NCBI GenBank assembly: GCA_963662585.1
Contig: OY759729.1
Location: 96,001 to 160,000, forward strand
Direction: 5' to 3'
Source: Candidatus Cloacimonadales bacterium
Lineage (GTDB): Bacteria; Cloacimonadota; Cloacimonadia; Cloacimonadales; JAFGVF01
DNA length: 64,000 bases
Part shown: positions 1 through 64,000 of the stretch, piece after piece
Layout: every line of letters begins with the position of its first letter
Numbering within the stretch: the stretch's first letter is position 1
Program-made: the position numbers and the translations under genes
The notes under the pieces: generated by a model
Database searches by the model: none
Seen by the model: only the letters and a program-made list of their open reading frames with translations
What the model was told of the DNA's origin: nothing

Positions 1-59
1 AAAAGGCTAAGTTAATAAGCCCCTAAATTAGTGTTAAATCAGGCAAAAGGTCTTAATTA

Positions 60-1304
60 TCATTTCGCTTCCCCTTCTTTCCAGTCAATAGCAACCATCT
101 GACCTCTCTGCTCATTAACTCTCTGCAAGAATAATAATCCTAATACAAAGAAAGGAATAACTGTCAGAATAGAATATTTGATATTTCCAGTCCACTTACT
201 TACTAAACCAAAGAGAATAGGTCCTATTACTGCAGACATTCTACCAGTAACAGTATAAAATCCAAAGAATTCAGCATTTTTACTTTTAGGTGTTAAGGAG
301 GCAAGCATAGCACGACTATTAGCTTGGGTAGAACCGATTGCAAAACCTGCAAGGAGAATTACAAAATAGTAGTCTTTTTTAGCTGGAGATAAAAAAGCCC
401 AAACAATTACTGACAGCCAGATAAATAAGCATATAGTAAGAGTTTTTTTGTGTCCGATTTTATCTGCAATATAACCAAAAATAAAGGCACCTAATATTGA
501 AGTAAACTGAGCAAAAATAAAAACTTTTATTGATTCAGCTGAGGTCATACCATATCTTTCCTGTCCATAAATCATAGTAAATCCAATAGCTGTTGAGATT
601 GCATCATTATAGAAAAAGAAACTTATTAGAAATGCCCCTAGATCTCTGAAAGAGCGGATAGAGCGAAAAGAATCACTGATTCTGTTATAGGCAATTCTAA
701 AATAATTAGAGCGTTTCGAAGTTCTCTTAAATTCTTTAAGCAAGACAAAAGTAATTATAGCAAAAAATCCATAATAGATACCAACCATAGGGAATACCAG
801 AGCAATTTTATCAAGATTCACTAACCACAAGGCTAAAACAAGTGAAAAAAGTCCTCCCAGATATCCAAAGGCCCAGCCAAAACCGGATATTCTCCCGAGT
901 TGTTGAGGACTTGCAATTTCAGGTAAAAATGAGTCATAAAAGACAATCGCTGAGTGAAACCCAAAATTGGCTAAAATAAAGTATAGCATTCCTGTGAAGA
1001 TAGAACCTGGTCCAACAAAACCTAGAAGAATAGTAAAGATTACTGAAAGATAAGTACTATAGAAAAGAAACTTTTTCTTGGCACGAGAATAATCTGCTAC
1101 AGCTCCAAAAACAGGAGCAGTTAAAGCTACTAAAAACATTGAAATAGCGATAGCTAAACCCCAAAGAAAAGAACCATCCCCTCTATCACCAACGACAACT
1201 GTTTTAAAATACACACTATAAACAACAGTTACAATAATAGTCGTAAATGATGAGTTAGCGAAATCATAAGCCATCCAACCAAAAATATTCTTATTCAATT
1301 TCAT
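60..1304 (-). CDS. MFS transporter, UMF1/Atg22-like family
   Basis: About 12 hydrophobic segments; family-typical N-terminus GWMAYDFANSSF, GAVADYSRAKK loop, GYIADKIG and EFFGFY motifs. Confidence 0.85.
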   Translation of the reverse strand: MKLNKNIFGWMAYDFANSSFTTIIVTVVYSVYFKTVVVGDRGDGSFLWGLAIAISMFLVALTAPVFGAVADYSRAKKKFLFYSTYLSVIFTILLGFVGPGSIFTGMLYFILANFGFHSAIVFYDSFLPEIASPQQLGRISGFGWAFGYLGGLFSLVLALWLVNLDKIALVFPMVGIYYGFFAIITFVLLKEFKRTSKRSNYFRIAYNRISDSFRSIRSFRDLGAFLISFFFYNDAISTAIGFTMIYGQERYGMTSAESIKVFIFAQFTSILGAFIFGYIADKIGHKKTLTICLFIWLSVIVWAFLSPAKKDYYFVILLAGFAIGSTQANSRAMLASLTPKSKNAEFFGFYTVTGRMSAVIGPILFGLVSKWTGNIKYSILTVIPFFVLGLLFLQRVNEQRGQMVAIDWKEGEAK

Positions 1305-2367
1305 TAAGTAGGCCTTTATTTAACTCAATAACAGGAAAGTTAAATTCATTATAGTTATCAATATTAGGTGATGCAATCAAAATTTGATGCTCATCTGTAA
1401 GAAGTTTTAAGATTTTTTCTACTCTATTCTTATCAAGTTCAGAAAGAGCATCATCAAAAATTATAATTGGTAGGGTTTTAAGACTTTCTCTAATCATTCC
1501 AATTTGGGCAAATCTTAGAGCAATGACCAGTGATCTTCGCTGACCTTGAGAAGAATATCTCTTTACTGAATATCCGTTAATATTAAAATCATATTCATCT
1601 AAATGGGGACCGATTAAAGTCCGTTTATATTCAAATTCACTTGGCTCAACTTTTGCTAAGTAGTTCTCAAGCCATTCTTTTTCATATTCAACATGATTAT
1701 TAGCTTCATAGTTGATTTCTAAAGATTCAAAGGAGTCGGTGATATCATTGAGAATAGCTTCTGCAATTTTAATAAAACGAGCTAAGTACTTCTTTCGATA
1801 CTCTACTAATTCAATAGCTTTAGAGATGAATTGTTGATTCCACTGCTTTAGTTGAGACTTAAACTTTTCGTCCTTTAGAATTGAATTTCTTTGTTCTAAA
1901 ACACGGTAATACTCTCTAAGTACTTCGCTATAGAGGACAGATGATTGAGTAATTGCTTGGTCAAAAAAACTTCTTCTCTTCTGTCTGTTCCCATTCACAA
2001 GCCAGATGTCGTCAGCAGAAAAATAGACAATTTTCAAGTAGTTATATAATTCACTAATTCTATTAATTGGCGTATTATTTAGTTTAATTACTTTTTTGTT
2101 TTTGGAACAAAGGATCTGAAAATTAAAGATTTTATTATCATCTTCATAGATACTAGTAATTGCAAATTCAGAAGAGTCAAAATTTATTAAATCAACATCA
2201 GCAAATTGTCTTACTGATTTTCCAAAGGCAGGATAGCAGATAGCTTCAAGAAGATTAGTCTTACCAACGCCATTTTTGCCGGTGATAAGACTCCCTTCTT
2301 TTTCAAATTTAAATTTCTGCTTTGAATAGTTCCTAAAATTATAAAGAGATATTTCTTTAATATTCAC
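1291..2367 (-). CDS. recF: DNA replication/repair protein RecF
   Basis: NFRNY, Walker A GKNGVGKTNLLEAI, GPHLDE, SQGQRRSL signature, DDALSELD; directly downstream of dnaN; GTG start. Confidence 0.95.
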   Translation of the reverse strand: MNIKEISLYNFRNYSKQKFKFEKEGSLITGKNGVGKTNLLEAICYPAFGKSVRQFADVDLINFDSSEFAITSIYEDDNKIFNFQILCSKNKKVIKLNNTPINRISELYNYLKIVYFSADDIWLVNGNRQKRRSFFDQAITQSSVLYSEVLREYYRVLEQRNSILKDEKFKSQLKQWNQQFISKAIELVEYRKKYLARFIKIAEAILNDITDSFESLEINYEANNHVEYEKEWLENYLAKVEPSEFEYKRTLIGPHLDEYDFNINGYSVKRYSSQGQRRSLVIALRFAQIGMIRESLKTLPIIIFDDALSELDKNRVEKILKLLTDEHQILIASPNIDNYNEFNFPVIELNKGLLNEIE

Positions 2368-2370
2368 TTA

Positions 2371-3516
2371 TTATCTAGCAACTCTCAATGGCATTAATAG
2401 GTATCTAAGTAAAGTTCCTTCAGGGTCTTTTTCATTATAGAAAAGGGCAGGATTTTTTGCTTCACCCATACAGATTTTTACATTATCTGTATCAATACAG
2501 TCTATGATTACACTTAAGAACTTAAAGTTAAAGGCAATACTTACATCTTCCCCATTATACTTAATGTCATTAATAAACTCTTTAGCTCCACCTTTTTCAT
2601 CATTGCTAGTTGCTAACTCTAAAGTGTTGCCTTTGATATTAAACATAATCTTAAAACTATCCACAGGAGCAACTAAAGAAATTCTCTTAACAGCTGTCTT
2701 CAATTGTTGTTTGTCAAGTAACAACTCATGTGGTAAGGATTCAGGGAATACTTTTGTGTAGTCAGGGAATTTTGTAGTCATAAGGTGTGAGAAAACAATA
2801 AAGTTTCTGTATTTAAAGACAACTTTATTTTTACCGATATCAGCTTGAAGAATATCAGATTCATCAGAAATGATTTTTTGAAGGAAACTAATTCCGCCAG
2901 TAGGAAGAACAATTTTCATCATATCTTCATCTGGCTCGATAGTATTGACAAAATCTTTAGTTTCTGAATCAATAGCAATATGAGCAATTTTCTTACTATC
3001 AGTAGCAACCATAGCTTGTTTCTCAGCTGAAATTTCCCAGAGAATACCAGAGAAGATAGAGTTTGTTTGATCTTTCTGAACAGCAACTATAGTTTTATTA
3101 ATCATCTTATCAAATTCAGAGGCCTTAAACTGAATAGAATTTTCGAAAGTTGCATCTGGAATTAATGGGAAATTAGAATAGTCTGACAAATTCAAATTAA
3201 AGTCAATATTTTCACAATGTATTTTTAATAATTCATCATCTTTAGTAAAAGATATCTGAGAGTCTGGCAAAGCTGAAATTATTTCATTAAAATCTTTTGC
3301 AGTTACTGCAATTGTACCAGATTCCATAACTGTAGCATTAAAAGTTACGATAACAGTTATTTTTAAGTCGGTAGTTGTTATTTTAATCAAATTATCAATT
3401 TCTATTGCTTCTATTAAATAATTAGTTAATATTGGCATTGTGTTTTTGCTTGGTACAACATTAGATAGATGTTGAATGTTGTGTAATAAATCTCCCTTAT
3501 CAATAAAAAACTTCAT
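2371..3516 (-). CDS. dnaN: DNA polymerase III beta sliding clamp
   Basis: MPIL, TTDL, VATDS, FPDY, IAFNFKF and C-terminal YLLMPLR motifs; 381 aa. Confidence 0.95.
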   Translation of the reverse strand: MKFFIDKGDLLHNIQHLSNVVPSKNTMPILTNYLIEAIEIDNLIKITTTDLKITVIVTFNATVMESGTIAVTAKDFNEIISALPDSQISFTKDDELLKIHCENIDFNLNLSDYSNFPLIPDATFENSIQFKASEFDKMINKTIVAVQKDQTNSIFSGILWEISAEKQAMVATDSKKIAHIAIDSETKDFVNTIEPDEDMMKIVLPTGGISFLQKIISDESDILQADIGKNKVVFKYRNFIVFSHLMTTKFPDYTKVFPESLPHELLLDKQQLKTAVKRISLVAPVDSFKIMFNIKGNTLELATSNDEKGGAKEFINDIKYNGEDVSIAFNFKFLSVIIDCIDTDNVKICMGEAKNPALFYNEKDPEGTLLRYLLMPLRVAR

Positions 3517-3683
3517 CTTTACCCCTTAATTCACATTAATTTTTTCTTATTATTTTAATCTCAATTTGTTCTTACTAAAATTATCGTCAAGGAAAATATC
3601 GGATAATTTTTAAACTGATCACTTAACCTAAAATCTAAAGAGTTAGGAAATGCACTTTTAGGTTAATAATAATATTCGCAGAA

Positions 3684-3720
3684 TAAAAAACACAGATAAA
3701 AGTGTATCTTACCTGTGTTC
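3684..3720 (-). terminator. Rho-independent terminator after the 360-aa gene
   Basis: Minus strand AACACAGGTAA-loop-TTATCTGTGTT followed by a T run, just after the stop at 3740. Confidence 0.55.
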
Positions 3721-3739
3721 CACTTTAAAATTATATTAT

Positions 3740-4822
3740 TTATTCGTTTGTGTTATTCTCTGTATCAGCTTCTAACTCTTTTTCTGCTTCTTCTTTTAAT
3801 TTATTAACATTTCTCTCTTCAATTAGCATTCTCTCTTTTTCTAAGCGAGATGCTTCTTTCTTTTCAGCTTTCTCTTTTTCTCGATCAGCTTTAGCTTTAA
3901 TTTTGGCTAGTTCTTTAGCATTTTCTTCCGCTTTTTCCTGAAGAGTAGCTTGGAGATTATCCCATGCTTCATCACCTTTATGGAATTTATCAGTTATTAT
4001 AGGATAGTTTTCATAGTATATTTCTCTTTTCATAACTAATTCTTCAATACCACCGAAATCTTGGGACTTTTCGTAAATTGTTTCAAGGGTTAAGCGCCCC
4101 ATGACATCATAAACAAAATTTTCTACTACAGAACGATTAGTTTTGAAATCAATAGTAGATTTCTTGATAAGATTATCTGCATTATCATAGTCATATTCAA
4201 CAACAGTAATTAAAGAATCAAGATAATCTATTTTTCTTTGAGAGTTTAATCTCTTGTTTTCATTATAAATATAATTATCATAATAAACAGGAAAACCATC
4301 ATAATCATAAGTGATAATCTTTTCTATTCGTTGATCAGGATATTTTATCTTAACATCAGAATAGAGAGGATAACCAGCATCATTGTAGTACTCATACTTT
4401 GTTTGATGCTTTTTAGGATCAGTATTACTTATTGTCCTTTTTAAAAGTTTTCCACCCCAGGAATAAAGGGTTTCTTCAGTGTCACCATATTCGTTAAGGT
4501 ACTTTGTGGTAAATCGCTCAGTAATTACATTATGGGTGCTGTAGAAAGACCTTACATCTAAAGTATCAGAATAAGTATAAGTATAATAACCTCGATAAGA
4601 ATCATTGCCTCCATATTGAGTAATTTCCTTGATTCTACCTTCATTATCAAAATCATAATAGTTCTTTGTGGTTATGTAAGTTCTTTTCAAATCGTAAGAT
4701 GGAATAATTCTATGAGTCTTTACATAACATTTATCAATATCTTTAAATAACTCTAAGGGTATTTCTTGGCTGAATAATCTACCAAGCATTAAAATAGCAA
4801 CTATTACAAGAATCTTTTTCAT
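3740..4822 (-). CDS. Secreted hypothetical protein with YD/RHS-like beta repeats and a charged coiled-coil tail
   Basis: Signal-peptide-like N-terminus; YDFDNEGRI, YDYDNADNL and YDVMGRL repeats; E/K/A-rich C-terminus. Confidence 0.6.
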   Translation of the reverse strand: MKKILVIVAILMLGRLFSQEIPLELFKDIDKCYVKTHRIIPSYDLKRTYITTKNYYDFDNEGRIKEITQYGGNDSYRGYYTYTYSDTLDVRSFYSTHNVITERFTTKYLNEYGDTEETLYSWGGKLLKRTISNTDPKKHQTKYEYYNDAGYPLYSDVKIKYPDQRIEKIITYDYDGFPVYYDNYIYNENKRLNSQRKIDYLDSLITVVEYDYDNADNLIKKSTIDFKTNRSVVENFVYDVMGRLTLETIYEKSQDFGGIEELVMKREIYYENYPIITDKFHKGDEAWDNLQATLQEKAEENAKELAKIKAKADREKEKAEKKEASRLEKERMLIEERNVNKLKEEAEKELEADTENNTNE

Positions 4823-4865
4823 ATTATTTTACCTCTAAATTTAAGACTCATTTCAAATTAAAGAC

Positions 4866-5504
4866 TTAGTTATTGTTCAAAATTTCTTCTAAAGTTGAAT
4901 CATCAGTCTTAGTCTTTACATTATCAATAAGAGGATCTGTGGATAAACCCAAAGAATCTCTTTCAGTGACAACATCTTCAATTTCCGACTCTATAAAAAG
5001 TGTTACCTGACTGCCTTTTAAGACTTTAGTACCGACACCTGGTTCTACTTTCACAACTGTATTCTGATCGTAAAGTCCGTAGCTCTTTTTAACAAACTTA
5101 ACATCTAAGCCTAACTGTTTTAACCTAGAACTAGCGTTTATAGCATTTTCTTCCAAAACCAAAGGAATAACAACTTGTTTTCCTCCAGTACTTACTTCCA
5201 TTTTAATCCTGTTCGTGTTTTTTACAATTTTATTAGCCTTAGGAATTTGGGATATTACAGTTCTATCAGGATACTTAGGTGATGTTACCCAAATTATTGC
5301 TAGAGAATCCTGAAAGGAAAAACCTGCTTCTCTAAGTTTTTGTTTAGCTACAGATAATTCTAAATTTACTATATCAGGAGTTTTGATAGATTTTCCAATA
5401 TCCAATTTCATCGGTATTACAAACTTAGTTGTAACAACGAGAATAATCCACACAAATATAATAAACAATATTAGGGCAAATCCAAATGCTTTTAAATTCT
5501 TCAT
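4866..5504 (-). CDS. Membrane-anchored PASTA-domain protein (two PASTA repeats)
   Basis: N-terminal TM; TPDIVNL..A..KL..AG, VISQIP, VVKVEPGVGTKV motifs. Confidence 0.85.
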   Translation of the reverse strand: MKNLKAFGFALILFIIFVWIILVVTTKFVIPMKLDIGKSIKTPDIVNLELSVAKQKLREAGFSFQDSLAIIWVTSPKYPDRTVISQIPKANKIVKNTNRIKMEVSTGGKQVVIPLVLEENAINASSRLKQLGLDVKFVKKSYGLYDQNTVVKVEPGVGTKVLKGSQVTLFIESEIEDVVTERDSLGLSTDPLIDNVKTKTDDSTLEEILNNN

Positions 5505-5510
5505 AATATT

Positions 5511-6827
5511 CTAATTTAACCTTTTTAATTTTGCTCCAAAAGAGCCGTCCATTTGATGCTTATGAGGTATTGTTTTAAGATAATTATTGTCAGTGTAGAT
5601 ACTATTAACAAATTGATCAGCAGAAACTAATTCAAAGTTTGAGTGTTTGGACAAGAACTTAGTAATTTGATCTTCATTTTCCATAGGGTTCATTGTACAT
5701 GTAGAATAGATAATATAGCCATTTACTTTCACAAATTTAGCTGCATAATTAAGAGCATTGCTTTGAATCTTTAGAAGTTCATTATACTTCTGATGAGATT
5801 GCCATCTTAGTTCAGATTTTTTACCTAGCACTCCCCAACCTGAACAAGGTACATCTAATAAAACTTTGTCATAAGCAGGTGCGATAGGGCCATATTGAAG
5901 AGCATCTTGAGTAATAAGTTTAACATTTGATATTTGAAGCCTTTCTAAAGCTTGTTTTATTAACTTTACTTTTTTAGGGTACTTATCAATAGCGATTATC
6001 TGGCCATTATTATTCATAAGTTCAGCCATGTAAGTTGTTTTCCCACCGGGACCTGCAAACATATCTAAAATGTTATCTTCTTGCTGAGGAGCAACAAGAT
6101 CGACCACTAAAGAAGCTGCAGCATCTTGAATAGAATAATAACCTTCTGAAAAAGCTACATCATCTAAAACCAATTGAGCTTTATCAGCCTTATAAACATT
6201 ACTAACACCAGGGTAAGTTTTTAGGGTTACACCTCTTTTATTGAAATATGATATAAGTTTATCTATCGAGGTAGCGGTATTATTCACTCGAATATTAATT
6301 TCAGGAAATTCATTAAAGTACATAGCAAGATACTCAGTATCTTCAATACCAAAGATTGTCGCCCAGCTTTCTATTAAGTCTTTTGGGTAAGAGTGCTCTA
6401 TTGAAATTCTTTCAATATCATCTTCAGGAAGTTTAATCTCGTCTGATCTTAGATAATTACGGAGAACAGCATTAACAAAATCTGCTGTATTTTGACTGAA
6501 TAAATCCTTGGCCAATTCAACTGTAGTATCGACTGCAGAATGGTCAGGAACGCTATCTAGATAGATAATTTGAAAAATACCTAAATACAATAATATTTTA
6601 ATTTTTAGATCAGTTTTAGCAAACTTCTTATCATCTGTAAGTTGCTGACATATATATTCTAAATACAATTTTCTTTTAATTACGCCTTTAACTAAAGTAT
6701 AGAAAAATTCATGGTTACCATTATTCTTCTTGATTTTGTTAGCTTCATTGCTTAGTAAGCTGGAAGACATTTCATTATCTTTAAGAACTTTATATATAAC
6801 TTTATAGGCAGTTTTTCTTTCTAACAT
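5511..6827 (-). CDS. rsmB: 16S rRNA m5C967 methyltransferase RsmB/Sun
   Basis: N-terminal NusB-like domain (FVNAVLR), IQD, DMFAGPGGKT, DVPCSGWG and YSTCT motifs. Confidence 0.93.
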   Translation of the reverse strand: MLERKTAYKVIYKVLKDNEMSSSLLSNEANKIKKNNGNHEFFYTLVKGVIKRKLYLEYICQQLTDDKKFAKTDLKIKILLYLGIFQIIYLDSVPDHSAVDTTVELAKDLFSQNTADFVNAVLRNYLRSDEIKLPEDDIERISIEHSYPKDLIESWATIFGIEDTEYLAMYFNEFPEINIRVNNTATSIDKLISYFNKRGVTLKTYPGVSNVYKADKAQLVLDDVAFSEGYYSIQDAAASLVVDLVAPQQEDNILDMFAGPGGKTTYMAELMNNNGQIIAIDKYPKKVKLIKQALERLQISNVKLITQDALQYGPIAPAYDKVLLDVPCSGWGVLGKKSELRWQSHQKYNELLKIQSNALNYAAKFVKVNGYIIYSTCTMNPMENEDQITKFLSKHSNFELVSADQFVNSIYTDNNYLKTIPHKHQMDGSFGAKLKRLN

Positions 6828-6830
6828 ATT

Positions 6831-7427
6831 TTAACCCTTTTTGTATAAATTTTTTATACTCTTTTTAATTAAATCTTCAACCTCAATTTGTGGTTCAAGA
6901 GATAGGATAGACTGAAAAGCTTTTCTAATATCAAATGCTTTATAACCTAAAGTAAGCAGTGCGTTTTCTGCTTCTTTAGCAACATCGTTAAGTTGTGGAC
7001 TATTAAATTCATGCCCTATTATTTCAATATCATCAAGTTTATCTTTGAGCTCGATTATTAATCTTTGAGCTGTTTTCTTGCCTAAGCCAGGTACTTTAGA
7101 TAATAAAGAGTAATCATCGCTCAGGATTGAATTTATGATTGTGGCTACTGGGAGAGCCGAAAGCATTGAAAGAGCAATTTTTGGACCTACTCTAGAAATT
7201 GAGATGAGTTTGCGAAAGAGTGCTTTTTCATCTTTGCTATAAAAGCCAAAAAGTCTAACCCCTTCATCGTTTTGATGATGATGAATAAGCAGTTTTATCT
7301 CTGCTTGAGATCTAATCTTTTCATAAGTTGTAAGAGATATTTCAACTTCATAACCTACTCCATGGCAATCTATAACACAGTAGAGTGGAGTTAATTCAGC
7401 TACTATACCTTTCAGATAATTGAACAT
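6831..7427 (-). CDS. ruvA: Holliday junction branch migration protein RuvA
   Basis: GVGYEV, LFGF, VGPKIAL, VPGLGKKTAQRLIIELK and ALLTLGY motifs. Confidence 0.95.
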   Translation of the reverse strand: MFNYLKGIVAELTPLYCVIDCHGVGYEVEISLTTYEKIRSQAEIKLLIHHHQNDEGVRLFGFYSKDEKALFRKLISISRVGPKIALSMLSALPVATIINSILSDDYSLLSKVPGLGKKTAQRLIIELKDKLDDIEIIGHEFNSPQLNDVAKEAENALLTLGYKAFDIRKAFQSILSLEPQIEVEDLIKKSIKNLYKKG

Positions 7428-7437
7428 TATATTTTCC

Positions 7438-8211
7438 TCATTTTTTTAATACAGCATAACAAGTTGTACTAAGAAAATTTCTCAAGTAAGGGATTTGGGC
7501 AAGATACTTATTCAGAACAATAGGTTTTAAGTTAAATTTAACCTCATAATTTGGATTAATGAAATAAAGTCTAGCGGCGAGAAATTTAAAATCTGTTTCT
7601 TGGATAAGCTTACCAAAATGCTCTAAAGTTACTTTGCTTTCATTTAATTCTATAAGTTCTTTAATTACTTCTTCTCTTTCACCTGAAATTTTCAAAATAT
7701 TACGATAAATATGACTGTTTAGTAGGTGGATGAAGGGTATTTTGGAAAGAAAAGAGTTTAGCATTTGTTGATGACCACCAAAGGGATTTTGCCAAGGTGG
7801 AAAAGCAATAAAGGCAATTCCAGATGGTTTTAAGTGCTCATAAGTAAAAGACAGTAGTTTTTCATGGTCAATAATGTGCTCAATTACATCTCTAAAAAAT
7901 ATCAAATCGAACTCTCCTAAAGAATTGATGTTGAAAACATCTTCATCTAATAACAGACATCTATTATCCTTAATATAATCAGATAAGTAGTTTTTGCCAT
8001 TAGCTATTTTATCTTTTGCTAAATCTACTCCAACTACCTTACAGCCTTGTTTTAGAAAAGGCTTGAGATTACCGCCCTCACCACACCCTATCTCAAGGAC
8101 AGAGATATTTTCTGTGGACAGATATTGATTTAGGAAAGGGATTACATATTTAGTGGTTGTAATAACTTGCTCGTTAAAGTATTTCTCTCGATCTTTATGT
8201 CTGTTTTGCAT
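7438..8211 (-). CDS. Class I SAM-dependent methyltransferase
   Basis: VLEIGCGEGG motif I, VGVDL, FDLIFFRDVIEHI, LKPSG. Confidence 0.85.
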   Translation of the reverse strand: MQNRHKDREKYFNEQVITTTKYVIPFLNQYLSTENISVLEIGCGEGGNLKPFLKQGCKVVGVDLAKDKIANGKNYLSDYIKDNRCLLLDEDVFNINSLGEFDLIFFRDVIEHIIDHEKLLSFTYEHLKPSGIAFIAFPPWQNPFGGHQQMLNSFLSKIPFIHLLNSHIYRNILKISGEREEVIKELIELNESKVTLEHFGKLIQETDFKFLAARLYFINPNYEVKFNLKPIVLNKYLAQIPYLRNFLSTTCYAVLKK

Positions 8212-8710
8212 AGCCCTCTTCCATTAAATTAAGATTTCCAAACTTTACTTTATTAAAGTGAGTGTAGGCTACAGATAAAGCATCTGAAGCATCTTCCGAT
8301 TGTATGGGTTCTTTTAAACCTATAATCTTTTGAATCATTAACCTAACTTGTGTTTTGTTAGCATTACCATTTCCTGTAACTGCTTTTTTCACTTCTCTTG
8401 GAGAGTATTCAAAAACTTTGATATTTGATAAAGCACATGCCAAGAGAATAACCCCTCGGGCATGTGCTAAAGTTATTGAAGACTGAATATTCTTACCATA
8501 GAAGATAGTCTCAACTACAGCAATATCAGGCTTATACTCTTCTATTATGGAAGAAATCACCTGGAATAATTGTGTTAATTTCTCACTTAATTGCTCTTGT
8601 GAGTTTAATTTGATAACATCACAACCAGCTGCAAGAACTTTCCTTTTTTCTGTTTGAATGATACCATATCCACAAAATCTGGTTCCTGGATCAAAACCAA
8701 TAATAGTCAT
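8195..8710 (-). CDS. ruvC: Crossover junction endodeoxyribonuclease RuvC
   Basis: IGFDPG, VVETIFY, HARGV, YSPREVKKAVTGNGNANK and DASDALSVA motifs. Confidence 0.96.
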   Translation of the reverse strand: MTIIGFDPGTRFCGYGIIQTEKRKVLAAGCDVIKLNSQEQLSEKLTQLFQVISSIIEEYKPDIAVVETIFYGKNIQSSITLAHARGVILLACALSNIKVFEYSPREVKKAVTGNGNANKTQVRLMIQKIIGLKEPIQSEDASDALSVAYTHFNKVKFGNLNLMEEGYAKQT

Positions 8711-9460
8711 CTATTCTTGATTAAGTTTTTCCATCACTTCGTCTGAGATGTCAAAATTAGCCCAAACTTTTTGAGTATCATCTAAATCATCAAGAATATC
8801 TAAGAGTCTCATTAATTTTTCTGCCACTGCATCTGCATTTACTGTAGTTTTAGGAACTTTAATTAAGGCAGGTTCCTGTGGTTCATAGCCAGCTTCTTCA
8901 AAGTTTTTCATAACAGTATGAAAATCAGAAGCAACTGTATAAACTTCGAACATATCATCTTCTAATTTAACATCTTCAGCTCCAGCTTCCAACGCTTCCA
9001 TCATGAATTCATCTTCATCTTTTCCTTCTGCAGAAATAAGAAAGAATCCTTTTTGTTCGAAATTCCAAGAAACAGAACCTGATTCAGCCATAGAACCACC
9101 ATACTTACTGAGTGTATGTCTAATCTCAGCAACAGTTCTATTTTTGTTATCAGTAGTGCAATCTATTAATATAGCAACACCACCGTGACCGTAGCCTTCG
9201 TAGGTGATTTCTTCATAAGTTACACCTTCTATCTCACCGGTACCTCTTTTAATAGCTCTTTCAATATTATCCTTAGGCATATTTTGGTCACGAGCTGCTT
9301 GAACAGCTGTTCTTAAACGAGGATTCATTTCTGGATCTCCTCCGCCCATACGAGCTGCAATCACAATCTCTTTTCCTAACTTAGTAAATACTTTTCCACG
9401 CTTTGCGTCGGCTGCACCTTTTTTATGTTTAATTGAGCTCCACTTATTATGTCCTGACAT
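8711..9460 (-). CDS. yebC: YebC/PmpR family protein
   Basis: MSGHNKWSSIKHKK, NPRLR, MPKDNIERAI, YEGYG and TDNKNRT motifs; start moved to the ATG at 9460 for RBS spacing. Confidence 0.96.
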   Translation of the reverse strand: MSGHNKWSSIKHKKGAADAKRGKVFTKLGKEIVIAARMGGGDPEMNPRLRTAVQAARDQNMPKDNIERAIKRGTGEIEGVTYEEITYEGYGHGGVAILIDCTTDNKNRTVAEIRHTLSKYGGSMAESGSVSWNFEQKGFFLISAEGKDEDEFMMEALEAGAEDVKLEDDMFEVYTVASDFHTVMKNFEEAGYEPQEPALIKVPKTTVNADAVAEKLMRLLDILDDLDDTQKVWANFDISDEVMEKLNQE

Positions 9461-9481
9461 TGGCATTCCTCTCTAATTTTG

Positions 9482-9511
9482 ATTTAAAAGAGCCGACTAT
9501 TAAGCCGGCTC
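9482..9511 (-). terminator. Terminator-like hairpin between EF-G2 and yebC
   Basis: GAGCCG...CGGCTC stem followed by TTTT on the minus strand. Confidence 0.45.
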
Positions 9512-9564
9512 GAGTTTAATAACCTATTTAAGTTAATAAATTTTCTATATGTTTTTTTGTCAAT

Positions 9565-11619
9565 TTATTCTTGTTCTTGATGAGCTTCAGCAATTATTTT
9601 TGTCGCTTCATCAGAAGGTACTTTCTCATAATGAGAGAATGATTGAGTGAATTTTCCTCTACCTTGAGTTAGAGATTTAAGTGTTGGGAAGTACTTATAA
9701 ACTTCAGCAAGAGGAAGCTCAGAAGTAAGAATTTGTTTTCTTCCTTCTTGCTCCATACCCACAATTTTACCTCTACGAGTTGAAATATCACCCATAACAT
9801 CACCCATATATTCTGTAGGTATCTCTATTTTTAGAGTATGAATAGGCTCTAAAAGAATAGGATTACATTTGCTAAAGCCATTTTTCAACGCCATTGTTGA
9901 AGCTAATTTAAAGGCCATTTCTGAAGAGTCAACATCATGATAAGAACCATAGTATAAGTCACAATAGATATCAACAACAGGATAACCTGCGATAATACCA
10001 GCAAGCATAGTTTCATTAATACCTTTTTCAACAGCAGGGATATAGCCTGAAGGGATAGTTCCACCAACTACTGAATTAATGAATTCATATCCTTCACCTC
10101 TCTCCTTAGGTCCAATTCTCATGAATACATGACCATACTGACCTTTACCACCTGATTGTTTTTTATGTTTATATTCAACATCAGTTTTACCAGTAATAGT
10201 CTCACGATAAGGTATTCTTGGAGCTTTTAGAATAGCATTAACTTTATAACGATTTCTTAATTTCTTTTGAAGTAAAACAAGTTGCTGTTCGCTTGTTCCT
10301 GAAATTATGTTTTCATGTGTTTCAGGATTGATTTTTAAGTTAATAGTAGGATCTTCATTCATTAACCTCTGAATTGCAACACCAATTTTATCTTCATCAT
10401 TTTGTGATTCACCCATGATAGATTTCCACATAACCGCATCAGGGAATACAACAGGTTTGCATTTTACATTAGAACCGATCTCAACAATAGAGTCCATTGA
10501 TCTAGCATATTTAAGCTTCACTAAAGCTCCAATTTCACCAGCTTTAATTTCACCAGCATCTACTCTATTCTTTCCTTGAGCATAGTAAATATTACCAATT
10601 TTATCTTTATTATCCTTTTCTGGGATAAAGACATCTGTTCCAGAAACCATTGAACCAGAGTATAATCTAAAGTAAGCAATATCACCCATAGTTGGATCTG
10701 CGTAATTTTTAAAAATAAAACCTAAAATTTTACCGTCTGGTGAGCAGATAAAATCTTTTTCTTCATCATTGTCAAGAACACTTAAGGTAGAACAATCAGC
10801 AGGACTTGGAAGATATTCAATGATTGCTTCAAGCAGACTATTTAAACCAACCTGGCTACTTGCTGAAACTGCAAAAGCAGGCATAATTGAGCCAGAAGCA
10901 ATAGCTTTCTTAGCACCGATAGCCATTTCCTCGTGAGTCAACTCACCAGCTTCAAAGAATTTTTCTAAAAGTTCTTCATCTGACTCAGCTACAGCTTCCA
11001 TTAAACCCATTCTTTTTTCTTCAACATCATCAGCCATATCAGCAGGGACATCTGTTAATTTACCATCGATATAAGCTTTATTCCTTAGGATGTCAACAAC
11101 ACCCTTGAATTCACTTTCACTTCCAATAGGAATAATAAATGGAGTTGCGTTTATGCCAATATTTTCTGATATAGTTTCAATTATTTTGTTGAAATCTGAA
11201 TGTTCTTGATCTAGTTTATTGATAATTAAAGCTCTACTTTTATTTGAATTACCAAGTTGTTCTAAAGCTTTTTCTAAACCAACTTCAAAACCACCTGCAC
11301 CATTAGCAACAACGCAAACAGTTTCTACAGCTGGGAATACTGATAATTGGTCACCAATATAATCAGGTGTTCCCGGAGCATCAATGATATTAATCCTATT
11401 ATTTTTATAGTCGATGAAACCACAGCTTAATGAGAGTGAATTTTTTTTATCAATCTCTTCCGGGTCGAAGTCCATGACAGTATTTCCATCATCAACTTTT
11501 CCAATACGAGTAATCATTTTAGTAGTATATAATAAGTTTTCTGCGAGGGTGGTTTTACCAGCTCCACTTGAACCTAAAAAGGCTATATTTCGAATGTTTT
11601 TCATGTCATAATTCTTCAT
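9565..11619 (-). CDS. fusA2: Elongation factor G-like paralogue (EF-G2/FusA2)
   Basis: EF-G length with HKKQSGGKGQYGH, YHDVDSSEMAF and LLEPI motifs, but divergent G motifs (GSSGAGKTT, DAPGT, NKLD). Confidence 0.9.
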   Translation of the reverse strand: MKNYDMKNIRNIAFLGSSGAGKTTLAENLLYTTKMITRIGKVDDGNTVMDFDPEEIDKKNSLSLSCGFIDYKNNRINIIDAPGTPDYIGDQLSVFPAVETVCVVANGAGGFEVGLEKALEQLGNSNKSRALIINKLDQEHSDFNKIIETISENIGINATPFIIPIGSESEFKGVVDILRNKAYIDGKLTDVPADMADDVEEKRMGLMEAVAESDEELLEKFFEAGELTHEEMAIGAKKAIASGSIMPAFAVSASSQVGLNSLLEAIIEYLPSPADCSTLSVLDNDEEKDFICSPDGKILGFIFKNYADPTMGDIAYFRLYSGSMVSGTDVFIPEKDNKDKIGNIYYAQGKNRVDAGEIKAGEIGALVKLKYARSMDSIVEIGSNVKCKPVVFPDAVMWKSIMGESQNDEDKIGVAIQRLMNEDPTINLKINPETHENIISGTSEQQLVLLQKKLRNRYKVNAILKAPRIPYRETITGKTDVEYKHKKQSGGKGQYGHVFMRIGPKERGEGYEFINSVVGGTIPSGYIPAVEKGINETMLAGIIAGYPVVDIYCDLYYGSYHDVDSSEMAFKLASTMALKNGFSKCNPILLEPIHTLKIEIPTEYMGDVMGDISTRRGKIVGMEQEGRKQILTSELPLAEVYKYFPTLKSLTQGRGKFTQSFSHYEKVPSDEATKIIAEAHQEQE

Positions 11620-11770
11620 TAATTTTCCCCCGTTTATGGATTTTTCAATATAAATACCATTTACAACTTTATTTTAATAGATGTCAAGAAAATATTATTT
11701 TTTTTTATGGTACTTAATTAATTTTAATTTATTTAATCTTCTTAAATTACTGATTAAATCCTTATTTTAG

Positions 11771-12247
11771 TTAATTAATAATTAGTTTAATATCTTCAAT
11801 TAACTTGTCGACTTTATCATTATTTTCTATAGGTGCATGAATATCTCTTCGTAAGATGATTTGATTATCAGGAAGAGCTTCAATAAAATTTTCTAAAGTC
11901 TTACCAGGTCCTCCCCTATGTGTACAAGTTAATACTATTTTCTTGTTAGATATTGTATTATCGTGTAAGAAACTTCTCAAAACTGGAGCATAAGTCCAAG
12001 CCCATACAGGTGTCCCAAAAATTATATACTCATAATCATCTAGACAAATATTATATGGCTTTAGAGCAGGAGTTTTCTTTCTTACAGATTCTTGTCCTCC
12101 TTGAAAAAGTATTTTAATACTGCTATTCGTATATTCTTTTTCAGCTTCTAGTTTCAAAATATCACAGTTAATTTCTTTTTTTAATATAGTCGCTAACTTA
12201 TCATTATCTCCTGAGTAGGAGAAATAAATAAAGATTGTTTTCTTCAT
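11771..12247 (-). CDS. Flavodoxin-like protein
   Basis: YFSYSGDN P-loop, FGTPVWAW and THRGGPG motifs. Confidence 0.85.
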   Translation of the reverse strand: MKKTIFIYFSYSGDNDKLATILKKEINCDILKLEAEKEYTNSSIKILFQGGQESVRKKTPALKPYNICLDDYEYIIFGTPVWAWTYAPVLRSFLHDNTISNKKIVLTCTHRGGPGKTLENFIEALPDNQIILRRDIHAPIENNDKVDKLIEDIKLIIN

Positions 12248-12249
12248 AG

Positions 12250-13095
12250 TTATCTTAATTTCCTTTTATAGATATAAAATTTATGGTGAGCCCAAATTCT
12301 TTTAAATAATTTGGGAGCATATTTTTCTAACCAATAGTATTGCATCATCTTATCTGCAAAAGCACTATCTTTATCTTGCCAAAAATCTAGTATAGAAAGA
12401 GACTCATGCTCTTGAGTTTTATTCTCTTTAATTAAAAATCCCAGTTTAAGTTTCTTAAGGAAATCCTCTTTAGCCATTCCTATATCGGGCCAGGGTGGGC
12501 AATCAAAGAAATCCCAAGCAACTTCTTTCCAACCGAGATTATTCATGATCGGATTAAAGTTTTTATGAATAATATTTTCTTCTTTGAGATATTTGCTAAG
12601 TTCTTCTTTACCAAAGTACTTCTGACTTAGATAGCCTAAACCGCTCCGATTCGGAACTGCGAGAATAATAATCTTATTAGTTACTCGATCTAACTCTGTT
12701 AAGAATACAGATAAATCTTCCACAAACCAAAGAGCTGAGAAATTCCAGCTAAGGTCAAAAGACTTATCAGGGAAATTTAAAATTCTATAATTTTCAACAC
12801 TTTGATATTTTAAAGGGAGCAAAGAATCTTCCCAAACTCCTTTTATAAGTTCTAGTCTTTCAGCATCATGATCAATAATAGTTACATCTATTCCAGCTTT
12901 AGCGAAACCCATAGAGTTTATGCCTGAAAGACCTGTAAAGCCAAATGAAGGAGCTTCAAGAAGAGACTTAATTTTGTACTTTGATATAACTTCCATAAGC
13001 CTATTATGAATTATTATCCTTTCATAACTTGAGCCTAAACCTTCATCAGGCTCACTAAAGTATTTTTTCCAAAAGTGAATTATAGGTATAGCCAT
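12250..13095 (-). CDS. Putative class I SAM-dependent methyltransferase
   Basis: LLEAPSFG, IIDHD, FPDKSFDLSWNF and LAVPN motifs; coupled to the epimerase stop codon. Confidence 0.65.
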   Translation of the reverse strand: MAIPIIHFWKKYFSEPDEGLGSSYERIIIHNRLMEVISKYKIKSLLEAPSFGFTGLSGINSMGFAKAGIDVTIIDHDAERLELIKGVWEDSLLPLKYQSVENYRILNFPDKSFDLSWNFSALWFVEDLSVFLTELDRVTNKIIILAVPNRSGLGYLSQKYFGKEELSKYLKEENIIHKNFNPIMNNLGWKEVAWDFFDCPPWPDIGMAKEDFLKKLKLGFLIKENKTQEHESLSILDFWQDKDSAFADKMMQYYWLEKYAPKLFKRIWAHHKFYIYKRKLR

Positions 13096-14069
13096 TATTT
13101 GTTTCCTAAATACCAGGTAATGACTTCATCAAAGTTCTCTAAAGTTTCAGTATCCTCTAAAGGTATATCTTGATAGCTTTTAGTAATATCATAGAACCAA
13201 CTTTGAGATATTAGTTCAAAACGGGAAACATAAATTTCACTTTTAAGCATCTGGGCTATTTTCTTTCCGACCGAAAAAAGATGAGCAGATACAGTCCTAT
13301 TTTTGGGATATGTATTATTATGGATATTTTGAGAAATAAACTGAACTAACTCACTTAGCAGAACTGGTGATTTATCTGCGATAATATAACTATTACCTGA
13401 ACCTACTTGATTATTAACAAAATAAGCAAAGGCGGTAGCTAAGGAGTGAACATTAGTTAAATGAATTTTGACTTTGTGATTTGTGAGAAGCATCATCTTC
13501 TTATCAACTAATTTACATAGTGTATAAGGGAAACCGTAATCACCTGCACCATAAGTTATAGCAGGCCTGATTATTACAGAGTCAAGTCCTAATTTATTTA
13601 ACTCTTCGATGATGGCTTCACTGCGTATTTTAGTAAAATGATAGTAATTATCATCTTGCCTTACAGTAGATTCATCTGCAGGTAAATGCTTAGGGATTGC
13701 CCCAAAGATTCCTACAGAAGAGCAATAGATTAACCTTATCTTTCGTTCTAAACAGTAATTACCAATAACAGCAGTAGCTTCCACATTAGCAAGATAGTAT
13801 TTATCTCTGGCATCGGGTCTTCCCCCTCTGAGCGCTCCAATATGAACAATTATATCAAAGGCATGATCATTGAGTGTTTTTTTTAAGTTATTGATATCAC
13901 ATAGATCGTTTTCAATAAAATCAACTTTATCAATAAATTCAGCGATTCTTTTTTTATCTGTATTAGGTCTAATCAAACCAACTACTTGATTCTCTGGATT
14001 CTTTAAAATTTCTTTAGCTGTTGCTTGGCCAACAAAACCACTTATACCAGTAACTAATATTTTAGGCAT
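13095..14069 (-). CDS. NAD-dependent epimerase/dehydratase (extended SDR)
   Basis: ILVTGISGFVG, HIGA, YCSS, YHFTK (YxxxK) and IRPAITYG; ATG at 14069 follows GAGGAG. Confidence 0.9.
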   Translation of the reverse strand: MPKILVTGISGFVGQATAKEILKNPENQVVGLIRPNTDKKRIAEFIDKVDFIENDLCDINNLKKTLNDHAFDIIVHIGALRGGRPDARDKYYLANVEATAVIGNYCLERKIRLIYCSSVGIFGAIPKHLPADESTVRQDDNYYHFTKIRSEAIIEELNKLGLDSVIIRPAITYGAGDYGFPYTLCKLVDKKMMLLTNHKVKIHLTNVHSLATAFAYFVNNQVGSGNSYIIADKSPVLLSELVQFISQNIHNNTYPKNRTVSAHLFSVGKKIAQMLKSEIYVSRFELISQSWFYDITKSYQDIPLEDTETLENFDEVITWYLGNK

Positions 14070-14198
14070 ATACACTCCTCAAAATCTCTAATATAATAAA
14101 TAAATAATGATAATTTTTTAGTCAAGAAAAAATAGCTTGCTTAGATAATTAATTATTTTATAATGGTACAATAAATAATGATTATTATAGGAGAATTT

Positions 14199-16154
14199 AT
14201 GTCTACTTTTCAAATAAGTCAAACTGAATTACCATTCCTCAGACTGCTTTCCGAGAAATTCCCAACAACAGCAACTGCCAGTGCAGAAATAATAAATCTT
14301 CAAGCCATCCTTAATCTTCCCAAAGGAACTGAACATTTCTTATCAGACATTCATGGTGAGTATGATTCCTTTCAACATGTAATTAGAAATGCTTCAGGAG
14401 TGATTAAAGCCAAAATTAAGAATCTCTTTGAAATAGCTCTAACTACCAAAGAAAAAGGTGAGTTGACTTTCTTAATTTATTACCCTGAAGAGATATTGAA
14501 AAGGAAGAGAAATGAGGATATTAACATCAATGACTGGTATTCTGTTACCCTCTTTAGATTAATTCAATTATGTCGAGAATCAGCCTCAAAATATACTCGT
14601 TCTAAAGTAAGAAAAGCTCTCCCTAAGGAATTCGCCTATATTATTGATGAATTACTCAACGAACAAGGTGAGAATAAGCATGAATATTATAATCAGATCA
14701 TTAAAACAATTATAGAGTTAAGAAGAGCTGAATCTTTCATTATAGAAATTTGCAAATTAATTCAGAGGTTTTCAATAGATCATTTACATATTTTAGGAGA
14801 TATTTTTGATCGTGGTTCTTCCCCGCATCTAATAATGGATTTGCTTTCTAATCATCATAGCTTTGATATTCAGTGGGGTAATCATGACATACTTTGGATG
14901 GGGGCTGCAGCTGGTTCACTTGCTTGTATAACAAACTTACTAAGAATTTCTTTCCGTTATGGTAATATTGATACTATTGAAGATGGTTATGGGATTAATC
15001 TTCGCCCACTATGGAAATTTGCCTTAGATACTTATAAGGATGACCCATGTGAAGAATTTATGCCTAAAGAAAACAATGTTTCGGAGAATGCCTGTAACTT
15101 AGCCAAAATATCAAAAGCAGTTGCTATCTTACAATTCAAACTTGAAGCTGAGTTAATCAAGCGAAGATCTGCCTTTGAAATGGATGATAGACTTCTCTTA
15201 GAAAAGATCAATTATAAAACTGGGACCATCGAATTAGATGGAAAAGAGTATACATTATCAAGTTGCAACTTCCCCACAATAGATCCAAAAAATCCTAATG
15301 CTTTATCTAAGGATGAAAAAGCTATTGTTAAACAACTCAAGGAGACTTTTACCTCTAACGAAAAGTTGAAAAGACATGTTCAGCTCCTCTATTCGAAAGG
15401 TTCACTCTACAAAGTACATAATAATAATCTACTTTTCCATGGTTGCATTCTTTTAAACAAAGATGCTTCTCTTAAAAAACTCTCTATCCAAGGAAAAGAG
15501 TACACAGGTAAGAAGTTGATGGATAAGTTTGATAGGATTGTCCGTCAAGGCTATATGAGCAAAGATATTGTAGCCAAGAAATATGGAGAAGATATTATGT
15601 GGTATTTATGGTCTGGAATAGATTCTCCTCTTTTCGGAAAGAAGAAAATGGCTACTTTTGAAAGGCTATTCATTAAGGATAAAGAGACACATATAGAAGA
15701 GAAAAATCCTTATTATGAATATCGTAATGATGAAAAAACATGTAGAACAATTCTAGAAGAATTTGGTTTAAACCCCGACCAGTCGCATATTTTTAATGGT
15801 CATGTACCAGTTAAGACCTCAAAAGGTGAATCTCCTGTCAAGGCTAATGGACGCCTAATAGTTATTGATGGAGGTTTCTCAAGAGCTTATCAAAAAGTAA
15901 CTGGTATTGCTGGCTACACTTTAATAGCCAACTCTCATGGATTAACTCTTACTGCTCATCAACCTTTTGTTTCCAAGAATGAAGCTATAGAAGAGCAGAT
16001 TGATATTGTATCCCAAAGATCAATTTTAGAGACCTCTCATGAAAGGATTAGAGTAAAAGATACTGATACAGGTAAAATACTTAAACAACAAATAACAGAT
16101 CTTAAAAAATTACTTTATGCCTACTCACATGGTGATATCAAAGAAACAATCTAA
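14199..16154 (+). CDS. fbp: Fructose-1,6-bisphosphatase class 3 (Firmicutes type)
   Basis: ILNLPKGTEHFLSDIHGE, KYTRSKVRKALP, GDIFDRG, QWGNHD, NGHVPVK and VIDGGFSRAY; start placed after AGGAG. Confidence 0.95.
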   Translation: MSTFQISQTELPFLRLLSEKFPTTATASAEIINLQAILNLPKGTEHFLSDIHGEYDSFQHVIRNASGVIKAKIKNLFEIALTTKEKGELTFLIYYPEEILKRKRNEDININDWYSVTLFRLIQLCRESASKYTRSKVRKALPKEFAYIIDELLNEQGENKHEYYNQIIKTIIELRRAESFIIEICKLIQRFSIDHLHILGDIFDRGSSPHLIMDLLSNHHSFDIQWGNHDILWMGAAAGSLACITNLLRISFRYGNIDTIEDGYGINLRPLWKFALDTYKDDPCEEFMPKENNVSENACNLAKISKAVAILQFKLEAELIKRRSAFEMDDRLLLEKINYKTGTIELDGKEYTLSSCNFPTIDPKNPNALSKDEKAIVKQLKETFTSNEKLKRHVQLLYSKGSLYKVHNNNLLFHGCILLNKDASLKKLSIQGKEYTGKKLMDKFDRIVRQGYMSKDIVAKKYGEDIMWYLWSGIDSPLFGKKKMATFERLFIKDKETHIEEKNPYYEYRNDEKTCRTILEEFGLNPDQSHIFNGHVPVKTSKGESPVKANGRLIVIDGGFSRAYQKVTGIAGYTLIANSHGLTLTAHQPFVSKNEAIEEQIDIVSQRSILETSHERIRVKDTDTGKILKQQITDLKKLLYAYSHGDIKETI

Positions 16155-16241
16155 TTCAGTAACCAAATATTATTAGCGATTTCATTTAATAAATCGACTA
16201 AAAGCTAAAATCTTGCATTATGCTTAATTAAAGGAGATAAC

Positions 16242-17084
16242 ATGTCTGGAATAATATTTTTTAAAACTCAGTCATTAGATATTATCCATCATTTCTATCA
16301 TCATACTATGGAAATGGAACTTTGGCTTGAACAAGCTAATTGCAATATCTATAAAAAAGGTAATCTTTTGTTAGGATTTATGGAAGCAGAACTTGCAGAA
16401 ACTGCTGGTATTATTACTATTTTCAATCAAGATAGGTCAGTTATTGAAAGAGCCTACAAAAAATATGAAAGTTTAGTAACTCAAGATTTGAGAATTAATA
16501 AGAAATTTAATATTTATCACTTTTACATCTGTGATCCCGAAGGTAGAAAAATAGAGTTTCAGACTTTTCTTCATCCTCTTTTAGCTTATACCTCACTTGA
16601 TGAGACTTTAATCAAACGAAGATCTATTAGAAACTTTCAGGATAAACCTATTAAACCTAAAGTGTTAAATAGCATTTTTAACCTCTGTCGATATAGTCCT
16701 ACATCCAGAAATAGTCAGTCTTATTACTATCTTGTAATTTCAGATAAAGAAGAGTTAAAGTGGTTAGCTAATACTCGGGGGCAAGCAGGAAATCCAATTC
16801 TAAATGCTCCAATGGCAGTCTTAGTTATTAGCGATAATACCAAAACTATTAGGTTAGAACAAGATGCTGATATCGCTGCAACTTATTTTATGCTTGCAGC
16901 TCATACTTTTAATGTTGGCACTTGCTGGATTACTGATATGAATAAAGAGGAAATAAAAAAACACTTTAATATACCAGAGGGACACCACATATCTTGTGCC
17001 ATAGCAACAGGTTATCCAAATGAAGTTAAAGAAGTTCCTAACCGTAGAGAGATAACTGAATTCGTGAAATATGATAAGTTCTAA
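16242..17084 (+). CDS. Glyoxalase/VOC-domain plus nitroreductase fusion
   Basis: N-terminal ~110 aa ending YHFYICDPEGRKIEFQ; C-terminal KRRSIRNF, SPTSRNSQ, GTCWI and TGYP. Confidence 0.8.
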   Translation: MSGIIFFKTQSLDIIHHFYHHTMEMELWLEQANCNIYKKGNLLLGFMEAELAETAGIITIFNQDRSVIERAYKKYESLVTQDLRINKKFNIYHFYICDPEGRKIEFQTFLHPLLAYTSLDETLIKRRSIRNFQDKPIKPKVLNSIFNLCRYSPTSRNSQSYYYLVISDKEELKWLANTRGQAGNPILNAPMAVLVISDNTKTIRLEQDADIAATYFMLAAHTFNVGTCWITDMNKEEIKKHFNIPEGHHISCAIATGYPNEVKEVPNRREITEFVKYDKF

Positions 17085-17279
17085 AAGAAATTAGGATATA
17101 TTGCTTTTCTTCATATTTTATGATTTAAATAGCATATTACTTTCTTTTTCTGATAAATTAATTGTCAAAAAGTAGCTCGAGACTATATGATATTATAATT
17201 CTTGCAGTGCCTTAGGAATCTCCTAAAAAGTTGAATCTAGGCCTCTTACAGCTGTGATTTAAGAAGAATTGTATCAACT

Positions 17280-17314
17280 CCTGTTTTCCCCCTCACAGAG
17301 GGGGATTTTTCAGG
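17280..17314. terminator. Bidirectional terminator between convergent genes
   Basis: TCCCCCTC-ACA-GAGGGGGA stem; T run on the + strand 3' side, A/T context on the other. Confidence 0.7.
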
Positions 17315-17350
17315 TATTGTATATTCATAATTTGAACTTTCTAATTAGCT

Positions 17351-20300
17351 TTAATCATTACTTATTCTGTCTATCTGCTGTTGGGTAAATTCTGCATAAT
17401 TTATGTCATTAGCTTCTTTAAAAAGTTTAAGAGCTTCTTTCAATTTTTCCAGAGCTTTGGCATTATCAGCTAATATTTCATAAGTTATTCCCCAATTAAA
17501 GAGAGCTTTTCCTTCACCAATTTTATCTCCAATTTCATGAAGAGCATCGAATTGAATTTGATAAAATTCTAGAGCTTTGGGATAGTTTTTCTCTTCTCTA
17601 AGGATATTAGCTAAGTTACCTATAGTATGGGCTATACCTTCTCTATCGTGTAAACTTTCTTGTAGTTTTAAATTATCTTCATATATTTTTTTTGCTTCAT
17701 TAAATTTTTGTTGCTGGAAAAGAGCATCCCCTAATCCATCATTAGCATAAGCTATTCCAACTTTATCATTTATAAACAGAGCAATATCCCTAGCTTTGAT
17801 TAAATATTCAATAGCTTTACTATATTCTTGCAGAACACTATAAATATAACCTAAATTATAGAGCACTGTTTGTTCTTGCTGTTTATCGCCAATATATTTT
17901 GCTACTTGAAGACAATTATTAAGAGTAGTTAAAGCTTGATCATCAAAACCTTGGGCAAAGTAAATCATAGCAATTTCAGTATTAACTTTAGCAAATCCAT
18001 GCTTATCGCCTATCTCCTCGGCTATAGTAATTGCACTTTGGAAATATTCTAAAGCCTGCTCTTGATTACCTTTTCTTGAATGAATTATCCCTAGAGAAGT
18101 TGCTGAAATTCTTAAGTATAGTCTTTTATCATGTTCTAAGGCTATTTGATTTAGTTTGAGATAGTTCTCTTCAGAAAGAGAATATTCTGCTCTATCAAGA
18201 TAATATTGTCCAAGAATTGAATAGTAGATAATCCCAAAAGTTGCAGGTTGAGAATTTATCTCTGCAGCTAATTCATCTTTTAATTCAGTGAATAGTTCAA
18301 TAGAATTATTCATCCGAGAATAATCAAAAGATACTAATTTAATTCTAAATAAAATCTCGTCAGATTGGATTTTATTTTTAACTTCTTGATATGTTTGATT
18401 AAACAAGTCAAAATCTTTTTGAAGTTCATAAAGCCGTATTTTATAGAAGTAATAAAGGTCTAGTTGGTATGAAGTTAAAAGTTCTGGCTCAATTTGTTGA
18501 AGATATTGAGCAACTTCAGGGGCTTTATTCTGAGCAACATGTACAGAAACAAGAGACATTAATATTTCATTGCACTGTTTTACATCTCCACAAAAGTCGT
18601 AAGCTTGAGTATAATAGTAAGCACTAACTCCATAGGCAGAAAGTTCATAGTTCTTCTCAGCTGCCAAAATGCACCATTTCACAGCATTAGTTTTAGATTT
18701 AGCCATGATAAAGTGATTAGCAATAATTTCATAATAGAGGGATAAATTCTCTTGGAAATTCTTTAGATAATATTTAGCAATAATTAAGTGTAATTTTTGC
18801 TTCTCCTTCAAGAGAATAGTCCTATAAATTGCATCTCTCATCAAGGAGTTGTTAAAATAATATTCTACTTCAGGCAAGATTAATTTTTGGAAGATATGTC
18901 TATTATTTGTTAGTTTGGCTAGAACAGTTTCTATATGTTCTTGAATAAACTTGTCTGAAAAAACATCGAAGAGTTGAGCTGAAAAACTAACCCCCATAAT
19001 AGAGGCATATTTTAGTAATTGCTTAGTGTCTTCATCTAAAGTTTCAAAGTCATTTAATAGTACATTTTCAAAGGATATTGGTAATTTTCCATTTCGAATT
19101 AAATATTGAAAATCTCCTGAATCAAAAACACCTTGAGAATCACTCCAATTCTGTCTTATAATTAGACTTATTTCTTTGATATAAGCTGGGTTATTGTGAG
19201 CTAAAGCAAGAATTTCCGTGATAGCTTTATCAGAAATTGTTAGATTTTCAGATTTAAAGAACTCTTTTGCTAATGAAACTTCAAAATTCTTCATTTCAAT
19301 CTTTCTTGGAGAATAATAGACTAGTTCATTGAACATATAGTCATTGTTAGCAGTCAATATTACTTTTTTGTTTTCTGTTTGGAGTCTAGGTACAAGTTTT
19401 TTAAGTAATTCAAAAGATTGGGCATCAATCCACTGAATATTTTCGATAACAAAGACTTGATTCTCTTGATAATTCTCAAGTATAATCTCTGTTAGAATAT
19501 CATAAACAATAGAACTTTGCTTTTCTTTCACATCTTTTGAAGCATCATTGAAGTAATCATAGATAATTTCTAAATCTACTTTAACATTATTTTTCAGAAC
19601 AAAGTTTTTTATTAGGGAAAAATCTTTAACTATATTATCAATTATCAGGTATTTATTAATCATTTTATAGAAGAGATTAAATGGTTTTAGTTTCTCGAAT
19701 TCACTTAAAACAAGCAAACAAATAGATGCTCTTTCTTCTATTTTAGCTTTAAGAAATTCATGAATTAGATGAGATTTTCCACTTCCAGAAATACCAGAGA
19801 TACAGATTAATAGATTATTTTCCATCTCTTTTAATTCTTCTTTATAACCAAACAAGGGATTATTTCCAAAATTACCTTGATAAGCACTCCAGAAGTCTGA
19901 AAGTTCATTGAGAACATGATATATCTCAATTTCATCAGAAATACCTTTAACTTTCACTTTATCGATACATTCTATTTCATATCTTCCCTTGATGTGTGGA
20001 AGAATCTCAGATGAAAAAGTAAAGTCATTATCAAGAGATTCGTTCATAAGCCTAGCTGAGATATTAACACCATTACCAATTATGCCGTATTCATACCGTT
20101 TAGATGCTCCTAAGATACCGCTGTAGATGTTATTATAAGTTAACCCTATTTTAGTTTTGAGACCTGTTTGAGAAAGCTGTGATATTTTAGAAGAACATAT
20201 AAATGCTCTTTCAATATCATCATTATGCAGATAAGGTACTCCAAAAGTTATCAGAATCAAGTAACCTTTATCGGTATAATCAATCTTATTTATTGTTCCT

Positions 20301-21079
20301 TGATAGAAATAGACAATTCCTTGAAGTTGTTTGTAAAATTCATTATAAGAGATTAAATTAATTTCTGATTTTTCGTCTTCACTATTTGCAACTTTAACAA
20401 AAATAACAGCTGAATTTTTTAATTCTCCTTGGAATTTATGATTCTCTAACCATTGATTCACTAATTTAGGGAAAAATACCCTTAACTTATTGACTTCAAC
20501 TTCAACTTTAACTTCTTTTTTGAGATAATCTAAGCTTTTTATGCTAAGATTTAAATTACCTTCTTCAGAGGAAAATATTTTACTTAGAGGTTGGCCAGTA
20601 ATAAAATAATCTAAATGATATCTGGAATCACCAACAATATTAATCTTTACCTCTCCCCAATTCATATTATAGTGAAAGTCAATTTCTAGGGAATAATTTT
20701 GTTTTAAAAGAATATTTAAATCAGATAGATTTTTTTTCATATCAATTAGGCAAGCATTCATTCGGAACTCTGCTAATTCTTGATTGCCAGGAAATATTGC
20801 GAGGATAGAATCACCACCATATTTAATTAAATCACCATCATAATTATCTATAGATTCATACATCTTCTCAAAATAGCTGTTTAAAAGTTCAGTGATAATC
20901 TCTACAGAATAGTGTCCACCTTTACTGACAAACTCCGTCATTTTAGTAAAGCCTTTAACATCTGTAAATAAAACTCCTGCTTCAATACTTCTTGAGTAGG
21001 GTAGTTGACTAGGTGTAAGATCTATTTCAGAAACAATTCTTCTAATTATCCCAGGTAGTAAATCATTATAATCTATCAT
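17351..21079 (-). CDS. Adenylate cyclase with tandem class III domains, STAND-type NTPase and TPR repeats (sAC-like)
   Basis: C1 GVLFTDVKGFT...KYGGDS; C2 NKIDYTDKG...GNGVNISARLM; Walker A GISGSGKS; Walker B-like FVIENIQWID; ~40-aa TPRs (GDKxG...LG). Confidence 0.9.
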   Translation of the reverse strand: MIDYNDLLPGIIRRIVSEIDLTPSQLPYSRSIEAGVLFTDVKGFTKMTEFVSKGGHYSVEIITELLNSYFEKMYESIDNYDGDLIKYGGDSILAIFPGNQELAEFRMNACLIDMKKNLSDLNILLKQNYSLEIDFHYNMNWGEVKINIVGDSRYHLDYFITGQPLSKIFSSEEGNLNLSIKSLDYLKKEVKVEVEVNKLRVFFPKLVNQWLENHKFQGELKNSAVIFVKVANSEDEKSEINLISYNEFYKQLQGIVYFYQGTINKIDYTDKGYLILITFGVPYLHNDDIERAFICSSKISQLSQTGLKTKIGLTYNNIYSGILGASKRYEYGIIGNGVNISARLMNESLDNDFTFSSEILPHIKGRYEIECIDKVKVKGISDEIEIYHVLNELSDFWSAYQGNFGNNPLFGYKEELKEMENNLLICISGISGSGKSHLIHEFLKAKIEERASICLLVLSEFEKLKPFNLFYKMINKYLIIDNIVKDFSLIKNFVLKNNVKVDLEIIYDYFNDASKDVKEKQSSIVYDILTEIILENYQENQVFVIENIQWIDAQSFELLKKLVPRLQTENKKVILTANNDYMFNELVYYSPRKIEMKNFEVSLAKEFFKSENLTISDKAITEILALAHNNPAYIKEISLIIRQNWSDSQGVFDSGDFQYLIRNGKLPISFENVLLNDFETLDEDTKQLLKYASIMGVSFSAQLFDVFSDKFIQEHIETVLAKLTNNRHIFQKLILPEVEYYFNNSLMRDAIYRTILLKEKQKLHLIIAKYYLKNFQENLSLYYEIIANHFIMAKSKTNAVKWCILAAEKNYELSAYGVSAYYYTQAYDFCGDVKQCNEILMSLVSVHVAQNKAPEVAQYLQQIEPELLTSYQLDLYYFYKIRLYELQKDFDLFNQTYQEVKNKIQSDEILFRIKLVSFDYSRMNNSIELFTELKDELAAEINSQPATFGIIYYSILGQYYLDRAEYSLSEENYLKLNQIALEHDKRLYLRISATSLGIIHSRKGNQEQALEYFQSAITIAEEIGDKHGFAKVNTEIAMIYFAQGFDDQALTTLNNCLQVAKYIGDKQQEQTVLYNLGYIYSVLQEYSKAIEYLIKARDIALFINDKVGIAYANDGLGDALFQQQKFNEAKKIYEDNLKLQESLHDREGIAHTIGNLANILREEKNYPKALEFYQIQFDALHEIGDKIGEGKALFNWGITYEILADNAKALEKLKEALKLFKEANDINYAEFTQQQIDRISND

Positions 21080-21357
21080 TAGCTCTCCATTATTAAATCA
21101 TTCTATTAAATTTCTTAAAATAGAATCTCTTAAAAATACATTTATCAGATCATAGTAAAAAAATCATTATTTCCGTTATAAAATTCTAGGCAAGTTTTTT
21201 TTACAAAAAAACCAAGAAAAAGTGATTAAAAATTCTCTTTGTTATATCAGTTACTTAGTACTTTATCCTTGTCCAATTCTTCTTCACACACTTCTTGAAT
21301 AGAAATCGAATAAGTATTGAATTGAGTGAGAAGGAACAAGATAGGACCATAGTAAGA

Positions 21358-21395
21358 CAAAAGAATAAGAGTGTGATTAAAGAAACCACACTCTT
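21358..21395 (-). terminator. Terminator downstream of the giant surface-protein gene
   Basis: AAGAGTGTG/CACACTCTT 9-bp stem followed by ATTCTTTT on the minus strand, ~20 nt after the stop. Confidence 0.6.
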
Positions 21396-21416
21396 CAATC
21401 TGTTACGGGATTTTAC

Positions 21417-24400
21417 TTATTTTTTACTTCTAGTTTTTACATTGAAGCTATCAGCAGGTGCCACCACTTCCCCATCTCTTCTCAAATAACGATGAGTACT
21501 GATAAAATCTTCTAGAGAAGACCTATCTTCACCAACGAAAGCCAAGACAAAATAGAACTGTCTATCAGCTGCTTGAGCAATATTTGCATCTGTCCAATTT
21601 AAGATACTGACATTTGCACGATATCGGAATATTCCTTGAGGGTCGTCACATGAATAAATCAAGTAAGATACATTCTCTACCGGACTTCCAGAGACTGTCT
21701 GGTTTACCTCTTCCCAAGTAAGATTTAAACTACTTCCTGCCATTGTTACTAGAGGATTTTGAGGAATAGATATTGCTTCTTCTTGAATTACTACAAATAC
21801 TTCACTACTCATAACATCGGTATAACTTCCAGTTGTCATGGTAAGAGTAGTAGTGTATAATCCAACTTCGCCATAAGTATGAGCAGGATCTCTGTCTGTA
21901 CTAGAGTGACCATCACCAAATTCCCAAAGAATACTTGTCGAAACATCATCATGACCTTCTGATTTATTATCGAATTGAATAGGTGTTCCTAAAGTAACGA
22001 ATCTACTGGTTGAATTAAAATTGACTAAGTGATGAATATAGTTCATACCCATATCAGCAACAGAACCATCAGGATCAGAAGGTAAGTTTGGATTACCAGC
22101 ATCAATACAAGTAGAATAGATATTGAGTTCTAAATTATGATTATCATCGGAATCATCAAAGTTAGGGTCAACATTCATATTTCCATCACCAGGAGCGTAA
22201 CCTGAAGCCATAGATATATCATTATACTCGAAAGTAGCGTTTACTTGATCGCCACTAGCAAGATCAGCACTTGATAGTAGGCTTCCCCAAATTATATTCT
22301 GACTAAGGTATGGAGACGAATTTTCACCATTGATAATTCTATCATAGCCTAAAATATTATTATTTAGGATTTGTATGATGTCATTATTATTAATGGTGAA
22401 GCAAGTTACCAAATCTTCTAACTGGCTTTCAAAGTGGTTATGATGAATTTGAGTTGCACATTCTTCACCAGAAAGTATAATAGCTGTAATATTGTCGATT
22501 AAGGCATTTCTTTCAATATTAGCTGAATTATTCCCACTAGCCATTAATCCAACATTAAAACCTTCAACAAGTGAATTTCTTATCCAAGCATTAGCTTGCT
22601 CAGTTAAAGTGATACCAACTCCAACATTTCTGCTAGTGTTTGTTGTATGCCTTACTCTAATATTAGTAAGTACAGGTAGAGTTACATCACTTGAATAGAG
22701 ATTAATACCATCAGTAACATTTTCAGATTCGAAATCTGTTAGCTTGAAGTTGATAAGTCCAACACTTTTAAATGCTACAGCATCAGTTCTTGAAGTATTA
22801 GTAGTATGTCTAACTCTTATATTTGTCAGAACTGGACAAGTAGGCTCAGTCCTTGTTAGATTCTCAAAATAAATACCAGTCAAGCAATCTTCAACTTCTA
22901 CAGAATCCATTACAGCTTGTATAGAACCAAGCAGTTCAATACCTCTTCCACCTAATTCACGAGAAGTATTAGTAGTATGTCTGACTCTAATATTAGTTAA
23001 GACAGGTGCAGTAGAACCTGAAGAATAGATAGAAATACCATCTTTAACATTATCAGATTCGAAATCACTTAATACTAACTTAACTAATCCACTAGTTTTA
23101 AGAGCTATAGCATCAGTTCGTGAAGTATTGGTAGTATGTCTAACTCTAATATTAGTTAGGACTGGTATTGTCTCTTCACTTCTATCACTATTATCAAAAT
23201 TGATACCTGTTACGAAATCTTCAATGATAACATCTGAAATCTGTGGTGAAATATCGCCAATGAAATCCAGTGCTTTTCCGCCAAGATCTCTTGAGGTATT
23301 AGTTGTATGTCTTACTCTGATATTAGTTAAGACTGGGGCAGTTGAACCTGAAGAGTAAATAGAAATACCATCTTTAACATTTTCTGATTCAAAGCCTGTA
23401 ATTTGTAAATCAACTTTACCAATACTCTTTAAAGCCACAGCATCAGTTCTTGAAGTATTAGTTGTATGCCTTACTCTAATATTGGAAAGAGTTGGAATAG
23501 TAGTCTCGGTTCTTTCACTATTTTCAAAATAGATTCCTGTAAGGAAATCATCTACTTCTAAAGAGTCTATCTCGGCATTTATCACTCCAATAAACTCAAT
23601 AGCTGTATCACCTAAATTTCTAGAGGTGTTAGTTGTATGTCTTACTCTAATATTAGTCAAGACTGGGGTAGTTGTTGAACTTAGAGCATCAAAGATAATG
23701 GCCTTTGAGAAGTCATCAATAACAGAGTCACTAATTCTTGGTGAGCTATTACCTTGAACTTTCACAGCATAAGTATCATCGACTCTTGAAGTATTAGTAG
23801 TGTGCCTTACTCTAATATTTGTCAAGACAGGGCTTGAAGAAGTTGAAGTTGATTTGATTTCTATACCTTTAGCAAAATCTTCAATATCAAGATCATCAAT
23901 AGTTAAATTTGAATCTTGGATTTTAACAGCTATAGCATTTTCATCTTCTGTTCTAGAAGTATTTGTTGTATGTCTTACTCTAATATTGGATAAAACAGGA
24001 ACATTGTCAGAAGAGTCTCCGAGAATCTCTATTGCTGAAGTATATTTATCGATGTCAAGATTATTTATAAGAGCTTGAGAGCTACCGATTATTTTAATAG
24101 CTGAATGGTCACTATCAACACCTTCTATATTAATTCCTGATAAGATTGGAGAAGCATTATTTATCTCAATAGCTTTAGCACTGTTTTTAAAAGTACAGTT
24201 AGTAAGACTGGAGTTATTTTCAGAGGCATTGAATTTAATTCCTTGCCATTGACTAATTTCTCTTGAGCCATTATCTGCTAAACCAAATATAACACCATCA
24301 GCGACTAAGCCACCTTCAATAACGAATTCTGTATCTTCTAAGAAGTTAATAACAGTTCCCTCTTCAATTGTTAAGGTCGTACCTGATTCAATTGAGACTT

Positions 24401-27400
24401 GGCCGTAAACATTATATGGTGAGAAGGCAACTTCCCAATTACCGAAATAGTTTCCACCAGGGATAGAAGTACCTTCGACTGTTATATAATCTTCATACAT
24501 AACACTATCTGAGGCTACCAGCATATCATCCTCGTCAATATAGGAGACTACTAAACTTATCGAGTATGAGCCACCTGTATTATATGTGAAACTAGGATTT
24601 TGTAGATTACTATCAACAGTAGTATCATTATCTAAATACCAAGCCCAATGATTTGGATTTCCAACAGTTAAATCTGTGAAGTTAACAGTTTGACCAGATA
24701 ATAGTTCTGTATCATCAGCTTCAAACTGAGCTTCATAAGAGTCAGTAATATATACTTCAAGATCTTGTGAGGTAACTAATCTTCCTGTTCCGTCACTCAC
24801 ACTAAGAGTTAAAGTCTCCATACCTACCCATTCTTCAGGAGCAGAGAAAGTAACTTCTAAACCAAGAATATCGCAAGTAATTTGATCATTTCCTGTGATT
24901 GCTAAGGACAATAAGGAAAGACTTTGTTCAGGGTCATAAAGATGATTTGCAAAGTCAATAACTTGTCTAGTAGTTTGTAACATGGAAATTGATGAAGGTA
25001 ACTCTAAGAAATGAGGAGCATCTGGAACATCAATAACTGTTACCGTGATGATATCACTAGCTACTGCTTGATAATTGTCTGTTGCAGTAAAAGTCAATTC
25101 TTCAATACCATACCAATCTAACTCAGGTCTTAAAGTAACTATACCATTTGATATTTGAGCTTGAATATGATTATTACCTGATACTCTGAAGATTAAATTA
25201 TCTCCATCTGCATCGGTGAAGTAGTTTCTTAAGTCAAGATCTTGATTAAGGCCATCTTCATTCATATTAATGTTTGGTATTGAACTAACTAAGATTGGAG
25301 CTGTATTAACTACACTGATATAATTGCTTCTTAGCAAAGAATGAGTTTCAGCATTTTCATTATGAACTGTTAATCTTACTGAGTAGTTTCCTCTCTTTTC
25401 ATAAATAAAAGAAGGATTAACTTCGTTACTATCAACAATACCATCGTTTTGGAAATCCCATTCATATTCAGTAATCTCAGAATCGTCTGATGTTTGAGAA
25501 TAGTTAGTAAAAGTAACTTCTAAATTCTTAGCACCTGTTAGTGGACTAGCATTGAAGTTAGCTGTTATTAATCTTTCTAAAACAGTCATTGTGACATAGA
25601 CTAAGGAAGTTGTATTTTCAGGATCATCCGAAGTGACTTGGATTATGGCATTATAGTTTCCTTCAGTTAAATCATAACTACTAAAACTTAGTTCTATCTC
25701 TTCACTAGCATCTGGTAAAATAGAAAGAAGAGTTGGAGCTAGAGTCAACCATGAAGTTCCACTGACTGAAATTGAAGTTATATTTAAGCTACTATTTCCA
25801 GTATTTGAAATAGTAAAATAAGCAAGATCAGTTCCAAAACGCGGAATTGAAATAGTAATTTCAGTTGTAGAAAGTTCAAGATGTGGAGCTTCTGTAGTGC
25901 TTGCACTAAGACTAACAACTTGAGAAGGATTATTTGGATCATTTGATTCAATAATTAATTCTTCATTAAAGTTTCCTTCTTCAGAACTTGCATAAGTAAC
26001 AGAAATAGTCTCACTTTCCCCAGTTTGGAGTACAAAGGCTCTATCTATAACAGAGAAAAGAGAATTCGTAGTAGTAAGAGAAATAATGCTTAAAGGAGCA
26101 TATCCTTGGTTAGTTATCTGGATATTTCTTATCTTAGGATATCCAAGATAATTTTCACCAAAATTAATCTGCTCATTTACGCTTAGTACAGGATCTCCAG
26201 ATAAAACACTTAAGGAAGTAGTTCTCTCACCTTGCTTAACATCTGTTTCATTATCATAAATTGCCAATTTCACACTATAACTTCCCACAGAACTGCTAGA
26301 AGGTAGTTGTAAGGAAGCACTTGCTTGATAACTAGCAGAGACAGATAAATCAATGATTTGAGTGGATGAATCTAAGACCTCTAAATCGGAATTAACTAAT
26401 TCATACTCAGCTCTGACGGTCTGACTATAAAGCTGACTTGTCATTACTGAGTTAACTTCTAATACCTCACCTGGATAATAGTTAGTTCTGTTGAGATTTA
26501 GAGAGTTTATAGAGGCATAAATTGGGGATTGATTAAAGACAACTTGTCCCCAGATTATCTTCGAGCTTCCAGAATCAACACCATTCACATCAAGAGATAT
26601 CTCTATTTCATTAGCAACATTCTCACCCAGGTTCATCAAAGATGGCTCTATTGCAAATTCTGTTATGCTATAATTATTGCGTGAACCAACTAATTGACCA
26701 ACCCAACTGCCATTAACAAAGACATAGTTAATCTCACCTGGATCAATATCATAAGCTCTAATTCTTAATTTTGCATATTCGATAGCTGTTTCATTAGTAT
26801 AGATGAAGAATTCAACAGGAGCATTAGGTGAATTTTCATTTATATCAACTCCCAGGTCATTATCTGCTGTTTCAAGAAACTCATTTCCCGCATTGTCTGT
26901 ATCAGTGAAATTGAAATTCGAGTGATTCAAAATCATAGGAAGAGATTTGCTTGCATTATTTGGGTCATTACTTGTGATAACGAAATTAGCAAAGTAAGAA
27001 CCAAAATTAATATTTCTAGTATCAATAGTAAGGTTAATAGTTTCTGAAGCACCTACAGCTATTGTACCTGAGACAGGGTTTGCTGATAACCAAGGAACTG
27101 CTATAGTTTCTGCAGTAAGAGAATATTCTAACTGAGATTCGCCTTCATTGCTAATTACTATTTCATCATAGAAGAGAGTATTATCCAAGATAAACCAATC
27201 TAAAGAACTTCTATTAACTAGAATTTGTGGAACATAAAGCCCCCTACCGCTCATAGTGATTTCTAGATTTTCACTATTGTTAGCATTAGAAATAATATCT
27301 AAGATAGCATTTACTTCTTCATCTCCAGTTGGTGTAAATCTTACTGTAAGGACTCTACTGTTACCTGCTTGAATATTCATAGGATTACTGATTGATGGAG

Positions 27401-30400
27401 TAGAAAGTGAAATAAAGTCAGGATGATTAGAATTTATTCCTGTAATTCTTAACACTCCTGTACCTTGATTATATAAAGTATATTCTATTTCGCTACTATT
27501 CCCTACATGAACTTCTGAAAACTCTAAGCTACTAGTTGAAGCATATATTTCAGCACTAGCCTCCATACCATAACCAGTTAAATTTACAGTCTCTTCTCCA
27601 CTAGCAATATCATTACTAACTATTACTAACTCAGCACTCTTAGAGCCTTGACTTTGAGGAGTAAAGGAAGCAGTTATTGTCCTTGAAGCTTCAGGAGCAA
27701 GGATAAATGAAGGAGGAGATACCAAGAATTCCCCTGCACCAACGCTCATAGATGATACCTGTAAGGTTGAGCTTCCATTGTTAGTAATGGTGAAAGTCTC
27801 TGTACCTGAATTTCCGATAAGCACAGAACCAAAATCAATGTCTGTTGCTGAAACAGTAATAGTTGGACTACCAGTAACTGTTAATTGAACAGGTATTGTC
27901 TGAACACCTTCAGGATCATTGCTATTAAGAACAATCTGAGCTGAATAACTTCCAGCATAAACATTTGTAGCTGTGATATTCACTAAGACACTATTATTAT
28001 TACCAGCTAGTATATTTCCAGAAGAAGGAGTTACTGATAACCAATCACTAGCATCAACACTACGACTTCTATTGTTTGTACTTTCTCTACTAACATCACT
28101 TATGACAATTTCATAAGTTAATTCTCTATCTCCTGAATTACTTATTACTAGAGATTCTTCAGTCTCTTGTCCATAATTTAAGAAAGATGAAATTGAGCTT
28201 AAAGAAAGTTCCATTATCGGCGGTAGATAGCCCTGCCCACTAAGAGAAATTGCTTCATTTCCGGCATTAGTTTGAATTTCTAAGCTTGCAGTGAATTCTG
28301 TGTTAGAATTAGGAGCGAATTCAACAGTAATATTTCCTGATTCTCCAGGAGCAAGAGAAGAAATCGATGAAACAATAGTAAAGACTCCCTCTGGAATAAT
28401 ACTAACATCAGTAATCACTAATTCATCACTACCTGTATTAACTATTGCGATATCTTCAGTTTGAGAATATTCTACAGCAACTTCCCCAAAATTGATTTGG
28501 TTGCTATCAACTGTATAATCAGGATATCCCACAACTCTCATGGATACTGGAAGATTTACTAAGTTGTTCTGAGGATCATTAGAAGTAAATCTTAAACTTC
28601 CACTATAATCTCCACCATAAATACCTGTTGGATCAAGGGTAATGTTTATATCTTGATTCTCTCCAGCAGGAATTGTTCCGGCAATATTATCTGCTGATAA
28701 CCAGCGACCATCATCTACTTGGAAGAGTGGACCAGCTATATCACTTACCCAGACATCTTTTCCATTGTTAGCAAAGGAATAAATAACACTATTATCATAA
28801 AATACTTTTTCCTTGGTAACAACAATCGAGCCATTTACTAATCTAAGTTGAAGTATCTTTCCACCTGTGATTTCTTCGTTTTCAATAACATTCTGGAAAG
28901 CCCATAGTTCATTATTATAGTAATGTCCAACCCAGGCTAATTGACTGATATTTTTTCCTAAATAAGCACTGTAAGTGTTGATTATCTCACCACTATGAGA
29001 AACCCTATAAATAGTAGTCATAGCCTCATCGCCGAATGCTCTGTTTAGCAAGAAGCTATCTCCAACATAGGTAATCGCTGGGAAGTAATCTACTGGAGAA
29101 GTAAAACTTCCTATAGGAGGATTTGAACTAGTATTTAAAGTAGTAGGGTCATATCCATAAACATTACCTGATTGATTACCAATCCAGAAATAAGTACCAT
29201 CATAGGTAATACCATAAGGTAGGGTATGAATAGGATAAGATGCTGTAACTTGATTAGTTTCAATGCTGTATTTAACCAACAATCCGCTTGTTTGATTTTC
29301 ATTATCTTTATTATAATCGACAATATAGAGTTCGTCATTTAACCAATACATTCCAGCATTCCAAACAGGCATATTAGGATAAGTTGCTATTTGGTCTCCT
29401 AAGAATCTGCCTTGGTTATCTTGATTTATAACATAATTAGGTAATTCATTTCTTAGCATATTCCTACTTTCATCAGCATAGAGTCCGATTGGACTTAACT
29501 CATTATTAGTAGAGAAATTCTCCCCTCTTTCATTTGTTTCATCCAAAGCTAGAGAATAGTTTAAATCAGAACCACCTGTATTAGATAATCTAACAACTTG
29601 AGTATCTTGACTATCAATAGTTAAATCTACAAGTAATGAAGCAGGATTTACAGAAATAGTAGGTTGGCCTTGAGCAATAGCAGTTAATTCAATTTGATAT
29701 TCACTATTGCTAAGATCATTTGAAACAAGAGTTAATATTGCTGTTTTAACTCCACTACTTGTAGGAGTAAAGGAAACACTAATCGCTTGCGAGACTAAAG
29801 GCTCAATCTGATAAGTTGTTTCAGTAACAGAAAACTCTGCACTATTAAGATTAATATTGCTTATTTCTAAAACAGAAGTTCCGGCATTTGAAATCACCAG
29901 ATTCTCTGTAAGAGTTTGTCCTACGAAGCTAGTAGCAAATTCAATCTCATCTGAGGAGACAATAATGTTTGCATCTCCATTTACCTCAAAACTTACAGGA
30001 ACGATTGTTACAGGAGTTTCAGCATCATTACTATTAATAATAAGGTTAGCTTGATAGCTTCCAGCAAATAAGTTACTTGCATCATAGTTCAAATTAATAA
30101 TTTGGTCTTGACCAACTAGCAATGAACCTGATACTGGGCTGAGAGTTAACCAGTTGAATTCTCCAATATTATCATCAATTCTATATAGTTTAGGACTTTC
30201 TACAAGATCAGGAGCAATCCATAAATCTCGTCCGTTATGAGCAAGTGCATAAGATATACCAGAGAATTCACTATAGTTAATCTGATTTAGAATTGAAGCG
30301 GTAGCTGGGACTAACTGCCTGAGCTTATTAGCAGAATAATCAAGAGTCCAAAGCTCGCCACCTGTGTGATCAGTAACCCAAACCATTTGATTGATCTTAC

Positions 30401-33400
30401 CGTTGAAATTAGTCTGAATAGCAGAACTGATAACATTACCAGTAGTATCTACATTATAGATTTGAGGATTATTATTCGAAGAAGAGCATACTATAAAGTT
30501 ATCTCCATTCCAAGCCATTGCAGGATTACCCAATAGTGTATTAGTAAATTGTGTTACTAAATTTCCACTTAAATCATAAGAATAGAAAGTACCTGTTGAA
30601 GAGCCTATCCAGAGATTATTTCCATCATAAGTAATACCAAAAGGTGAATTATGAATAGGATATTGAGCTATAACTTCTTGGCTTGTAATATCATATTTGT
30701 AGAGTTTGTTTTGACTATAACTTACAACAAATAAATAGCCATCAACCCAAACCATACCTTTATTACTGACAGGAAGATTCTCAAATTCTCCCGTAACAAT
30801 ATCACGACTTTCTACTTCTTCTATCTCAAGATTGAAATTAAGTTGCTCACCCTGAACATTACTAATAGTGAGTTCTTGAGAAGTCTCTGTCCCACTACTT
30901 GCTTGAGCCGAGAAAGTAGTTTGAGAAATAGCAATTTGTGGAGTATAAACCCCACTACCTGATAGTTCTATAGTTCTGATAACTGTTCCAGGTAGATTAC
31001 TTGTGAAGCTTAATTCTGAATCATATGCTGTTTCAGCTTCAGGTGCAAAAGTAAGTACTATTCTCTCACTCCCATTAGCAGGAATGTTTAATTCAGTAAC
31101 TTGAGTAGAGAACACATCATTGTCGATATTAAAATCATTTAGACTTAGTATATCACTTCCTGTATTTGTTATTAAGACAGATAAGGTATCTGAATAACCA
31201 ATAAAGCTATTTCCAAATTCAAGACTAGCTGGAGAAATTACTAGATTAGGAATACCAGTAACAGTAACATTTAAAGGAATCTCTATATTATCTTCATCAG
31301 GGTCATTGGAAGTTAATTCTATTATTTGGTTATAGCTTCCTCCAATTATATTTGTAGCATCAAGATTGATATCAATCGAAGTTACCTCACTTACTGCTAA
31401 TTCACCTGAGGTCGTGGAGAAGGCTATCCAACTAGGAATAGTCGATACTTCACTTTCAGTAATAGCTGCGTTGCCATAGAGAACCCCAGCTGTTTGATAA
31501 GTTGAGTTATCTCTTAGATCTTCTTGGTCAAAATTCCAGTAACCACCCAAGTCTTGTTCGTTTCCCACAAGCCTAACATTGCGGTAGTTATTAATCTGAG
31601 TCTGACTTCTAGCACTTTCCCAAATTCTAAATTCATCAATTGCACCATCAAAGCGATACCAATTACTTCCTGTTTGATTCATCTTTCCTAAGATCCATGG
31701 GTCATAGTTGCCACTAAAGGCGACCACAGACTCTTCAGAGATTAAAGAACCATCAAGATAAACTTGCAGAACATTATCACTATAACTAACTGCTATATGA
31801 TACCACTGTTGAAGTTCAATATTATTCGCTACTAAGAACTCTCTATTAGTACCATTATTAAGAGCTATTTTTAAATTCTTATCAGTAACTTCATTATCAA
31901 TTCCGTCAGTATAAATACCAAAAGAACCATTTTGTGAAGCAGTTGATTTACTTATAATACACTGCTTACCTCCATTATAGAGGGAACCATTAGAGCGTTG
32001 ACCTAAGTTAGAATCAACTCTAAACCACATTTCCACAGCGAAGCTTCCACCGTATAATTGAATTGAAGCTCTATTTCTGATATAGCCATAATCAACTGTT
32101 GAAGAGTTAAATCCATCGACTTCAAACATCTTACCGAAATTATCTTTAATATTCCAAGTGAGATTATTTCCACCAGTATTGCTTAACTCTAAAGTTTCAG
32201 TAATAGTTTCTCCCACGCTCATAGCAACTTGATATTCATTAGGATTATAAGTAACTTGAGGAGCTATTGATCCTTGGCCACTAACTGGAATAACTAAAGT
32301 AGCTTGGTTATCAGCATTACTTATAATAGTTATGTTTCCTGTATATTGCTCAACATTAGTTGGACTAAAAGTAACATTAAATACTAACTCTTCATTAGTA
32401 TTCAAAATACTTCCTGCATAATCAGAATCTAATATAAAGTTAAGATTATCAGAAGTAATTTCTGTAATCTCAAGAGCAGCAGGTCCTACATTGCTTACTA
32501 TTATTGACTTACTATCAGGAGTAATTGTGTAAATATTGCCAAAATCAATGTTACTCTGTGAAACTTCGATATAAGGTACATTAGCAATACCAATACCTGT
32601 CAGGGATAAAACTAAGGCAGGAGTATTTGTTGCATTGCTAAAAATACTTAATTCACCTTCTACTTGACCTAAAGCTGAAGGAGTAAATGTGACTATTACT
32701 TCTTGAGTTTCATTAAAAGCTATACTTGCAGAATCTACATTGCTTATGAAATCTGCATGATTACTATTAATTTCAGTAATTACCAAATCAGCATGACCTG
32801 TATTTGTAATAGATAGAACTTCTTCTTTGCTTTCATTTTCTAGAACTGTACCAAAATCAAGAATTTGATTCTCTACTAAGATTTCAGATTCGAAAGGTTT
32901 AACTTCAAAGTTGGAAGTTAAAAGTGCTTGTTGAAGATTACTGATATTATCATAGACAATGACTTGAAGTTCATAAATTCCAGGTGTATAATAGTCTGCT
33001 ATTTCTAAGCTTTCGCTAATAGCATCACTTTGAGTTCCATTGATAGTGAAAACCCTCGAGCTACCAGTAACTATTGTTTGCCAAGGCGAATAGATTGTAG
33101 TCTCTACTCTAATTTCTTGAGAAGAAAGATTAGTATCTATCTCTTCAGTAACTTCCACAGTTGCTCCAGCATAATAAGAACTCTTATCTAAATCGATATA
33201 TCTAATAGAAGCATTAAGACTACTATTATCATAGCTTAACTGTCCCCAATCTACTTTGATAGTATTACCTACGAAATCTGTATCAACCTGAATTTCCACT
33301 TTATTAACTAAAGTACTACTTAGATAACTAGGCTCAAGATCAAATAGAGTAGTTGTCCAACTATTAGCTATTCCTCTTAATTCACCAAGGATATAACCAT

Positions 33401-36400
33401 TTAGATAAACAGAATGAACTCCTCCATTAGTATCATCTACATTCCAAGCTCTAATACTTAGATTAACTGTTTCTGGATCAGGATTATTACTAAATATATT
33501 AAATTCAATTGGAGCATTATTATTATTATAACCAATATTGATATCTAAATCATTATCGGCAAGCCCTTCCCCACTATTGTTTTCATTATCAAAGTCAGTA
33601 ACATTATAGACCTCTCTCACAAGCTCAAAATCTACTGAAGTTGACTCACTGCCTGGAACATTACTTACTACCTCAAAAGAGCTGTTGTAGATGCCTGCAA
33701 CTAAAGTTCCAGGATTAACTGTAATAGTTATTGTCTGTTCACTTTCAGGTGCTAGTTGACCCATAAATGGATTGAAGCTTATCCAGCTATCATCAGCATT
33801 GAGATTATACTCTAAAGTAGAAGCACCATTGTTTCTAATTATAATAGTCTCTGTATCTACTCCATTTCCTAAAACATAGAAATCTAAAGCTTGAGCTAGA
33901 ATTTCAATAGCTGGTGGATTGATTGCTTGACCAAAGAGAGAAATTACTAAAGGATTATGAAGATAATCTGTGGAATTAATATTCAAAGAAGCATCATCAT
34001 TACCAATAGCTTCCGGATTAAATGTTACTTCAATACTTCTACTCTGCCCTACTGGTATTGTAAAATTCTGATAATTAACAGAATAATAGTTTCCTGTTGT
34101 TGAGATATTGTTCACTATAAGTGGTGAAGTTCCTATATTACTTATTACTAGTGGTAAAGTTTCATTACTATTAGTAAAGACATAACCGAAATCTAACGAA
34201 GTGGTAGAAACTTCAATTTCAGGTAAACCAAGCACTGTCATAAGAACAGATATTTGAATATTATCTTGATAAGGATTATTATGGCTAATCTCTATATTAG
34301 CATGATAAATTCCTGCTACTAAAGTCTCTCCAGAGAAAGTAAGATTAACTATTTGACTTCCTTCAGGTGTTACAACTCCTATTGTCTCAGAGATATCCAC
34401 CCAGGTACTTATTCCTTCCTCAGCATAAGTTACAGATTCAATCGCCCACTCTAAATCACCTAGTCCAGTATTTTCTATGGTTAAAGTACTAGGGAAAGAT
34501 TCTCCAGTTAAGACTGAAATTGTATATTCTTCCGGTCTTACAGCTATTTGCGAAGTTGGATAAAGCTCTACTAGGAAACTCATACTAAGTTGATCCGAGT
34601 GATTATTATAAGCAGTAAGTTCTATCTCTGCTAAACCATACATATCTTCAGAGAAACTTAATGTCAATGTTGTATCATCTAAAGAAGTTGTTACTAGCTC
34701 TTCATTTGTATTTCCAGTAATAACGAAAGAATTTATCTCACTGTCTATATCTCCAAATCTATCGATTAAGGAGATGATAATGTTATCACTATTCATAGGT
34801 TCAAGAAGATCATCAATCTGATTCTGAATATATATCGGATCATCTACTGGAGTAACTATTACTTGAACACTATCACTAGCTATAGCTCTAGATTTACTGA
34901 CATTTACTCTGGCAATCCCTTCTCCTGCTTGATCATCAACAGTGAAGTAAAGGACTTCACTACCATTCCAATCAGGCATAGCTGAGAAAGTTACCATAAA
35001 GCCATCAATGGAAGTATAGATATAATCACCTAAATTACTAGATAATATTAATTGGTCTTCTTCATCAATATCTGTGATGTATTCTGAGAAATCGACCTCT
35101 AAATTACCATCTTCAGCAAAGGTGAAGCTATCCGGAAGAGTTAAGTATGGATTATGGTTAACTGCGTTTATGGTAATATAATCTTCTTTTGTCTCTGTCA
35201 CCGAACCACTATTATTACTTATCGTAAGAGATACTGTAAATACCCCGGATTCTGTATAAGTGTGATATGGATTCTCCTCTGTAGAAGAATTTCCATCTCC
35301 AAAATTCCAATAATAAGAAGTTATGTTACCTTGAGATTGGTTAATGAATTGGATCTCATCAAACTGTGTTGGATTTGTATCTGTAACATTAAATTCTGGT
35401 GTTAGATTTAATATTGCCATTATATAGTTTGAACCATACCATGAACCAAGCGAGATTAAATAATTATCTATATTAGCATGAGCTAAATAACTACTAGGCC
35501 GGTTATGTTCATGACGAGATGCATAATAATATCTTGTACTTGAGTAAGAAGGGTCACCATTTCTTTTTACATAAGCACTATTTCTATAATTTGGTAACCC
35601 AATACCATCATATAAAGCTAGCAAATCGCCACCATCGTTGTAGTAAGAAACTAAATCATTCCAATCTGCAACGCGATAATCACTTCCAAGAAGATCATTA
35701 ATTATCTGGTCCCAGTTCGATGAATCTTGATAATTTAAGGTTGTTCTAGCATACTCCTCATAGATTATTACACTATTTTGAATTGTTATATAATCTTCTT
35801 TAGTCTCAGTATTACTACCAATTTCATCAGAAACTGTCAAAGATACAGTATATAAACCTGCATTTTGATAAACATGGATAGGGTTTTCTTCTAAAGAGCT
35901 GTTACCATCTCCAAATTCCCAATAATAATCTGCTTCTCCTTCGGTCGATAGATTATTAAATTGAATCTCTTGACCTGTTATAGTGCTAGTTGTAGAAGCA
36001 TCAAAGTCGACTAATAATTGATATATTTCTATCTCAACAGCATTAGAAGCTTCAGATTCCCCTTCATCATAAAGAGCTGTAACATTATAACTATAGCTAT
36101 GACCATGTACTAAATTTGTATCACTAAAAAGAGTGTCTAGAACGACCTCATCATTTAACTGAATACTATCACGATAAACATTATAGCCTTGTAAGGCTCT
36201 ACTTTCTTGACTTTGAGAATCTACTGCAGACCATGTTAAAATAACTGAACCATTAACAATATTAGCTTGCAAGTTAGCTGGTGGTGATGATAGTTGAGTT
36301 TCATATCCTTCCCAGGCTAGATGAGGATAATCATTGGCTACAAATGTCCAAATATCCTCTTCCCCATTCTCTGTTTCGTCAGTAAAATCCCAGCCGGCAT

Positions 36401-39400
36401 CTATATAGGTTGAAAGGGTTTGCATTTCTGGTGTTGTTAATCCTGTTCCACCTTGACTTGTTGTTTGATTGGAGATATTGATATCCCAGAAGGAGTTATT
36501 TATTGAACCATTATATAGAATACCAATAAAACCACCAACATAAGAGTTTCCAGCAACATTTCCTGTTGAGTAACAATTGTTTATTTCTATTGCATCATAG
36601 ACTCCAAGCAAACCACCAACAAAAGAATTTCCATTTACAGTTGCTTTGGAATAACAGTTTCCTATGGTTGAAGAGTATGATGAATTTCCCATTAATCCAC
36701 CTACATTGATACTACCATTTACTGTTCCCTTGGAGTAACTACCAATAATTGTTGAAGAATGAAAATAGCCTACTAAACCACCAACATATTTTATTCCATT
36801 CACAGAACATAAGGCAAAGCTATTCACAATATTTGACGAAAGAGAATGTCCTATTAATCCAGCAACTTGCTCATTTCCCGTTGTTTCTATATTGACTAGA
36901 CCAATATTAGATATATCCGCGTTTTCGATGTAACCGAAGAAACCAATACAGATAGTAGTAGGTCTGTTTATATAAAGATTTGAGATTTTATAACCTTGAC
37001 CATTATAGATTCCTTTGTACGAATTATAATTAGAAGAACTTAAATAGTAACCAATCGGACTAAACCCTGCCCCTTCATCCCAATTTTGAGTATCAGAAGC
37101 ATCGATATCAGCAGTCTGCTCAATATAAACTCCCTCAGCCCAATAATTGTTATTCTGACTAAGTATATATAAATCAGTTAAATTATCTATTAAATATGGA
37201 TTAGCTTCTGTTCCTTCTCCACTTAAAAATAGATAAATAGCTTCAACTTCTACTTGATTCGAAGCATCAGATTCCCCTTCATCATAAACAGCTGTTACAT
37301 AATAATTATATGTATGGCCATGTTCTAAATCTGTATCACTAAAGAGAGTGTCTGTAACGACCTCTTCATTAATCTGAATACTATCACGATAGACATTGTA
37401 GCCTTGTAAGGCTCTACTTTCTCGCGATTGTTGTAGGGGTGCAGACCATGTGAGATTTATAGATCCGTTTATAGAAGAAACTTGAAGATTAGAAGGAGCT
37501 ACTAATTCTAACTCACCTTCACCAAAATAAATATTGTCTATATCAAAATAATAGTCATTGACTGTATCATCATTCATTTCAAATCTAAAAATTACCGATT
37601 GATTTGCATAAGAACCGATATTAATTGAATAGGTAGCATATTCAATTGAATTAACATGATTTATAGCGTTTATTTGGTTTATTGCAGTAAAAGTATAGCC
37701 TCTATTAGTTGAAACTGTTGTTATAAAGTAATCATGATTCTCAATTAGAACAGTGGCAGGATGTGGAGCACTATAATCTACAATTCTATAATCGAAAGTA
37801 AGTACAGAGTTTGATGTAATGTTATTCATAGACTGGAATTGAACAAAAGCATTAGAAGAAGTACTATAAATATTTTTACACAGAGTATTATTGGTATTAC
37901 CATGTCCTGATTCAGTTATACTCATATTTGTGTTTGTAATATAAGTAACTGGAACTGTTGTAGATCCTTCGAAATCGATAGTAACAGGCATTGGAATAGT
38001 TGGGTCAGGAATTGTAGTAAATGACCAAACTAAGACACCTTCAGTAGGTTGACCAACAACATTATAAGGAAGAACTTTCCAGTAATAAGTTGTTTCGTAA
38101 TCTAAGCCACTGTAAGCATAGCTTGTTCCAGCTTGATCTACAGGAGTTGTTGTAGCAAATGTTTCATCTGTTGATAAGTAAACATTATATCCACTTGCAC
38201 CAGTAGCAGTTGACCATGTTAAACTTCCACTAAGTGGTCTATTAGTTGATGCATCTGCAGGGTCTAAATAAGTAACAGCAGTAGGAGCAGAACCAAGGGT
38301 AGTAAAGGTCCAAGTAGCAACTAAGGTATCAGCAGTTTCACCAGAGTAATTGCGGTTAATAACTTTCCAGTTATAAGTTGCATTTGGAACTAGATCAGTT
38401 GCTTGATAAGAGTTAACAGCTACAACATTATCAAGAACTAGTTGCATTTCACGAGCACCTTCTACCCCAAGCCATAAGTCTATAGTCTCAGTATAGTTAG
38501 CATTTGTCCAAGCAAGAGTTAAGCTAGTAGGTATATCAATAGCTTCATCAGTAGGTGATGGAGAAGTAGCAGCTGCTGGAGCTGGTAGGGCATCAGCTGT
38601 TAAGTTGATAGTATAATCAATACTTTGCGGTGAAGGATAACTTGAAATAATTAGATAATAAGGTCCAGCAGGAATAATCTCATTAGTATAAGTCAAAGTT
38701 GTACTTGAAGAAGTTTTTGATAATATAACTTCAGCAGGAGTAGTTGCATTAGGTTCATCTCCAAGAATGAAAGCACCAATCCAGCTACCTGTTGTAGTTA
38801 TTGTACCATTAAGCAACATTGTATTTGCTAAGGTAAATTGATAAACAACATCATCTCCATTCAGATAAGAACTACTTGGAGAAATCCAAGTAGATGAATA
38901 GTCATCAACAAAGTCAATAGTATTACCTGTAACATCAACAGCAGGCAAGGTTAAAGGAAGTGGATCGGCACAAGTAGAACCTTGTGGTGGTAGCCATCCT
39001 GAACCTGTAAGAGTAACTTCATTAGCATTTCTGTTGGTGTTTCTGGCTTTAGAATTAGTATTAAGAACAATTCTTCTACCAAGGTCATCATTAATGACTA
39101 AAGTAGCTACTTTAGCACCAAAAGCATCAGGAGTAAAGGTAACAGTTAATTCTAATGTTTCACTGTTCTCTAAAGCCATGTCTGGTGTTTCTTCAACATA
39201 ATCCCAGGCAAAGAGAGCTGCATCAGTTCCGATAATTCCAATATTACCAATATTTAATGTACCAAAACCAACATTAGTTATTGATACCCTTTGTGCACTT
39301 GAAGATTGTAATACTGGAACATCCCCGAAATCTATCTCACTTACACTTAGTTCAGCTAAAGGGCCTTCAGGAATTTCTTCAAATGTTATATTATCAAGAT

Positions 39401-42400
39401 ATACATAGTCATAGGTAGTTGCAAAAACTGGAAGGAATACAATTCTTTCATTAGCAAGAGCAGCTTCAAATTCGACAACGGTTTGCTCATAAGTTAATGG
39501 CACAGCAAAAGTATCAACAACTGTAAGTGTTGTAAAATCTGTATCATACTTTGCTAAGATCATGTCTGTTCCAGCATCACCTTTCATCCAGAATCTTAAT
39601 CTGTAACCACTCAAATCAGGAACAAGGTTAGGAGATATTAACTGAAGACTAGCCGCAACATCATTAGCATTAGAGAATCTGATAGCTGCAGTACCATCTT
39701 GGACATTACTAGTAGTATTATTCAATGTTATGCTTGCAGTAGTTGAACTAGATTCAATAATCGTAGACCAACCAAGGAGATCACCTTCGAAAGATTCGTT
39801 CCAAGGTAAATCACTAGCATAGATATTTGTATCTATTGAATTCCCAACTAATTCTACTGTATGAATGGCTCTATTTTGATCATCAGTAATGACTAATTGA
39901 GCTGTATGGTCTCCCTCAGTAGTAGGAGCATAAAGAACTTGAACTGCGATATTCTCTGAAACCTCAAGACTTGCTGGATAAGTATTATTATCAGTTAGTA
40001 GGAATTGATTAGCATTTGTTCCTGTAAGAGAAAGACCATTAATGCTAAGAGTTGCGAAACCAAAATTTGAAATAGTCAAGTTTTGAACAGCACTTTCAGT
40101 ACCCATTATTTGATCAACAAAGTTTAAAGTATCGGCACTGACTGCAAATACAGGTTCAAGTGATAATTCTTGGAAAGTAAATCCAGAAACAGGTCTGTAT
40201 GCTTTTAGAGTACCTGAAGGGATACTACCAGGGAAGCTAGTATAATAATTTGTTCCATCACTGCGTTGGGTTAATGATCTATTTCCTGCTACAGGATAGT
40301 TATAGAATTCATCTGAATTACTATGATATCCTGATTGTGTAGCAAAGAAAAGTACAACTAAATTATCTGTATTATTATAGATAAATGGACTATTAAAATC
40401 GAATGTCACAATTGCTTCGCTAGTAGTAACATTCATAGTTCCACTATATACATGTGTAAAATCATCTAGTTCCCAGTCATAAGTATCAGCAAAAGTATCT
40501 TTGCTTGTATGTTTTAAGTAAATTTCAACAGTCTCTGACCAAGCTGAGTTTTTGTTATAGAGATAAGAAATTGAAGTAATAGCTGAACCGTCAATATTCA
40601 ATTCTTCTTGAAGATAGATATTTTGAGTAATTGTATAGCCATAATAAGGTTCCATTGGCATACTCTGATTTACAGTTCTTACACCATCAAATACTAAATC
40701 AGCAGCAGGGAAAGGTGATAGACCTGTTGTAAATGACCATATTTCAATACCTTCAATTGGCATTCCTACCACATTATATGGAACAATTTTCCAATAATAT
40801 CTAGTATCATAATCACTACTATAAGCATAACTTGTAGCAGTTTGATCTACAGGGGTGACGCCAGTAAAAGTATCATCTGTTGAGAAATAGACATAGTATC
40901 CATCAGCACCTGTTACAGAAGCCCAAACGATATTACCAGTAAGGGCAACACCAGTAGTATCATCTGCAGGGGAAGTATAAACTGCAGCTGCAGGAGCTTC
41001 TCCTGTAGTTGAGAAAGTCCAAGTAGTAACTAAGGTATCTACTGTTTCCCCAGTGTAGTTGCGATTAACAATAGCCCACTCATATTCACGAGCAGTTTCT
41101 AAAGTTACAGCATACTCTTCAACAGCAGGAATATCTTCTTCTACTAATACCATTGACCCAGCATGACCAAAATAAATATCTATAGTCTCGGTATAAACAG
41201 CATTATCCCAAGTGAGAGTCAAGTTAGTTGGTTGGTTTTCTGCTTCATCAGCAGGGGAAGGATTTGAAGCTACACCTGGAGCAGGAATATTTTCAGTGTT
41301 AATAGTCATTATAAATTCACCATTATTTGTGTTATAACCAGTTACTATTATATAGTAATCTCCAGCTGGAGCTAATGATTGATTCATTTTTGACCAAGCA
41401 GCTCTATCTCTAGTTTTAGTTTCTTCAATAAATCTTCCACCTGTACCAGCACTACCTTCATCATCATTGTAATACCAAGCATCACTAGATTGATTTGCAG
41501 TATCTATTTGGTCGAAAGAATTAAATACATATAGTTTTGTATCCCATAAGGTTCCTTCTAAAGAAATATCCATAAGTTTAGAAGTAGGAAGGGTTAATTT
41601 ATAAACTACAGATTGACTTGAACAGAAATTATAACTAACATTATAAGGAGTAGTTGAATGTTCTACTACAATTGAATCAGCTAAAGTTAGAACAAAGGGA
41701 GCGTTGTGATCATTACCTGTGTTATCTAAGATATCCACAGTTAAAGCAACATCAAGGTTAATTGGTACAAATGGATTACCTGGATCTGTCTGTTTCAATC
41801 TTAATGTTGAAGTATGAAGACCCATTAAAGTTGTTAATGGAGTTACATCAAGAGTAATTGAAGCTTGTGGTTCTAAAGTTATAGGATATTCATTCACATC
41901 TGACAAAATAAAGTAGTTTGTATTTAAAACAGAAGCTTCAATAATTTCAGCAGCTAGTCCACCTACATTAGTAAGTGTTACAGTAACAGGTGTTTCTACA
42001 ACATTGCCAAATAAATAGCTACCAAAATCAACTGCCTCAGGAGAAAATTCCATGATAGCAGATGTTGGTATTTCTTCTATATTTACATCATCAATATAGA
42101 TATATCTATAAGTTCCACCAGAACCATTTTTGAAAGAAACATGATTTACTGCACGATCAGCAGGTAAGTCGATGATATAAGCAGTATAAGTAGTTGTTAA
42201 AGCTAAAGTATCTAAAGCTACAAAAGTAGATTCATCCATAGCCTCAGACATTGTACCCACAATTAATGGGTAGCCTGCACCATTAGCTTTAGCATTAAAT
42301 CTAACTCTATTTCCAGCATTCTCAAGTTTTGGAGTAGAAGCTATTAAGCTTCCTGTTGTTGCAGAACTATTATAGAGTCTGTAAGAATTAGGACTTGTTA

Positions 42401-43166
42401 ATGAGTTAGTATTATAGACATAAGCGTTAGCATAAGTACTATTTGAATTATTTAGGGGAATCCAACCTGCAGGTTGACCTAAATTAGCTGTAGTGTCAAA
42501 ATTTTCACTATAAGGAACTGTAGCTACACCATATTCTGAGGTATAAGATCTAACTGCAGATTCAATTTCAATACCGGTTGTACTAACAGCTACAATTTTC
42601 CAATAATATGTGGAGTTATAAGCCATTGCTGGAGAATAAGGAGATGTAACAGGATCAACAACAGTTGCTCCAGTAAATTCTATATTATCTGCGAAATATA
42701 ATACAGAGTGATTAGTATTATCACCAGTAGTCCATTCTAATGTTGCATCAATAGTAACGCTACTTGCATTATTATTAGGACTCGTTAAAACAGGTATACT
42801 TGGAGTTCCTGCGACAGGTACGGTATAGCTTACATCACCAGGGGTAGCTGAAGATTGTCCTGATTGAGCTACGACGACACCTAATTCATTTTTAATTTGG
42901 TATTCATTTTCGGTAGGCCAAGAACCAGCTGTGTAATCAGCTTCAATAATATCTTCTGGTTCTACTACGAAAGCATGAGCTTCAGGACCAGAACTATTTT
43001 CAAGTGTTAAATCTGTTAATACGGCAACACCGTTAACACTTACAGTTACGACTCCACCATTCCAACCATCACCGTAGCTATCTACTAATTCGATTGTATA
43101 GTCCAATCCAAACAAGGCAGAAATAACCAGTATTAATAAACAAAAAATAAGTCCATTTTTTTTCAT
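21417..43166 (-). CDS. Giant (~7,249 aa) secreted multidomain surface/adhesin-like protein
   Basis: Unbroken 21.7-kb ORF; ATG 43166 with AAGGAG and signal peptide MKKNGLIFCLLILVISALFG; FN3, cleaved-adhesin-like, many choice-of-anchor D/ASH Ig domains (xxNxGxxxL), GLUG, five PKD, LamG, two beta-propeller-like blocks, cadherin-like repeats and a right-handed beta-helix. Confidence 0.9.
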   Translation of the reverse strand: MKKNGLIFCLLILVISALFGLDYTIELVDSYGDGWNGGVVTVSVNGVAVLTDLTLENSSGPEAHAFVVEPEDIIEADYTAGSWPTENEYQIKNELGVVVAQSGQSSATPGDVSYTVPVAGTPSIPVLTSPNNNASSVTIDATLEWTTGDNTNHSVLYFADNIEFTGATVVDPVTSPYSPAMAYNSTYYWKIVAVSTTGIEIESAVRSYTSEYGVATVPYSENFDTTANLGQPAGWIPLNNSNSTYANAYVYNTNSLTSPNSYRLYNSSATTGSLIASTPKLENAGNRVRFNAKANGAGYPLIVGTMSEAMDESTFVALDTLALTTTYTAYIIDLPADRAVNHVSFKNGSGGTYRYIYIDDVNIEEIPTSAIMEFSPEAVDFGSYLFGNVVETPVTVTLTNVGGLAAEIIEASVLNTNYFILSDVNEYPITLEPQASITLDVTPLTTLMGLHTSTLRLKQTDPGNPFVPINLDVALTVDILDNTGNDHNAPFVLTLADSIVVEHSTTPYNVSYNFCSSQSVVYKLTLPTSKLMDISLEGTLWDTKLYVFNSFDQIDTANQSSDAWYYNDDEGSAGTGGRFIEETKTRDRAAWSKMNQSLAPAGDYYIIVTGYNTNNGEFIMTINTENIPAPGVASNPSPADEAENQPTNLTLTWDNAVYTETIDIYFGHAGSMVLVEEDIPAVEEYAVTLETAREYEWAIVNRNYTGETVDTLVTTWTFSTTGEAPAAAVYTSPADDTTGVALTGNIVWASVTGADGYYVYFSTDDTFTGVTPVDQTATSYAYSSDYDTRYYWKIVPYNVVGMPIEGIEIWSFTTGLSPFPAADLVFDGVRTVNQSMPMEPYYGYTITQNIYLQEELNIDGSAITSISYLYNKNSAWSETVEIYLKHTSKDTFADTYDWELDDFTHVYSGTMNVTTSEAIVTFDFNSPFIYNNTDNLVVLFFATQSGYHSNSDEFYNYPVAGNRSLTQRSDGTNYYTSFPGSIPSGTLKAYRPVSGFTFQELSLEPVFAVSADTLNFVDQIMGTESAVQNLTISNFGFATLSINGLSLTGTNANQFLLTDNNTYPASLEVSENIAVQVLYAPTTEGDHTAQLVITDDQNRAIHTVELVGNSIDTNIYASDLPWNESFEGDLLGWSTIIESSSTTASITLNNTTSNVQDGTAAIRFSNANDVAASLQLISPNLVPDLSGYRLRFWMKGDAGTDMILAKYDTDFTTLTVVDTFAVPLTYEQTVVEFEAALANERIVFLPVFATTYDYVYLDNITFEEIPEGPLAELSVSEIDFGDVPVLQSSSAQRVSITNVGFGTLNIGNIGIIGTDAALFAWDYVEETPDMALENSETLELTVTFTPDAFGAKVATLVINDDLGRRIVLNTNSKARNTNRNANEVTLTGSGWLPPQGSTCADPLPLTLPAVDVTGNTIDFVDDYSSTWISPSSSYLNGDDVVYQFTLANTMLLNGTITTTGSWIGAFILGDEPNATTPAEVILSKTSSSTTLTYTNEIIPAGPYYLIISSYPSPQSIDYTINLTADALPAPAAATSPSPTDEAIDIPTSLTLAWTNANYTETIDLWLGVEGAREMQLVLDNVVAVNSYQATDLVPNATYNWKVINRNYSGETADTLVATWTFTTLGSAPTAVTYLDPADASTNRPLSGSLTWSTATGASGYNVYLSTDETFATTTPVDQAGTSYAYSGLDYETTYYWKVLPYNVVGQPTEGVLVWSFTTIPDPTIPMPVTIDFEGSTTVPVTYITNTNMSITESGHGNTNNTLCKNIYSTSSNAFVQFQSMNNITSNSVLTFDYRIVDYSAPHPATVLIENHDYFITTVSTNRGYTFTAINQINAINHVNSIEYATYSINIGSYANQSVIFRFEMNDDTVNDYYFDIDNIYFGEGELELVAPSNLQVSSINGSINLTWSAPLQQSRESRALQGYNVYRDSIQINEEVVTDTLFSDTDLEHGHTYNYYVTAVYDEGESDASNQVEVEAIYLFLSGEGTEANPYLIDNLTDLYILSQNNNYWAEGVYIEQTADIDASDTQNWDEGAGFSPIGYYLSSSNYNSYKGIYNGQGYKISNLYINRPTTICIGFFGYIENADISNIGLVNIETTGNEQVAGLIGHSLSSNIVNSFALCSVNGIKYVGGLVGYFHSSTIIGSYSKGTVNGSINVGGLMGNSSYSSTIGNCYSKATVNGNSFVGGLLGVYDAIEINNCYSTGNVAGNSYVGGFIGILYNGSINNSFWDINISNQTTSQGGTGLTTPEMQTLSTYIDAGWDFTDETENGEEDIWTFVANDYPHLAWEGYETQLSSPPANLQANIVNGSVILTWSAVDSQSQESRALQGYNVYRDSIQLNDEVVLDTLFSDTNLVHGHSYSYNVTALYDEGESEASNAVEIEIYQLLVDFDASTTSTITGQEIQFNNLSTEGEADYYWEFGDGNSSLEENPIHVYQNAGLYTVSLTVSDEIGSNTETKEDYITIQNSVIIYEEYARTTLNYQDSSNWDQIINDLLGSDYRVADWNDLVSYYNDGGDLLALYDGIGLPNYRNSAYVKRNGDPSYSSTRYYYASRHEHNRPSSYLAHANIDNYLISLGSWYGSNYIMAILNLTPEFNVTDTNPTQFDEIQFINQSQGNITSYYWNFGDGNSSTEENPYHTYTESGVFTVSLTISNNSGSVTETKEDYITINAVNHNPYLTLPDSFTFAEDGNLEVDFSEYITDIDEEDQLILSSNLGDYIYTSIDGFMVTFSAMPDWNGSEVLYFTVDDQAGEGIARVNVSKSRAIASDSVQVIVTPVDDPIYIQNQIDDLLEPMNSDNIIISLIDRFGDIDSEINSFVITGNTNEELVTTSLDDTTLTLSFSEDMYGLAEIELTAYNNHSDQLSMSFLVELYPTSQIAVRPEEYTISVLTGESFPSTLTIENTGLGDLEWAIESVTYAEEGISTWVDISETIGVVTPEGSQIVNLTFSGETLVAGIYHANIEISHNNPYQDNIQISVLMTVLGLPEIEVSTTSLDFGYVFTNSNETLPLVISNIGTSPLIVNNISTTGNYYSVNYQNFTIPVGQSRSIEVTFNPEAIGNDDASLNINSTDYLHNPLVISLFGQAINPPAIEILAQALDFYVLGNGVDTETIIIRNNGASTLEYNLNADDSWISFNPFMGQLAPESEQTITITVNPGTLVAGIYNSSFEVVSNVPGSESTSVDFELVREVYNVTDFDNENNSGEGLADNDLDINIGYNNNNAPIEFNIFSNNPDPETVNLSIRAWNVDDTNGGVHSVYLNGYILGELRGIANSWTTTLFDLEPSYLSSTLVNKVEIQVDTDFVGNTIKVDWGQLSYDNSSLNASIRYIDLDKSSYYAGATVEVTEEIDTNLSSQEIRVETTIYSPWQTIVTGSSRVFTINGTQSDAISESLEIADYYTPGIYELQVIVYDNISNLQQALLTSNFEVKPFESEILVENQILDFGTVLENESKEEVLSITNTGHADLVITEINSNHADFISNVDSASIAFNETQEVIVTFTPSALGQVEGELSIFSNATNTPALVLSLTGIGIANVPYIEVSQSNIDFGNIYTITPDSKSIIVSNVGPAALEITEITSDNLNFILDSDYAGSILNTNEELVFNVTFSPTNVEQYTGNITIISNADNQATLVIPVSGQGSIAPQVTYNPNEYQVAMSVGETITETLELSNTGGNNLTWNIKDNFGKMFEVDGFNSSTVDYGYIRNRASIQLYGGSFAVEMWFRVDSNLGQRSNGSLYNGGKQCIISKSTASQNGSFGIYTDGIDNEVTDKNLKIALNNGTNREFLVANNIELQQWYHIAVSYSDNVLQVYLDGSLISEESVVAFSGNYDPWILGKMNQTGSNWYRFDGAIDEFRIWESARSQTQINNYRNVRLVGNEQDLGGYWNFDQEDLRDNSTYQTAGVLYGNAAITESEVSTIPSWIAFSTTSGELAVSEVTSIDINLDATNIIGGSYNQIIELTSNDPDEDNIEIPLNVTVTGIPNLVISPASLEFGNSFIGYSDTLSVLITNTGSDILSLNDFNIDNDVFSTQVTELNIPANGSERIVLTFAPEAETAYDSELSFTSNLPGTVIRTIELSGSGVYTPQIAISQTTFSAQASSGTETSQELTISNVQGEQLNFNLEIEEVESRDIVTGEFENLPVSNKGMVWVDGYLFVVSYSQNKLYKYDITSQEVIAQYPIHNSPFGITYDGNNLWIGSSTGTFYSYDLSGNLVTQFTNTLLGNPAMAWNGDNFIVCSSSNNNPQIYNVDTTGNVISSAIQTNFNGKINQMVWVTDHTGGELWTLDYSANKLRQLVPATASILNQINYSEFSGISYALAHNGRDLWIAPDLVESPKLYRIDDNIGEFNWLTLSPVSGSLLVGQDQIINLNYDASNLFAGSYQANLIINSNDAETPVTIVPVSFEVNGDANIIVSSDEIEFATSFVGQTLTENLVISNAGTSVLEISNINLNSAEFSVTETTYQIEPLVSQAISVSFTPTSSGVKTAILTLVSNDLSNSEYQIELTAIAQGQPTISVNPASLLVDLTIDSQDTQVVRLSNTGGSDLNYSLALDETNERGENFSTNNELSPIGLYADESRNMLRNELPNYVINQDNQGRFLGDQIATYPNMPVWNAGMYWLNDELYIVDYNKDNENQTSGLLVKYSIETNQVTASYPIHTLPYGITYDGTYFWIGNQSGNVYGYDPTTLNTSSNPPIGSFTSPVDYFPAITYVGDSFLLNRAFGDEAMTTIYRVSHSGEIINTYSAYLGKNISQLAWVGHYYNNELWAFQNVIENEEITGGKILQLRLVNGSIVVTKEKVFYDNSVIYSFANNGKDVWVSDIAGPLFQVDDGRWLSADNIAGTIPAGENQDINITLDPTGIYGGDYSGSLRFTSNDPQNNLVNLPVSMRVVGYPDYTVDSNQINFGEVAVEYSQTEDIAIVNTGSDELVITDVSIIPEGVFTIVSSISSLAPGESGNITVEFAPNSNTEFTASLEIQTNAGNEAISLSGQGYLPPIMELSLSSISSFLNYGQETEESLVISNSGDRELTYEIVISDVSRESTNNRSRSVDASDWLSVTPSSGNILAGNNNSVLVNITATNVYAGSYSAQIVLNSNDPEGVQTIPVQLTVTGSPTITVSATDIDFGSVLIGNSGTETFTITNNGSSTLQVSSMSVGAGEFLVSPPSFILAPEASRTITASFTPQSQGSKSAELVIVSNDIASGEETVNLTGYGMEASAEIYASTSSLEFSEVHVGNSSEIEYTLYNQGTGVLRITGINSNHPDFISLSTPSISNPMNIQAGNSRVLTVRFTPTGDEEVNAILDIISNANNSENLEITMSGRGLYVPQILVNRSSLDWFILDNTLFYDEIVISNEGESQLEYSLTAETIAVPWLSANPVSGTIAVGASETINLTIDTRNINFGSYFANFVITSNDPNNASKSLPMILNHSNFNFTDTDNAGNEFLETADNDLGVDINENSPNAPVEFFIYTNETAIEYAKLRIRAYDIDPGEINYVFVNGSWVGQLVGSRNNYSITEFAIEPSLMNLGENVANEIEISLDVNGVDSGSSKIIWGQVVFNQSPIYASINSLNLNRTNYYPGEVLEVNSVMTSQLYSQTVRAEYELVNSDLEVLDSSTQIIDLSVSASYQASASLQLPSSSSVGSYSVKLAIYDNETDVKQGERTTSLSVLSGDPVLSVNEQINFGENYLGYPKIRNIQITNQGYAPLSIISLTTTNSLFSVIDRAFVLQTGESETISVTYASSEEGNFNEELIIESNDPNNPSQVVSLSASTTEAPHLELSTTEITISIPRFGTDLAYFTISNTGNSSLNITSISVSGTSWLTLAPTLLSILPDASEEIELSFSSYDLTEGNYNAIIQVTSDDPENTTSLVYVTMTVLERLITANFNASPLTGAKNLEVTFTNYSQTSDDSEITEYEWDFQNDGIVDSNEVNPSFIYEKRGNYSVRLTVHNENAETHSLLRSNYISVVNTAPILVSSIPNINMNEDGLNQDLDLRNYFTDADGDNLIFRVSGNNHIQAQISNGIVTLRPELDWYGIEELTFTATDNYQAVASDIITVTVIDVPDAPHFLELPSSISMLQTTRQVIDFANHLYDPEQSLSLLSLAITGNDQITCDILGLEVTFSAPEEWVGMETLTLSVSDGTGRLVTSQDLEVYITDSYEAQFEADDTELLSGQTVNFTDLTVGNPNHWAWYLDNDTTVDSNLQNPSFTYNTGGSYSISLVVSYIDEDDMLVASDSVMYEDYITVEGTSIPGGNYFGNWEVAFSPYNVYGQVSIESGTTLTIEEGTVINFLEDTEFVIEGGLVADGVIFGLADNGSREISQWQGIKFNASENNSSLTNCTFKNSAKAIEINNASPILSGINIEGVDSDHSAIKIIGSSQALINNLDIDKYTSAIEILGDSSDNVPVLSNIRVRHTTNTSRTEDENAIAVKIQDSNLTIDDLDIEDFAKGIEIKSTSTSSSPVLTNIRVRHTTNTSRVDDTYAVKVQGNSSPRISDSVIDDFSKAIIFDALSSTTTPVLTNIRVRHTTNTSRNLGDTAIEFIGVINAEIDSLEVDDFLTGIYFENSERTETTIPTLSNIRVRHTTNTSRTDAVALKSIGKVDLQITGFESENVKDGISIYSSGSTAPVLTNIRVRHTTNTSRDLGGKALDFIGDISPQISDVIIEDFVTGINFDNSDRSEETIPVLTNIRVRHTTNTSRTDAIALKTSGLVKLVLSDFESDNVKDGISIYSSGSTAPVLTNIRVRHTTNTSRELGGRGIELLGSIQAVMDSVEVEDCLTGIYFENLTRTEPTCPVLTNIRVRHTTNTSRTDAVAFKSVGLINFKLTDFESENVTDGINLYSSDVTLPVLTNIRVRHTTNTSRNVGVGITLTEQANAWIRNSLVEGFNVGLMASGNNSANIERNALIDNITAIILSGEECATQIHHNHFESQLEDLVTCFTINNNDIIQILNNNILGYDRIINGENSSPYLSQNIIWGSLLSSADLASGDQVNATFEYNDISMASGYAPGDGNMNVDPNFDDSDDNHNLELNIYSTCIDAGNPNLPSDPDGSVADMGMNYIHHLVNFNSTSRFVTLGTPIQFDNKSEGHDDVSTSILWEFGDGHSSTDRDPAHTYGEVGLYTTTLTMTTGSYTDVMSSEVFVVIQEEAISIPQNPLVTMAGSSLNLTWEEVNQTVSGSPVENVSYLIYSCDDPQGIFRYRANVSILNWTDANIAQAADRQFYFVLAFVGEDRSSLEDFISTHRYLRRDGEVVAPADSFNVKTRSKK
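22628..23990 (-). repeat. Nine copies of PxL(T/S)NIRVRHTTNTSR in the beta-helix; the last six form a 330-nt doublet period
   Basis: Motif near 23955, 23785, 23620, 23450, 23290, 23120, 22960, 22790 and 22630; CATCAGTTC anchors at 23441, 23111 and 22781. Confidence 0.95.
36046..37451 (-). repeat. Direct duplication of an FN3 module flanking a GLUG-type region
   Basis: 36046-36236 and 37261-37451 are near-identical DNA encoding ESRALQGYNVYRDSIQ...YDEGES.ASN, 1215 nt apart. Confidence 0.9.
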
Positions 43167-43910
43167 CTCGCATCTCCTTTTTAGCAAAGTGTTTAATTAT
43201 TATTCATACATTTCTAATAACAATTTCCTATTAAATCGCATATTTTTGAGAATAGATTGTAGTTTTTTTTCTAAAACAAGCCTGATTCTCAATGCAAAAT
43301 ATGCACTTATGATTAAAATTATAAGTGTGGTGATATTTTTAATCACTAGCATATTCATTTTATAAATTCAAAGATCATTTAAAAACTGTCACATTTCCGT
43401 TATTATTGCATATCGGTGGTGGTATTTAACGAAAGTAACTGTTTTTATAAATCAAATATTTACTTACTATAACCATCTATATTCATTTTTATTTAACACT
43501 TTAAATGATGTCTTGTCAACAGATAATTTTTATTATTTTAAGTTAATGAGAAGATTGTTAATGGATGCTGTTATTAGTCAGTTAAGGTATTCTCAACTTG
43601 TCATTACCTTATCTTTTATTGCTTAGTCTCACTCATCTCTATAAGAATTCAGATAATCTTTAAGTTTAATGATAAGGAGAGATTTGAGTTAAATAGAAGA
43701 GCAAGCTTGATAAAGATTGATATTAGGCAGAATAGTATTTTTTTTCATAAAATTAATCTATAAGTAAATTTTAATGAAGTGAGAGAGTCAATCATCCTAA
43801 TCTAAGTGCTTTAGTATAGGATTTGAAGAAAGGTAGAAAATATTTATAGACTCAAATCTCCTATAAATTTTTATGGAGCAAATAATAAATTATAAAAAAA
43901 GGATAATCAA

Positions 43911-45590
43911 ATGGATGAACATAAAGTAATCTATTCAATGAGTAGAGTTGGTAAAGTAATTGATGGAAATAAACAGATATTAAAAGATATCTATCTTGGC
44001 TTTTATTATGGAGCTAAGATCGGTATTGTTGGTTTAAATGGTTCAGGTAAAAGTACACTTTTAAAAATCATGGCAGGAATTGATCAAGATTTCCTTGGTG
44101 AAGTGGCGATGTCAAAAGGTTATACAGTTGGCTATTTAGAACAAGATCCTCAGTTAGACCCTGAAAAAACGGTTATGGATATTGTTAAAGAAGGTGCTGC
44201 AGAGAGTGTTGCTTTATTAGAAAGATTTGAAGAAATAAATCTTAAATTTGCAGAAGCAATGACTGATGATGAGATGGATGCTTTATTAAAAGAACAAGGT
44301 CAAGTTCAAGATAAGCTAGATGCTTGTAATGCATGGGATTTAGATAGCAGATTAGAGTTAGCTATGGATGCCTTGAGATGTCCTCCTAGCGATTTAAAAT
44401 GTGGGGTTATTTCTGGTGGTGAAAAACGCCGTGTAGCCTTATGTAGATTATTACTTCAGGAACCAGATATCCTTCTTTTAGATGAGCCTACTAACCATCT
44501 TGATGCTGAGACGATTCTTTGGTTAGAACACCATTTGCAAAGATATAGAGGAACAGTCATAGCTATTACTCATGATAGATACTTCCTAGATAATGTAGCT
44601 GGTTGGATTCTAGAATTAGATCGTGGAGAAGGTATTCCTTGGGAAGGTAATTATTCTTCTTGGTTAGATCAAAAGCAAAAAAGATTAGCTACTGAAGCTA
44701 AAGGTGAATCAAAAAGACAAAAAGCTTTATTACAAGAATTAGAATGGATTAGAAGCAGTCCTAAGGCCAGACATGCTAAGAGTAAAGCTAGAATTACTAA
44801 CTATGAAAAGATGGCTTCTGAAGAGTTTCAAAAAGAAAATGCAACTGATCAGTTATACATTCCATCAGGTCCTAAATTAGGAACAAATGTTATCAAGGCT
44901 GAAGGTGTTGCTAAAGCATTCGATGAAAAAATATTATATGAAGATTTAAGCTTTGACCTCCCTGCAGGTGGAATTATTGGAGTTATCGGAGCTAATGGTG
45001 CAGGTAAAACTACTCTTTTTAATATGATTACTAAGTCTATTGAACCAGATAAGGGTAATTTCAATCTTGGAGAGACAGTTAAACTTTCCTATGTTGATCA
45101 AGCAAGAATCATTGATTCTGATAAAACTATTTTAGAGCTTATCGGAGATGGCAGAGATGTAATGCTAGTAGGAGATAAAGAGATTAATGTTAGACAATAT
45201 TTATCCCGTTTTAACTTTGGTAGCAAAGAACACGGAAAAGCAATTAAAGTCCTTTCTGGTGGTGAAAAGAATAGAGCATATCTAGCTTTGACATTACAAA
45301 CAGGTGGAAATGTACTATTACTGGATGAACCTACTAATGATCTTGATATTAATACTATCAGAGCTTTAGAAGAAGCTTTAATGACCTTTGCTGGTTGTGC
45401 TGTAGTTATTAGCCATGATAGATACTTCTTAGATAGAATCTGTACTCATATCCTTGCTTTTGAAGGTGATTCAAAAGTTAAATGGTTTGATGGTAACTTT
45501 TCAGAATATGAAGAAGATAAGTTAAAAAGATTAGGTGAAAAAGCTCTTATTCCTAAAAGAATTACTTATAGAAAATTAACTAGAGACTAA
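43911..45590 (+). CDS. ettA: Energy-dependent translational throttle protein EttA (ABC-F)
   Basis: Two ABC domains, GAKIGIVGLNGSGKSTLL, HDRYFLDNVAGWILELDRG, ELEWIRSSPKARHAKSKARI. Confidence 0.95.
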   Translation: MDEHKVIYSMSRVGKVIDGNKQILKDIYLGFYYGAKIGIVGLNGSGKSTLLKIMAGIDQDFLGEVAMSKGYTVGYLEQDPQLDPEKTVMDIVKEGAAESVALLERFEEINLKFAEAMTDDEMDALLKEQGQVQDKLDACNAWDLDSRLELAMDALRCPPSDLKCGVISGGEKRRVALCRLLLQEPDILLLDEPTNHLDAETILWLEHHLQRYRGTVIAITHDRYFLDNVAGWILELDRGEGIPWEGNYSSWLDQKQKRLATEAKGESKRQKALLQELEWIRSSPKARHAKSKARITNYEKMASEEFQKENATDQLYIPSGPKLGTNVIKAEGVAKAFDEKILYEDLSFDLPAGGIIGVIGANGAGKTTLFNMITKSIEPDKGNFNLGETVKLSYVDQARIIDSDKTILELIGDGRDVMLVGDKEINVRQYLSRFNFGSKEHGKAIKVLSGGEKNRAYLALTLQTGGNVLLLDEPTNDLDINTIRALEEALMTFAGCAVVISHDRYFLDRICTHILAFEGDSKVKWFDGNFSEYEEDKLKRLGEKALIPKRITYRKLTRD

Positions 45591-45603
45591 GAAAATTAAA
45601 TTG

Positions 45604-45780
45604 AAAACTGGGAACACCTACTACTGCAGGCAATACCTTACACATGAATTAACGCGAAAGTAGGGGCCTATTGCCATAAGCATTTAGAATCTCACGGTTT
45701 TTGAATTCATAAATCTTCCACAAGTGAGGATTCAGGGGATGATTATTCTAGGATAGCCTAGGGTAATTATCCCCTATTTT
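45604..45780. ncRNA. Candidate structured RNA, 6S-like
   Basis: GC-richer ~177-nt intergenic block whose ends pair into a long irregular helix, with internal hairpin GAATCCTCAC/GTGAGATTC and CCCCTGAA/GCCTGC words reminiscent of 6S RNA; strand unresolved. Confidence 0.4.
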
Positions 45781-45812
45781 AATTCATAGATAAGTAAGAA
45801 ATAGCATCATGC

Positions 45813-45829
45813 TAATTTGAACAACATTC
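45813..45829 (+). repeat. Left 17-bp target site duplication
   Basis: TAATTTGAACAACATTC, identical to 60760-60776. Confidence 0.9.
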
Positions 45830-47406
45830 CAGGCATACCCCCAAAAAACTTTGATATAATATAGTGAACTTTCAGTTTTATAGTAAGTTAGATATAAAAA
45901 TTGTCTAAAAAGATTGATTTATAGGTATTACGAATAAACTTAAACTTTTCTATTAAAATTACGAGAAAGCTTGCAAACAAGGCTAATATTAAGACACTTT
46001 TAGAAATAGTATAACTAATTGATAGATAATAAAATAAGAAAAATAATCCTTGCAAAAAAAGTGCTCCTAAATACAATTAGATTATCTACCAAATAATTTC
46101 TAAAAAAGCACTTTAACAATGGATTTAAAAAAACAGAATATAATAAAATTACAAGGTAAATTTTCAAAAAGAGTAAAAAAATATTCAGAAGGCTTAACTA
46201 TTCCTGAGCATAAAGCCTTGAAAGATATAACGAAAGGAGTCATTTCAAGTAGCTCGGTTATTGTTCGACAAATAGCAACAAGTTTACATGAAAAAATTAG
46301 TTTAGATAAAGTATGTGAGAGATTATATAGAAACCTAAAGAATGAGAAAATTGGAAAAGTGGTAAGTGAAAATTTGTTAAAATACAACAGTGCAAAAGCT
46401 ACCAATGACACATATTTTATAGTTGATGAATCAGATATATTGAAGCCAGAATCAAATAAGTTAGAAGGACTATCAAGAGTTAGAGATGGTTCTACTGGAC
46501 AAAGAGCGAAAGGTTATCATTTACTTAATATTGCATCACTAACAGATAATGGTAAGAACTATTCAATACTCCCAATATGCAGTCAATTATATAGTAATAT
46601 TATAGAAGAAGATACTTCTAAGAATATACTTGAAGATAGAATTATAGATATTACTATTCACAGTAATAATAAAGGTATTTTTGTGTTTGATAGAGGTTAT
46701 GATAGCCGTAAGTTAATAACTTTACTTTCAAATAATGAAAATAACTATATAATTAGAAGTACAGGAAGAGATCTTTTATTGAGGATAATACCGAAGTTAG
46801 CTTTTCATCAGTAGTAAGACAAATTAAACTTAAACATGAGTTTAAAACATCTGATAATAAAACTTTTAATAGCGGAACAAAGAGAGTGAAAATAATAATT
46901 AATCCACATAAACTTAAGCATCCAGATATAGTTGAAGCAAACTTAGTTGTTGTAAGGCATGGTAAAAAAGGAGGCTTGTTTTATTTTCTATGTAACTTTA
47001 ATGATAGCACAATGACAGATTATGAAATAATATTAAAAGCTGTTAAAGGATACAGAAAAAGATGGAAAATCGAAGAGTTCCATAGACATATCAAGCAGGA
47101 GTTTAATTGGGAAAAAGTTCAGCTGATGTCTGATGTAGGATTGAAAAATATTAATGTTATATTAATGGTGGCAGTAGATATAGTTTATTCTACAATAAAA
47201 TATCTGGAAGAACTTTTATATCAATTCCCTGAGTTCGGTAGCACTAATTATAAGAATCATACCTATGTCTATTACAAACTGAGTAGAATCATAAAGCACA
47301 TATTTAATAACACTAAATTGAATAAAATTATACCGCACAAGGGGGAATATCATGACAAGCTACAACTACGGATCAATTTCTTATAAAAATAATGGGGGTA
47401 TGCCAG
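45830..47406 (+). mobile_element. IS4-like insertion sequence, copy 1 (1,577 bp)
   Basis: Terminal inverted repeats CAGGCATACCCCCA / TGGGGGTATGCCAG (13/14 match); DDE transposase inside. Confidence 0.92.
46119..47386 (+). pseudogene. IS4-like DDE transposase, frameshifted
   Basis: IVDES, VFDRGY and YRKRWKIEEFHR (YREK) motifs; 1-nt deletion near 46765 (ACAGGAAG versus ACAGGTAAG in copy 2). Confidence 0.9.
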
Positions 47407-47552
47407 CAATCTTTTTAATAATCTTCTTGACAATGATTCTTTATATTCAATAATTTTTGTTAAGTACATAAAATTATTAAAACAGTTTTAGTAAAAATAG
47501 TATATATTAAACAAAATGAAAATATTTAGAGTTATAAATCAAGGAATTAATT

Positions 47553-48749
47553 ATGAGAAAAACTGCTTATGGTCATCCTATTCAAGTAAAGAATGGTAAG
47601 GTAACTTTACTTTCCCAAGTCACTGCAATTAATGAAGCCTCAATTCAAGACCTTGTCTTTAAATACCCTTCCTGCTTACCAATTAGTGAAATTGATGAAT
47701 CTTTCAATCCAGTATTATCAGTTTGTACAGAACTTCACACACCAGTAGGTCCTCTTGATATATTGATGATAACTCCTAGTGGGAAGATAGTGATTATTGA
47801 AACAAAGCTATGGAAAAACCCTCAAGCGAGGAGAGAGGTTGTTGCTCAAATTCTTGATTATGCTAAAGAGTTATCTAAATGGACTTATGAAGATCTCCAA
47901 AGAGAGGTTAATAAGCGTTTAGGGAAAAGTGGTAACATATTGTATGAAATAGCAAGTAAATCTGATTCAAACGAACTGCTTAACGAATCTGATTTTGTTG
48001 ATTCAGTAAGCAGAAATCTTAAAAAAGGTAATTTTTTATTATTAATAGTTGGTGATGGTATTCGTGAAGGTGCTTCCGGTATTGCTGAATTCTTAGTTGC
48101 ATCAGGTTACATGAATTTTACTTTTGCCATGATTGAGCTTGCAATATACCAAAATGAAGAAATTGGAGAAATACTTCTTCCAAGGGTTATTACTAAAACT
48201 GTGGAAATTCAAAGACTAACTATAGATATTCCAGATGGTTTAGTTCTTAGTAATTCAACAATATTACAAGATAACTCACTGAAATCAGAAAATGATATCA
48301 TTAAAGATAAAGAAAGTCAATACCGCTATAACTTTTGGTCAGATTTAGTTTCTCAGATAGAATTCGATGATCTAGGCCAGCCACTCCCAACCCCAACCTA
48401 TGGCTATAACTTATTTGTTTACCCTAGTGAAACAAGAAAAGTATGGATCAGTGCCTACTTCATGACTAGTAAGAACAGAGTCGGAGTATATCTTCAATGT
48501 AAAAACGATGCAATGGGACAAAAGTATTACGATATTTTAGAATCATATTCAGATGATATTAAAAATGATTTAGGCGAAGTAATAAATTGGAGAGCCTACG
48601 AAAGAGATATTGCCTCAGTATGGATACCTTGTGATGACATTTATAGTCCAATAAATCGAGAAATGTTGATCAAGTTTTTCAAGCATTGGTTAAATGCATT
48701 TGTTAATACATTTAGACCAAGGATTAAAGAAATTGAAAGAGATTCTTAG
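47553..48749 (+). CDS. NucS/RecB-like PD-(D/E)xK nuclease with DUF4268-like C-terminal domain
   Basis: ELHTPVGPLDIL...IIETKL...VVAQILDYA (D, ExK, QxxxY); C-terminal YNFWSDL...IKNDLGEVINW...F.P.I pattern. Confidence 0.7.
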   Translation: MRKTAYGHPIQVKNGKVTLLSQVTAINEASIQDLVFKYPSCLPISEIDESFNPVLSVCTELHTPVGPLDILMITPSGKIVIIETKLWKNPQARREVVAQILDYAKELSKWTYEDLQREVNKRLGKSGNILYEIASKSDSNELLNESDFVDSVSRNLKKGNFLLLIVGDGIREGASGIAEFLVASGYMNFTFAMIELAIYQNEEIGEILLPRVITKTVEIQRLTIDIPDGLVLSNSTILQDNSLKSENDIIKDKESQYRYNFWSDLVSQIEFDDLGQPLPTPTYGYNLFVYPSETRKVWISAYFMTSKNRVGVYLQCKNDAMGQKYYDILESYSDDIKNDLGEVINWRAYERDIASVWIPCDDIYSPINREMLIKFFKHWLNAFVNTFRPRIKEIERDS

Positions 48750-48858
48750 TTTGGTGAGAAAATATATCTAACAAGATTTTAAAACTTACTAAATATTGCT
48801 TCTAAGTGAAGGTGATTTTTGTATATTTACCTTCAAAACGAACCAGAAGGGGAAATCT

Positions 48859-48963
48859 ATGAATGTGCAAGACTTCTTTATTAAGCATAAAGGCTATGCC
48901 AGAATGAAGGATTTAAAAGAAAATAAGTTCCATACTAGAGTCATTACAGAGGCTGTAGAATAA
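48859..48963 (+). pseudogene. Truncated second copy of abiEi (34 codons) with its upstream region
   Basis: 48785-48950 aligns with 57288-57455; MNVQDFFIKHKGYARMKDLKENKFHTRVI versus MNVQDFFGKHNGYARMNDLKENGFHTRVI. Confidence 0.85.
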
Positions 48964-49093
48964 ATCCTAAGCCTTGTTTTTTTGTCTATGATCCGATGTT
49001 GGACAACTTTTTTGTCAAATTCTAATGCCTGTAACAACTAAGGATATAATACCAAAGAACTTATCAAAGTAAGGATTTGTTGTTAGGAATAAA

Positions 49094-49149
49094 GAAAAAT
49101 ACTCCTACCCAGGGCAAAAGCTATATGCAATGTTACCTTGAGTAAGAGT
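49094..49149 (-). terminator. Terminator-like hairpin after the 1181-aa gene
   Basis: Minus strand ACTCTTACTCAAGGTAA...TTGCCCTGGGTAGGAGT then ATTTTCTTT; pairs with G-U only on the minus strand. Confidence 0.55.
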
Positions 49150-49202
49150 GAAAAATTAAATGATTATAATCTTGTAATGATAGAAGATTAGAGATTCAAT
49201 CT

Positions 49203-52200
49203 TTATTTACTATTAGTCTTAATCTGATATTTCTGAATATTGTTTATCCTTCTAATCATTCCACTATTAGCCCTAATCTTAAAAAACAATTTATCCGCAT
49301 ATTCTACTACATCAGGTAATTCAAGATATGATTCGTTAACTGTTCCGATTAAGGAGTCAAAATTACATTCAAAATCCGGATAATCTCCTACATAAACTTC
49401 ATAATAACTTATTACTATATTATTACCGAAAATATCAACAGCTACATCATCCCAATCTAAGATTATAAGACCTTCTGAAATTTCTACTGTTAGGTTGTCT
49501 GGAGTTTCCGGAGGAGCTGAAGAACTTGTCATTGCAGTAATAATTTCAGGATATTCGAAACTTCCTCCAATTCCATCAAGAGCAAGTAGCAAGAAATAGT
49601 AGCGAGTTCCCGGATTTAACCCTGATATTGTAGTGCTAATCAACTCTGAGTTTGGATTGGACATATTTGAATCATTATTCCAATCCCAGTTGGAATCTGA
49701 AGTATTCACATCTGGAAGAGTTGAATAATGAATTCTATAACGTAACAGGCTTATATTAGCTACTGTTTCCCAAGCAAGTTGAACTGTTGAATCAGCTACT
49801 TCTTGAACAAAAAATGTTGTTATTTCTGCAGGAGGCAGAGTAGAGATCCTAACCACCCAATCATCATCAACACCTTCTTGAGAATTCACACCACTATATC
49901 CAATATTACCATAAATATCTGATGCTTTAAACTCGAAAGGTAGAATTCCGTCTGAGTCGAAAGTAACCTCAAAGGAAAGATTTACCTCATCTCTTTCGTG
50001 AATAATTCTTGTTGAATCAGGTATAAGAAGCCATAATTCTGTCTCATCATAAATCCCATTCCCATTATAATCAATACGATAATTCATACTACCAATATTG
50101 ATGCTGCTTAAATCATTGATACTACAACCTATTTGTACTGTGCGTGAATTTTGCCAAACCGGTTCAGGTTGAAGTTGAGGTATCGGACTCGACAATATCG
50201 GAGATTGATTATCGATATGAAATAGAATAGATTCTGATAGGTTAGAATAATTATTACTTTGATCTATGGCCCTTATAGTTATCCAATAATCTCCATTATC
50301 CAAATCCGTAATTGTTGTTTGGGTAGTAGTAATATAAAATAAGCTTGAATCTTGTTCGACTGACCACATTAGATCTTCAATATTTACTTCTGCATCTTGA
50401 GAAAGATATAGCTCATATCTTTCAAAATATGTTTCAGAACTTTGCTCCCATGATAAAGTTGCACTGTGAGAAGTTTGGGAAATTAAAGATAATCCATTAA
50501 CTGGGTTAGGAGGATCATTATCAAGAAAATCACCATAAATGTTAAAATCTTCAATATCCCAATAATTGTCCTGTCCGGTATTCACAGTATTATTACCATA
50601 AATCCACCTGAACTTTACATTAGATTTCCCTGTTAAGCCGGGGAGTAAGTATGATTTCATCTCATTATGTTGACTTGTATAAGTTTCAACTACTGTATAT
50701 GTTATATTGTTTAGGGTGTAAGCAAAAGAACCTTGACCATTGCTGTATGGTAGAAAATCAGAATTGAAGGAAATTGTAATATTTTGAAAATTACTAAAAT
50801 TATAGTTAGGGGATAATAAACGTTCATTTGCAGTTTTACCTGTATTTACCATAACCTGTAATTTATAATCATCACCTTCATCTAAAATAGCCTGCCATGG
50901 ATAATCTGTAGAACCATAATGTGAGACTGACCAGCCTTGTGGAATGTTTCCTTCATTATCAAAATCCTCACTTGTTTCTAATGTTTGAACAACTGTAACT
51001 CGAAGTACTTGCTCAACATAACCCAAATCATTACTTACTCTTATTGTTATGTATTCGGTTCCATACCAATCTGTAGTTGGTTCTAAACTTAAAATACTCC
51101 CACCTAAAACAGTTGTTGAAATCATAGTGTTGCCTGTGAAAGTATAGGAGAGTTTATTACCAGCAAAGAATTCGTCTAAATCTATACTTTGATTGATTGT
51201 ATTCCAATGTATATGTAGGTTCTCTAAATTGGTAGTAATTGTTGGAAATTCAATCATTGGGTCTGGTTTATTGTATAACGATAGTATTTCATCATTATCT
51301 AAAACTCTATCATAAACTCTTAAGTCATCAAAGTAACCTATAAATTGTTGGGATTCTTCCCAGCTACCGCCCACTACATCTTGGTCATTACCAATATATA
51401 GACCATTTTCAGCAATATTGGTAGTACCTTGATCAAAGGTGAAGCTATCTTCTTGATTACCATTTATAAATAGACTAAAGAGACCTGTTTGAGCATCTCT
51501 AGTACATGCTACATTTACCCATTGATTAATTGGTACATAGTAAGATGTTTCATATATTTCACCCTTAATATGAAGTTTTATATGTTGAGATTCCACAAAG
51601 ATTAAATACTCATTCTCATGTTCGTTTGATGCTCCTGATATGAGACCATAAGTTTGCACTGATGGATTAATCCAAAAAGAGACTGTGGAATTATCTAAAC
51701 CATCTAGTACTTGATAAGGTAATTCAATTGTCTCGAGGTAACTTGAGAACTGATATGCATTGTTTTCATTTTGAAATCTATCTGCAGTAGGGCTAGGTCC
51801 ATCTACTGAACCATGATATTCATTCCCACTCTCATCGGTTGCATTACCATCAAAAGGATAATAAGCAACTAGTCCGTGATCTAAAGGTTCAACTACTCGG
51901 ATATAGTTTTCGTTAGTAATAGAATCATTGTCTTCGTCCCACCAAGTTGTAAGAGTAACATCATATTCTCCAATTTGAGAATAAATCCATGTAGGATTCT
52001 CTTCAGTAGAATCAATTATTCCATCTGAGTCGAAATCCCATTCCCATGAAGTTGGTGTTCCTGTTGAAGTATCTTCAAACTGAACTTGTAAAGGTAAACA
52101 TCCTTGTGTAACATTTGAAGTGAAACCTGATGTTAAACCAACAGAAGTTTCAACTTGAATATAATCAATATATCCTTTCATTTCATAATTCCATGTCTCT

Positions 52201-52748
52201 GAAAACATCTTGATAGATATTTCATTATTTTCGTCACTAATATCCGAAGAACCACTTTCGATTAGTTCTCCATCTATGTAAGCCCAATAAAAGTCATTAA
52301 ATTCTTCTAACCTATAAACATGCCAGTTCCCAGCTTGTACTTGTAAAGTTATAGGAGTTGAATCTTCTTCTCCTACAGTAAAACAATCATCAGTTAGGTG
52401 GAAATTATATCCTACGAAATCAATGTTCTTATTACGAACATTAAAATGAACCACACGGGTAACTTCTGTATATAGTATTCTAGCTTCAATAGCAATTGCA
52501 TTTTCTGATGGAAAATTTGGTATCTGCGTCTTAATCCAATTCCAATCAGAATTCATATACCACACTGAATCTCCATTATATGAAGTTATACCTTGTCCTC
52601 CAGCTGCCCCATTAGCTGCATACCATCCTTGAGCTTGGCCATCCTCAAAATCTTCTATGTATGTAACATCCCATTCGAAGTCTTCACAATGAAAAATACT
52701 AACATAAAAGATTGAAACCAACAAAGTAATAAATATTTTTTTGATCAT
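49203..52748 (-). CDS. Secreted PKD/LamG/FN3 multidomain protein
   Basis: Signal peptide, N-terminal ConA-like domain, PKD (SWEWDFDSDG), LamG (GLVAYYPFDGNA..DRF..DDLRVYDRVL), several FN3 domains; GAGGAGG RBS. Confidence 0.85.
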   Translation of the reverse strand: MIKKIFITLLVSIFYVSIFHCEDFEWDVTYIEDFEDGQAQGWYAANGAAGGQGITSYNGDSVWYMNSDWNWIKTQIPNFPSENAIAIEARILYTEVTRVVHFNVRNKNIDFVGYNFHLTDDCFTVGEEDSTPITLQVQAGNWHVYRLEEFNDFYWAYIDGELIESGSSDISDENNEISIKMFSETWNYEMKGYIDYIQVETSVGLTSGFTSNVTQGCLPLQVQFEDTSTGTPTSWEWDFDSDGIIDSTEENPTWIYSQIGEYDVTLTTWWDEDNDSITNENYIRVVEPLDHGLVAYYPFDGNATDESGNEYHGSVDGPSPTADRFQNENNAYQFSSYLETIELPYQVLDGLDNSTVSFWINPSVQTYGLISGASNEHENEYLIFVESQHIKLHIKGEIYETSYYVPINQWVNVACTRDAQTGLFSLFINGNQEDSFTFDQGTTNIAENGLYIGNDQDVVGGSWEESQQFIGYFDDLRVYDRVLDNDEILSLYNKPDPMIEFPTITTNLENLHIHWNTINQSIDLDEFFAGNKLSYTFTGNTMISTTVLGGSILSLEPTTDWYGTEYITIRVSNDLGYVEQVLRVTVVQTLETSEDFDNEGNIPQGWSVSHYGSTDYPWQAILDEGDDYKLQVMVNTGKTANERLLSPNYNFSNFQNITISFNSDFLPYSNGQGSFAYTLNNITYTVVETYTSQHNEMKSYLLPGLTGKSNVKFRWIYGNNTVNTGQDNYWDIEDFNIYGDFLDNDPPNPVNGLSLISQTSHSATLSWEQSSETYFERYELYLSQDAEVNIEDLMWSVEQDSSLFYITTTQTTITDLDNGDYWITIRAIDQSNNYSNLSESILFHIDNQSPILSSPIPQLQPEPVWQNSRTVQIGCSINDLSSINIGSMNYRIDYNGNGIYDETELWLLIPDSTRIIHERDEVNLSFEVTFDSDGILPFEFKASDIYGNIGYSGVNSQEGVDDDWVVRISTLPPAEITTFFVQEVADSTVQLAWETVANISLLRYRIHYSTLPDVNTSDSNWDWNNDSNMSNPNSELISTTISGLNPGTRYYFLLLALDGIGGSFEYPEIITAMTSSSAPPETPDNLTVEISEGLIILDWDDVAVDIFGNNIVISYYEVYVGDYPDFECNFDSLIGTVNESYLELPDVVEYADKLFFKIRANSGMIRRINNIQKYQIKTNSK

Positions 52749-52798
52749 AATACCTCCTCGAATCTAAAAATTCCTTGTTATATTTATAATGTTTTCAA

Positions 52799-53452
52799 TT
52801 ATGTAACAGGTAACAGAAACATTTTAGAATGCTTTTCTTCTACCTTAATCCTAATTACCCCATTTATTCTTTTCCGTCCTGGATGAAATGGATTTCCTTG
52901 CTTTGAGAGCCCATCTTTCCCATGATATGAAAAAGCATAAATATTTTCTTTATCTATTAGTTTATGTAAAAGGTGATTAACTTCACTTTGATGAATGCTC
53001 TTCTTAAACTTAGACGGGTTATCTCCATAAGCCAAAATTATTTTATCTGCACTTTTCACCAACTCATCACCTTTATCCCTATTCTTAGCTAATTCATCTT
53101 GAAATAAAGAATCTTGACTATTAGAATCGAAGATTTGTCTAAGATTACTTGATTCAGGTTCAGAGAATGGAAATAAGTTAGATACAGTAATTTCTTTAGC
53201 CTGATTAAATTTCGGGCATTCATAAATATATTTAATTACAGAATTCATAGTGTTATCAGAATTGTCTTTCCCTGCTTTTGAAGGGTTCATCATTATGAGT
53301 TGAATAGTTTCTGATTTATTTTCTCTACCTTTTAATGGGATAGTTAAAAGACTCCTAACCCCGAGTAATTCATTACATTGAATTTCTTTAAACTCTACAT
53401 AGATTCTACTTTTATCAACATATTCTTCTTTATAATCGATATTTCTATTCAC
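52799..53452 (-). CDS. DUF1643-family protein
   Basis: IMMNPSKA, DNT, SNLFP, ILAYG and GNPFHP motifs; GTG start with AAGGAG. Confidence 0.75.
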   Translation of the reverse strand: MNRNIDYKEEYVDKSRIYVEFKEIQCNELLGVRSLLTIPLKGRENKSETIQLIMMNPSKAGKDNSDNTMNSVIKYIYECPKFNQAKEITVSNLFPFSEPESSNLRQIFDSNSQDSLFQDELAKNRDKGDELVKSADKIILAYGDNPSKFKKSIHQSEVNHLLHKLIDKENIYAFSYHGKDGLSKQGNPFHPGRKRINGVIRIKVEEKHSKMFLLPVT

Positions 53453-53673
53453 AATTGCTTGCTCCTTTTATACATTTCAAAAAATTTAATCCATTAAGAG
53501 TATTTATCATATAAATTACTGCTACTATTATTTAAAATATTTTTCCCAAAACTAATTTTATTAATAAACTTTTAGAGATTATATGTCAAGGAAAAATTTA
53601 TAATTTTCTTATTTAACTTAATGGAGACTGTTAAAATTATTATATTGAGTTAAGTAAACTGTCATTCCGCCCA

Positions 53674-54612
53674 ATGAAAAACGATGGAAGCTCTGATATC
53701 TCAGTGAGATTAGAGAATGAAACTGTTTGGTTAACCATAGACCAAATGGCAGAACTCTTTGATAAAAGTCGTTCTACTATCAACGAACATATTCTAAATA
53801 TCTATAAAGAAGAAGAGCTATTGAAAGAAGATACAATAAGAAAAATCGGAAATTCCGATTTTTCTACTAAACCTAATAATTTCTATAACTTAGATGTTAT
53901 TATTTCAGTAGGTTATAGAGTTAAATCAGTCCAAGGAACTCGTTTTAGGCAATGGGCTACTAAAAGACTAAAAGAGTATATCGTAAAAAGATTCGCTTTA
54001 GATGACCAACGCTTAAAGATTTAGGTGGAGATAACTATTGGAAAGAATTACTTGATAGAATTCGAGATATACGAAGTAGTGAAAAAGTAATGTATAGGCA
54101 AGTTTTAGAGCTTTATGCTACTGCAGTTGATTACACTCCAAAAAGTGAGGAAAGTGTTATATTTTTTCAAATAGTTCAGAATAAATTACATTTTGCAGCT
54201 CACGATAACACTGCAAGTGAAGTTATTTATTTACATGTTGACAGCAACTAGCCTTTTGCTGGACACACAAATTTTAAGGAGAACACCCAACTCAAGCCGA
54301 AGCTATGATTGCTAAAAACTATCTATCAATACAAGAATTAAAAGTGTTGAATAATCTTGTATCAGCTTATTTTGATCTAGCAGGGTTAAATGCTATAGAA
54401 GAAAAAGTAATGACAATGTCTGATTATGTTCGAGAGTTGGATAACATTCTCTCATCGGCAGGTCGTAAGATACTAATAATTCTGGTTCTGTGTCTTCTCT
54501 GGAAGCTAAAACAAAAGCAAAAACTGAATATAAAAAATATAAAGCTAAAACGTTAGAAAGTGTTGAGAAAGAATATCTAAATACTATAAATTCTATAGAA
54601 AAAAAATGCTAA
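53674..54612 (+). pseudogene. RhuM-family protein, degraded
   Basis: ETVWLT, YNLDVIISVGYRVKS..GTRFRQWA, RIRDIRSSEK, VQNKLHFA and IAKNYL; frameshifts near 54018, 54278 and 54475 and a TAG at 54249. Confidence 0.9.
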
Positions 54613-54670
54613 ACTTAGTAGCCATAGAAACAAAAAAAATAAAGGCTTTAAAAGACCTGAAATTATTGAA

Positions 54671-54781
54671 AAGAATGGAGTTGATCTATCTTTACTCATG
54701 AGGGTATTTAACCACTCCTCCTAAGCTCTCTATATCGGGATTACTCAAGATCAGATTGATGATGTTTATGTAAATTTGGAT
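54671..54781 (+). pseudogene. C-terminal fragment of a small tyrosine recombinase
   Basis: Manual translation KNGVDLSLLMRVFNHSS*ALYIGITQDQIDDVYVNL, with box II His and the catalytic Tyr region; not in the ORF track. Confidence 0.8.
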
Positions 54782-54846
54782 AAGATTTTACAATTTATAA
54801 GTCATTTTCACTGATGTGAGAAAGTGAACTTTATAATAGAGTTATA

Positions 54847-54930
54847 TTGATGGAGTTTTTCCAGAAATGGTTGAATACATTTGTTAATGCTATTCGTCCA
54901 AGGATTAAAGAAATTGATAGAGATATGTAG
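54847..54930 (+). pseudogene. 3' remnant of a paralogue of the 47553-48749 nuclease gene
   Basis: LMEFFQKWLNTFVNAIRPRIKEIDRDM* versus LIKFFKHWLNAFVNTFRPRIKEIERDS*. Confidence 0.85.
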
Positions 54931-54984
54931 TTTTGTGAGATAATGTAAAGAAATATTCAAACTGTTATAGAATATTAAATTTCT

Positions 54985-55026
54985 AAGTCCTTCTAGATCT
55001 CAATATCAAGAAGGACTTATTTTTTA
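54985..55026 (+). terminator. Rho-independent terminator
   Basis: AAGTCCTTCT/AGAAGGACTT perfect 10-bp stem followed by ATTTTTT. Confidence 0.65.
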
Positions 55027-55079
55027 TTCCCCTCTTCATTTCTGTTAGGCAATATTAAAAAGAGGGTAGGTAATTTGAA

Positions 55080-55445
55080 TTATTTAATTACAATTATTTG
55101 GACCATATCTATAACATAGTCAGAGAGGAAGATATAATCTTCATAACTTTGTTCATTTCTACCCCACAGTTCCAATATGAATTTTCTAACATTCTCCGAC
55201 AAGTGAAACTGTTTGGTCTTCCTCGTCTTCTTCTCCCTGATAGAAATAGCCTCTCTGAATAATGGTTCATCTCCTGCTTGACTGAAAACAGAATTCCATT
55301 TGAGATTCAGAATATCTGATATTCTCAATCCAGTCTTATTCCCAATTTCAAATAATACTAATTCTTTTAGTTTCCCTTCTTTCCTCATTAACTTCTTAAT
55401 CCTATCAATTTTCTTAACTTCTCTAATTGGTTGAACATAATTCAT
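55080..55445 (-). pseudogene. N-terminal half of a small (catalytic-domain-only) tyrosine recombinase
   Basis: MNYVQPIR, TGLRISDILNLKW (box I) and IREKKTRK; truncated before HxxR. Confidence 0.85.
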
Positions 55446-55825
55446 ATATTATCCTTATAGATTACTTATTGAGCTAATATGCTCGATTTGTAATATAAAA
55501 AAGCTGATACCGATTACTTGAATCGGCATCAGGCTTCTAATCAGCTATATAAATTATGTTTATGAATTGAGATTTTACTTCAATTAACATATTTGTGTAA
55601 AGTAATTTTGGATAGAGCAAAGCATTTGCTTCCGTTAGACTGGACAATATTGTAAGTTGTCAGGAGGCGAATATTTTTATTGACACTTTCTGAAATTAGT
55701 AAAGAATGGATGTGTTGGATAGTAATATAGATTGCTTAGTTACAAGAAGCCCTTACAAAGAACAATGCATGAACTTCATACATGTAAAATACGATTAACT
55801 AAAACTTAAAAATTAGGAGTGAAAA

Positions 55826-56863
55826 ATGGTGAAGAAAGTAATAAATGGGATTGAATACAAACTTCCTAACAAATTATCTAGATTTCAAGAAAAAATGTAT
55901 GTTAACCTTATAGATTACAAGTGGAAACATATAACAAAAAAGCCTGGTATATATAAATATAAAGGTTTGGATATTGAATATGATGTTATTTTACCTGAAT
56001 CTTCAAGGTGTGATTTTCCATTGATTTATTCACCAATATTACCCGTTCTAAAACAACACCGCCAAATGTATAATTTTAAGTTACATATCCATTTTAATCA
56101 TATGGCAAGTTCCCAAGCAGCAAATGTTAACCTATTTCTTCCAATACTTTCATCACCAAAAGCAAATGATATTTTAAGCTTGTTAAAGAAAGATTTCAAT
56201 AGATTAGCAACATCTGAGTTATATAAAGGATTTCGCATAGAATATTGGGATGGCAATTCAAAAGGAGACGAAGGCTTATTGGGTGACCATAACGCAAACT
56301 CTGGCACCGATAGTGATATAGCAATTGCTTACTACAATCATGAAGATGAACTATGTTTATGGTTAATAGAGCATAAACTAACCGAATCTGAATTTACTAC
56401 TTGTGGTGGTTTTAAGAGTAAGGGTAGAGACAAATCAAAACATCTATGCAATAAATCATATACTGAAATTTTAAGCAACAAAAACTTATGTTATTATCAA
56501 GATGTCAAAAAATATAATTATTGGAACATTACGGACACACACAAAAACTACTTTGTAAATAATAGTACTATACCAACATGCCCATTTCAAAAGGGTATGA
56601 ATCAATTGTGGAGAAATCAATTGTTAGGATTTGCTGTAGAGAATAGTAAAGATAATGATTTCAAAAATGTTTTCTTCTCTGTAGTCCATCATCCAGATAA
56701 TCATTCTTTAGATAAAACAATTAATAATTATAAAAACTTGATTAATAACAATCTAAAATTTTCATCATTTACATCAAAGGATGTAATTGATAAGGCAACA
56801 ACTATAAAAGACCAAGGAATTTCAGATTGGATAAAGTGGTATAAAGAGTTGTATAATATTTAG
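55826..56863 (+). CDS. PGN_0703-like putative restriction endonuclease (PD-(D/E)xK)
   Basis: HMASSQAANVNLF, IEYW, GTDSDIAI, LIEHKLTE, CPF..GMNQLWRNQLL; AGGAG RBS. Confidence 0.7.
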   Translation: MVKKVINGIEYKLPNKLSRFQEKMYVNLIDYKWKHITKKPGIYKYKGLDIEYDVILPESSRCDFPLIYSPILPVLKQHRQMYNFKLHIHFNHMASSQAANVNLFLPILSSPKANDILSLLKKDFNRLATSELYKGFRIEYWDGNSKGDEGLLGDHNANSGTDSDIAIAYYNHEDELCLWLIEHKLTESEFTTCGGFKSKGRDKSKHLCNKSYTEILSNKNLCYYQDVKKYNYWNITDTHKNYFVNNSTIPTCPFQKGMNQLWRNQLLGFAVENSKDNDFKNVFFSVVHHPDNHSLDKTINNYKNLINNNLKFSSFTSKDVIDKATTIKDQGISDWIKWYKELYNI

Positions 56864-56924
56864 AATCTCCCACGATAGAGCTGTAAAGCTCCTATGAACA
56901 GCAGATTTTTTTTCCAGATTAGAA

Positions 56925-57070
56925 CTCGAATTATGCATAAACTAAACTTTATAGAAAAATGGGGTACTGGTATTAATCGTATCTTAACTTCTTGAGAAAA
57001 TAGAGGCCTTAAAAAACCTGAAATTATTGAAAAGAATGACTTCTTTGAAGTGAAACTATTTAAACCAAAA
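56925..57070 (+). pseudogene. Fragment of a RecG-C/HATPase_c_4 (AlbA-type regulator) gene
   Basis: Manual translation RIMHKLNFIEKWGTGINRILTS*ENRGLKKPEIIEKNDFFEVKLFKP. Confidence 0.7.
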
Positions 57071-57310
57071 GAAGATTCTTTAGTTAATAATAACAAAATT
57101 ATTGAATCTCCACGGTCGATTACGGACGATTAGAAAAGGATAAAGCAAATTACAGTGAAATTTCCTAAGTCTTTAATTTCCTATTTCGAAAGCATTGACT
57201 TGCATAGATATTTGATTCAAAATGATATTAGTATAATGACTGGCAGTTTAGTTTTGATTTAGAAAATATCTCTTTACAAGATATTCTACTTACTAAATAT
57301 TGGTTCTAAG

Positions 57311-57339
57311 TGAAGGTGGTTTTTGTATATTTACCTTCA
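57311..57339. promoter_or_regulatory. Inverted repeat upstream of abiEi, candidate autoregulatory operator
   Basis: TGAAGGT-N15-ACCTTCA, also conserved at 48807-48835. Confidence 0.55.
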
Positions 57340-57362
57340 AAACGAACCAGAAGGGGAAATCT

Positions 57363-57956
57363 ATGAATGTGCAAGACTTCTTTGGTAAGCATAATGGCTA
57401 TGCCAGAATGAACGATTTGAAAGAGAATGGATTTCACACCAGAGTTATTGCTAAAGCTCTGAGTGATAACATTATTGAAAAAGTTAAACCAGGACTTTAT
57501 AAGCTAGTAGATTATGAGTGGGATGAGAATAGTAGCTTTGTTGATATTACTAAAGTAAACTCCAAGGCAGTAATCTGTCTAAATTCTGCCCTACATTACT
57601 ACAATCTCTCGACAATAAACCCTAATCTTGTACATGTTGCTGTTCCAAATAATACAGCAAGGTTTTCTCTTGATTACCCTCCAGTAAAGCTATTCTATTT
57701 CTCTGATACAATATATCCACCAGAAATAATTGAAATTAAAGGGTCTAATGGTTCTTTCAAAATTTACTCGATAGAGAAAACAATCTGTGATGCTTTTAGA
57801 TATCGTAAAAGAATAGGAGAAGATCTTGCTCTTGAAGCACTAAAGAATTATATGAGAAGAAAAGAATCAGATCTAAATAGACTTTATAAAGTAGCTAAAG
57901 AGTGTAAGATTGATAAAGTTATTGAACCATACATTAAAGCAATGGTGATTGAATGA
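57363..57956 (+). CDS. abiEi: Type IV TA antitoxin AbiEi
   Basis: wHTH (IEKVKPGLY), SALHYYNLS and YSIEKTICDAFRYR; ATG 57363 after AAGGGG; overlaps the toxin start. Confidence 0.9.
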   Translation: MNVQDFFGKHNGYARMNDLKENGFHTRVIAKALSDNIIEKVKPGLYKLVDYEWDENSSFVDITKVNSKAVICLNSALHYYNLSTINPNLVHVAVPNNTARFSLDYPPVKLFYFSDTIYPPEIIEIKGSNGSFKIYSIEKTICDAFRYRKRIGEDLALEALKNYMRRKESDLNRLYKVAKECKIDKVIEPYIKAMVIE

Positions 57957-58855
57957 TGGCTAAGAATATAGCATCATCAGTAAGAGCTAGACTGTTAGTT
58001 ATAGCAAAAAAAAGTAACCGTGATTTTAACGCTGTTTTGTTGCAATACTTTCAAGAAAGATTCTTATATAGATTATCAATTTCAGAGTCTAAAGAGAATT
58101 TTGTTCTAAAAGGTGCTATGCTTTTTAGGATATATGAAATGCCAGCATCTCGTCCTACTTTAGACATAGACTTCCTATGTAGAAATACTGATAATTCTGA
58201 AGAGAATCTGAATTCGTTAATAAAAGAGATTCTATCAATTGAGTGTAATGATGGGGTAACATTTGATGGTGACTCTATAAGCTCAGAAATTATCAAAGAA
58301 ATTGATGAGTATCAAGGAGTCAGAATATTCTGCCTAGCTTATTTAGGTAAAGCTAAAACCAGACTTCATTTTGATATAGGTTTTGGAGATAAAGTTTTTC
58401 CAGATCCAGCATTATTAGAATTCCCTGTTCTACTAGAAGACCTGCCAATCCCTAAGATCATAGCATATTCACCAGAAACAGCCATTGCAGAAAAGTTTGA
58501 AGCAATTGTGTCATTAGGAATATTCACTAGCAGACTGAAGGATTTCTTTGATATCTACTATATGTCTCAAAACTACAAGTTCTCTTCAGATAACTTAAGA
58601 GAGGCAATCATGATTACCTTTGATAATAGGGAGTCGGATATTAGCAACAGAAATTTTGTTTTCTCGGACGAATTCAAACAGGATAAGAATAAAAGGCAAC
58701 AATGGAAAGCATTTTTAAACAGAATAAGTTCAGAGATTCCATTATCATTTGGTGAGTGCCTTGAATATATTGAGATCTTTTTAGAACCAATTCTAACTGA
58801 TGAGTTAGATGATTATCTTTGGGACAGAGACGGTTTAAAATGGTTAAAGAAATAA
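57953..58855 (+). CDS. abiEii: Type IV TA toxin AbiEii nucleotidyltransferase
   Basis: ERFLYRLS, FVLKGA, RPTLDIDF, AEKFEAI and SRLKDFFDIY. Confidence 0.92.
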   Translation: MMAKNIASSVRARLLVIAKKSNRDFNAVLLQYFQERFLYRLSISESKENFVLKGAMLFRIYEMPASRPTLDIDFLCRNTDNSEENLNSLIKEILSIECNDGVTFDGDSISSEIIKEIDEYQGVRIFCLAYLGKAKTRLHFDIGFGDKVFPDPALLEFPVLLEDLPIPKIIAYSPETAIAEKFEAIVSLGIFTSRLKDFFDIYYMSQNYKFSSDNLREAIMITFDNRESDISNRNFVFSDEFKQDKNKRQQWKAFLNRISSEIPLSFGECLEYIEIFLEPILTDELDDYLWDRDGLKWLKK

Positions 58856-59182
58856 TGTTTTTTTCGAAATGTGTTCTTTGCTAAATTACTCATTCACCTT
58901 GAAGCTTTGTTAACTACATCATCACAATCAGTGATATTTAAGCCACCTCAGCAACCATCTTTATATCTTATATAATTCTTTCAGATTAGTGTTGTTTTTA
59001 TCAATATTTATTTTTTATCATGTTTAAGTTATAAGTAAAGAGACAAATAACATGTCTTATAACATTTTTTTGAAAAATTATTTATATTTACCAAAAGAAA
59101 AACGATGAGGAATGTAATTTATCATATTCTAATCAAAGAGATGTTGTATTTCTTTCTTGGGTACAGAAAATTAATGATAAAA

Positions 59183-60759
59183 CAGGCATACCCCCAAAAA
59201 ACTTTGATATAATATAGTGAACTTTAAATTTTATAGTAAGTTAGATATAAAAATTGTCTAAAAAGATTGATTTATAGGTATTACGAATAAACTTAAACTT
59301 TTCTATTAAAATTACGAGAACGCTTGCAAACAAGGCTAATATTAAGACACTTTTAGAAATAGTATAACTAATTGATAGATAATAAAATAAGAAAAATAAT
59401 CCTTGCAAAAAAAGTGCTCCTAAATACAATTAGATTATCTACCAAATAATTTCTAAAGGAGCAATTTAACAATGAATTTAAAAAAACAGAATATAATAAA
59501 ATTACAAGGTAAATTTTCAAAAAGAGTAAAAAAATATTCAGTAGGCTTAACTATTCCTGAGCATAAAGCCTTGAAAGATATAACGAAAGGAGTCATTTCA
59601 AGTAGCTCGGTTATTGTTCGACAAATAGCAACAAGTTTACATGAAAAAATTAGTTTAGATAAAGTATGTGAGAGATTATATAGAAACCTAAAGAATGAGA
59701 AAATTGGAAAAGTGGTAAGTGAAAATTTGTTAAAATACAACAGTGCAAAAGCTACCAATGACACATATTTTATAGTTGATGAATCAGATATATTGAAGCC
59801 AGAATCAAATAAGTTAGAAGGACTATCAAGAGTTAGAGATGGTTCTACCGGACAAAGAGCGAAAGGTTATCATTTACTTAATATTGCATCACTAACAGAT
59901 AAGGGTAAGAATTATTCAATACTCCCAATATGCAGTCAATTATATAGTAATATTATAAAAGAAGATACTTCTAAAATATACTTGAAGATAGAATTATAGA
60001 TATTACTATTCACAGTAATAATAAAGGTATTTTTGTGTTTGATAGAGGTTATGATAGCCGTAAGTTAATAACTTTACTTTCAAATAATGAAAATAACTAT
60101 ATAATTAGAAGGACAGGTAAGAGATCTTTTATTGAGGATAATACCGAAGTTAGCTTTTCATCAGTAGTAAGACAAATTAAACTTAAACATGAGTTTAAAA
60201 CATCTGATAATAAAACTTTTAATTGCGGAACAAAGAGAATGAAAATAAGAATTAATCCACATAAACTTAAGCATCCAGATATAGTTGAAGCAAACTTAGT
60301 TGTTGTAAGGCATGGTAAAAAAGGAGGCTTGTTTTATTTTCTATGTAACTTTAATGATAGCACAATGACAGACTATGAAATAATATTAAAAGCTGTTAAA
60401 GGATACAGAAAAAGATGGAAAATCGAAGAGTTCCATAGACATATCAAGCAGGAGTTTAATTAGGAAAAAGTTCAGCTGATGTCTGATGTAGGATTGAAAA
60501 ATATTAATGTTATATTAATGGTGGCAGTAGATATAGTTTATTCTACAATAAAATATCTGGAAGAACTTTTATATCAATTCCCTGAGTTCGGTAGCACTAA
60601 TTATAAGAATCATACCTATGTCTATTACAAACTGAGTAGAATCATAAAGCACATATTTAATAACACTAAATTGAATAAAATTATACCGCACAAGGGGGAA
60701 TATCATGACAAGCTACAACTACGGATCAATTTCTTATAAAAATAATGGGGGTATGCCAG
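59183..60759 (+). mobile_element. IS4-like insertion sequence, copy 2 (1,577 bp)
   Basis: Same terminal inverted repeats and near-identical sequence to 45830-47406. Confidence 0.92.
59472..60739 (+). pseudogene. IS4-like DDE transposase with frameshift and nonsense mutation
   Basis: 1-nt deletion near 59974 (CTAAAAT versus CTAAGAAT) and TGG>TAG at 60461. Confidence 0.9.
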
Positions 60760-60776
60760 TAATTTGAACAACATTC
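60760..60776 (+). repeat. Right 17-bp target site duplication
   Basis: TAATTTGAACAACATTC, identical to 45813-45829. Confidence 0.9.
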
Positions 60777-60779
60777 CTA

Positions 60780-60807
60780 TTGACATCTTTCACCTTAAAA
60801 TTATCCT
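60780..60807 (+). promoter_or_regulatory. Putative sigma70 promoter of the carboxypeptidase gene
   Basis: TTGACA-N16-TATCCT, then GAGGAG RBS before ATG 60844. Confidence 0.4.
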
Positions 60808-60843
60808 AGTTATAAGAAAGATATTAATGAGGAGTTTCTATCT

Positions 60844-63198
60844 ATGAAACAGAGATTTTTTTTACTTATAGTTCTATTACTCACAACTATTATCAATATT
60901 TATGGTATTGACTACACTGAATACTACTTCCAAGTACCTTACGAAAGCAAGAAGATGATCAATGAACTTAATGAGATTTGCTCTGTAGACAATTTTAACG
61001 ACCAATTTGTCTATGCTTATGCAAATCCTAAGCAATTTATTGAAGTTACCCAACGCTTTCCTAATTTTAAGTTATTAACCAACCCTTCTTCCGAATTCAA
61101 TATCGAAGTTGCTCAAAGCAGAAATGAAATGAGAGAATGGGATTCATATCCTAGTTATTCTACTTATGTAGAGATGATGAATCAATTTGCGATCGACTAT
61201 CCAAATCTTTGCACAGTAGAGAGTATTGGTACTTCTGTAGATAACAGAGAGTTGTTAGTTGCTAAAATTTCAGATAATGTTAGTATAGAAGAGGCTGAAC
61301 CAAAGTTCTTTTATTCTGGGCAAATGCACGGTGATGAGATAGTTTGTTCCATTCTTTTCTTAAGATTAATTGATTATTTATTATCCAACTATGGTACTGA
61401 TCAAGAAATAACAGACATTGTTAATAATACTCAGATTTTTATTAATCCTTTGTCAAATCCTGATGGCTTATACACAGATAATGATAACACTATTAATGGT
61501 GCCACACGCTACAATGCCAATGGTGTTGATTTAAACAGAAATTTTCCTGCTCCTACTGGTGATGATCACCCAGATGATAATGCTTGGCAAGTAGAAAATA
61601 TCGCAATGATGGACTTTGCTTCCCAACATAATTTTGTGATGTCCTCTAATTCTCATAGTGGAGCTGTAGTAATAAATTATCCTTGGGATACTTGGTCTCG
61701 GCTTCATACAGATGATGCCTGGTTTCAATTCGTAAGCAGAATCTATGCCGACACCGTACATGAGAATGCTCCTTCTCCCTATATGACTGATTTTGAAAAT
61801 GGGATTACAAATGGTTATGCTTGGTATCAAACTTTGGGAAGCAGACAGGATTGGTTTAATTATGAAAGAAATTGTCGAGAAATTACTATTGAGCTATCGT
61901 TTAATAAAACAGTGCCAGCTAATCAACTCAATGCTCACTGGGATTATAACTATCAAGCAATGATAGAATGGCTAAAACAGGTTAATTATGGTATTAAAGG
62001 TATAGTTACTGATAATTCAGGAAATCCTGTTGAAGCAAAAATTGAAATATTAGACCATGATCTTGATCAAGATAGATCTTTTGTCTTCAGCTCTCCCCTC
62101 TTAGGTGATTATTATAGACCAATCATTGCTGGTAACTATAGTGTTAAATTTTCAGCTGAAGGCTATGAGTCACAGATAATTGAAAATGTAGAAGTTGCAA
62201 ATAATTCTAGTACAGAAGTGGATGTAATATTAAATGAATCTATAGTTACTTCTTTTACAGGCTATGTTTATGACATGGATTCTAATCCAATCAACAATGC
62301 AACTATTATTTTATCTGATTTATCTGTACATGAAACAAATAGTGATGCAACAGGATATTTTCAGGTCTCACCTCTTTACAGTGGTTCATATAATTTAACT
62401 GTTTCAGCTCCAGGCTATCAAAGCGTTTATCAAAATGTAACTGTTTCAGAGAATTCAGAAGCTGTATCTTTCTACTTAGCTGAATCTACTGCTATTAGTT
62501 TTGAAAATGAACTTAGTACAGATTGGTATTCGACATCTTCAGCTACTTGGACAAGAAATAATGAGGAAGCTTATGATGGAAATTATTCCTTGAAATCAGC
62601 TTCTATTGGCAATGAAAGTAGCACGAATATTCAAATAGAGCTAGAGACTCAGCAATCAGTAATTTCCTTCTATTACAAAGTTTCATCTGAGGAAGGATAC
62701 GATTATTTTAACTTTTACATTAATGATAATATTATCTCAACTTGGAGTGGAGAAGTTGATTGGAGCTATGTTGAATATCCAATTTCAGCTGGTTTAAATA
62801 CTTTCAAATGGGAATACGCCAAAGATCAATCCGTTCAAGAAGGAAGTGATTGTGCTTGGATTGATTTTGTTCAATTACCAAGCTTAACTGATAATGAGAT
62901 TAATGAGGATATTGCTGAGCTTGTAACTCCTCTTACTTGTTATCCTAATCCTTTTAACCCAGAAATTAATATTAGATTTTATCAATCAAAGACTAACCCT
63001 ATTCCCAAAATTACTATTTATAATATCAAAGGACAAAAAGTTACTGAATTTAATGATATATCTTCTGATTCCGGCTATCATACTATAATTTGGAAGGGTG
63101 AAGATTCTAATCAAGTAAAAGTAGCATCAGGAATATATTTCGTGATTTCGGATAATGGGATCAAGAAACAAACAAATAAAATAGTATTAATGAAGTAG
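60844..63198 (+). CDS. Secreted M14 zinc carboxypeptidase (N/E subfamily, CPG70-like) with C-terminal FlgD/T9SS-like domain
   Basis: Signal peptide, MHGDE, NPDG, DLNRNFP, NSHSG, GSRQDW, ITIELS; two carboxypeptidase-regulatory repeats; CYPNPFNP..IYNIKGQKV..W.G.D..VASGIYF. Confidence 0.92.
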   Translation: MKQRFFLLIVLLLTTIINIYGIDYTEYYFQVPYESKKMINELNEICSVDNFNDQFVYAYANPKQFIEVTQRFPNFKLLTNPSSEFNIEVAQSRNEMREWDSYPSYSTYVEMMNQFAIDYPNLCTVESIGTSVDNRELLVAKISDNVSIEEAEPKFFYSGQMHGDEIVCSILFLRLIDYLLSNYGTDQEITDIVNNTQIFINPLSNPDGLYTDNDNTINGATRYNANGVDLNRNFPAPTGDDHPDDNAWQVENIAMMDFASQHNFVMSSNSHSGAVVINYPWDTWSRLHTDDAWFQFVSRIYADTVHENAPSPYMTDFENGITNGYAWYQTLGSRQDWFNYERNCREITIELSFNKTVPANQLNAHWDYNYQAMIEWLKQVNYGIKGIVTDNSGNPVEAKIEILDHDLDQDRSFVFSSPLLGDYYRPIIAGNYSVKFSAEGYESQIIENVEVANNSSTEVDVILNESIVTSFTGYVYDMDSNPINNATIILSDLSVHETNSDATGYFQVSPLYSGSYNLTVSAPGYQSVYQNVTVSENSEAVSFYLAESTAISFENELSTDWYSTSSATWTRNNEEAYDGNYSLKSASIGNESSTNIQIELETQQSVISFYYKVSSEEGYDYFNFYINDNIISTWSGEVDWSYVEYPISAGLNTFKWEYAKDQSVQEGSDCAWIDFVQLPSLTDNEINEDIAELVTPLTCYPNPFNPEINIRFYQSKTNPIPKITIYNIKGQKVTEFNDISSDSGYHTIIWKGEDSNQVKVASGIYFVISDNGIKKQTNKIVLMK

Positions 63199-63210
63199 GA
63201 TATTGAACAA

Positions 63211-64000
63211 ATGTGTGAGGCAAATCCTTGTATTCAAAATATAGTTGATGAGATTATTCAGTTAATCCCAACTTTAGATATTGCTTTATTCAAGCAAGCT
63301 ATCAAAATAGCTGGAAAAGCACACACAAAACAGAAAAGATTATCAGGGGAGAATTATATTATTCATCCCCTGAATGTTGCTTTAATTCTAGCTAAAATGA
63401 ATTCTGACACAGAAACCATTTGTGCTGCCATACTTCATGATACCTTAGAAGATACGCATTTAACTGAATCTGATATTAGACAAGAGTTTGGTGATACCAT
63501 TTTTAGATTAGTTGAGGGAGTAACCAAGTTAGATACTTATCACTATGTGCATAAAAAAGATCAGATTATTAAGCAAGCAGAGAACTTTAGAAAGCTTTTA
63601 TTATTCACCTTGAGAGATGTAAGAGTCTTGATTATCAAACTAGCAGACAGACTTCATAACATGAGAACAATCTCTTTTATGGAGCCAGCTAAACAAGTAA
63701 AAATTGCACAAGAGACTTTAGAAATTTATGCTCCACTTGCCAACAGATTTGGGCTCTCAGTTATCAAAAGTGAACTTGAAAACATCTCATTTAAAATTAT
63801 TAATCCTGCTGAATATGATATTATTGAAAGAATGATAATAGAAAAAAGTACTAGTAGAGAGCTATATATCAAAAATGTTATTAAAGAAACCGTGCTGGAA
63901 TTAGGTAAATATGATTTTGATTTTGATATCCATGGAAGAAGCAAAGATTATTATTCTATCTATCAAAAACATCTCCGTAAAAATATTTCTTATGAAGATA
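63211..64000 (+). CDS. RelA/SpoT homologue, 5' part (runs off the window)
   Basis: Manual translation AHTKQKRLSGENYIIHPLNVA, LHDTLEDT, LVEGVTKL, IKLADRLHNMRT, ETLEIYAPLANRFG, GRSK. Confidence 0.93.
   Translation, partial: MCEANPCIQNIVDEIIQLIPTLDIALFKQAIKIAGKAHTKQKRLSGENYIIHPLNVALILAKMNSDTETICAAILHDTLEDTHLTESDIRQEFGDTIFRLVEGVTKLDTYHYVHKKDQIIKQAENFRKLLLFTLRDVRVLIIKLADRLHNMRTISFMEPAKQVKIAQETLEIYAPLANRFGLSVIKSELENISFKIINPAEYDIIERMIIEKSTSRELYIKNVIKETVLELGKYDFDFDIHGRSKDYYSIYQKHLRKNISYED

Follow-up and report, generated by a model that had tools for sequence, protein, structure and literature searches.

Here we report a repeated 12-residue peptide, NIRVRHTTNTSR, which occurs nine times in a 7256-aa open reading frame (ORF; 21417..43187, minus strand) of a Candidatus Cloacimonadales bacterium, and which we read, at about even odds, as the signature of a two-coil right-handed beta-helix repeat of the PbH1/NosD type, displayed as a cationic comb on a surface stalk and forming a face for multivalent binding of a partner that is periodic and probably anionic. 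The window, meaning the whole stretch of DNA that was analysed, is 64,000 nucleotides long, and all coordinates given below are counted from its first letter.

All nine copies are exact matches to NIRVRHTTNTSR and lie on the minus strand, at 23952..23987 (aa 6401-6412), 23784..23819 (aa 6457-6468), 23619..23654 (aa 6512-6523), 23448..23483 (aa 6569-6580), 23289..23324 (aa 6622-6633), 23118..23153 (aa 6679-6690), 22959..22994 (aa 6732-6743), 22788..22823 (aa 6789-6800) and 22629..22664 (aa 6842-6853), numbered here as copies 1 to 9. Successive copies are 56, 55, 57, 53, 57, 53, 57 and 53 aa apart, in agreement with the spacing of 53-57 aa given in the preliminary description, and alignment (A2) resolves the array into nine units of ~55 aa (22518..24005, minus strand). 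Fourteen columns are invariant across these units, namely P and L and then NIRVRHTTNTSR itself. As had been noted at the outset, the copies are identical while their flanks diverge: the two codons specify one and the same residue in all 432 pairs compared within the motif, but in only 505 of 1520 (0.332) in the flanks. The codons themselves vary synonymously, again as described before, with His encoded by CAT or CAC, Arg by AGA, AGG, CGA or CGT, and Ser by TCT, TCA or AGC. Searching the organism's own 3.3-Mb genome with a degenerate DNA version of the 12-mer gave nine matches, all within the gene for the 7256-aa protein; the reversed pattern, used as the control, gave none.

The N-terminus of the giant ORF resembles a signal peptide, and domain searches found many Ig-like (HYDIN/ASH), PKD, fn3, LamG and GLUG segments along its length, with the motif array sited in the C-terminal part. 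The array would sit in a putative right-handed beta-helix domain (~aa 6250-7060; 22008..24440, minus strand), the boundaries of which are our own reading of the translation and not the output of a tool. This domain would begin with degenerate coils, continue through the nine motif-bearing two-coil units and finish with C-terminal coils, the last of which end, in the translation, in a DP..F..D....L....S.CIDAG-type sequence that we take to be the usual beta-helix C-terminal cap. Between the helix and the protein end lie a PKD domain (21816..22019, minus strand), identified by Pfam-type domain search, and a conserved domain of ~120-135 aa (21420..21824, minus strand), which has no curated model, was recognised by comparison of relatives and forms the protein end in 56 of 105 motif-bearing relatives. 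Judged from these relatives, helix, PKD domain and unmodelled end domain appear to be a conserved C-terminal cassette behind N-terminal domains that vary, and we therefore take the helix to be a surface-protein stalk. No type IX sorting domain (Por_Secre_tail or FlgD_ig) was found in the 7256-aa protein by domain search; of the 130 Por_Secre_tail matches in the genome, not one falls within this gene, and a sorting domain of this type is present in four of 25 relatives (P0011, P0029, P0042 and P0048). Neither tRNA genes nor Rfam families were detected in the window. RNA-library contigs of one study, mostly 95-99% identical to the stretch, match it in 30/30, 29/30 and 19/30 bins in X4, X6 and X10, respectively, a hint of transcription that DNA carry-over could also produce.

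The case for a beta-helix fold comes mainly from relatives and profiles. Over 22500-24200 there was no match to a beta-helix family in Pfam, even at E<=10, and none in NCBIfam, and PDB sequence and profile searches returned nothing for the repeat region, only PKD matches and weak matches to beta-helix enzymes outside the motif units (the best being the fructotransferase 8hsn, E 0.0045). A Pfam match to Spc110_C on the array (E 7.5e-8) was discarded as a repeat artefact, as no single stretch passes. Among 25 relatives, 10 have NosD, Beta_helix or Pect-lyase Pfam matches, and in nine of the 25 the best such stretch overlaps the motif units. The NosD_copper_fam model (TIGR04247) gives local sub-threshold matches in six of seven relatives, the best of them scoring 85.1 bits, far below the curated 300-bit cut-off for membership, and leaves the window protein unmatched. 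The ESM Atlas contains no model of the region; the nearest clusters in it are NosD/Beta_helix (0.92), which we treat as no more than a lead on the fold. In a profile of 767 units from 118 proteins, the conserved positions are P (.94), N (.95), three Arg (.88,.77 and.86) and two Gly (.84 and.90). A coil periodicity of ~22-28 residues is present in this profile, with N (.95) at position 6 and N or D (~.6) at position 35, and with the G of a G-[ILV] strand start at positions 22 (.84) and 44 (.90). When the halves of the unit were compared by hhalign, the first half aligned with the second once an insertion of 7 residues in the first was allowed for (E 0.0024, probability 12%, a short and weak alignment), which gives two coils per unit and bears out the earlier placement of the motif on every second coil. 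We read these profiles as suggesting that the ~55-aa unit comprises two PbH1/NosD-type coils.

Such coils share a common skeleton, [IL]-x-[ND]-x-x-[IV] ... G-[ILV]-x-[ILV] with its conserved Asn, in PbH1/CASH-type families (Beta_helix PF13229, NosD PF05048, TIGR04247), and the models of these three families match homologous units in the relatives. The N-I-R-V-R of the motif would correspond to the ordinary Asn-plus-strand part of this skeleton, and what appears special is the HTTNTSR loop together with the Arg pattern. Unlike PbH1/CASH-type repeats in general, the Cloacimonadota family repeats a fixed pair of coils (~55 aa) as one unit, has an Arg-bracketed 7-residue Ser/Thr/Asn loop on every second coil and three Arg conserved at.77-.88, and carries a loop that is uniform within each protein and specific to that protein; in addition, our own repeat sequence falls below detection for all curated models.

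A database search with the repeat gave 690 matches at E<=1e-3, and among the best 150 of these, 110 are matched by the repeat HMM and show the family signature TPTLTN[IV]R[IV]R[NH]-x5-R. By this comparison NIRVRHTTNTSR appears to be the genus-specific form of the signature. Across the phylum, 85 of 232 Cloacimonadota genomes match the repeat family, and every multi-copy pattern locus comes from a Cloacimonadota-labelled MAG, with the exception of one record labelled 'uncultured bacterium'. Seven single pattern matches in other phyla are chance, and the two-coil repeat family thus far seems to be found in Cloacimonadota only. We found no curated model of the motif and no paper on it, which agrees with the initial impression that it is not a described one.

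The peptide is also maintained over evolutionary time. Among five same-genus orthologues, motif codon pairs show 43.7% synonymous and only 2.8% non-synonymous differences, compared to 29.7% and 36.5%, respectively, between the motifs, and the same contrast between motif and flank was seen in 10 proteins from different genera. The orthologues thus keep the motif almost perfectly, and variability in orthologues, which the preliminary description had named as a refutation, is not what was seen. Near-zero amino-acid change amid high synonymous change therefore indicates that the invariance reflects selection on the protein and not recent DNA copying, the interpretation favoured from the outset.

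The loop behaves differently within and between proteins. Loop identity is.914 within proteins and.302 between them, whereas the corresponding values for the flanks are.343 and.232, and 67 distinct majority loops were counted among 81 proteins. Even paralogues within one genome (G008, G003, G036 and G046) carry different loops. A tree built from the flanks only mixes the units of four proteins, with 18 label changes against a shuffled mean of 17.6, and contains a cross-protein clade (support 97/95) made up of our own units 4, 6 and 8, one G011 unit and one G007 unit. Together these patterns point to concerted evolution of an unusual form, apparently confined to a 7-residue predicted surface loop.

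The charge pattern of the protein is uneven. Its pI is 4.05 overall, and 4.05 also for the repeat region minus the motifs, and yet 27 of the 33 Arg and all nine of the nine His of the repeat region lie inside the motifs, which substantiates the basic stripe in an acidic protein that had been pointed out earlier. An acidic residue occupies the partner position of the two strand Arg in 52% and 63% of units; covariation between Arg and acid was not pair-specific, a similar trend being found in every basic/acid column pair tested. Two of the functions initially suggested for the motif fared less well. At the His position the unit profile shows no conservation of His across the family, Asn being usual there and His genus-specific, which argues against a family-wide His/metal site, and we rejected it. 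The N-T-S had been considered as a modification site, however an N-x-[ST] sequon is kept in just 55 of 81 majority motifs, so that N-glycosylation does not define the motif; with Ser, Asn and Thr making up 74% of the loop, its composition by itself is expected to produce sequons. The Bacteroidota-type O-glycosylation motif, D-[ST]-x, is absent from NIRVRHTTNTSR and was ruled out.

How might such a comb be built? We infer the in/out orientation of residues, the loop contacts and the ridge from sequence periodicity. According to the profiles, the N of the motif would be the ladder asparagine of its coil and the I and V would face the core, with the two Arg of R-V-R pointing outward on the strand, above acidic positions of the adjacent short coil. 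HTTNTSR would then be a 7-residue Ser/Thr/Asn-rich loop insertion, present on every second coil only and closed by the third Arg. Nine units would thereby set identical polar, cationic loops at regular intervals of about two coils along one flank of an otherwise very acidic helix, like the teeth of a comb, and the most likely job of this comb would be multivalent binding of a periodic, probably anionic, partner. If every tooth had to match the others, this would account for a loop that is constant inside one protein and changes from one protein to the next. Beta-helix polysaccharide lyases offer a partial parallel, if the Arg-bracketed loop that follows the Asn-plus-strand is taken as T3. In lyases of this fold, passages of PMC9410043 place the substrate groove at the T3 loops and the PB1 sheet, hold specificity to depend on loop variation, and describe the T3 loop/PB1 groove of FdlA-type fucoidan lyases as positively charged for a polyanionic substrate. 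However, neither catalytic residues nor a lyase family match were found in the Cloacimonadota repeat, the loops of which are identical and periodic whereas lyase loops are individually shaped. Another parallel is provided by ice-binding and ice-nucleation beta-solenoids, in which short Thr-rich motifs are repeated coil after coil. As in these proteins, identical short polar motifs (Thr, Ser, Asn) would be set out in a regular surface array, but here the motif would sit on alternate coils, is Arg-rich, varies between proteins and has no sequence match to them.

Could the same features arise with no ligand at all? A purely structural ladder, in which layers of Asn and of Arg/Glu (possibly Arg/Tyr), together with identical in-register loops, stiffen a long stalk, is a possible explanation, although one we regard as rather unlikely. 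Stacking of like residues, be it as asparagine ladders or as aliphatic or aromatic stacks, stabilises beta-helices according to sections of PMC9410043, and both the paralogue-specific loops, which argue for a constraint within the molecule, and the acidic residues opposite Arg in 52-63% of units would suit such a role. Chlamydial Pmp proteins are relevant here, as they too have short signature motifs recurring on the coils of a long beta-helix and are surface adhesins; adhesion through short Pmp repeats has reportedly been seen. Their analogous FxxN/GGA(I,L,V) repeats are, according to PMC11166332, part of a larger coil repeat and predicted to be structural, with side loops carrying the function. 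The likeness to Pmps has limits, in that no sequence relationship to the Cloacimonadota repeat was found, Pmps are autotransporters whereas the giant protein lacks such an end, and Pmp motifs have 4 residues, compared to the invariant block of 12-17 residues with a protein-specific loop seen here. Moreover, the three Arg are conserved (.77-.88) far above their presumed acidic partners (.52-.63), a structural ladder has no obvious need for near-zero amino-acid change in orthologues at saturated synonymous divergence, and copies of the motif that stand alone outside any helix would have no stacking partner.

These stand-alone copies are the basis for a further, more doubtful alternative, in which a block of ~16 residues is a portable recognition peptide that either would be recognised in trans, whether by a protease, a docking partner or an enzyme that modifies it, or would dock onto itself, with the helix as its display. 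In a same-genus genome, one PVLTNIRVRHTTNT block occurs in a secreted FGE-sulfatase-like protein of 263 aa (G001:C118, locus L086), and the codons of this block differ synonymously from those of the nine copies that the giant gene of the same genome contains. A phage head-gene cluster likewise includes a very basic ORF of 39 aa in which TPTLTNIRVRNSSQTSR occurs; over 33-53 nt, the DNA of this phage motif shares 79-91% identity with motif copies from 14 Cloacimonadota genomes, all belonging to one family. For these two single copies, a portable peptide recognised in trans fits better than a ridge bound to a helix. However, each case comes from a single lineage. The two phage contigs with TPTLTNIRVRNSSQTSR are 98.5% identical to each other, other motif variants were not found in viral contigs, and the 39-aa peptide had no tblastn match in the phage collection. 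The FGE-like copy is the sole isolated copy among 12 genomes of the family, and in metagenome contigs the protein had no close relative (best 42% identical) and the motif was absent from loci L100-L194. That paralogues of one genome carry different loops makes a single strict genome-wide reader unlikely, the sequon is as inconstant as described above, and no modifying enzyme is encoded adjacent to the giant gene. An extended version of the same idea, to which we give little weight, holds that the block would be a self-contained docking peptide with the protein-specific loop as its address. Helices would display many such blocks for like-with-like or partner-specific attachment, the phage would have captured one as its 39-aa peptide to dock on or interfere with the host helix, and the FGE-like protein would use one likewise.

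Finally, the suggestion that motif invariance is a DNA-level effect of recent duplication or gene conversion, with the peptide under no selection, is contradicted as a sole explanation and highly improbable, as identical-residue pairs differ in codon in 38.7% of cases in the motif (167/432, 0.387) against 49.7% in the flanks (251/505, 0.497) of the same gene, in-register identical DNA between any two motif copies runs for at most 23 nt (median 14), and synonymous change among the orthologues is higher in the motif (0.437 vs 0.297) with non-synonymous change 13-fold lower. Copying has nevertheless left traces. A DNA tandem repeat (330-nt period, 2.8 copies, 72% matches; 22759..23674, no strand assigned) marks a more recent duplication, within part of the array, of a double unit of 110 aa (units 3-8), and flank identities are 0.58-0.72 among units 3, 5 and 7 and among units 4, 6 and 8. 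The loop also changes in concert within proteins; for example, all five of the full units in the G008 orthologue have a loop one residue shorter, as does the final unit of G004. In two proteins, the motif is synonymously less diverse than its flanks (0.23 vs 0.49 in G041 and 0.16 vs 0.38 in G008c), and some homogenisation at the DNA level has therefore taken place too.

Cloacimonadota, as yet uncultured, are anaerobes that abound in digesters and sediments, and to our knowledge their cell-surface biology is essentially unknown. The present analysis delineates a large family of repeats and, with it, a C-terminal cassette of helix, PKD domain and end domain, both absent from curated libraries, and the cassette, with its diverse N-terminal domains, would allow better annotation of hundreds of giant proteins now listed as 'hypothetical' or 'PKD domain'. 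A loop that is identical within a protein, free between proteins and selected at saturated synonymous divergence predicts multivalent recognition. The stand-alone phage copy may in turn open a way to study how phage and host make contact in a phylum from which no host has been cultured.

The motif array lies within a giant open reading frame of 7256 aa (window 21417-43187, minus strand). A script run on its translation recovered nine exact copies of the 12-residue motif NIRVRHTTNTSR at aa 6401-6853, at spacings of 56, 55, 57, 53, 57, 53, 57 and 53 aa; the nine identical copies of the preliminary description are thus not an artefact, and the synonymous codon variation it had listed among them was found again. 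It had also pictured basic motifs in an acidic protein. Indeed, the giant protein is very acidic (pI 4.05), while 27 of the 33 Arg and all nine His of the array fall within motifs. In the organism's 3.3-Mb single-contig genome, a degenerate DNA pattern for the 12-mer matched nine times, always inside the giant gene; the reversed-pattern control gave zero matches, and a shorter pattern with two mismatches permitted revealed no extra sites there. Elsewhere in the giant protein (window 25188-43187, minus strand), the translation shows large internal duplications: a pair of 'ADNDL...' modules and a pair of beta-propeller-like stretches, with runs of Ig-like domains after each.

An exhaustive, profile-free protein search returned 690 proteins at E<=1e-3, and an HMM of our nine units (the ~55-aa, probably two-coil, repeat carrying one motif) matched 110 among the best 150 of these. 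Nearly all 110 share the signature TPTLTN[IV]R[IV]R[NH], then five residues, then R, of which NIRVRHTTNTSR is the local form. In the family profile (767 units, 118 proteins), P stands at.94, N at.95 and the three R at.88,.77 and.86, with two Gly at.84 and.90. Scanned with a DNA pattern, a collection in which each prokaryotic species is represented by a single genome gave 41 loci. All multi-copy loci came from records labelled Cloacimonadota or Cloacimonas, except one labelled 'uncultured bacterium'; seven single matches in other phyla were out of frame or unrelated. The unit model matched 85 of the 232 genomes sampled from the phylum, and the source annotation calls the family proteins only 'hypothetical' or 'PKD domain-containing'.

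The preliminary description recognised no described motif, and this holds. The motif strings were not found in any paper of the searched literature library, and the window's own array had no match among the models of Pfam or NCBIfam, with E values up to 10 admitted, nor among PDB sequences. A Pfam Spc110_C hit (window 22500-24200, E 7.5e-8) was rejected as a repeat artefact, because no single stretch passes and the score arises by adding up the nine identical motifs. The relatives, however, do match known models: 10 of 25 carry NosD, Beta_helix or Pect-lyase Pfam matches, over the motif units in nine of the 10, and the NCBIfam NosD model gave local, sub-threshold matches in six of seven. The nearest ESM Atlas clusters were likewise NosD/Beta_helix (score 0.92), a lead only given their low recognition. 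The motif units are thus of a known fold type but form an unmodelled variant that has so far been encountered in Cloacimonadota alone.

The unit consensus has two halves with a common skeleton, [IL]-x-[ND]-x-x-[IV]-x ... G-[ILV]-x-[ILV]. In a short and weak profile-profile alignment (E 0.0024), the first half equals the second plus seven residues, which in our protein are exactly HTTNTSR, and opposite the two strand Arg an acidic residue is found in 52% and 63% of units, respectively. Because of these features, we infer that the motif N would be the ladder Asn of a coil and I and V core residues; the two Arg would face outward on the strand after the Asn, opposite the often-acidic positions, and the remainder would be a loop inserted on every second coil and closed by the third Arg. 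In beta-helix lyases, according to a passage of PMC9410043, the T3 loop and the PB1 sheet form the ligand groove, and the Arg-closed loop would be T3 in standard nomenclature. The best reading, to which we give an even chance, is that the array forms a periodic comb of cationic loops on a stalk helix, presenting a multivalent binding face. That it is a purely structural ladder is possible but rather unlikely.

The loops are uniform within proteins and differ between them. Across seven proteins, loop identity was.914 within and.302 between proteins, compared with.904 and.694 for the core block and.343 and.232 for the flanks (array residues outside motifs). The 81 proteins that have four or more full units show 67 different majority loops, 74% Ser, Asn or Thr in composition, and a protein has its exact majority 7-mer in a mean of 62% of its units. 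By its flanks, our last unit most resembles the final units of three other proteins (.53,.41 and.29), whereas it reaches at most.23 with any other unit of its own protein. In a flank-only tree of four proteins, built on only 36 columns and with many forks unresolved, units were mixed as if labels had been shuffled (18 label changes versus a shuffled mean of 17.6), and one supported clade (97/95) joined our units 4, 6 and 8 with one unit each from two relatives (G011 and G007). Judged from these comparisons, the units are older than the split between the proteins, so concerted change of the loops must have come later than the divergence of the units. The process is seen at work in the G008 orthologue, where each of the five full units has a loop one residue shorter, and in G004, where the last unit does. 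Such uniformity within proteins, together with differences between them, is an unusual evolutionary signature.

It is improbable that the motif is a portable peptide recognised in trans, and stand-alone copies keep this reading alive. A secreted FGE-sulfatase-like protein of 263 aa in a same-genus genome (locus L086 270-1061, plus strand; G001:C118) carries a single PVLTNIRVRHTTNT block within an insertion, its codons differing synonymously from the nine helix copies of that genome. It is the sole isolated copy among 12 genomes of the family, and metagenome contigs yielded no close relative of the protein. Our genome and its relatives carry a greatly enlarged set of FGE-sulfatase-like domains, with 15 matches in the former and as many as 40 in one of the latter, G013. 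The full family motif also occurs, as TPTLTNIRVRNSSQTSR, in a very basic 39-aa phage ORF (14 Lys or Arg) with its own ribosome-binding site, found on two viral contigs (L200 1920-2039, minus strand; the same ORF in L198) that count as one phage because they are 98.5% identical. The head-gene cluster runs terminase, portal, 39-aa ORF, acidic 320-aa ORF and major head protein. Over 33-53 nt, the DNA encoding the phage motif aligns at 79-91% identity with motif copies from 14 genomes that belong to a single Cloacimonadota family. The phage and a host locus of this kind agree in G+C content, at 55.1% and 55.4% respectively. Against a portable peptide with one genome-wide reader, paralogue loops differ within each of four genomes (G008, G003, G036 and G046), which argues instead for constraint within each molecule or partner pair; in G014, G051 and G004 paralogue loops are alike.

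The preliminary description had attributed motif invariance to selection on the protein rather than recent DNA copying, and the codon counts bear this out. Within the gene, none of the 432 motif codon pairs differs in residue, yet 38.7% use different codons; in the flanks, 33.2% of pairs agree in residue, and the codon differs in 49.7% of these. Identical in-register DNA between any two motif copies reaches 23 nt at most (median 14). Full-length same-genus orthologues, 64-73% identical across the 751-aa query, preserve the nine copies at unchanged positions with scattered single changes only. In five orthologues, synonymous and non-synonymous differences were 0.437 and 0.028 for motif codon pairs and 0.297 and 0.365 between motifs. 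DNA homogenisation as the sole cause is rejected on these codon differences, within the gene and between orthologues, and is given almost no weight. Of 10 proteins, eight showed motif synonymous diversity similar to that of the flanks and two showed less, and a 330-nt tandem repeat in the array (2.8 copies, 72% matches) indicates that units 3-8 include a younger double-unit duplication. Selection is still the main force, alongside concerted loop change. One same-genus genome (G002, one contig, 96% complete) yielded no motif-helix orthologue by protein query, unit model or DNA pattern, unlike the other five, in which it is present; the gene may therefore be dispensable.

No modifying enzyme gene lies near the giant gene. 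Directly downstream is a 1242-aa adenylate/guanylate cyclase-AAA ATPase-TPR protein (window 17351-21079, minus strand), and the giant-gene orthologues of G003, G004, G006 and G008 have the same neighbour after them, in G008 beyond a gap of ~4.5 kb. RNA-library contigs span the array stretch, which does no more than hint at expression. The window also encodes two other probable surface proteins: a 784-aa ORF (60844-63198, plus strand) whose end matches a type IX secretion (T9SS) sorting domain (C1:158941-159186), and a 1181-aa LamG/pentraxin-PKD-fn3 protein (49203-52748, minus strand). The giant protein has no such sorting domain, although its genome has 130 matches, and four of 25 relatives end in one. 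Instead, a common ~120-aa domain ends 56 of the 105 relatives with at least three units, and forms the last ~120-135 aa of the giant protein (window 21420-21824, minus strand). It is separated from the last unit by about 240 aa that include a PKD domain, stops a median of 8 aa (always within 28) before the C-terminus, and has no curated model in Pfam or NCBIfam. Possibly it serves in sorting or anchoring, in place of the T9SS C-terminal domain found in a few relatives. N-terminal parts vary across the family (Ig-like, GLUG, NIDO, VWA and LRR domains). Given this variation beside a conserved end domain and PKD, the helix, PKD and end domain would form a common stalk or anchor cassette of diverse surface proteins.

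Follow-up and report, generated by a model that had tools for sequence, protein, structure and literature searches.

A perfect 17-bp duplication around a 14.9-kb block bracketed by two IS4-like insertion sequences suggests a compound transposon in Cloacimonadota

Introduction

How did a 14.9-kb block of DNA, bracketed by two copies of one insertion sequence (IS), come to lie between the gene for an ABC-F protein and the gene for a carboxypeptidase, and did it arrive there as one unit? The locus lies in a 64-kb stretch of Cloacimonadota DNA, which is called the window here and which was analysed over its whole length; all positions refer to it.

Results

Junctions of the block and the IS pair

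The outer junctions and the IS copies are as follows.

45813..45829, no strand: left copy of the 17-bp target duplication (exact-match scan)
45830..47406, + strand: IS copy 1, 1577 bp (sequence comparison)
59183..60759, + strand: IS copy 2, 1577 bp, in direct orientation relative to copy 1 (sequence comparison)
60760..60776, no strand: right copy of the 17-bp target duplication (exact-match scan)

A perfect 17-bp duplication flanks the whole block, at the outer IS ends only. The 17-mer, TAATTTGAACAACATTC, occurs exactly twice in the window even when up to two mismatches are permitted, and two or more matches were seen in 0 of 100 shuffles. The left 17-mer directly abuts IS copy 1, which starts with CAGGCATACCCCCA at 45830, and the right 17-mer directly abuts IS copy 2, which ends with TGGGGGTATGCCAG at 60759. 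The inner flanks are CAATCTTTTTAATAATC to the right of copy 1 and GAAAATTAATGATAAAA to the left of copy 2; they are identical at 9 of 17 positions to each other and at 9 and 7 of 17 to the 17-mer, and are not repeats. A first-pass annotation of this DNA had described a perfect 17-bp repeat on the outer IS flanks with unrelated inner flanks, and the two sites and the 9/17 identity bear this out. As in a compound transposon, two copies of the same IS bracket passenger DNA, and the duplication lies outside the pair with none around each single IS. The base just after the right 17-mer (60777) is a C, like the first IS base, and an 18-bp duplication is formally possible. The duplication was counted as 17 bp, a length that rests on one insertion event, because this C is common to both IS copies and the other IS end has the complementary G. 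When the target site was folded as DNA, no notable structure was found (z = -1.0).

The two IS copies are 98.7% identical (their 1578-column alignment has 18 mismatches and two gaps of one base), and their equal length of 1577 bp and same orientation agree with the earlier description of two direct copies of one IS; the end of copy 1, previously given as 47407, is at 47406. In copy 1 the left inverted repeat (IRL, 45830-45843) and the right one (IRR, 47393-47406) are complementary at 13 of 14 positions, IRL being CAGGCATACCCCCA and IRR read inward being CTGGCATACCCCCA. These ends were found only four times in the window, all in these two copies. A 289-bp leader in copy 1 is followed by the transposase reading frame (46119-47386), which is disrupted by a one-base deletion near 46766. 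The frame of copy 2 is disrupted by a one-base deletion near 59975 and by a TAG stop codon at 60461-60463 (codon 331).

Other copies of the IS

The four transposase fragments of the window match a 3,296,030-bp Cloacimonadota contig (3.30-Mb genome) exactly. The IS is multi-copy, with at least four further versions on this contig, where three different intact 422-aa versions of the transposase (P0123, P0125 and P0130) are found; judged from their sequences, these three are putative sources of transposase in trans. Two derived residues of the window copies, L266 and D339, are common to one of the eight close copies tabulated (P0125), and the outgroup P0003 has R and Y at these positions. Because these residues are shared with P0125 only, the two window copies appear to belong to one IS sub-lineage.

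In a collection of genome contigs, a degenerate pattern of both IS ends matched three loci, which were attributed to chance, and blastn and tblastn found no further IS homology. The IS DNA had no match in a plasmid collection, and the intact transposase had one weak match there, at 23.6% identity on a Deinococcus plasmid. Among the papers searched, none joins "Cloacimon..." with "IS4 family", and the literature retrieved on 17-bp duplications dealt mostly with integrase att sites and eukaryotic elements.

The transposase

The product of the IS is a DDE transposase of 422 aa that bears the hallmarks of the IS4 family. The catalytic triad (D103, D191, E319) has spacers of 87 and 127 residues, and this D(87)D(127)E arrangement falls within the D(60-110)D(100-150)E of the IS4 family as defined in PMC2266710. 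Residues 312-326, YRKRWKIEEFHRHIK, form a full Y(2)R(3)E(6)K motif (Y312, R315, E319, K326), and D103, D191, Y312, R315, E319 and K326 are invariant across 32 aligned relatives. Additionally, the intact relatives are single-frame 422-aa proteins, matching the single reading frame of the family, and the termini are short inverted repeats with a 5'-CA start, which matches the family pattern (mostly 5'-CA). The 17-bp duplication is longer than the roughly one helix turn of the IS4 family; target duplications of 7-13 bp are listed across the subgroups in Table 1 of PMC2266710. Thus the earlier view of an IS4-like transposase for which 17 bp is long stands, with the DDE and YREK residues present and this table as the yardstick.

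Pfam DDE_Tnp_1 scored 37.5 bits against a cut-off of 23. None of the NCBIfam IS models scored at or above its own cut-off: for P0123 the scores were 57.1 against 250 for IS4_4 (the best of the IS4 models), 50.9 against 160 for IS4_3, 48.7 against 250 for IS701_2 and 28.2 against 100 for IS1634. The PDB searched by transposase sequence gave nothing relevant. In a fold search of the PDB with a structure model of the transposase (pLDDT 88.8, pTM 0.87), the top five matches were all Tn5 transposase (E 1.4e-14 to 2.3e-13, TM 0.60-0.68), the best being 1mm8_A and 3ecp_A (E about 1e-14, TM 0.67-0.68). The predicted fold is Tn5-like, with a match over the whole length.

The insertion site

Two genes and two predicted signals surround the block.

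43911..45590, + strand: ettA, left flanking gene, ABC-F protein of 559 aa (Pfam ABC_tran twice and ABC_tran_Xtn)
45734..45775, + strand: terminator-like hairpin 3' of ettA (consensus scan only)
60780..60807, + strand: promoter-like site, TTGACA, 16 nt, TATCCT (consensus scan only)
60844..63198, + strand: right flanking gene, M14 carboxypeptidase with a Por_Secre_tail sorting domain, 784 aa (Pfam)

The coordinates of the two genes confirm that the site is between ettA and the carboxypeptidase gene, as previously proposed. The closest named relatives of the ettA product are EttA proteins of Candidatus Cloacimonadales/Cloacimonadota. The predicted hairpin, a 19-pair stem followed by a T run, is 37 bp upstream of the left 17-mer; the promoter-like site found by the consensus scan is 4 bp past the right 17-mer and 37 bp ahead of the carboxypeptidase start. 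Past a terminator-like hairpin and ahead of a promoter-like site, the insertion spot would be a harmless one. Scans with Rfam models and for tRNAs detected neither a tRNA nor another RNA gene in the window. When the DNA to the right of IS copy 1 is compared with that to the right of copy 2, 16 of 26 positions agree.

The cargo

The DNA between the IS copies contains the following features.

47407..59182, no strand: cargo, 11,776 bp (between the IS copies)
47553..48749, + strand: protein with NucS-like N-terminus and DUF4268, 398 aa, candidate defence gene (Pfam, PADLOC)
48796..48957, + strand: fragment of a second AbiEi gene (tblastn)
49203..52748, - strand: 1181-aa protein with PKD, LamG/pentraxin-like and fn3 domains (Pfam)
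52799..53452, - strand: DUF1643 protein, 217 aa (Pfam E 5e-15)
53674..54556, + strand: RhuM-family gene, split into at least two reading frames of 116 aa and 83 aa (Pfam, PADLOC PDC-S05)
54835..54924, + strand: fragment of a second DUF4268 gene, last 30 residues, 67% identical (sequence comparison)
55080..55445, - strand: truncated tyrosine recombinase, 121 aa (Pfam Phage_integrase E 2.2e-9)
55826..56863, + strand: PD-(D/E)XK nuclease, REase-ARP type, 345 aa (Pfam REase-ARP E 1.1e-20, PDDEXK_13 E 1.5e-13)
57300..58855, + strand: AbiEi (57300-57956) and AbiEii (57953-58855), with a 4-bp overlap (PADLOC, Pfam)

The G+C content of the cargo (0.29-0.33) is the same as that of the flanks. The last two genes are adjacent and both full length, and they probably form an AbiE system (type IV toxin-antitoxin / abortive infection): AbiEi matches PADLOC profile positions 7-197 of 198 (E 1.7e-57), and AbiEii matches positions 6-279 of 294 (E 8.4e-94; Pfam AbiEii E 1.6e-44). 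The AbiEi fragment comprises residues 1 to 54 and shares 83% identity with the intact AbiEi by tblastn, and it is overlapped by a DNA repeat (48746-48945 and 57248-57449, 87%). The 398-aa protein matches Pfam DUF4268 (E 2.8e-12), NucS_C weakly and PADLOC PDC-S11 (E 1.2e-13). The RhuM pieces cover positions 17-68 and 167-222 of the 252 in the Pfam Virulence_RhuM profile, and the recombinase fragment covers positions 8-100 of 172. The largest cargo gene encodes the 1181-aa protein, which gave no match with PADLOC; by its domains it is a surface-type or secreted protein and not a defence protein. The earlier label "defence-rich" is therefore only partly apt: the AbiEi/AbiEii pair is intact and is accompanied by three nuclease-type or candidate-defence genes, but the largest gene is surface-type (LamG/PKD/fn3), and the RhuM, tyrosine recombinase, second AbiEi and second DUF4268 genes are all wrecks.

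A cluster member on a related 3,119,857-bp contig was found for 0 of the 7 cargo proteins present in the protein collection and for 8 of the 11 flanking proteins (Fisher one-sided p = 0.004), the 0/7 being treated as suggestive, not as proof, because the cluster look-up under-reports; its false negatives include the 99% identical carboxypeptidase of this sister genome, which was placed in a separate cluster. This closely related 3.12-Mb genome has both immediate flanking genes, with an identity of about 100% for ettA and 99% for the carboxypeptidase. This comparison of sequences suggests that the cargo may be accessory.

Discussion

Relation to known systems

The arrangement resembles Tn5 and Tn10, in which two IS4-type copies (IS50, IS10; IS4 family) also surround passenger genes and the duplication also lies outside the whole unit. 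The likeness extends to Tn5 transposase itself, which has a DDE triad with Y(2)R(3)E(6)K and is the best match to the fold predicted here. However, the IS copies are direct here and inverted in Tn5/Tn10, the duplication is 17 bp instead of 9 bp, and the passengers are defence-type genes and wrecks instead of resistance genes. Additionally, both transposase genes are dead here, and the host is a member of the Cloacimonadota. The best NCBIfam IS4 score, below its cut-off, also sets this element apart from the IS4 models.

Long duplications occur in other families. IS1634/IS1549 of the IS1634 family are IS4-related and make long duplications of 8-514 bp that vary between copies (PMC2266710). However, most of the IS1634 family are without the R of YREK and have long D-to-E spacers, whereas this transposase has an invariant R315 and a spacer of 127 residues, and the IS1634 model scored below its cut-off. 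The ISTde1 subgroup of the IS1202 family likewise has long direct repeats, of 15-17 bp, and the family has 5'-TGT ends and a Q seven residues past the catalytic E (bioRxiv 10.1101/2022.12.17.520857). Membership in IS1202/ISTde1 was rejected, as the ends here are 5'-CAGG and 5'-CTGG, K326 is at E+7 and the predicted fold is Tn5-like.

Origin of the block

The simplest reading is that the block is a compound (composite) transposon that moved as one unit, and a probability of roughly 0.6 is given to it. Two direct copies of one IS4-like IS would have come to bracket 11.8 kb of accessory DNA at an earlier site. The transposase, supplied by one of the window copies while still intact or by another genomic copy, would then have brought together the two outer ends, left of copy 1 and right of copy 2, and excised the whole 14.9-kb block, by cut-and-paste through DNA hairpins if Tn5/Tn10 are a guide. 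The block would have inserted into the spacer that separates the ettA terminator from the carboxypeptidase promoter; there the target strands would have been cut 17 bp apart, and repair of the gaps would have left the 17-bp duplication. Later, independent frameshifts and a stop codon would have decayed both flanking transposase genes, so the unit would now be mobile only with transposase supplied in trans. That the outer IS ends were used together is suggested because the 17-mer lies only at the outer junctions and the inner flanks are unrelated, which is the expected pattern. We infer the one-step movement of the block, the hairpin chemistry and the 17 bp as the stagger of this transposase. 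It should be noted that a single pair of junctions is the basis for one-step movement, that both transposase genes are broken and that 17 bp is outside 7-13 bp; all three weigh against it.

The alternative that fares best, though we consider it unlikely, is that a lone IS inserted here and made the duplication, and that a circle with the IS and the cargo (either a plasmid or DNA looped out from between an IS pair at another locus) entered later by homologous recombination with the resident IS. The end product, IS-cargo-IS with the old duplication outside, would be identical to the structure seen. The multi-copy IS provides substrates, and copies 98.7% identical over 1577 bp are good recombination partners. 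The authors of the IS1202 survey invoke such recombination for IS copies without direct repeats (bioRxiv 10.1101/2022.12.17.520857). However, this route takes more steps (two donor-building insertions, an excision, a separate solo insertion and the integration), and the variable-site table, which has little power, gives no sign of a chimeric IS. The simplest recombination model, a circle carrying an IS with its own duplication, predicts identical inner flanks and is ruled out, as the inner flanks differ. A comparable structure is known from the pseudo-compound transposons and translocatable units of IS26, where direct IS copies surround passengers and the duplication is outside only, and which can arise when a circle carrying an IS joins an IS already in place. 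In IS26, a member of the IS6 family, the element's own transposase does the targeted reaction, whereas the equivalent route here would need host homologous recombination.

Far less probable is an assembly artefact, in which a solo IS lies at this site, the cargo lies between two IS copies elsewhere and a wrong path was taken through the IS repeat. The 3.30-Mb contig was probably assembled from a metagenome, given that the host lineage is uncultured; the IS is multi-copy, and many of its relatives are alone on contigs of 1.5-2 kb, like collapsed repeats. However, 18 mismatches, 2 indels and different disabling mutations separate the two copies, hence reads can distinguish them, and the contig is one single 3.3-Mb piece. 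Even under this reading, the 17-bp duplication made by this IS stands.

An integrase-made island, with the 17-bp repeats as attL/attR cores, the cargo tyrosine recombinase as the enzyme and the IS copies as later arrivals, is hardly credible: 17-bp direct repeats are reported around integrase-driven genomic islands (for example PMC548262 and PMC4070662), and a recombinase fragment is within the cargo, but that fragment is a 121-aa internal piece about 4 kb from the nearest cargo end, the window has no tRNA or other RNA gene, and the attL/attR reading was rejected because on either side not a single base separates the repeat from the IS terminus, a fit that two later, independent IS insertions would not produce.

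Significance

A broader proposal can be put forward tentatively, with the odds somewhat against its parts holding jointly: that a 17-bp stagger is a rule of this clade, that insertion maybe favours sites lying some 20 bp before a TTGACA box and that, as compound transposons, such elements would move defence genes from site to site in Cloacimonadota. The possible preference for sites near a TTGACA box is raised because of the likeness of the DNA to the right of the two IS copies. If true, this would be a new subgroup of Tn5-like transposases (IS4-type, with full YREK) whose target cuts are about 1.6 helical turns apart as opposed to about one. In the IS4 family the duplication length reflects the geometry with which the transposase dimer captures its target, and a Tn5-fold enzyme making 17 bp, on the basis of a single event, would give structural studies of this step a useful natural comparison.

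Compound transposons are textbook elements in Proteobacteria and are nearly always treated as vehicles for resistance genes. The block described here has this architecture, with a putative AbiE module and further defence-type genes as its load and with a host from an uncultured phylum found in anaerobic digesters, which would add one route for the relocation of defence islands.

Boundaries of the unit

The simplest account of this region, to which a probability of about 0.6 is given here, is that a compound transposon made of two copies of one insertion sequence (IS) and the cargo between them moved as one block into the interval between ettA and a carboxypeptidase gene. The features concerned are as follows.

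43911-45590 (+): ettA
45813-45829: left copy of the 17-mer
45830-47406: IS copy 1
47407-59182: cargo
59183-60759: IS copy 2, in the same orientation as copy 1
60760-60776: right copy of the 17-mer
60844-63198 (+): M14 carboxypeptidase gene

The whole unit measures 14,930 bp and the cargo 11,776 bp. When the whole window was searched with up to two mismatches allowed, the 17-mer TAATTTGAACAACATTC was found at exactly two sites, and two matches were reached in 0 of 100 shuffles. Sequence reading and alignment place its left copy directly against the first base of IS copy 1 and its right copy directly against the last base of IS copy 2. The outer DNA reads GCATCATGC before the left 17-mer and CTATTGACATC after the right one, and an empty site would read GCATCATGC-TAATTTGAACAACATTC-CTATTGACATC. 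At the inner junctions the right end of IS copy 1 runs into CAATCTTTTT, and GATAAAA precedes the left end of IS copy 2. Compared over 17 bases, the two inner flanks and the 17-mer are unrelated, with 7 to 9 identical positions in each of the three pairings. Matches to the 12-base core of the IS ends number four in the whole window, and all belong to IS copy 1 or 2. These data confirm the first-pass annotation's claim of a 17-bp duplication at the outer IS ends only, with unrelated inner flanks. Its outline of the unit also held apart from one IS coordinate that had to be corrected, and the feature is genuine, with sharp boundaries. The one ambiguity is that the right repeat is followed by a C, which is also the first base of the IS, so that a duplication of 18 bp is formally possible.

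The same end structure would arise if a lone IS insertion had made the duplication and an IS-carrying circle had then entered by homologous recombination. In its simplest form this route would leave identical inner flanks, and the observed difference refutes that form, whereas a variant in which the circle arose by looping out of DNA between two independent IS copies would fit unlike inner flanks. The route is the main rival, but it is considered less likely because it needs more steps. Misassembly across the IS repeat is improbable: the two copies (1577 bp each, 98.7% identical, with 18 differing positions and two one-base gaps in the alignment) can be told apart, and the 17-bp duplication would stand even then. 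An origin of the repeats as integrase att sites is very unlikely, because each of them lies directly against an IS terminus, with no base between.

A consensus scan placed a terminator-like hairpin after ettA, with the left 17-mer starting 37 bp beyond it, and a promoter-like TTGACA...TATCCT 4 bp past the right 17-mer and 37 bp before the carboxypeptidase start; both elements rest on consensus matching only. The position between them fits an insertion that would have disrupted nothing. The DNA to the right of the two IS copies (47407-47432 and 60760-60785) is identical at 16 of 26 positions, and TTGACA lies 20-21 bp from the IS end on the right of both (47427 and 60780). Among 26-mer pairs drawn at random from the window, 0.045% are as alike as this. 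The comparison is post hoc with n=2, and a preference of the IS for targets immediately upstream of promoters may lie behind the likeness.

The insertion sequence and its transposase

Read inward, the left IS end is CAGGCATACCCCCA and the right one CTGGCATACCCCCA, and 13 of 14 positions agree. The transposase frame is preceded by a leader of 289 bp (45830-46118 in copy 1, 59183-59471 in copy 2), which is unusually long and holds 6 of the 18 substitutions between the copies. Both frames are broken, that of copy 1 by a one-base deletion near 46766 and that of copy 2 by a one-base deletion near 59975 together with a TAG at codon 331 (60461-60463).

Intact relatives of the transposase are single proteins of 422 aa. 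One of them, P0123, has its catalytic triad at D103, D191 and E319, the spacers being 87 and 127 residues long, and carries the full motif Y312-x2-R-x3-E-x6-K326; across 32 aligned relatives, some as little as 24% identical, none of the six DDE/YREK residues varies. The Pfam model DDE_Tnp_1 scored 37.5 bits, over its cut-off of 23, and none of the NCBIfam IS models came near its cut-off, the best being IS4_4 with 57.1 bits against 250. A structure model built from the 32-sequence alignment (pLDDT 88.8) was best matched among solved structures by Tn5 transposase, which filled all top five places (E about 1e-14, TM up to 0.68). An exhaustive search shows that this is no small clade, with 1118 representative proteins at E <= 0.001, of which 78 reach E <= 1e-30.

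The transposase protein cluster has 16 members. Among the 15 listed, four on a 3,296,030-bp contig are the window's four transposase fragments, letter for letter, which places the window on that contig. That contig also carries three different intact 422-aa transposases (P0123, P0125 and P0130) and P0133, of 330 aa, and the 3,119,857-bp contig of a sister genome carries two more versions, P0121 and P0129. When variable positions were tabulated, P0125 alone shared L266 and D339 with the window's copies, and R266 and Y339 are found in the other six close copies tabulated (P0133, which ends at residue 330, being scored at position 266 only) and in the 78%-identical outgroup P0003. Since L266 and D339 are common to both, the window's two IS copies are close kin within the genome's IS population. 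P0133 ends at the codon of the stop in IS copy 2, yet its R266 places it in the other sub-lineage; the same TGG-to-TAG change could have arisen more than once, or gene conversion could have carried it from one copy to another. A scan of genome contigs with the IS-end pattern returned chance matches only, and the exact IS ends were found in no genome of the collection.

Cargo and its distribution

Genes of the cargo, in left-to-right order
NucS-like/DUF4268 protein (PADLOC candidate PDC-S11)
second AbiEi gene, a remnant (first 54 codons)
PKD/LamG/fn3 protein, 1181 aa, on the minus strand
DUF1643 protein
RhuM-family gene in at least two pieces (candidate PDC-S05)
second DUF4268 gene, a remnant (last 30 codons)
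tyrosine recombinase fragment, 121 aa
REase-ARP PD-(D/E)XK nuclease
AbiEi/AbiEii pair, intact and overlapping

The cargo had been described as defence-rich, which is half true: it holds one recognised system and several candidates, but also one large surface-type gene and much wreckage. Its G+C is the same as that of the flanks, and the window has no tRNA genes or Rfam matches. Diverged partial duplicates (48654-48957, 54835-54947 and 57248-57449) cover the 3' end of DUF4268 at 80% and the intergenic region with the 5' end of AbiEi at 87%, and look like two related DUF4268-AbiE modules that were recombined or interrupted. A 42-nt direct repeat (54636-54677 and 56997-57038; 93% identity, 2361 bp apart) encloses the DUF4268 fragment, the recombinase fragment and the REase-ARP gene, and the reading frames around it presumably resemble the C-terminus of AlbA_2/HATPase_c_4-type regulators. 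Just left of ettA lies a single ORF of 7256 aa (21417-43187, -), whose PKD-like stretches are 32-38% identical to the 1181-aa cargo protein.

Presence in the sister genome was judged by exact protein-cluster look-ups rather than from the DNA of relatives, and nine of the 10 proteins in the first set were in the collection. A cluster member on the sister contig was found for 0 of 7 cargo proteins and 8 of 11 flanking proteins, the latter being ettA, the carboxypeptidase and nine of the 10 asked in a second set (Fisher one-sided p = 0.004). One of the three flanking misses, the carboxypeptidase, is a false negative, as a search found a 99% identical ortholog on the sister contig; the two are filed in different "90%" clusters, so cluster look-ups can miss near-identical relatives. 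Taken together, the look-ups and this search show both flanking genes to be present in the sister genome and indicate, indirectly, that the cargo is probably absent from it. Among named organisms, ettA has its nearest relatives in Candidatus Cloacimonadales/Cloacimonadota, at 91% identity and below, which speaks against the Bacteroidota host that the Por_Secre_tail domain of the carboxypeptidase would suggest.

Discussion

If the compound transposon moved as one block, its two outermost ends, the left terminus of copy 1 and the right terminus of copy 2, would have been used together, and the 14.9-kb block would have been inserted with a 17-bp target stagger. From its fold and motifs the transposase would be expected to follow IS4 family chemistry, the hairpin-mediated cut-and-paste of Tn5 and Tn10, and the enzyme could have come either from a flanking copy before its decay or from intact copies elsewhere.

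In the IS4 family review PMC2266710, the seven IS4 subgroups have duplications of 7-13 bp, and IS701, ISH3 and IS1634 have 4-6 bp, the exceptions being IS1634 and IS1549 with 8-514 bp, variable between copies. By the criteria of that review, the window transposase belongs with the IS4 family in DDE spacing, complete YREK, single reading frame and CA start, but not in duplication length, because the subgroups span 7-13 bp and 17 bp is found here. A regular duplication of 15-17 bp is described for ISTde1, a subgroup of the IS1202 family (bioRxiv 10.1101/2022.12.17.520857), the only such IS group found in the literature searched. The IS1202 family has TGT ends and a Q at E+7, and the window IS has neither. 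Because the IS4 traits are present, the duplication is off and the ISTde1 traits are absent, the window element, judged by its sequence and modelled fold, is described as a Tn5-fold, IS4-type IS whose duplication, observed a single time, falls outside the family's range, in a direct-copy compound transposon. The 17-bp duplication, resting on a single event, is the feature worth follow-up, and the element itself is of a known kind in an unusual host.
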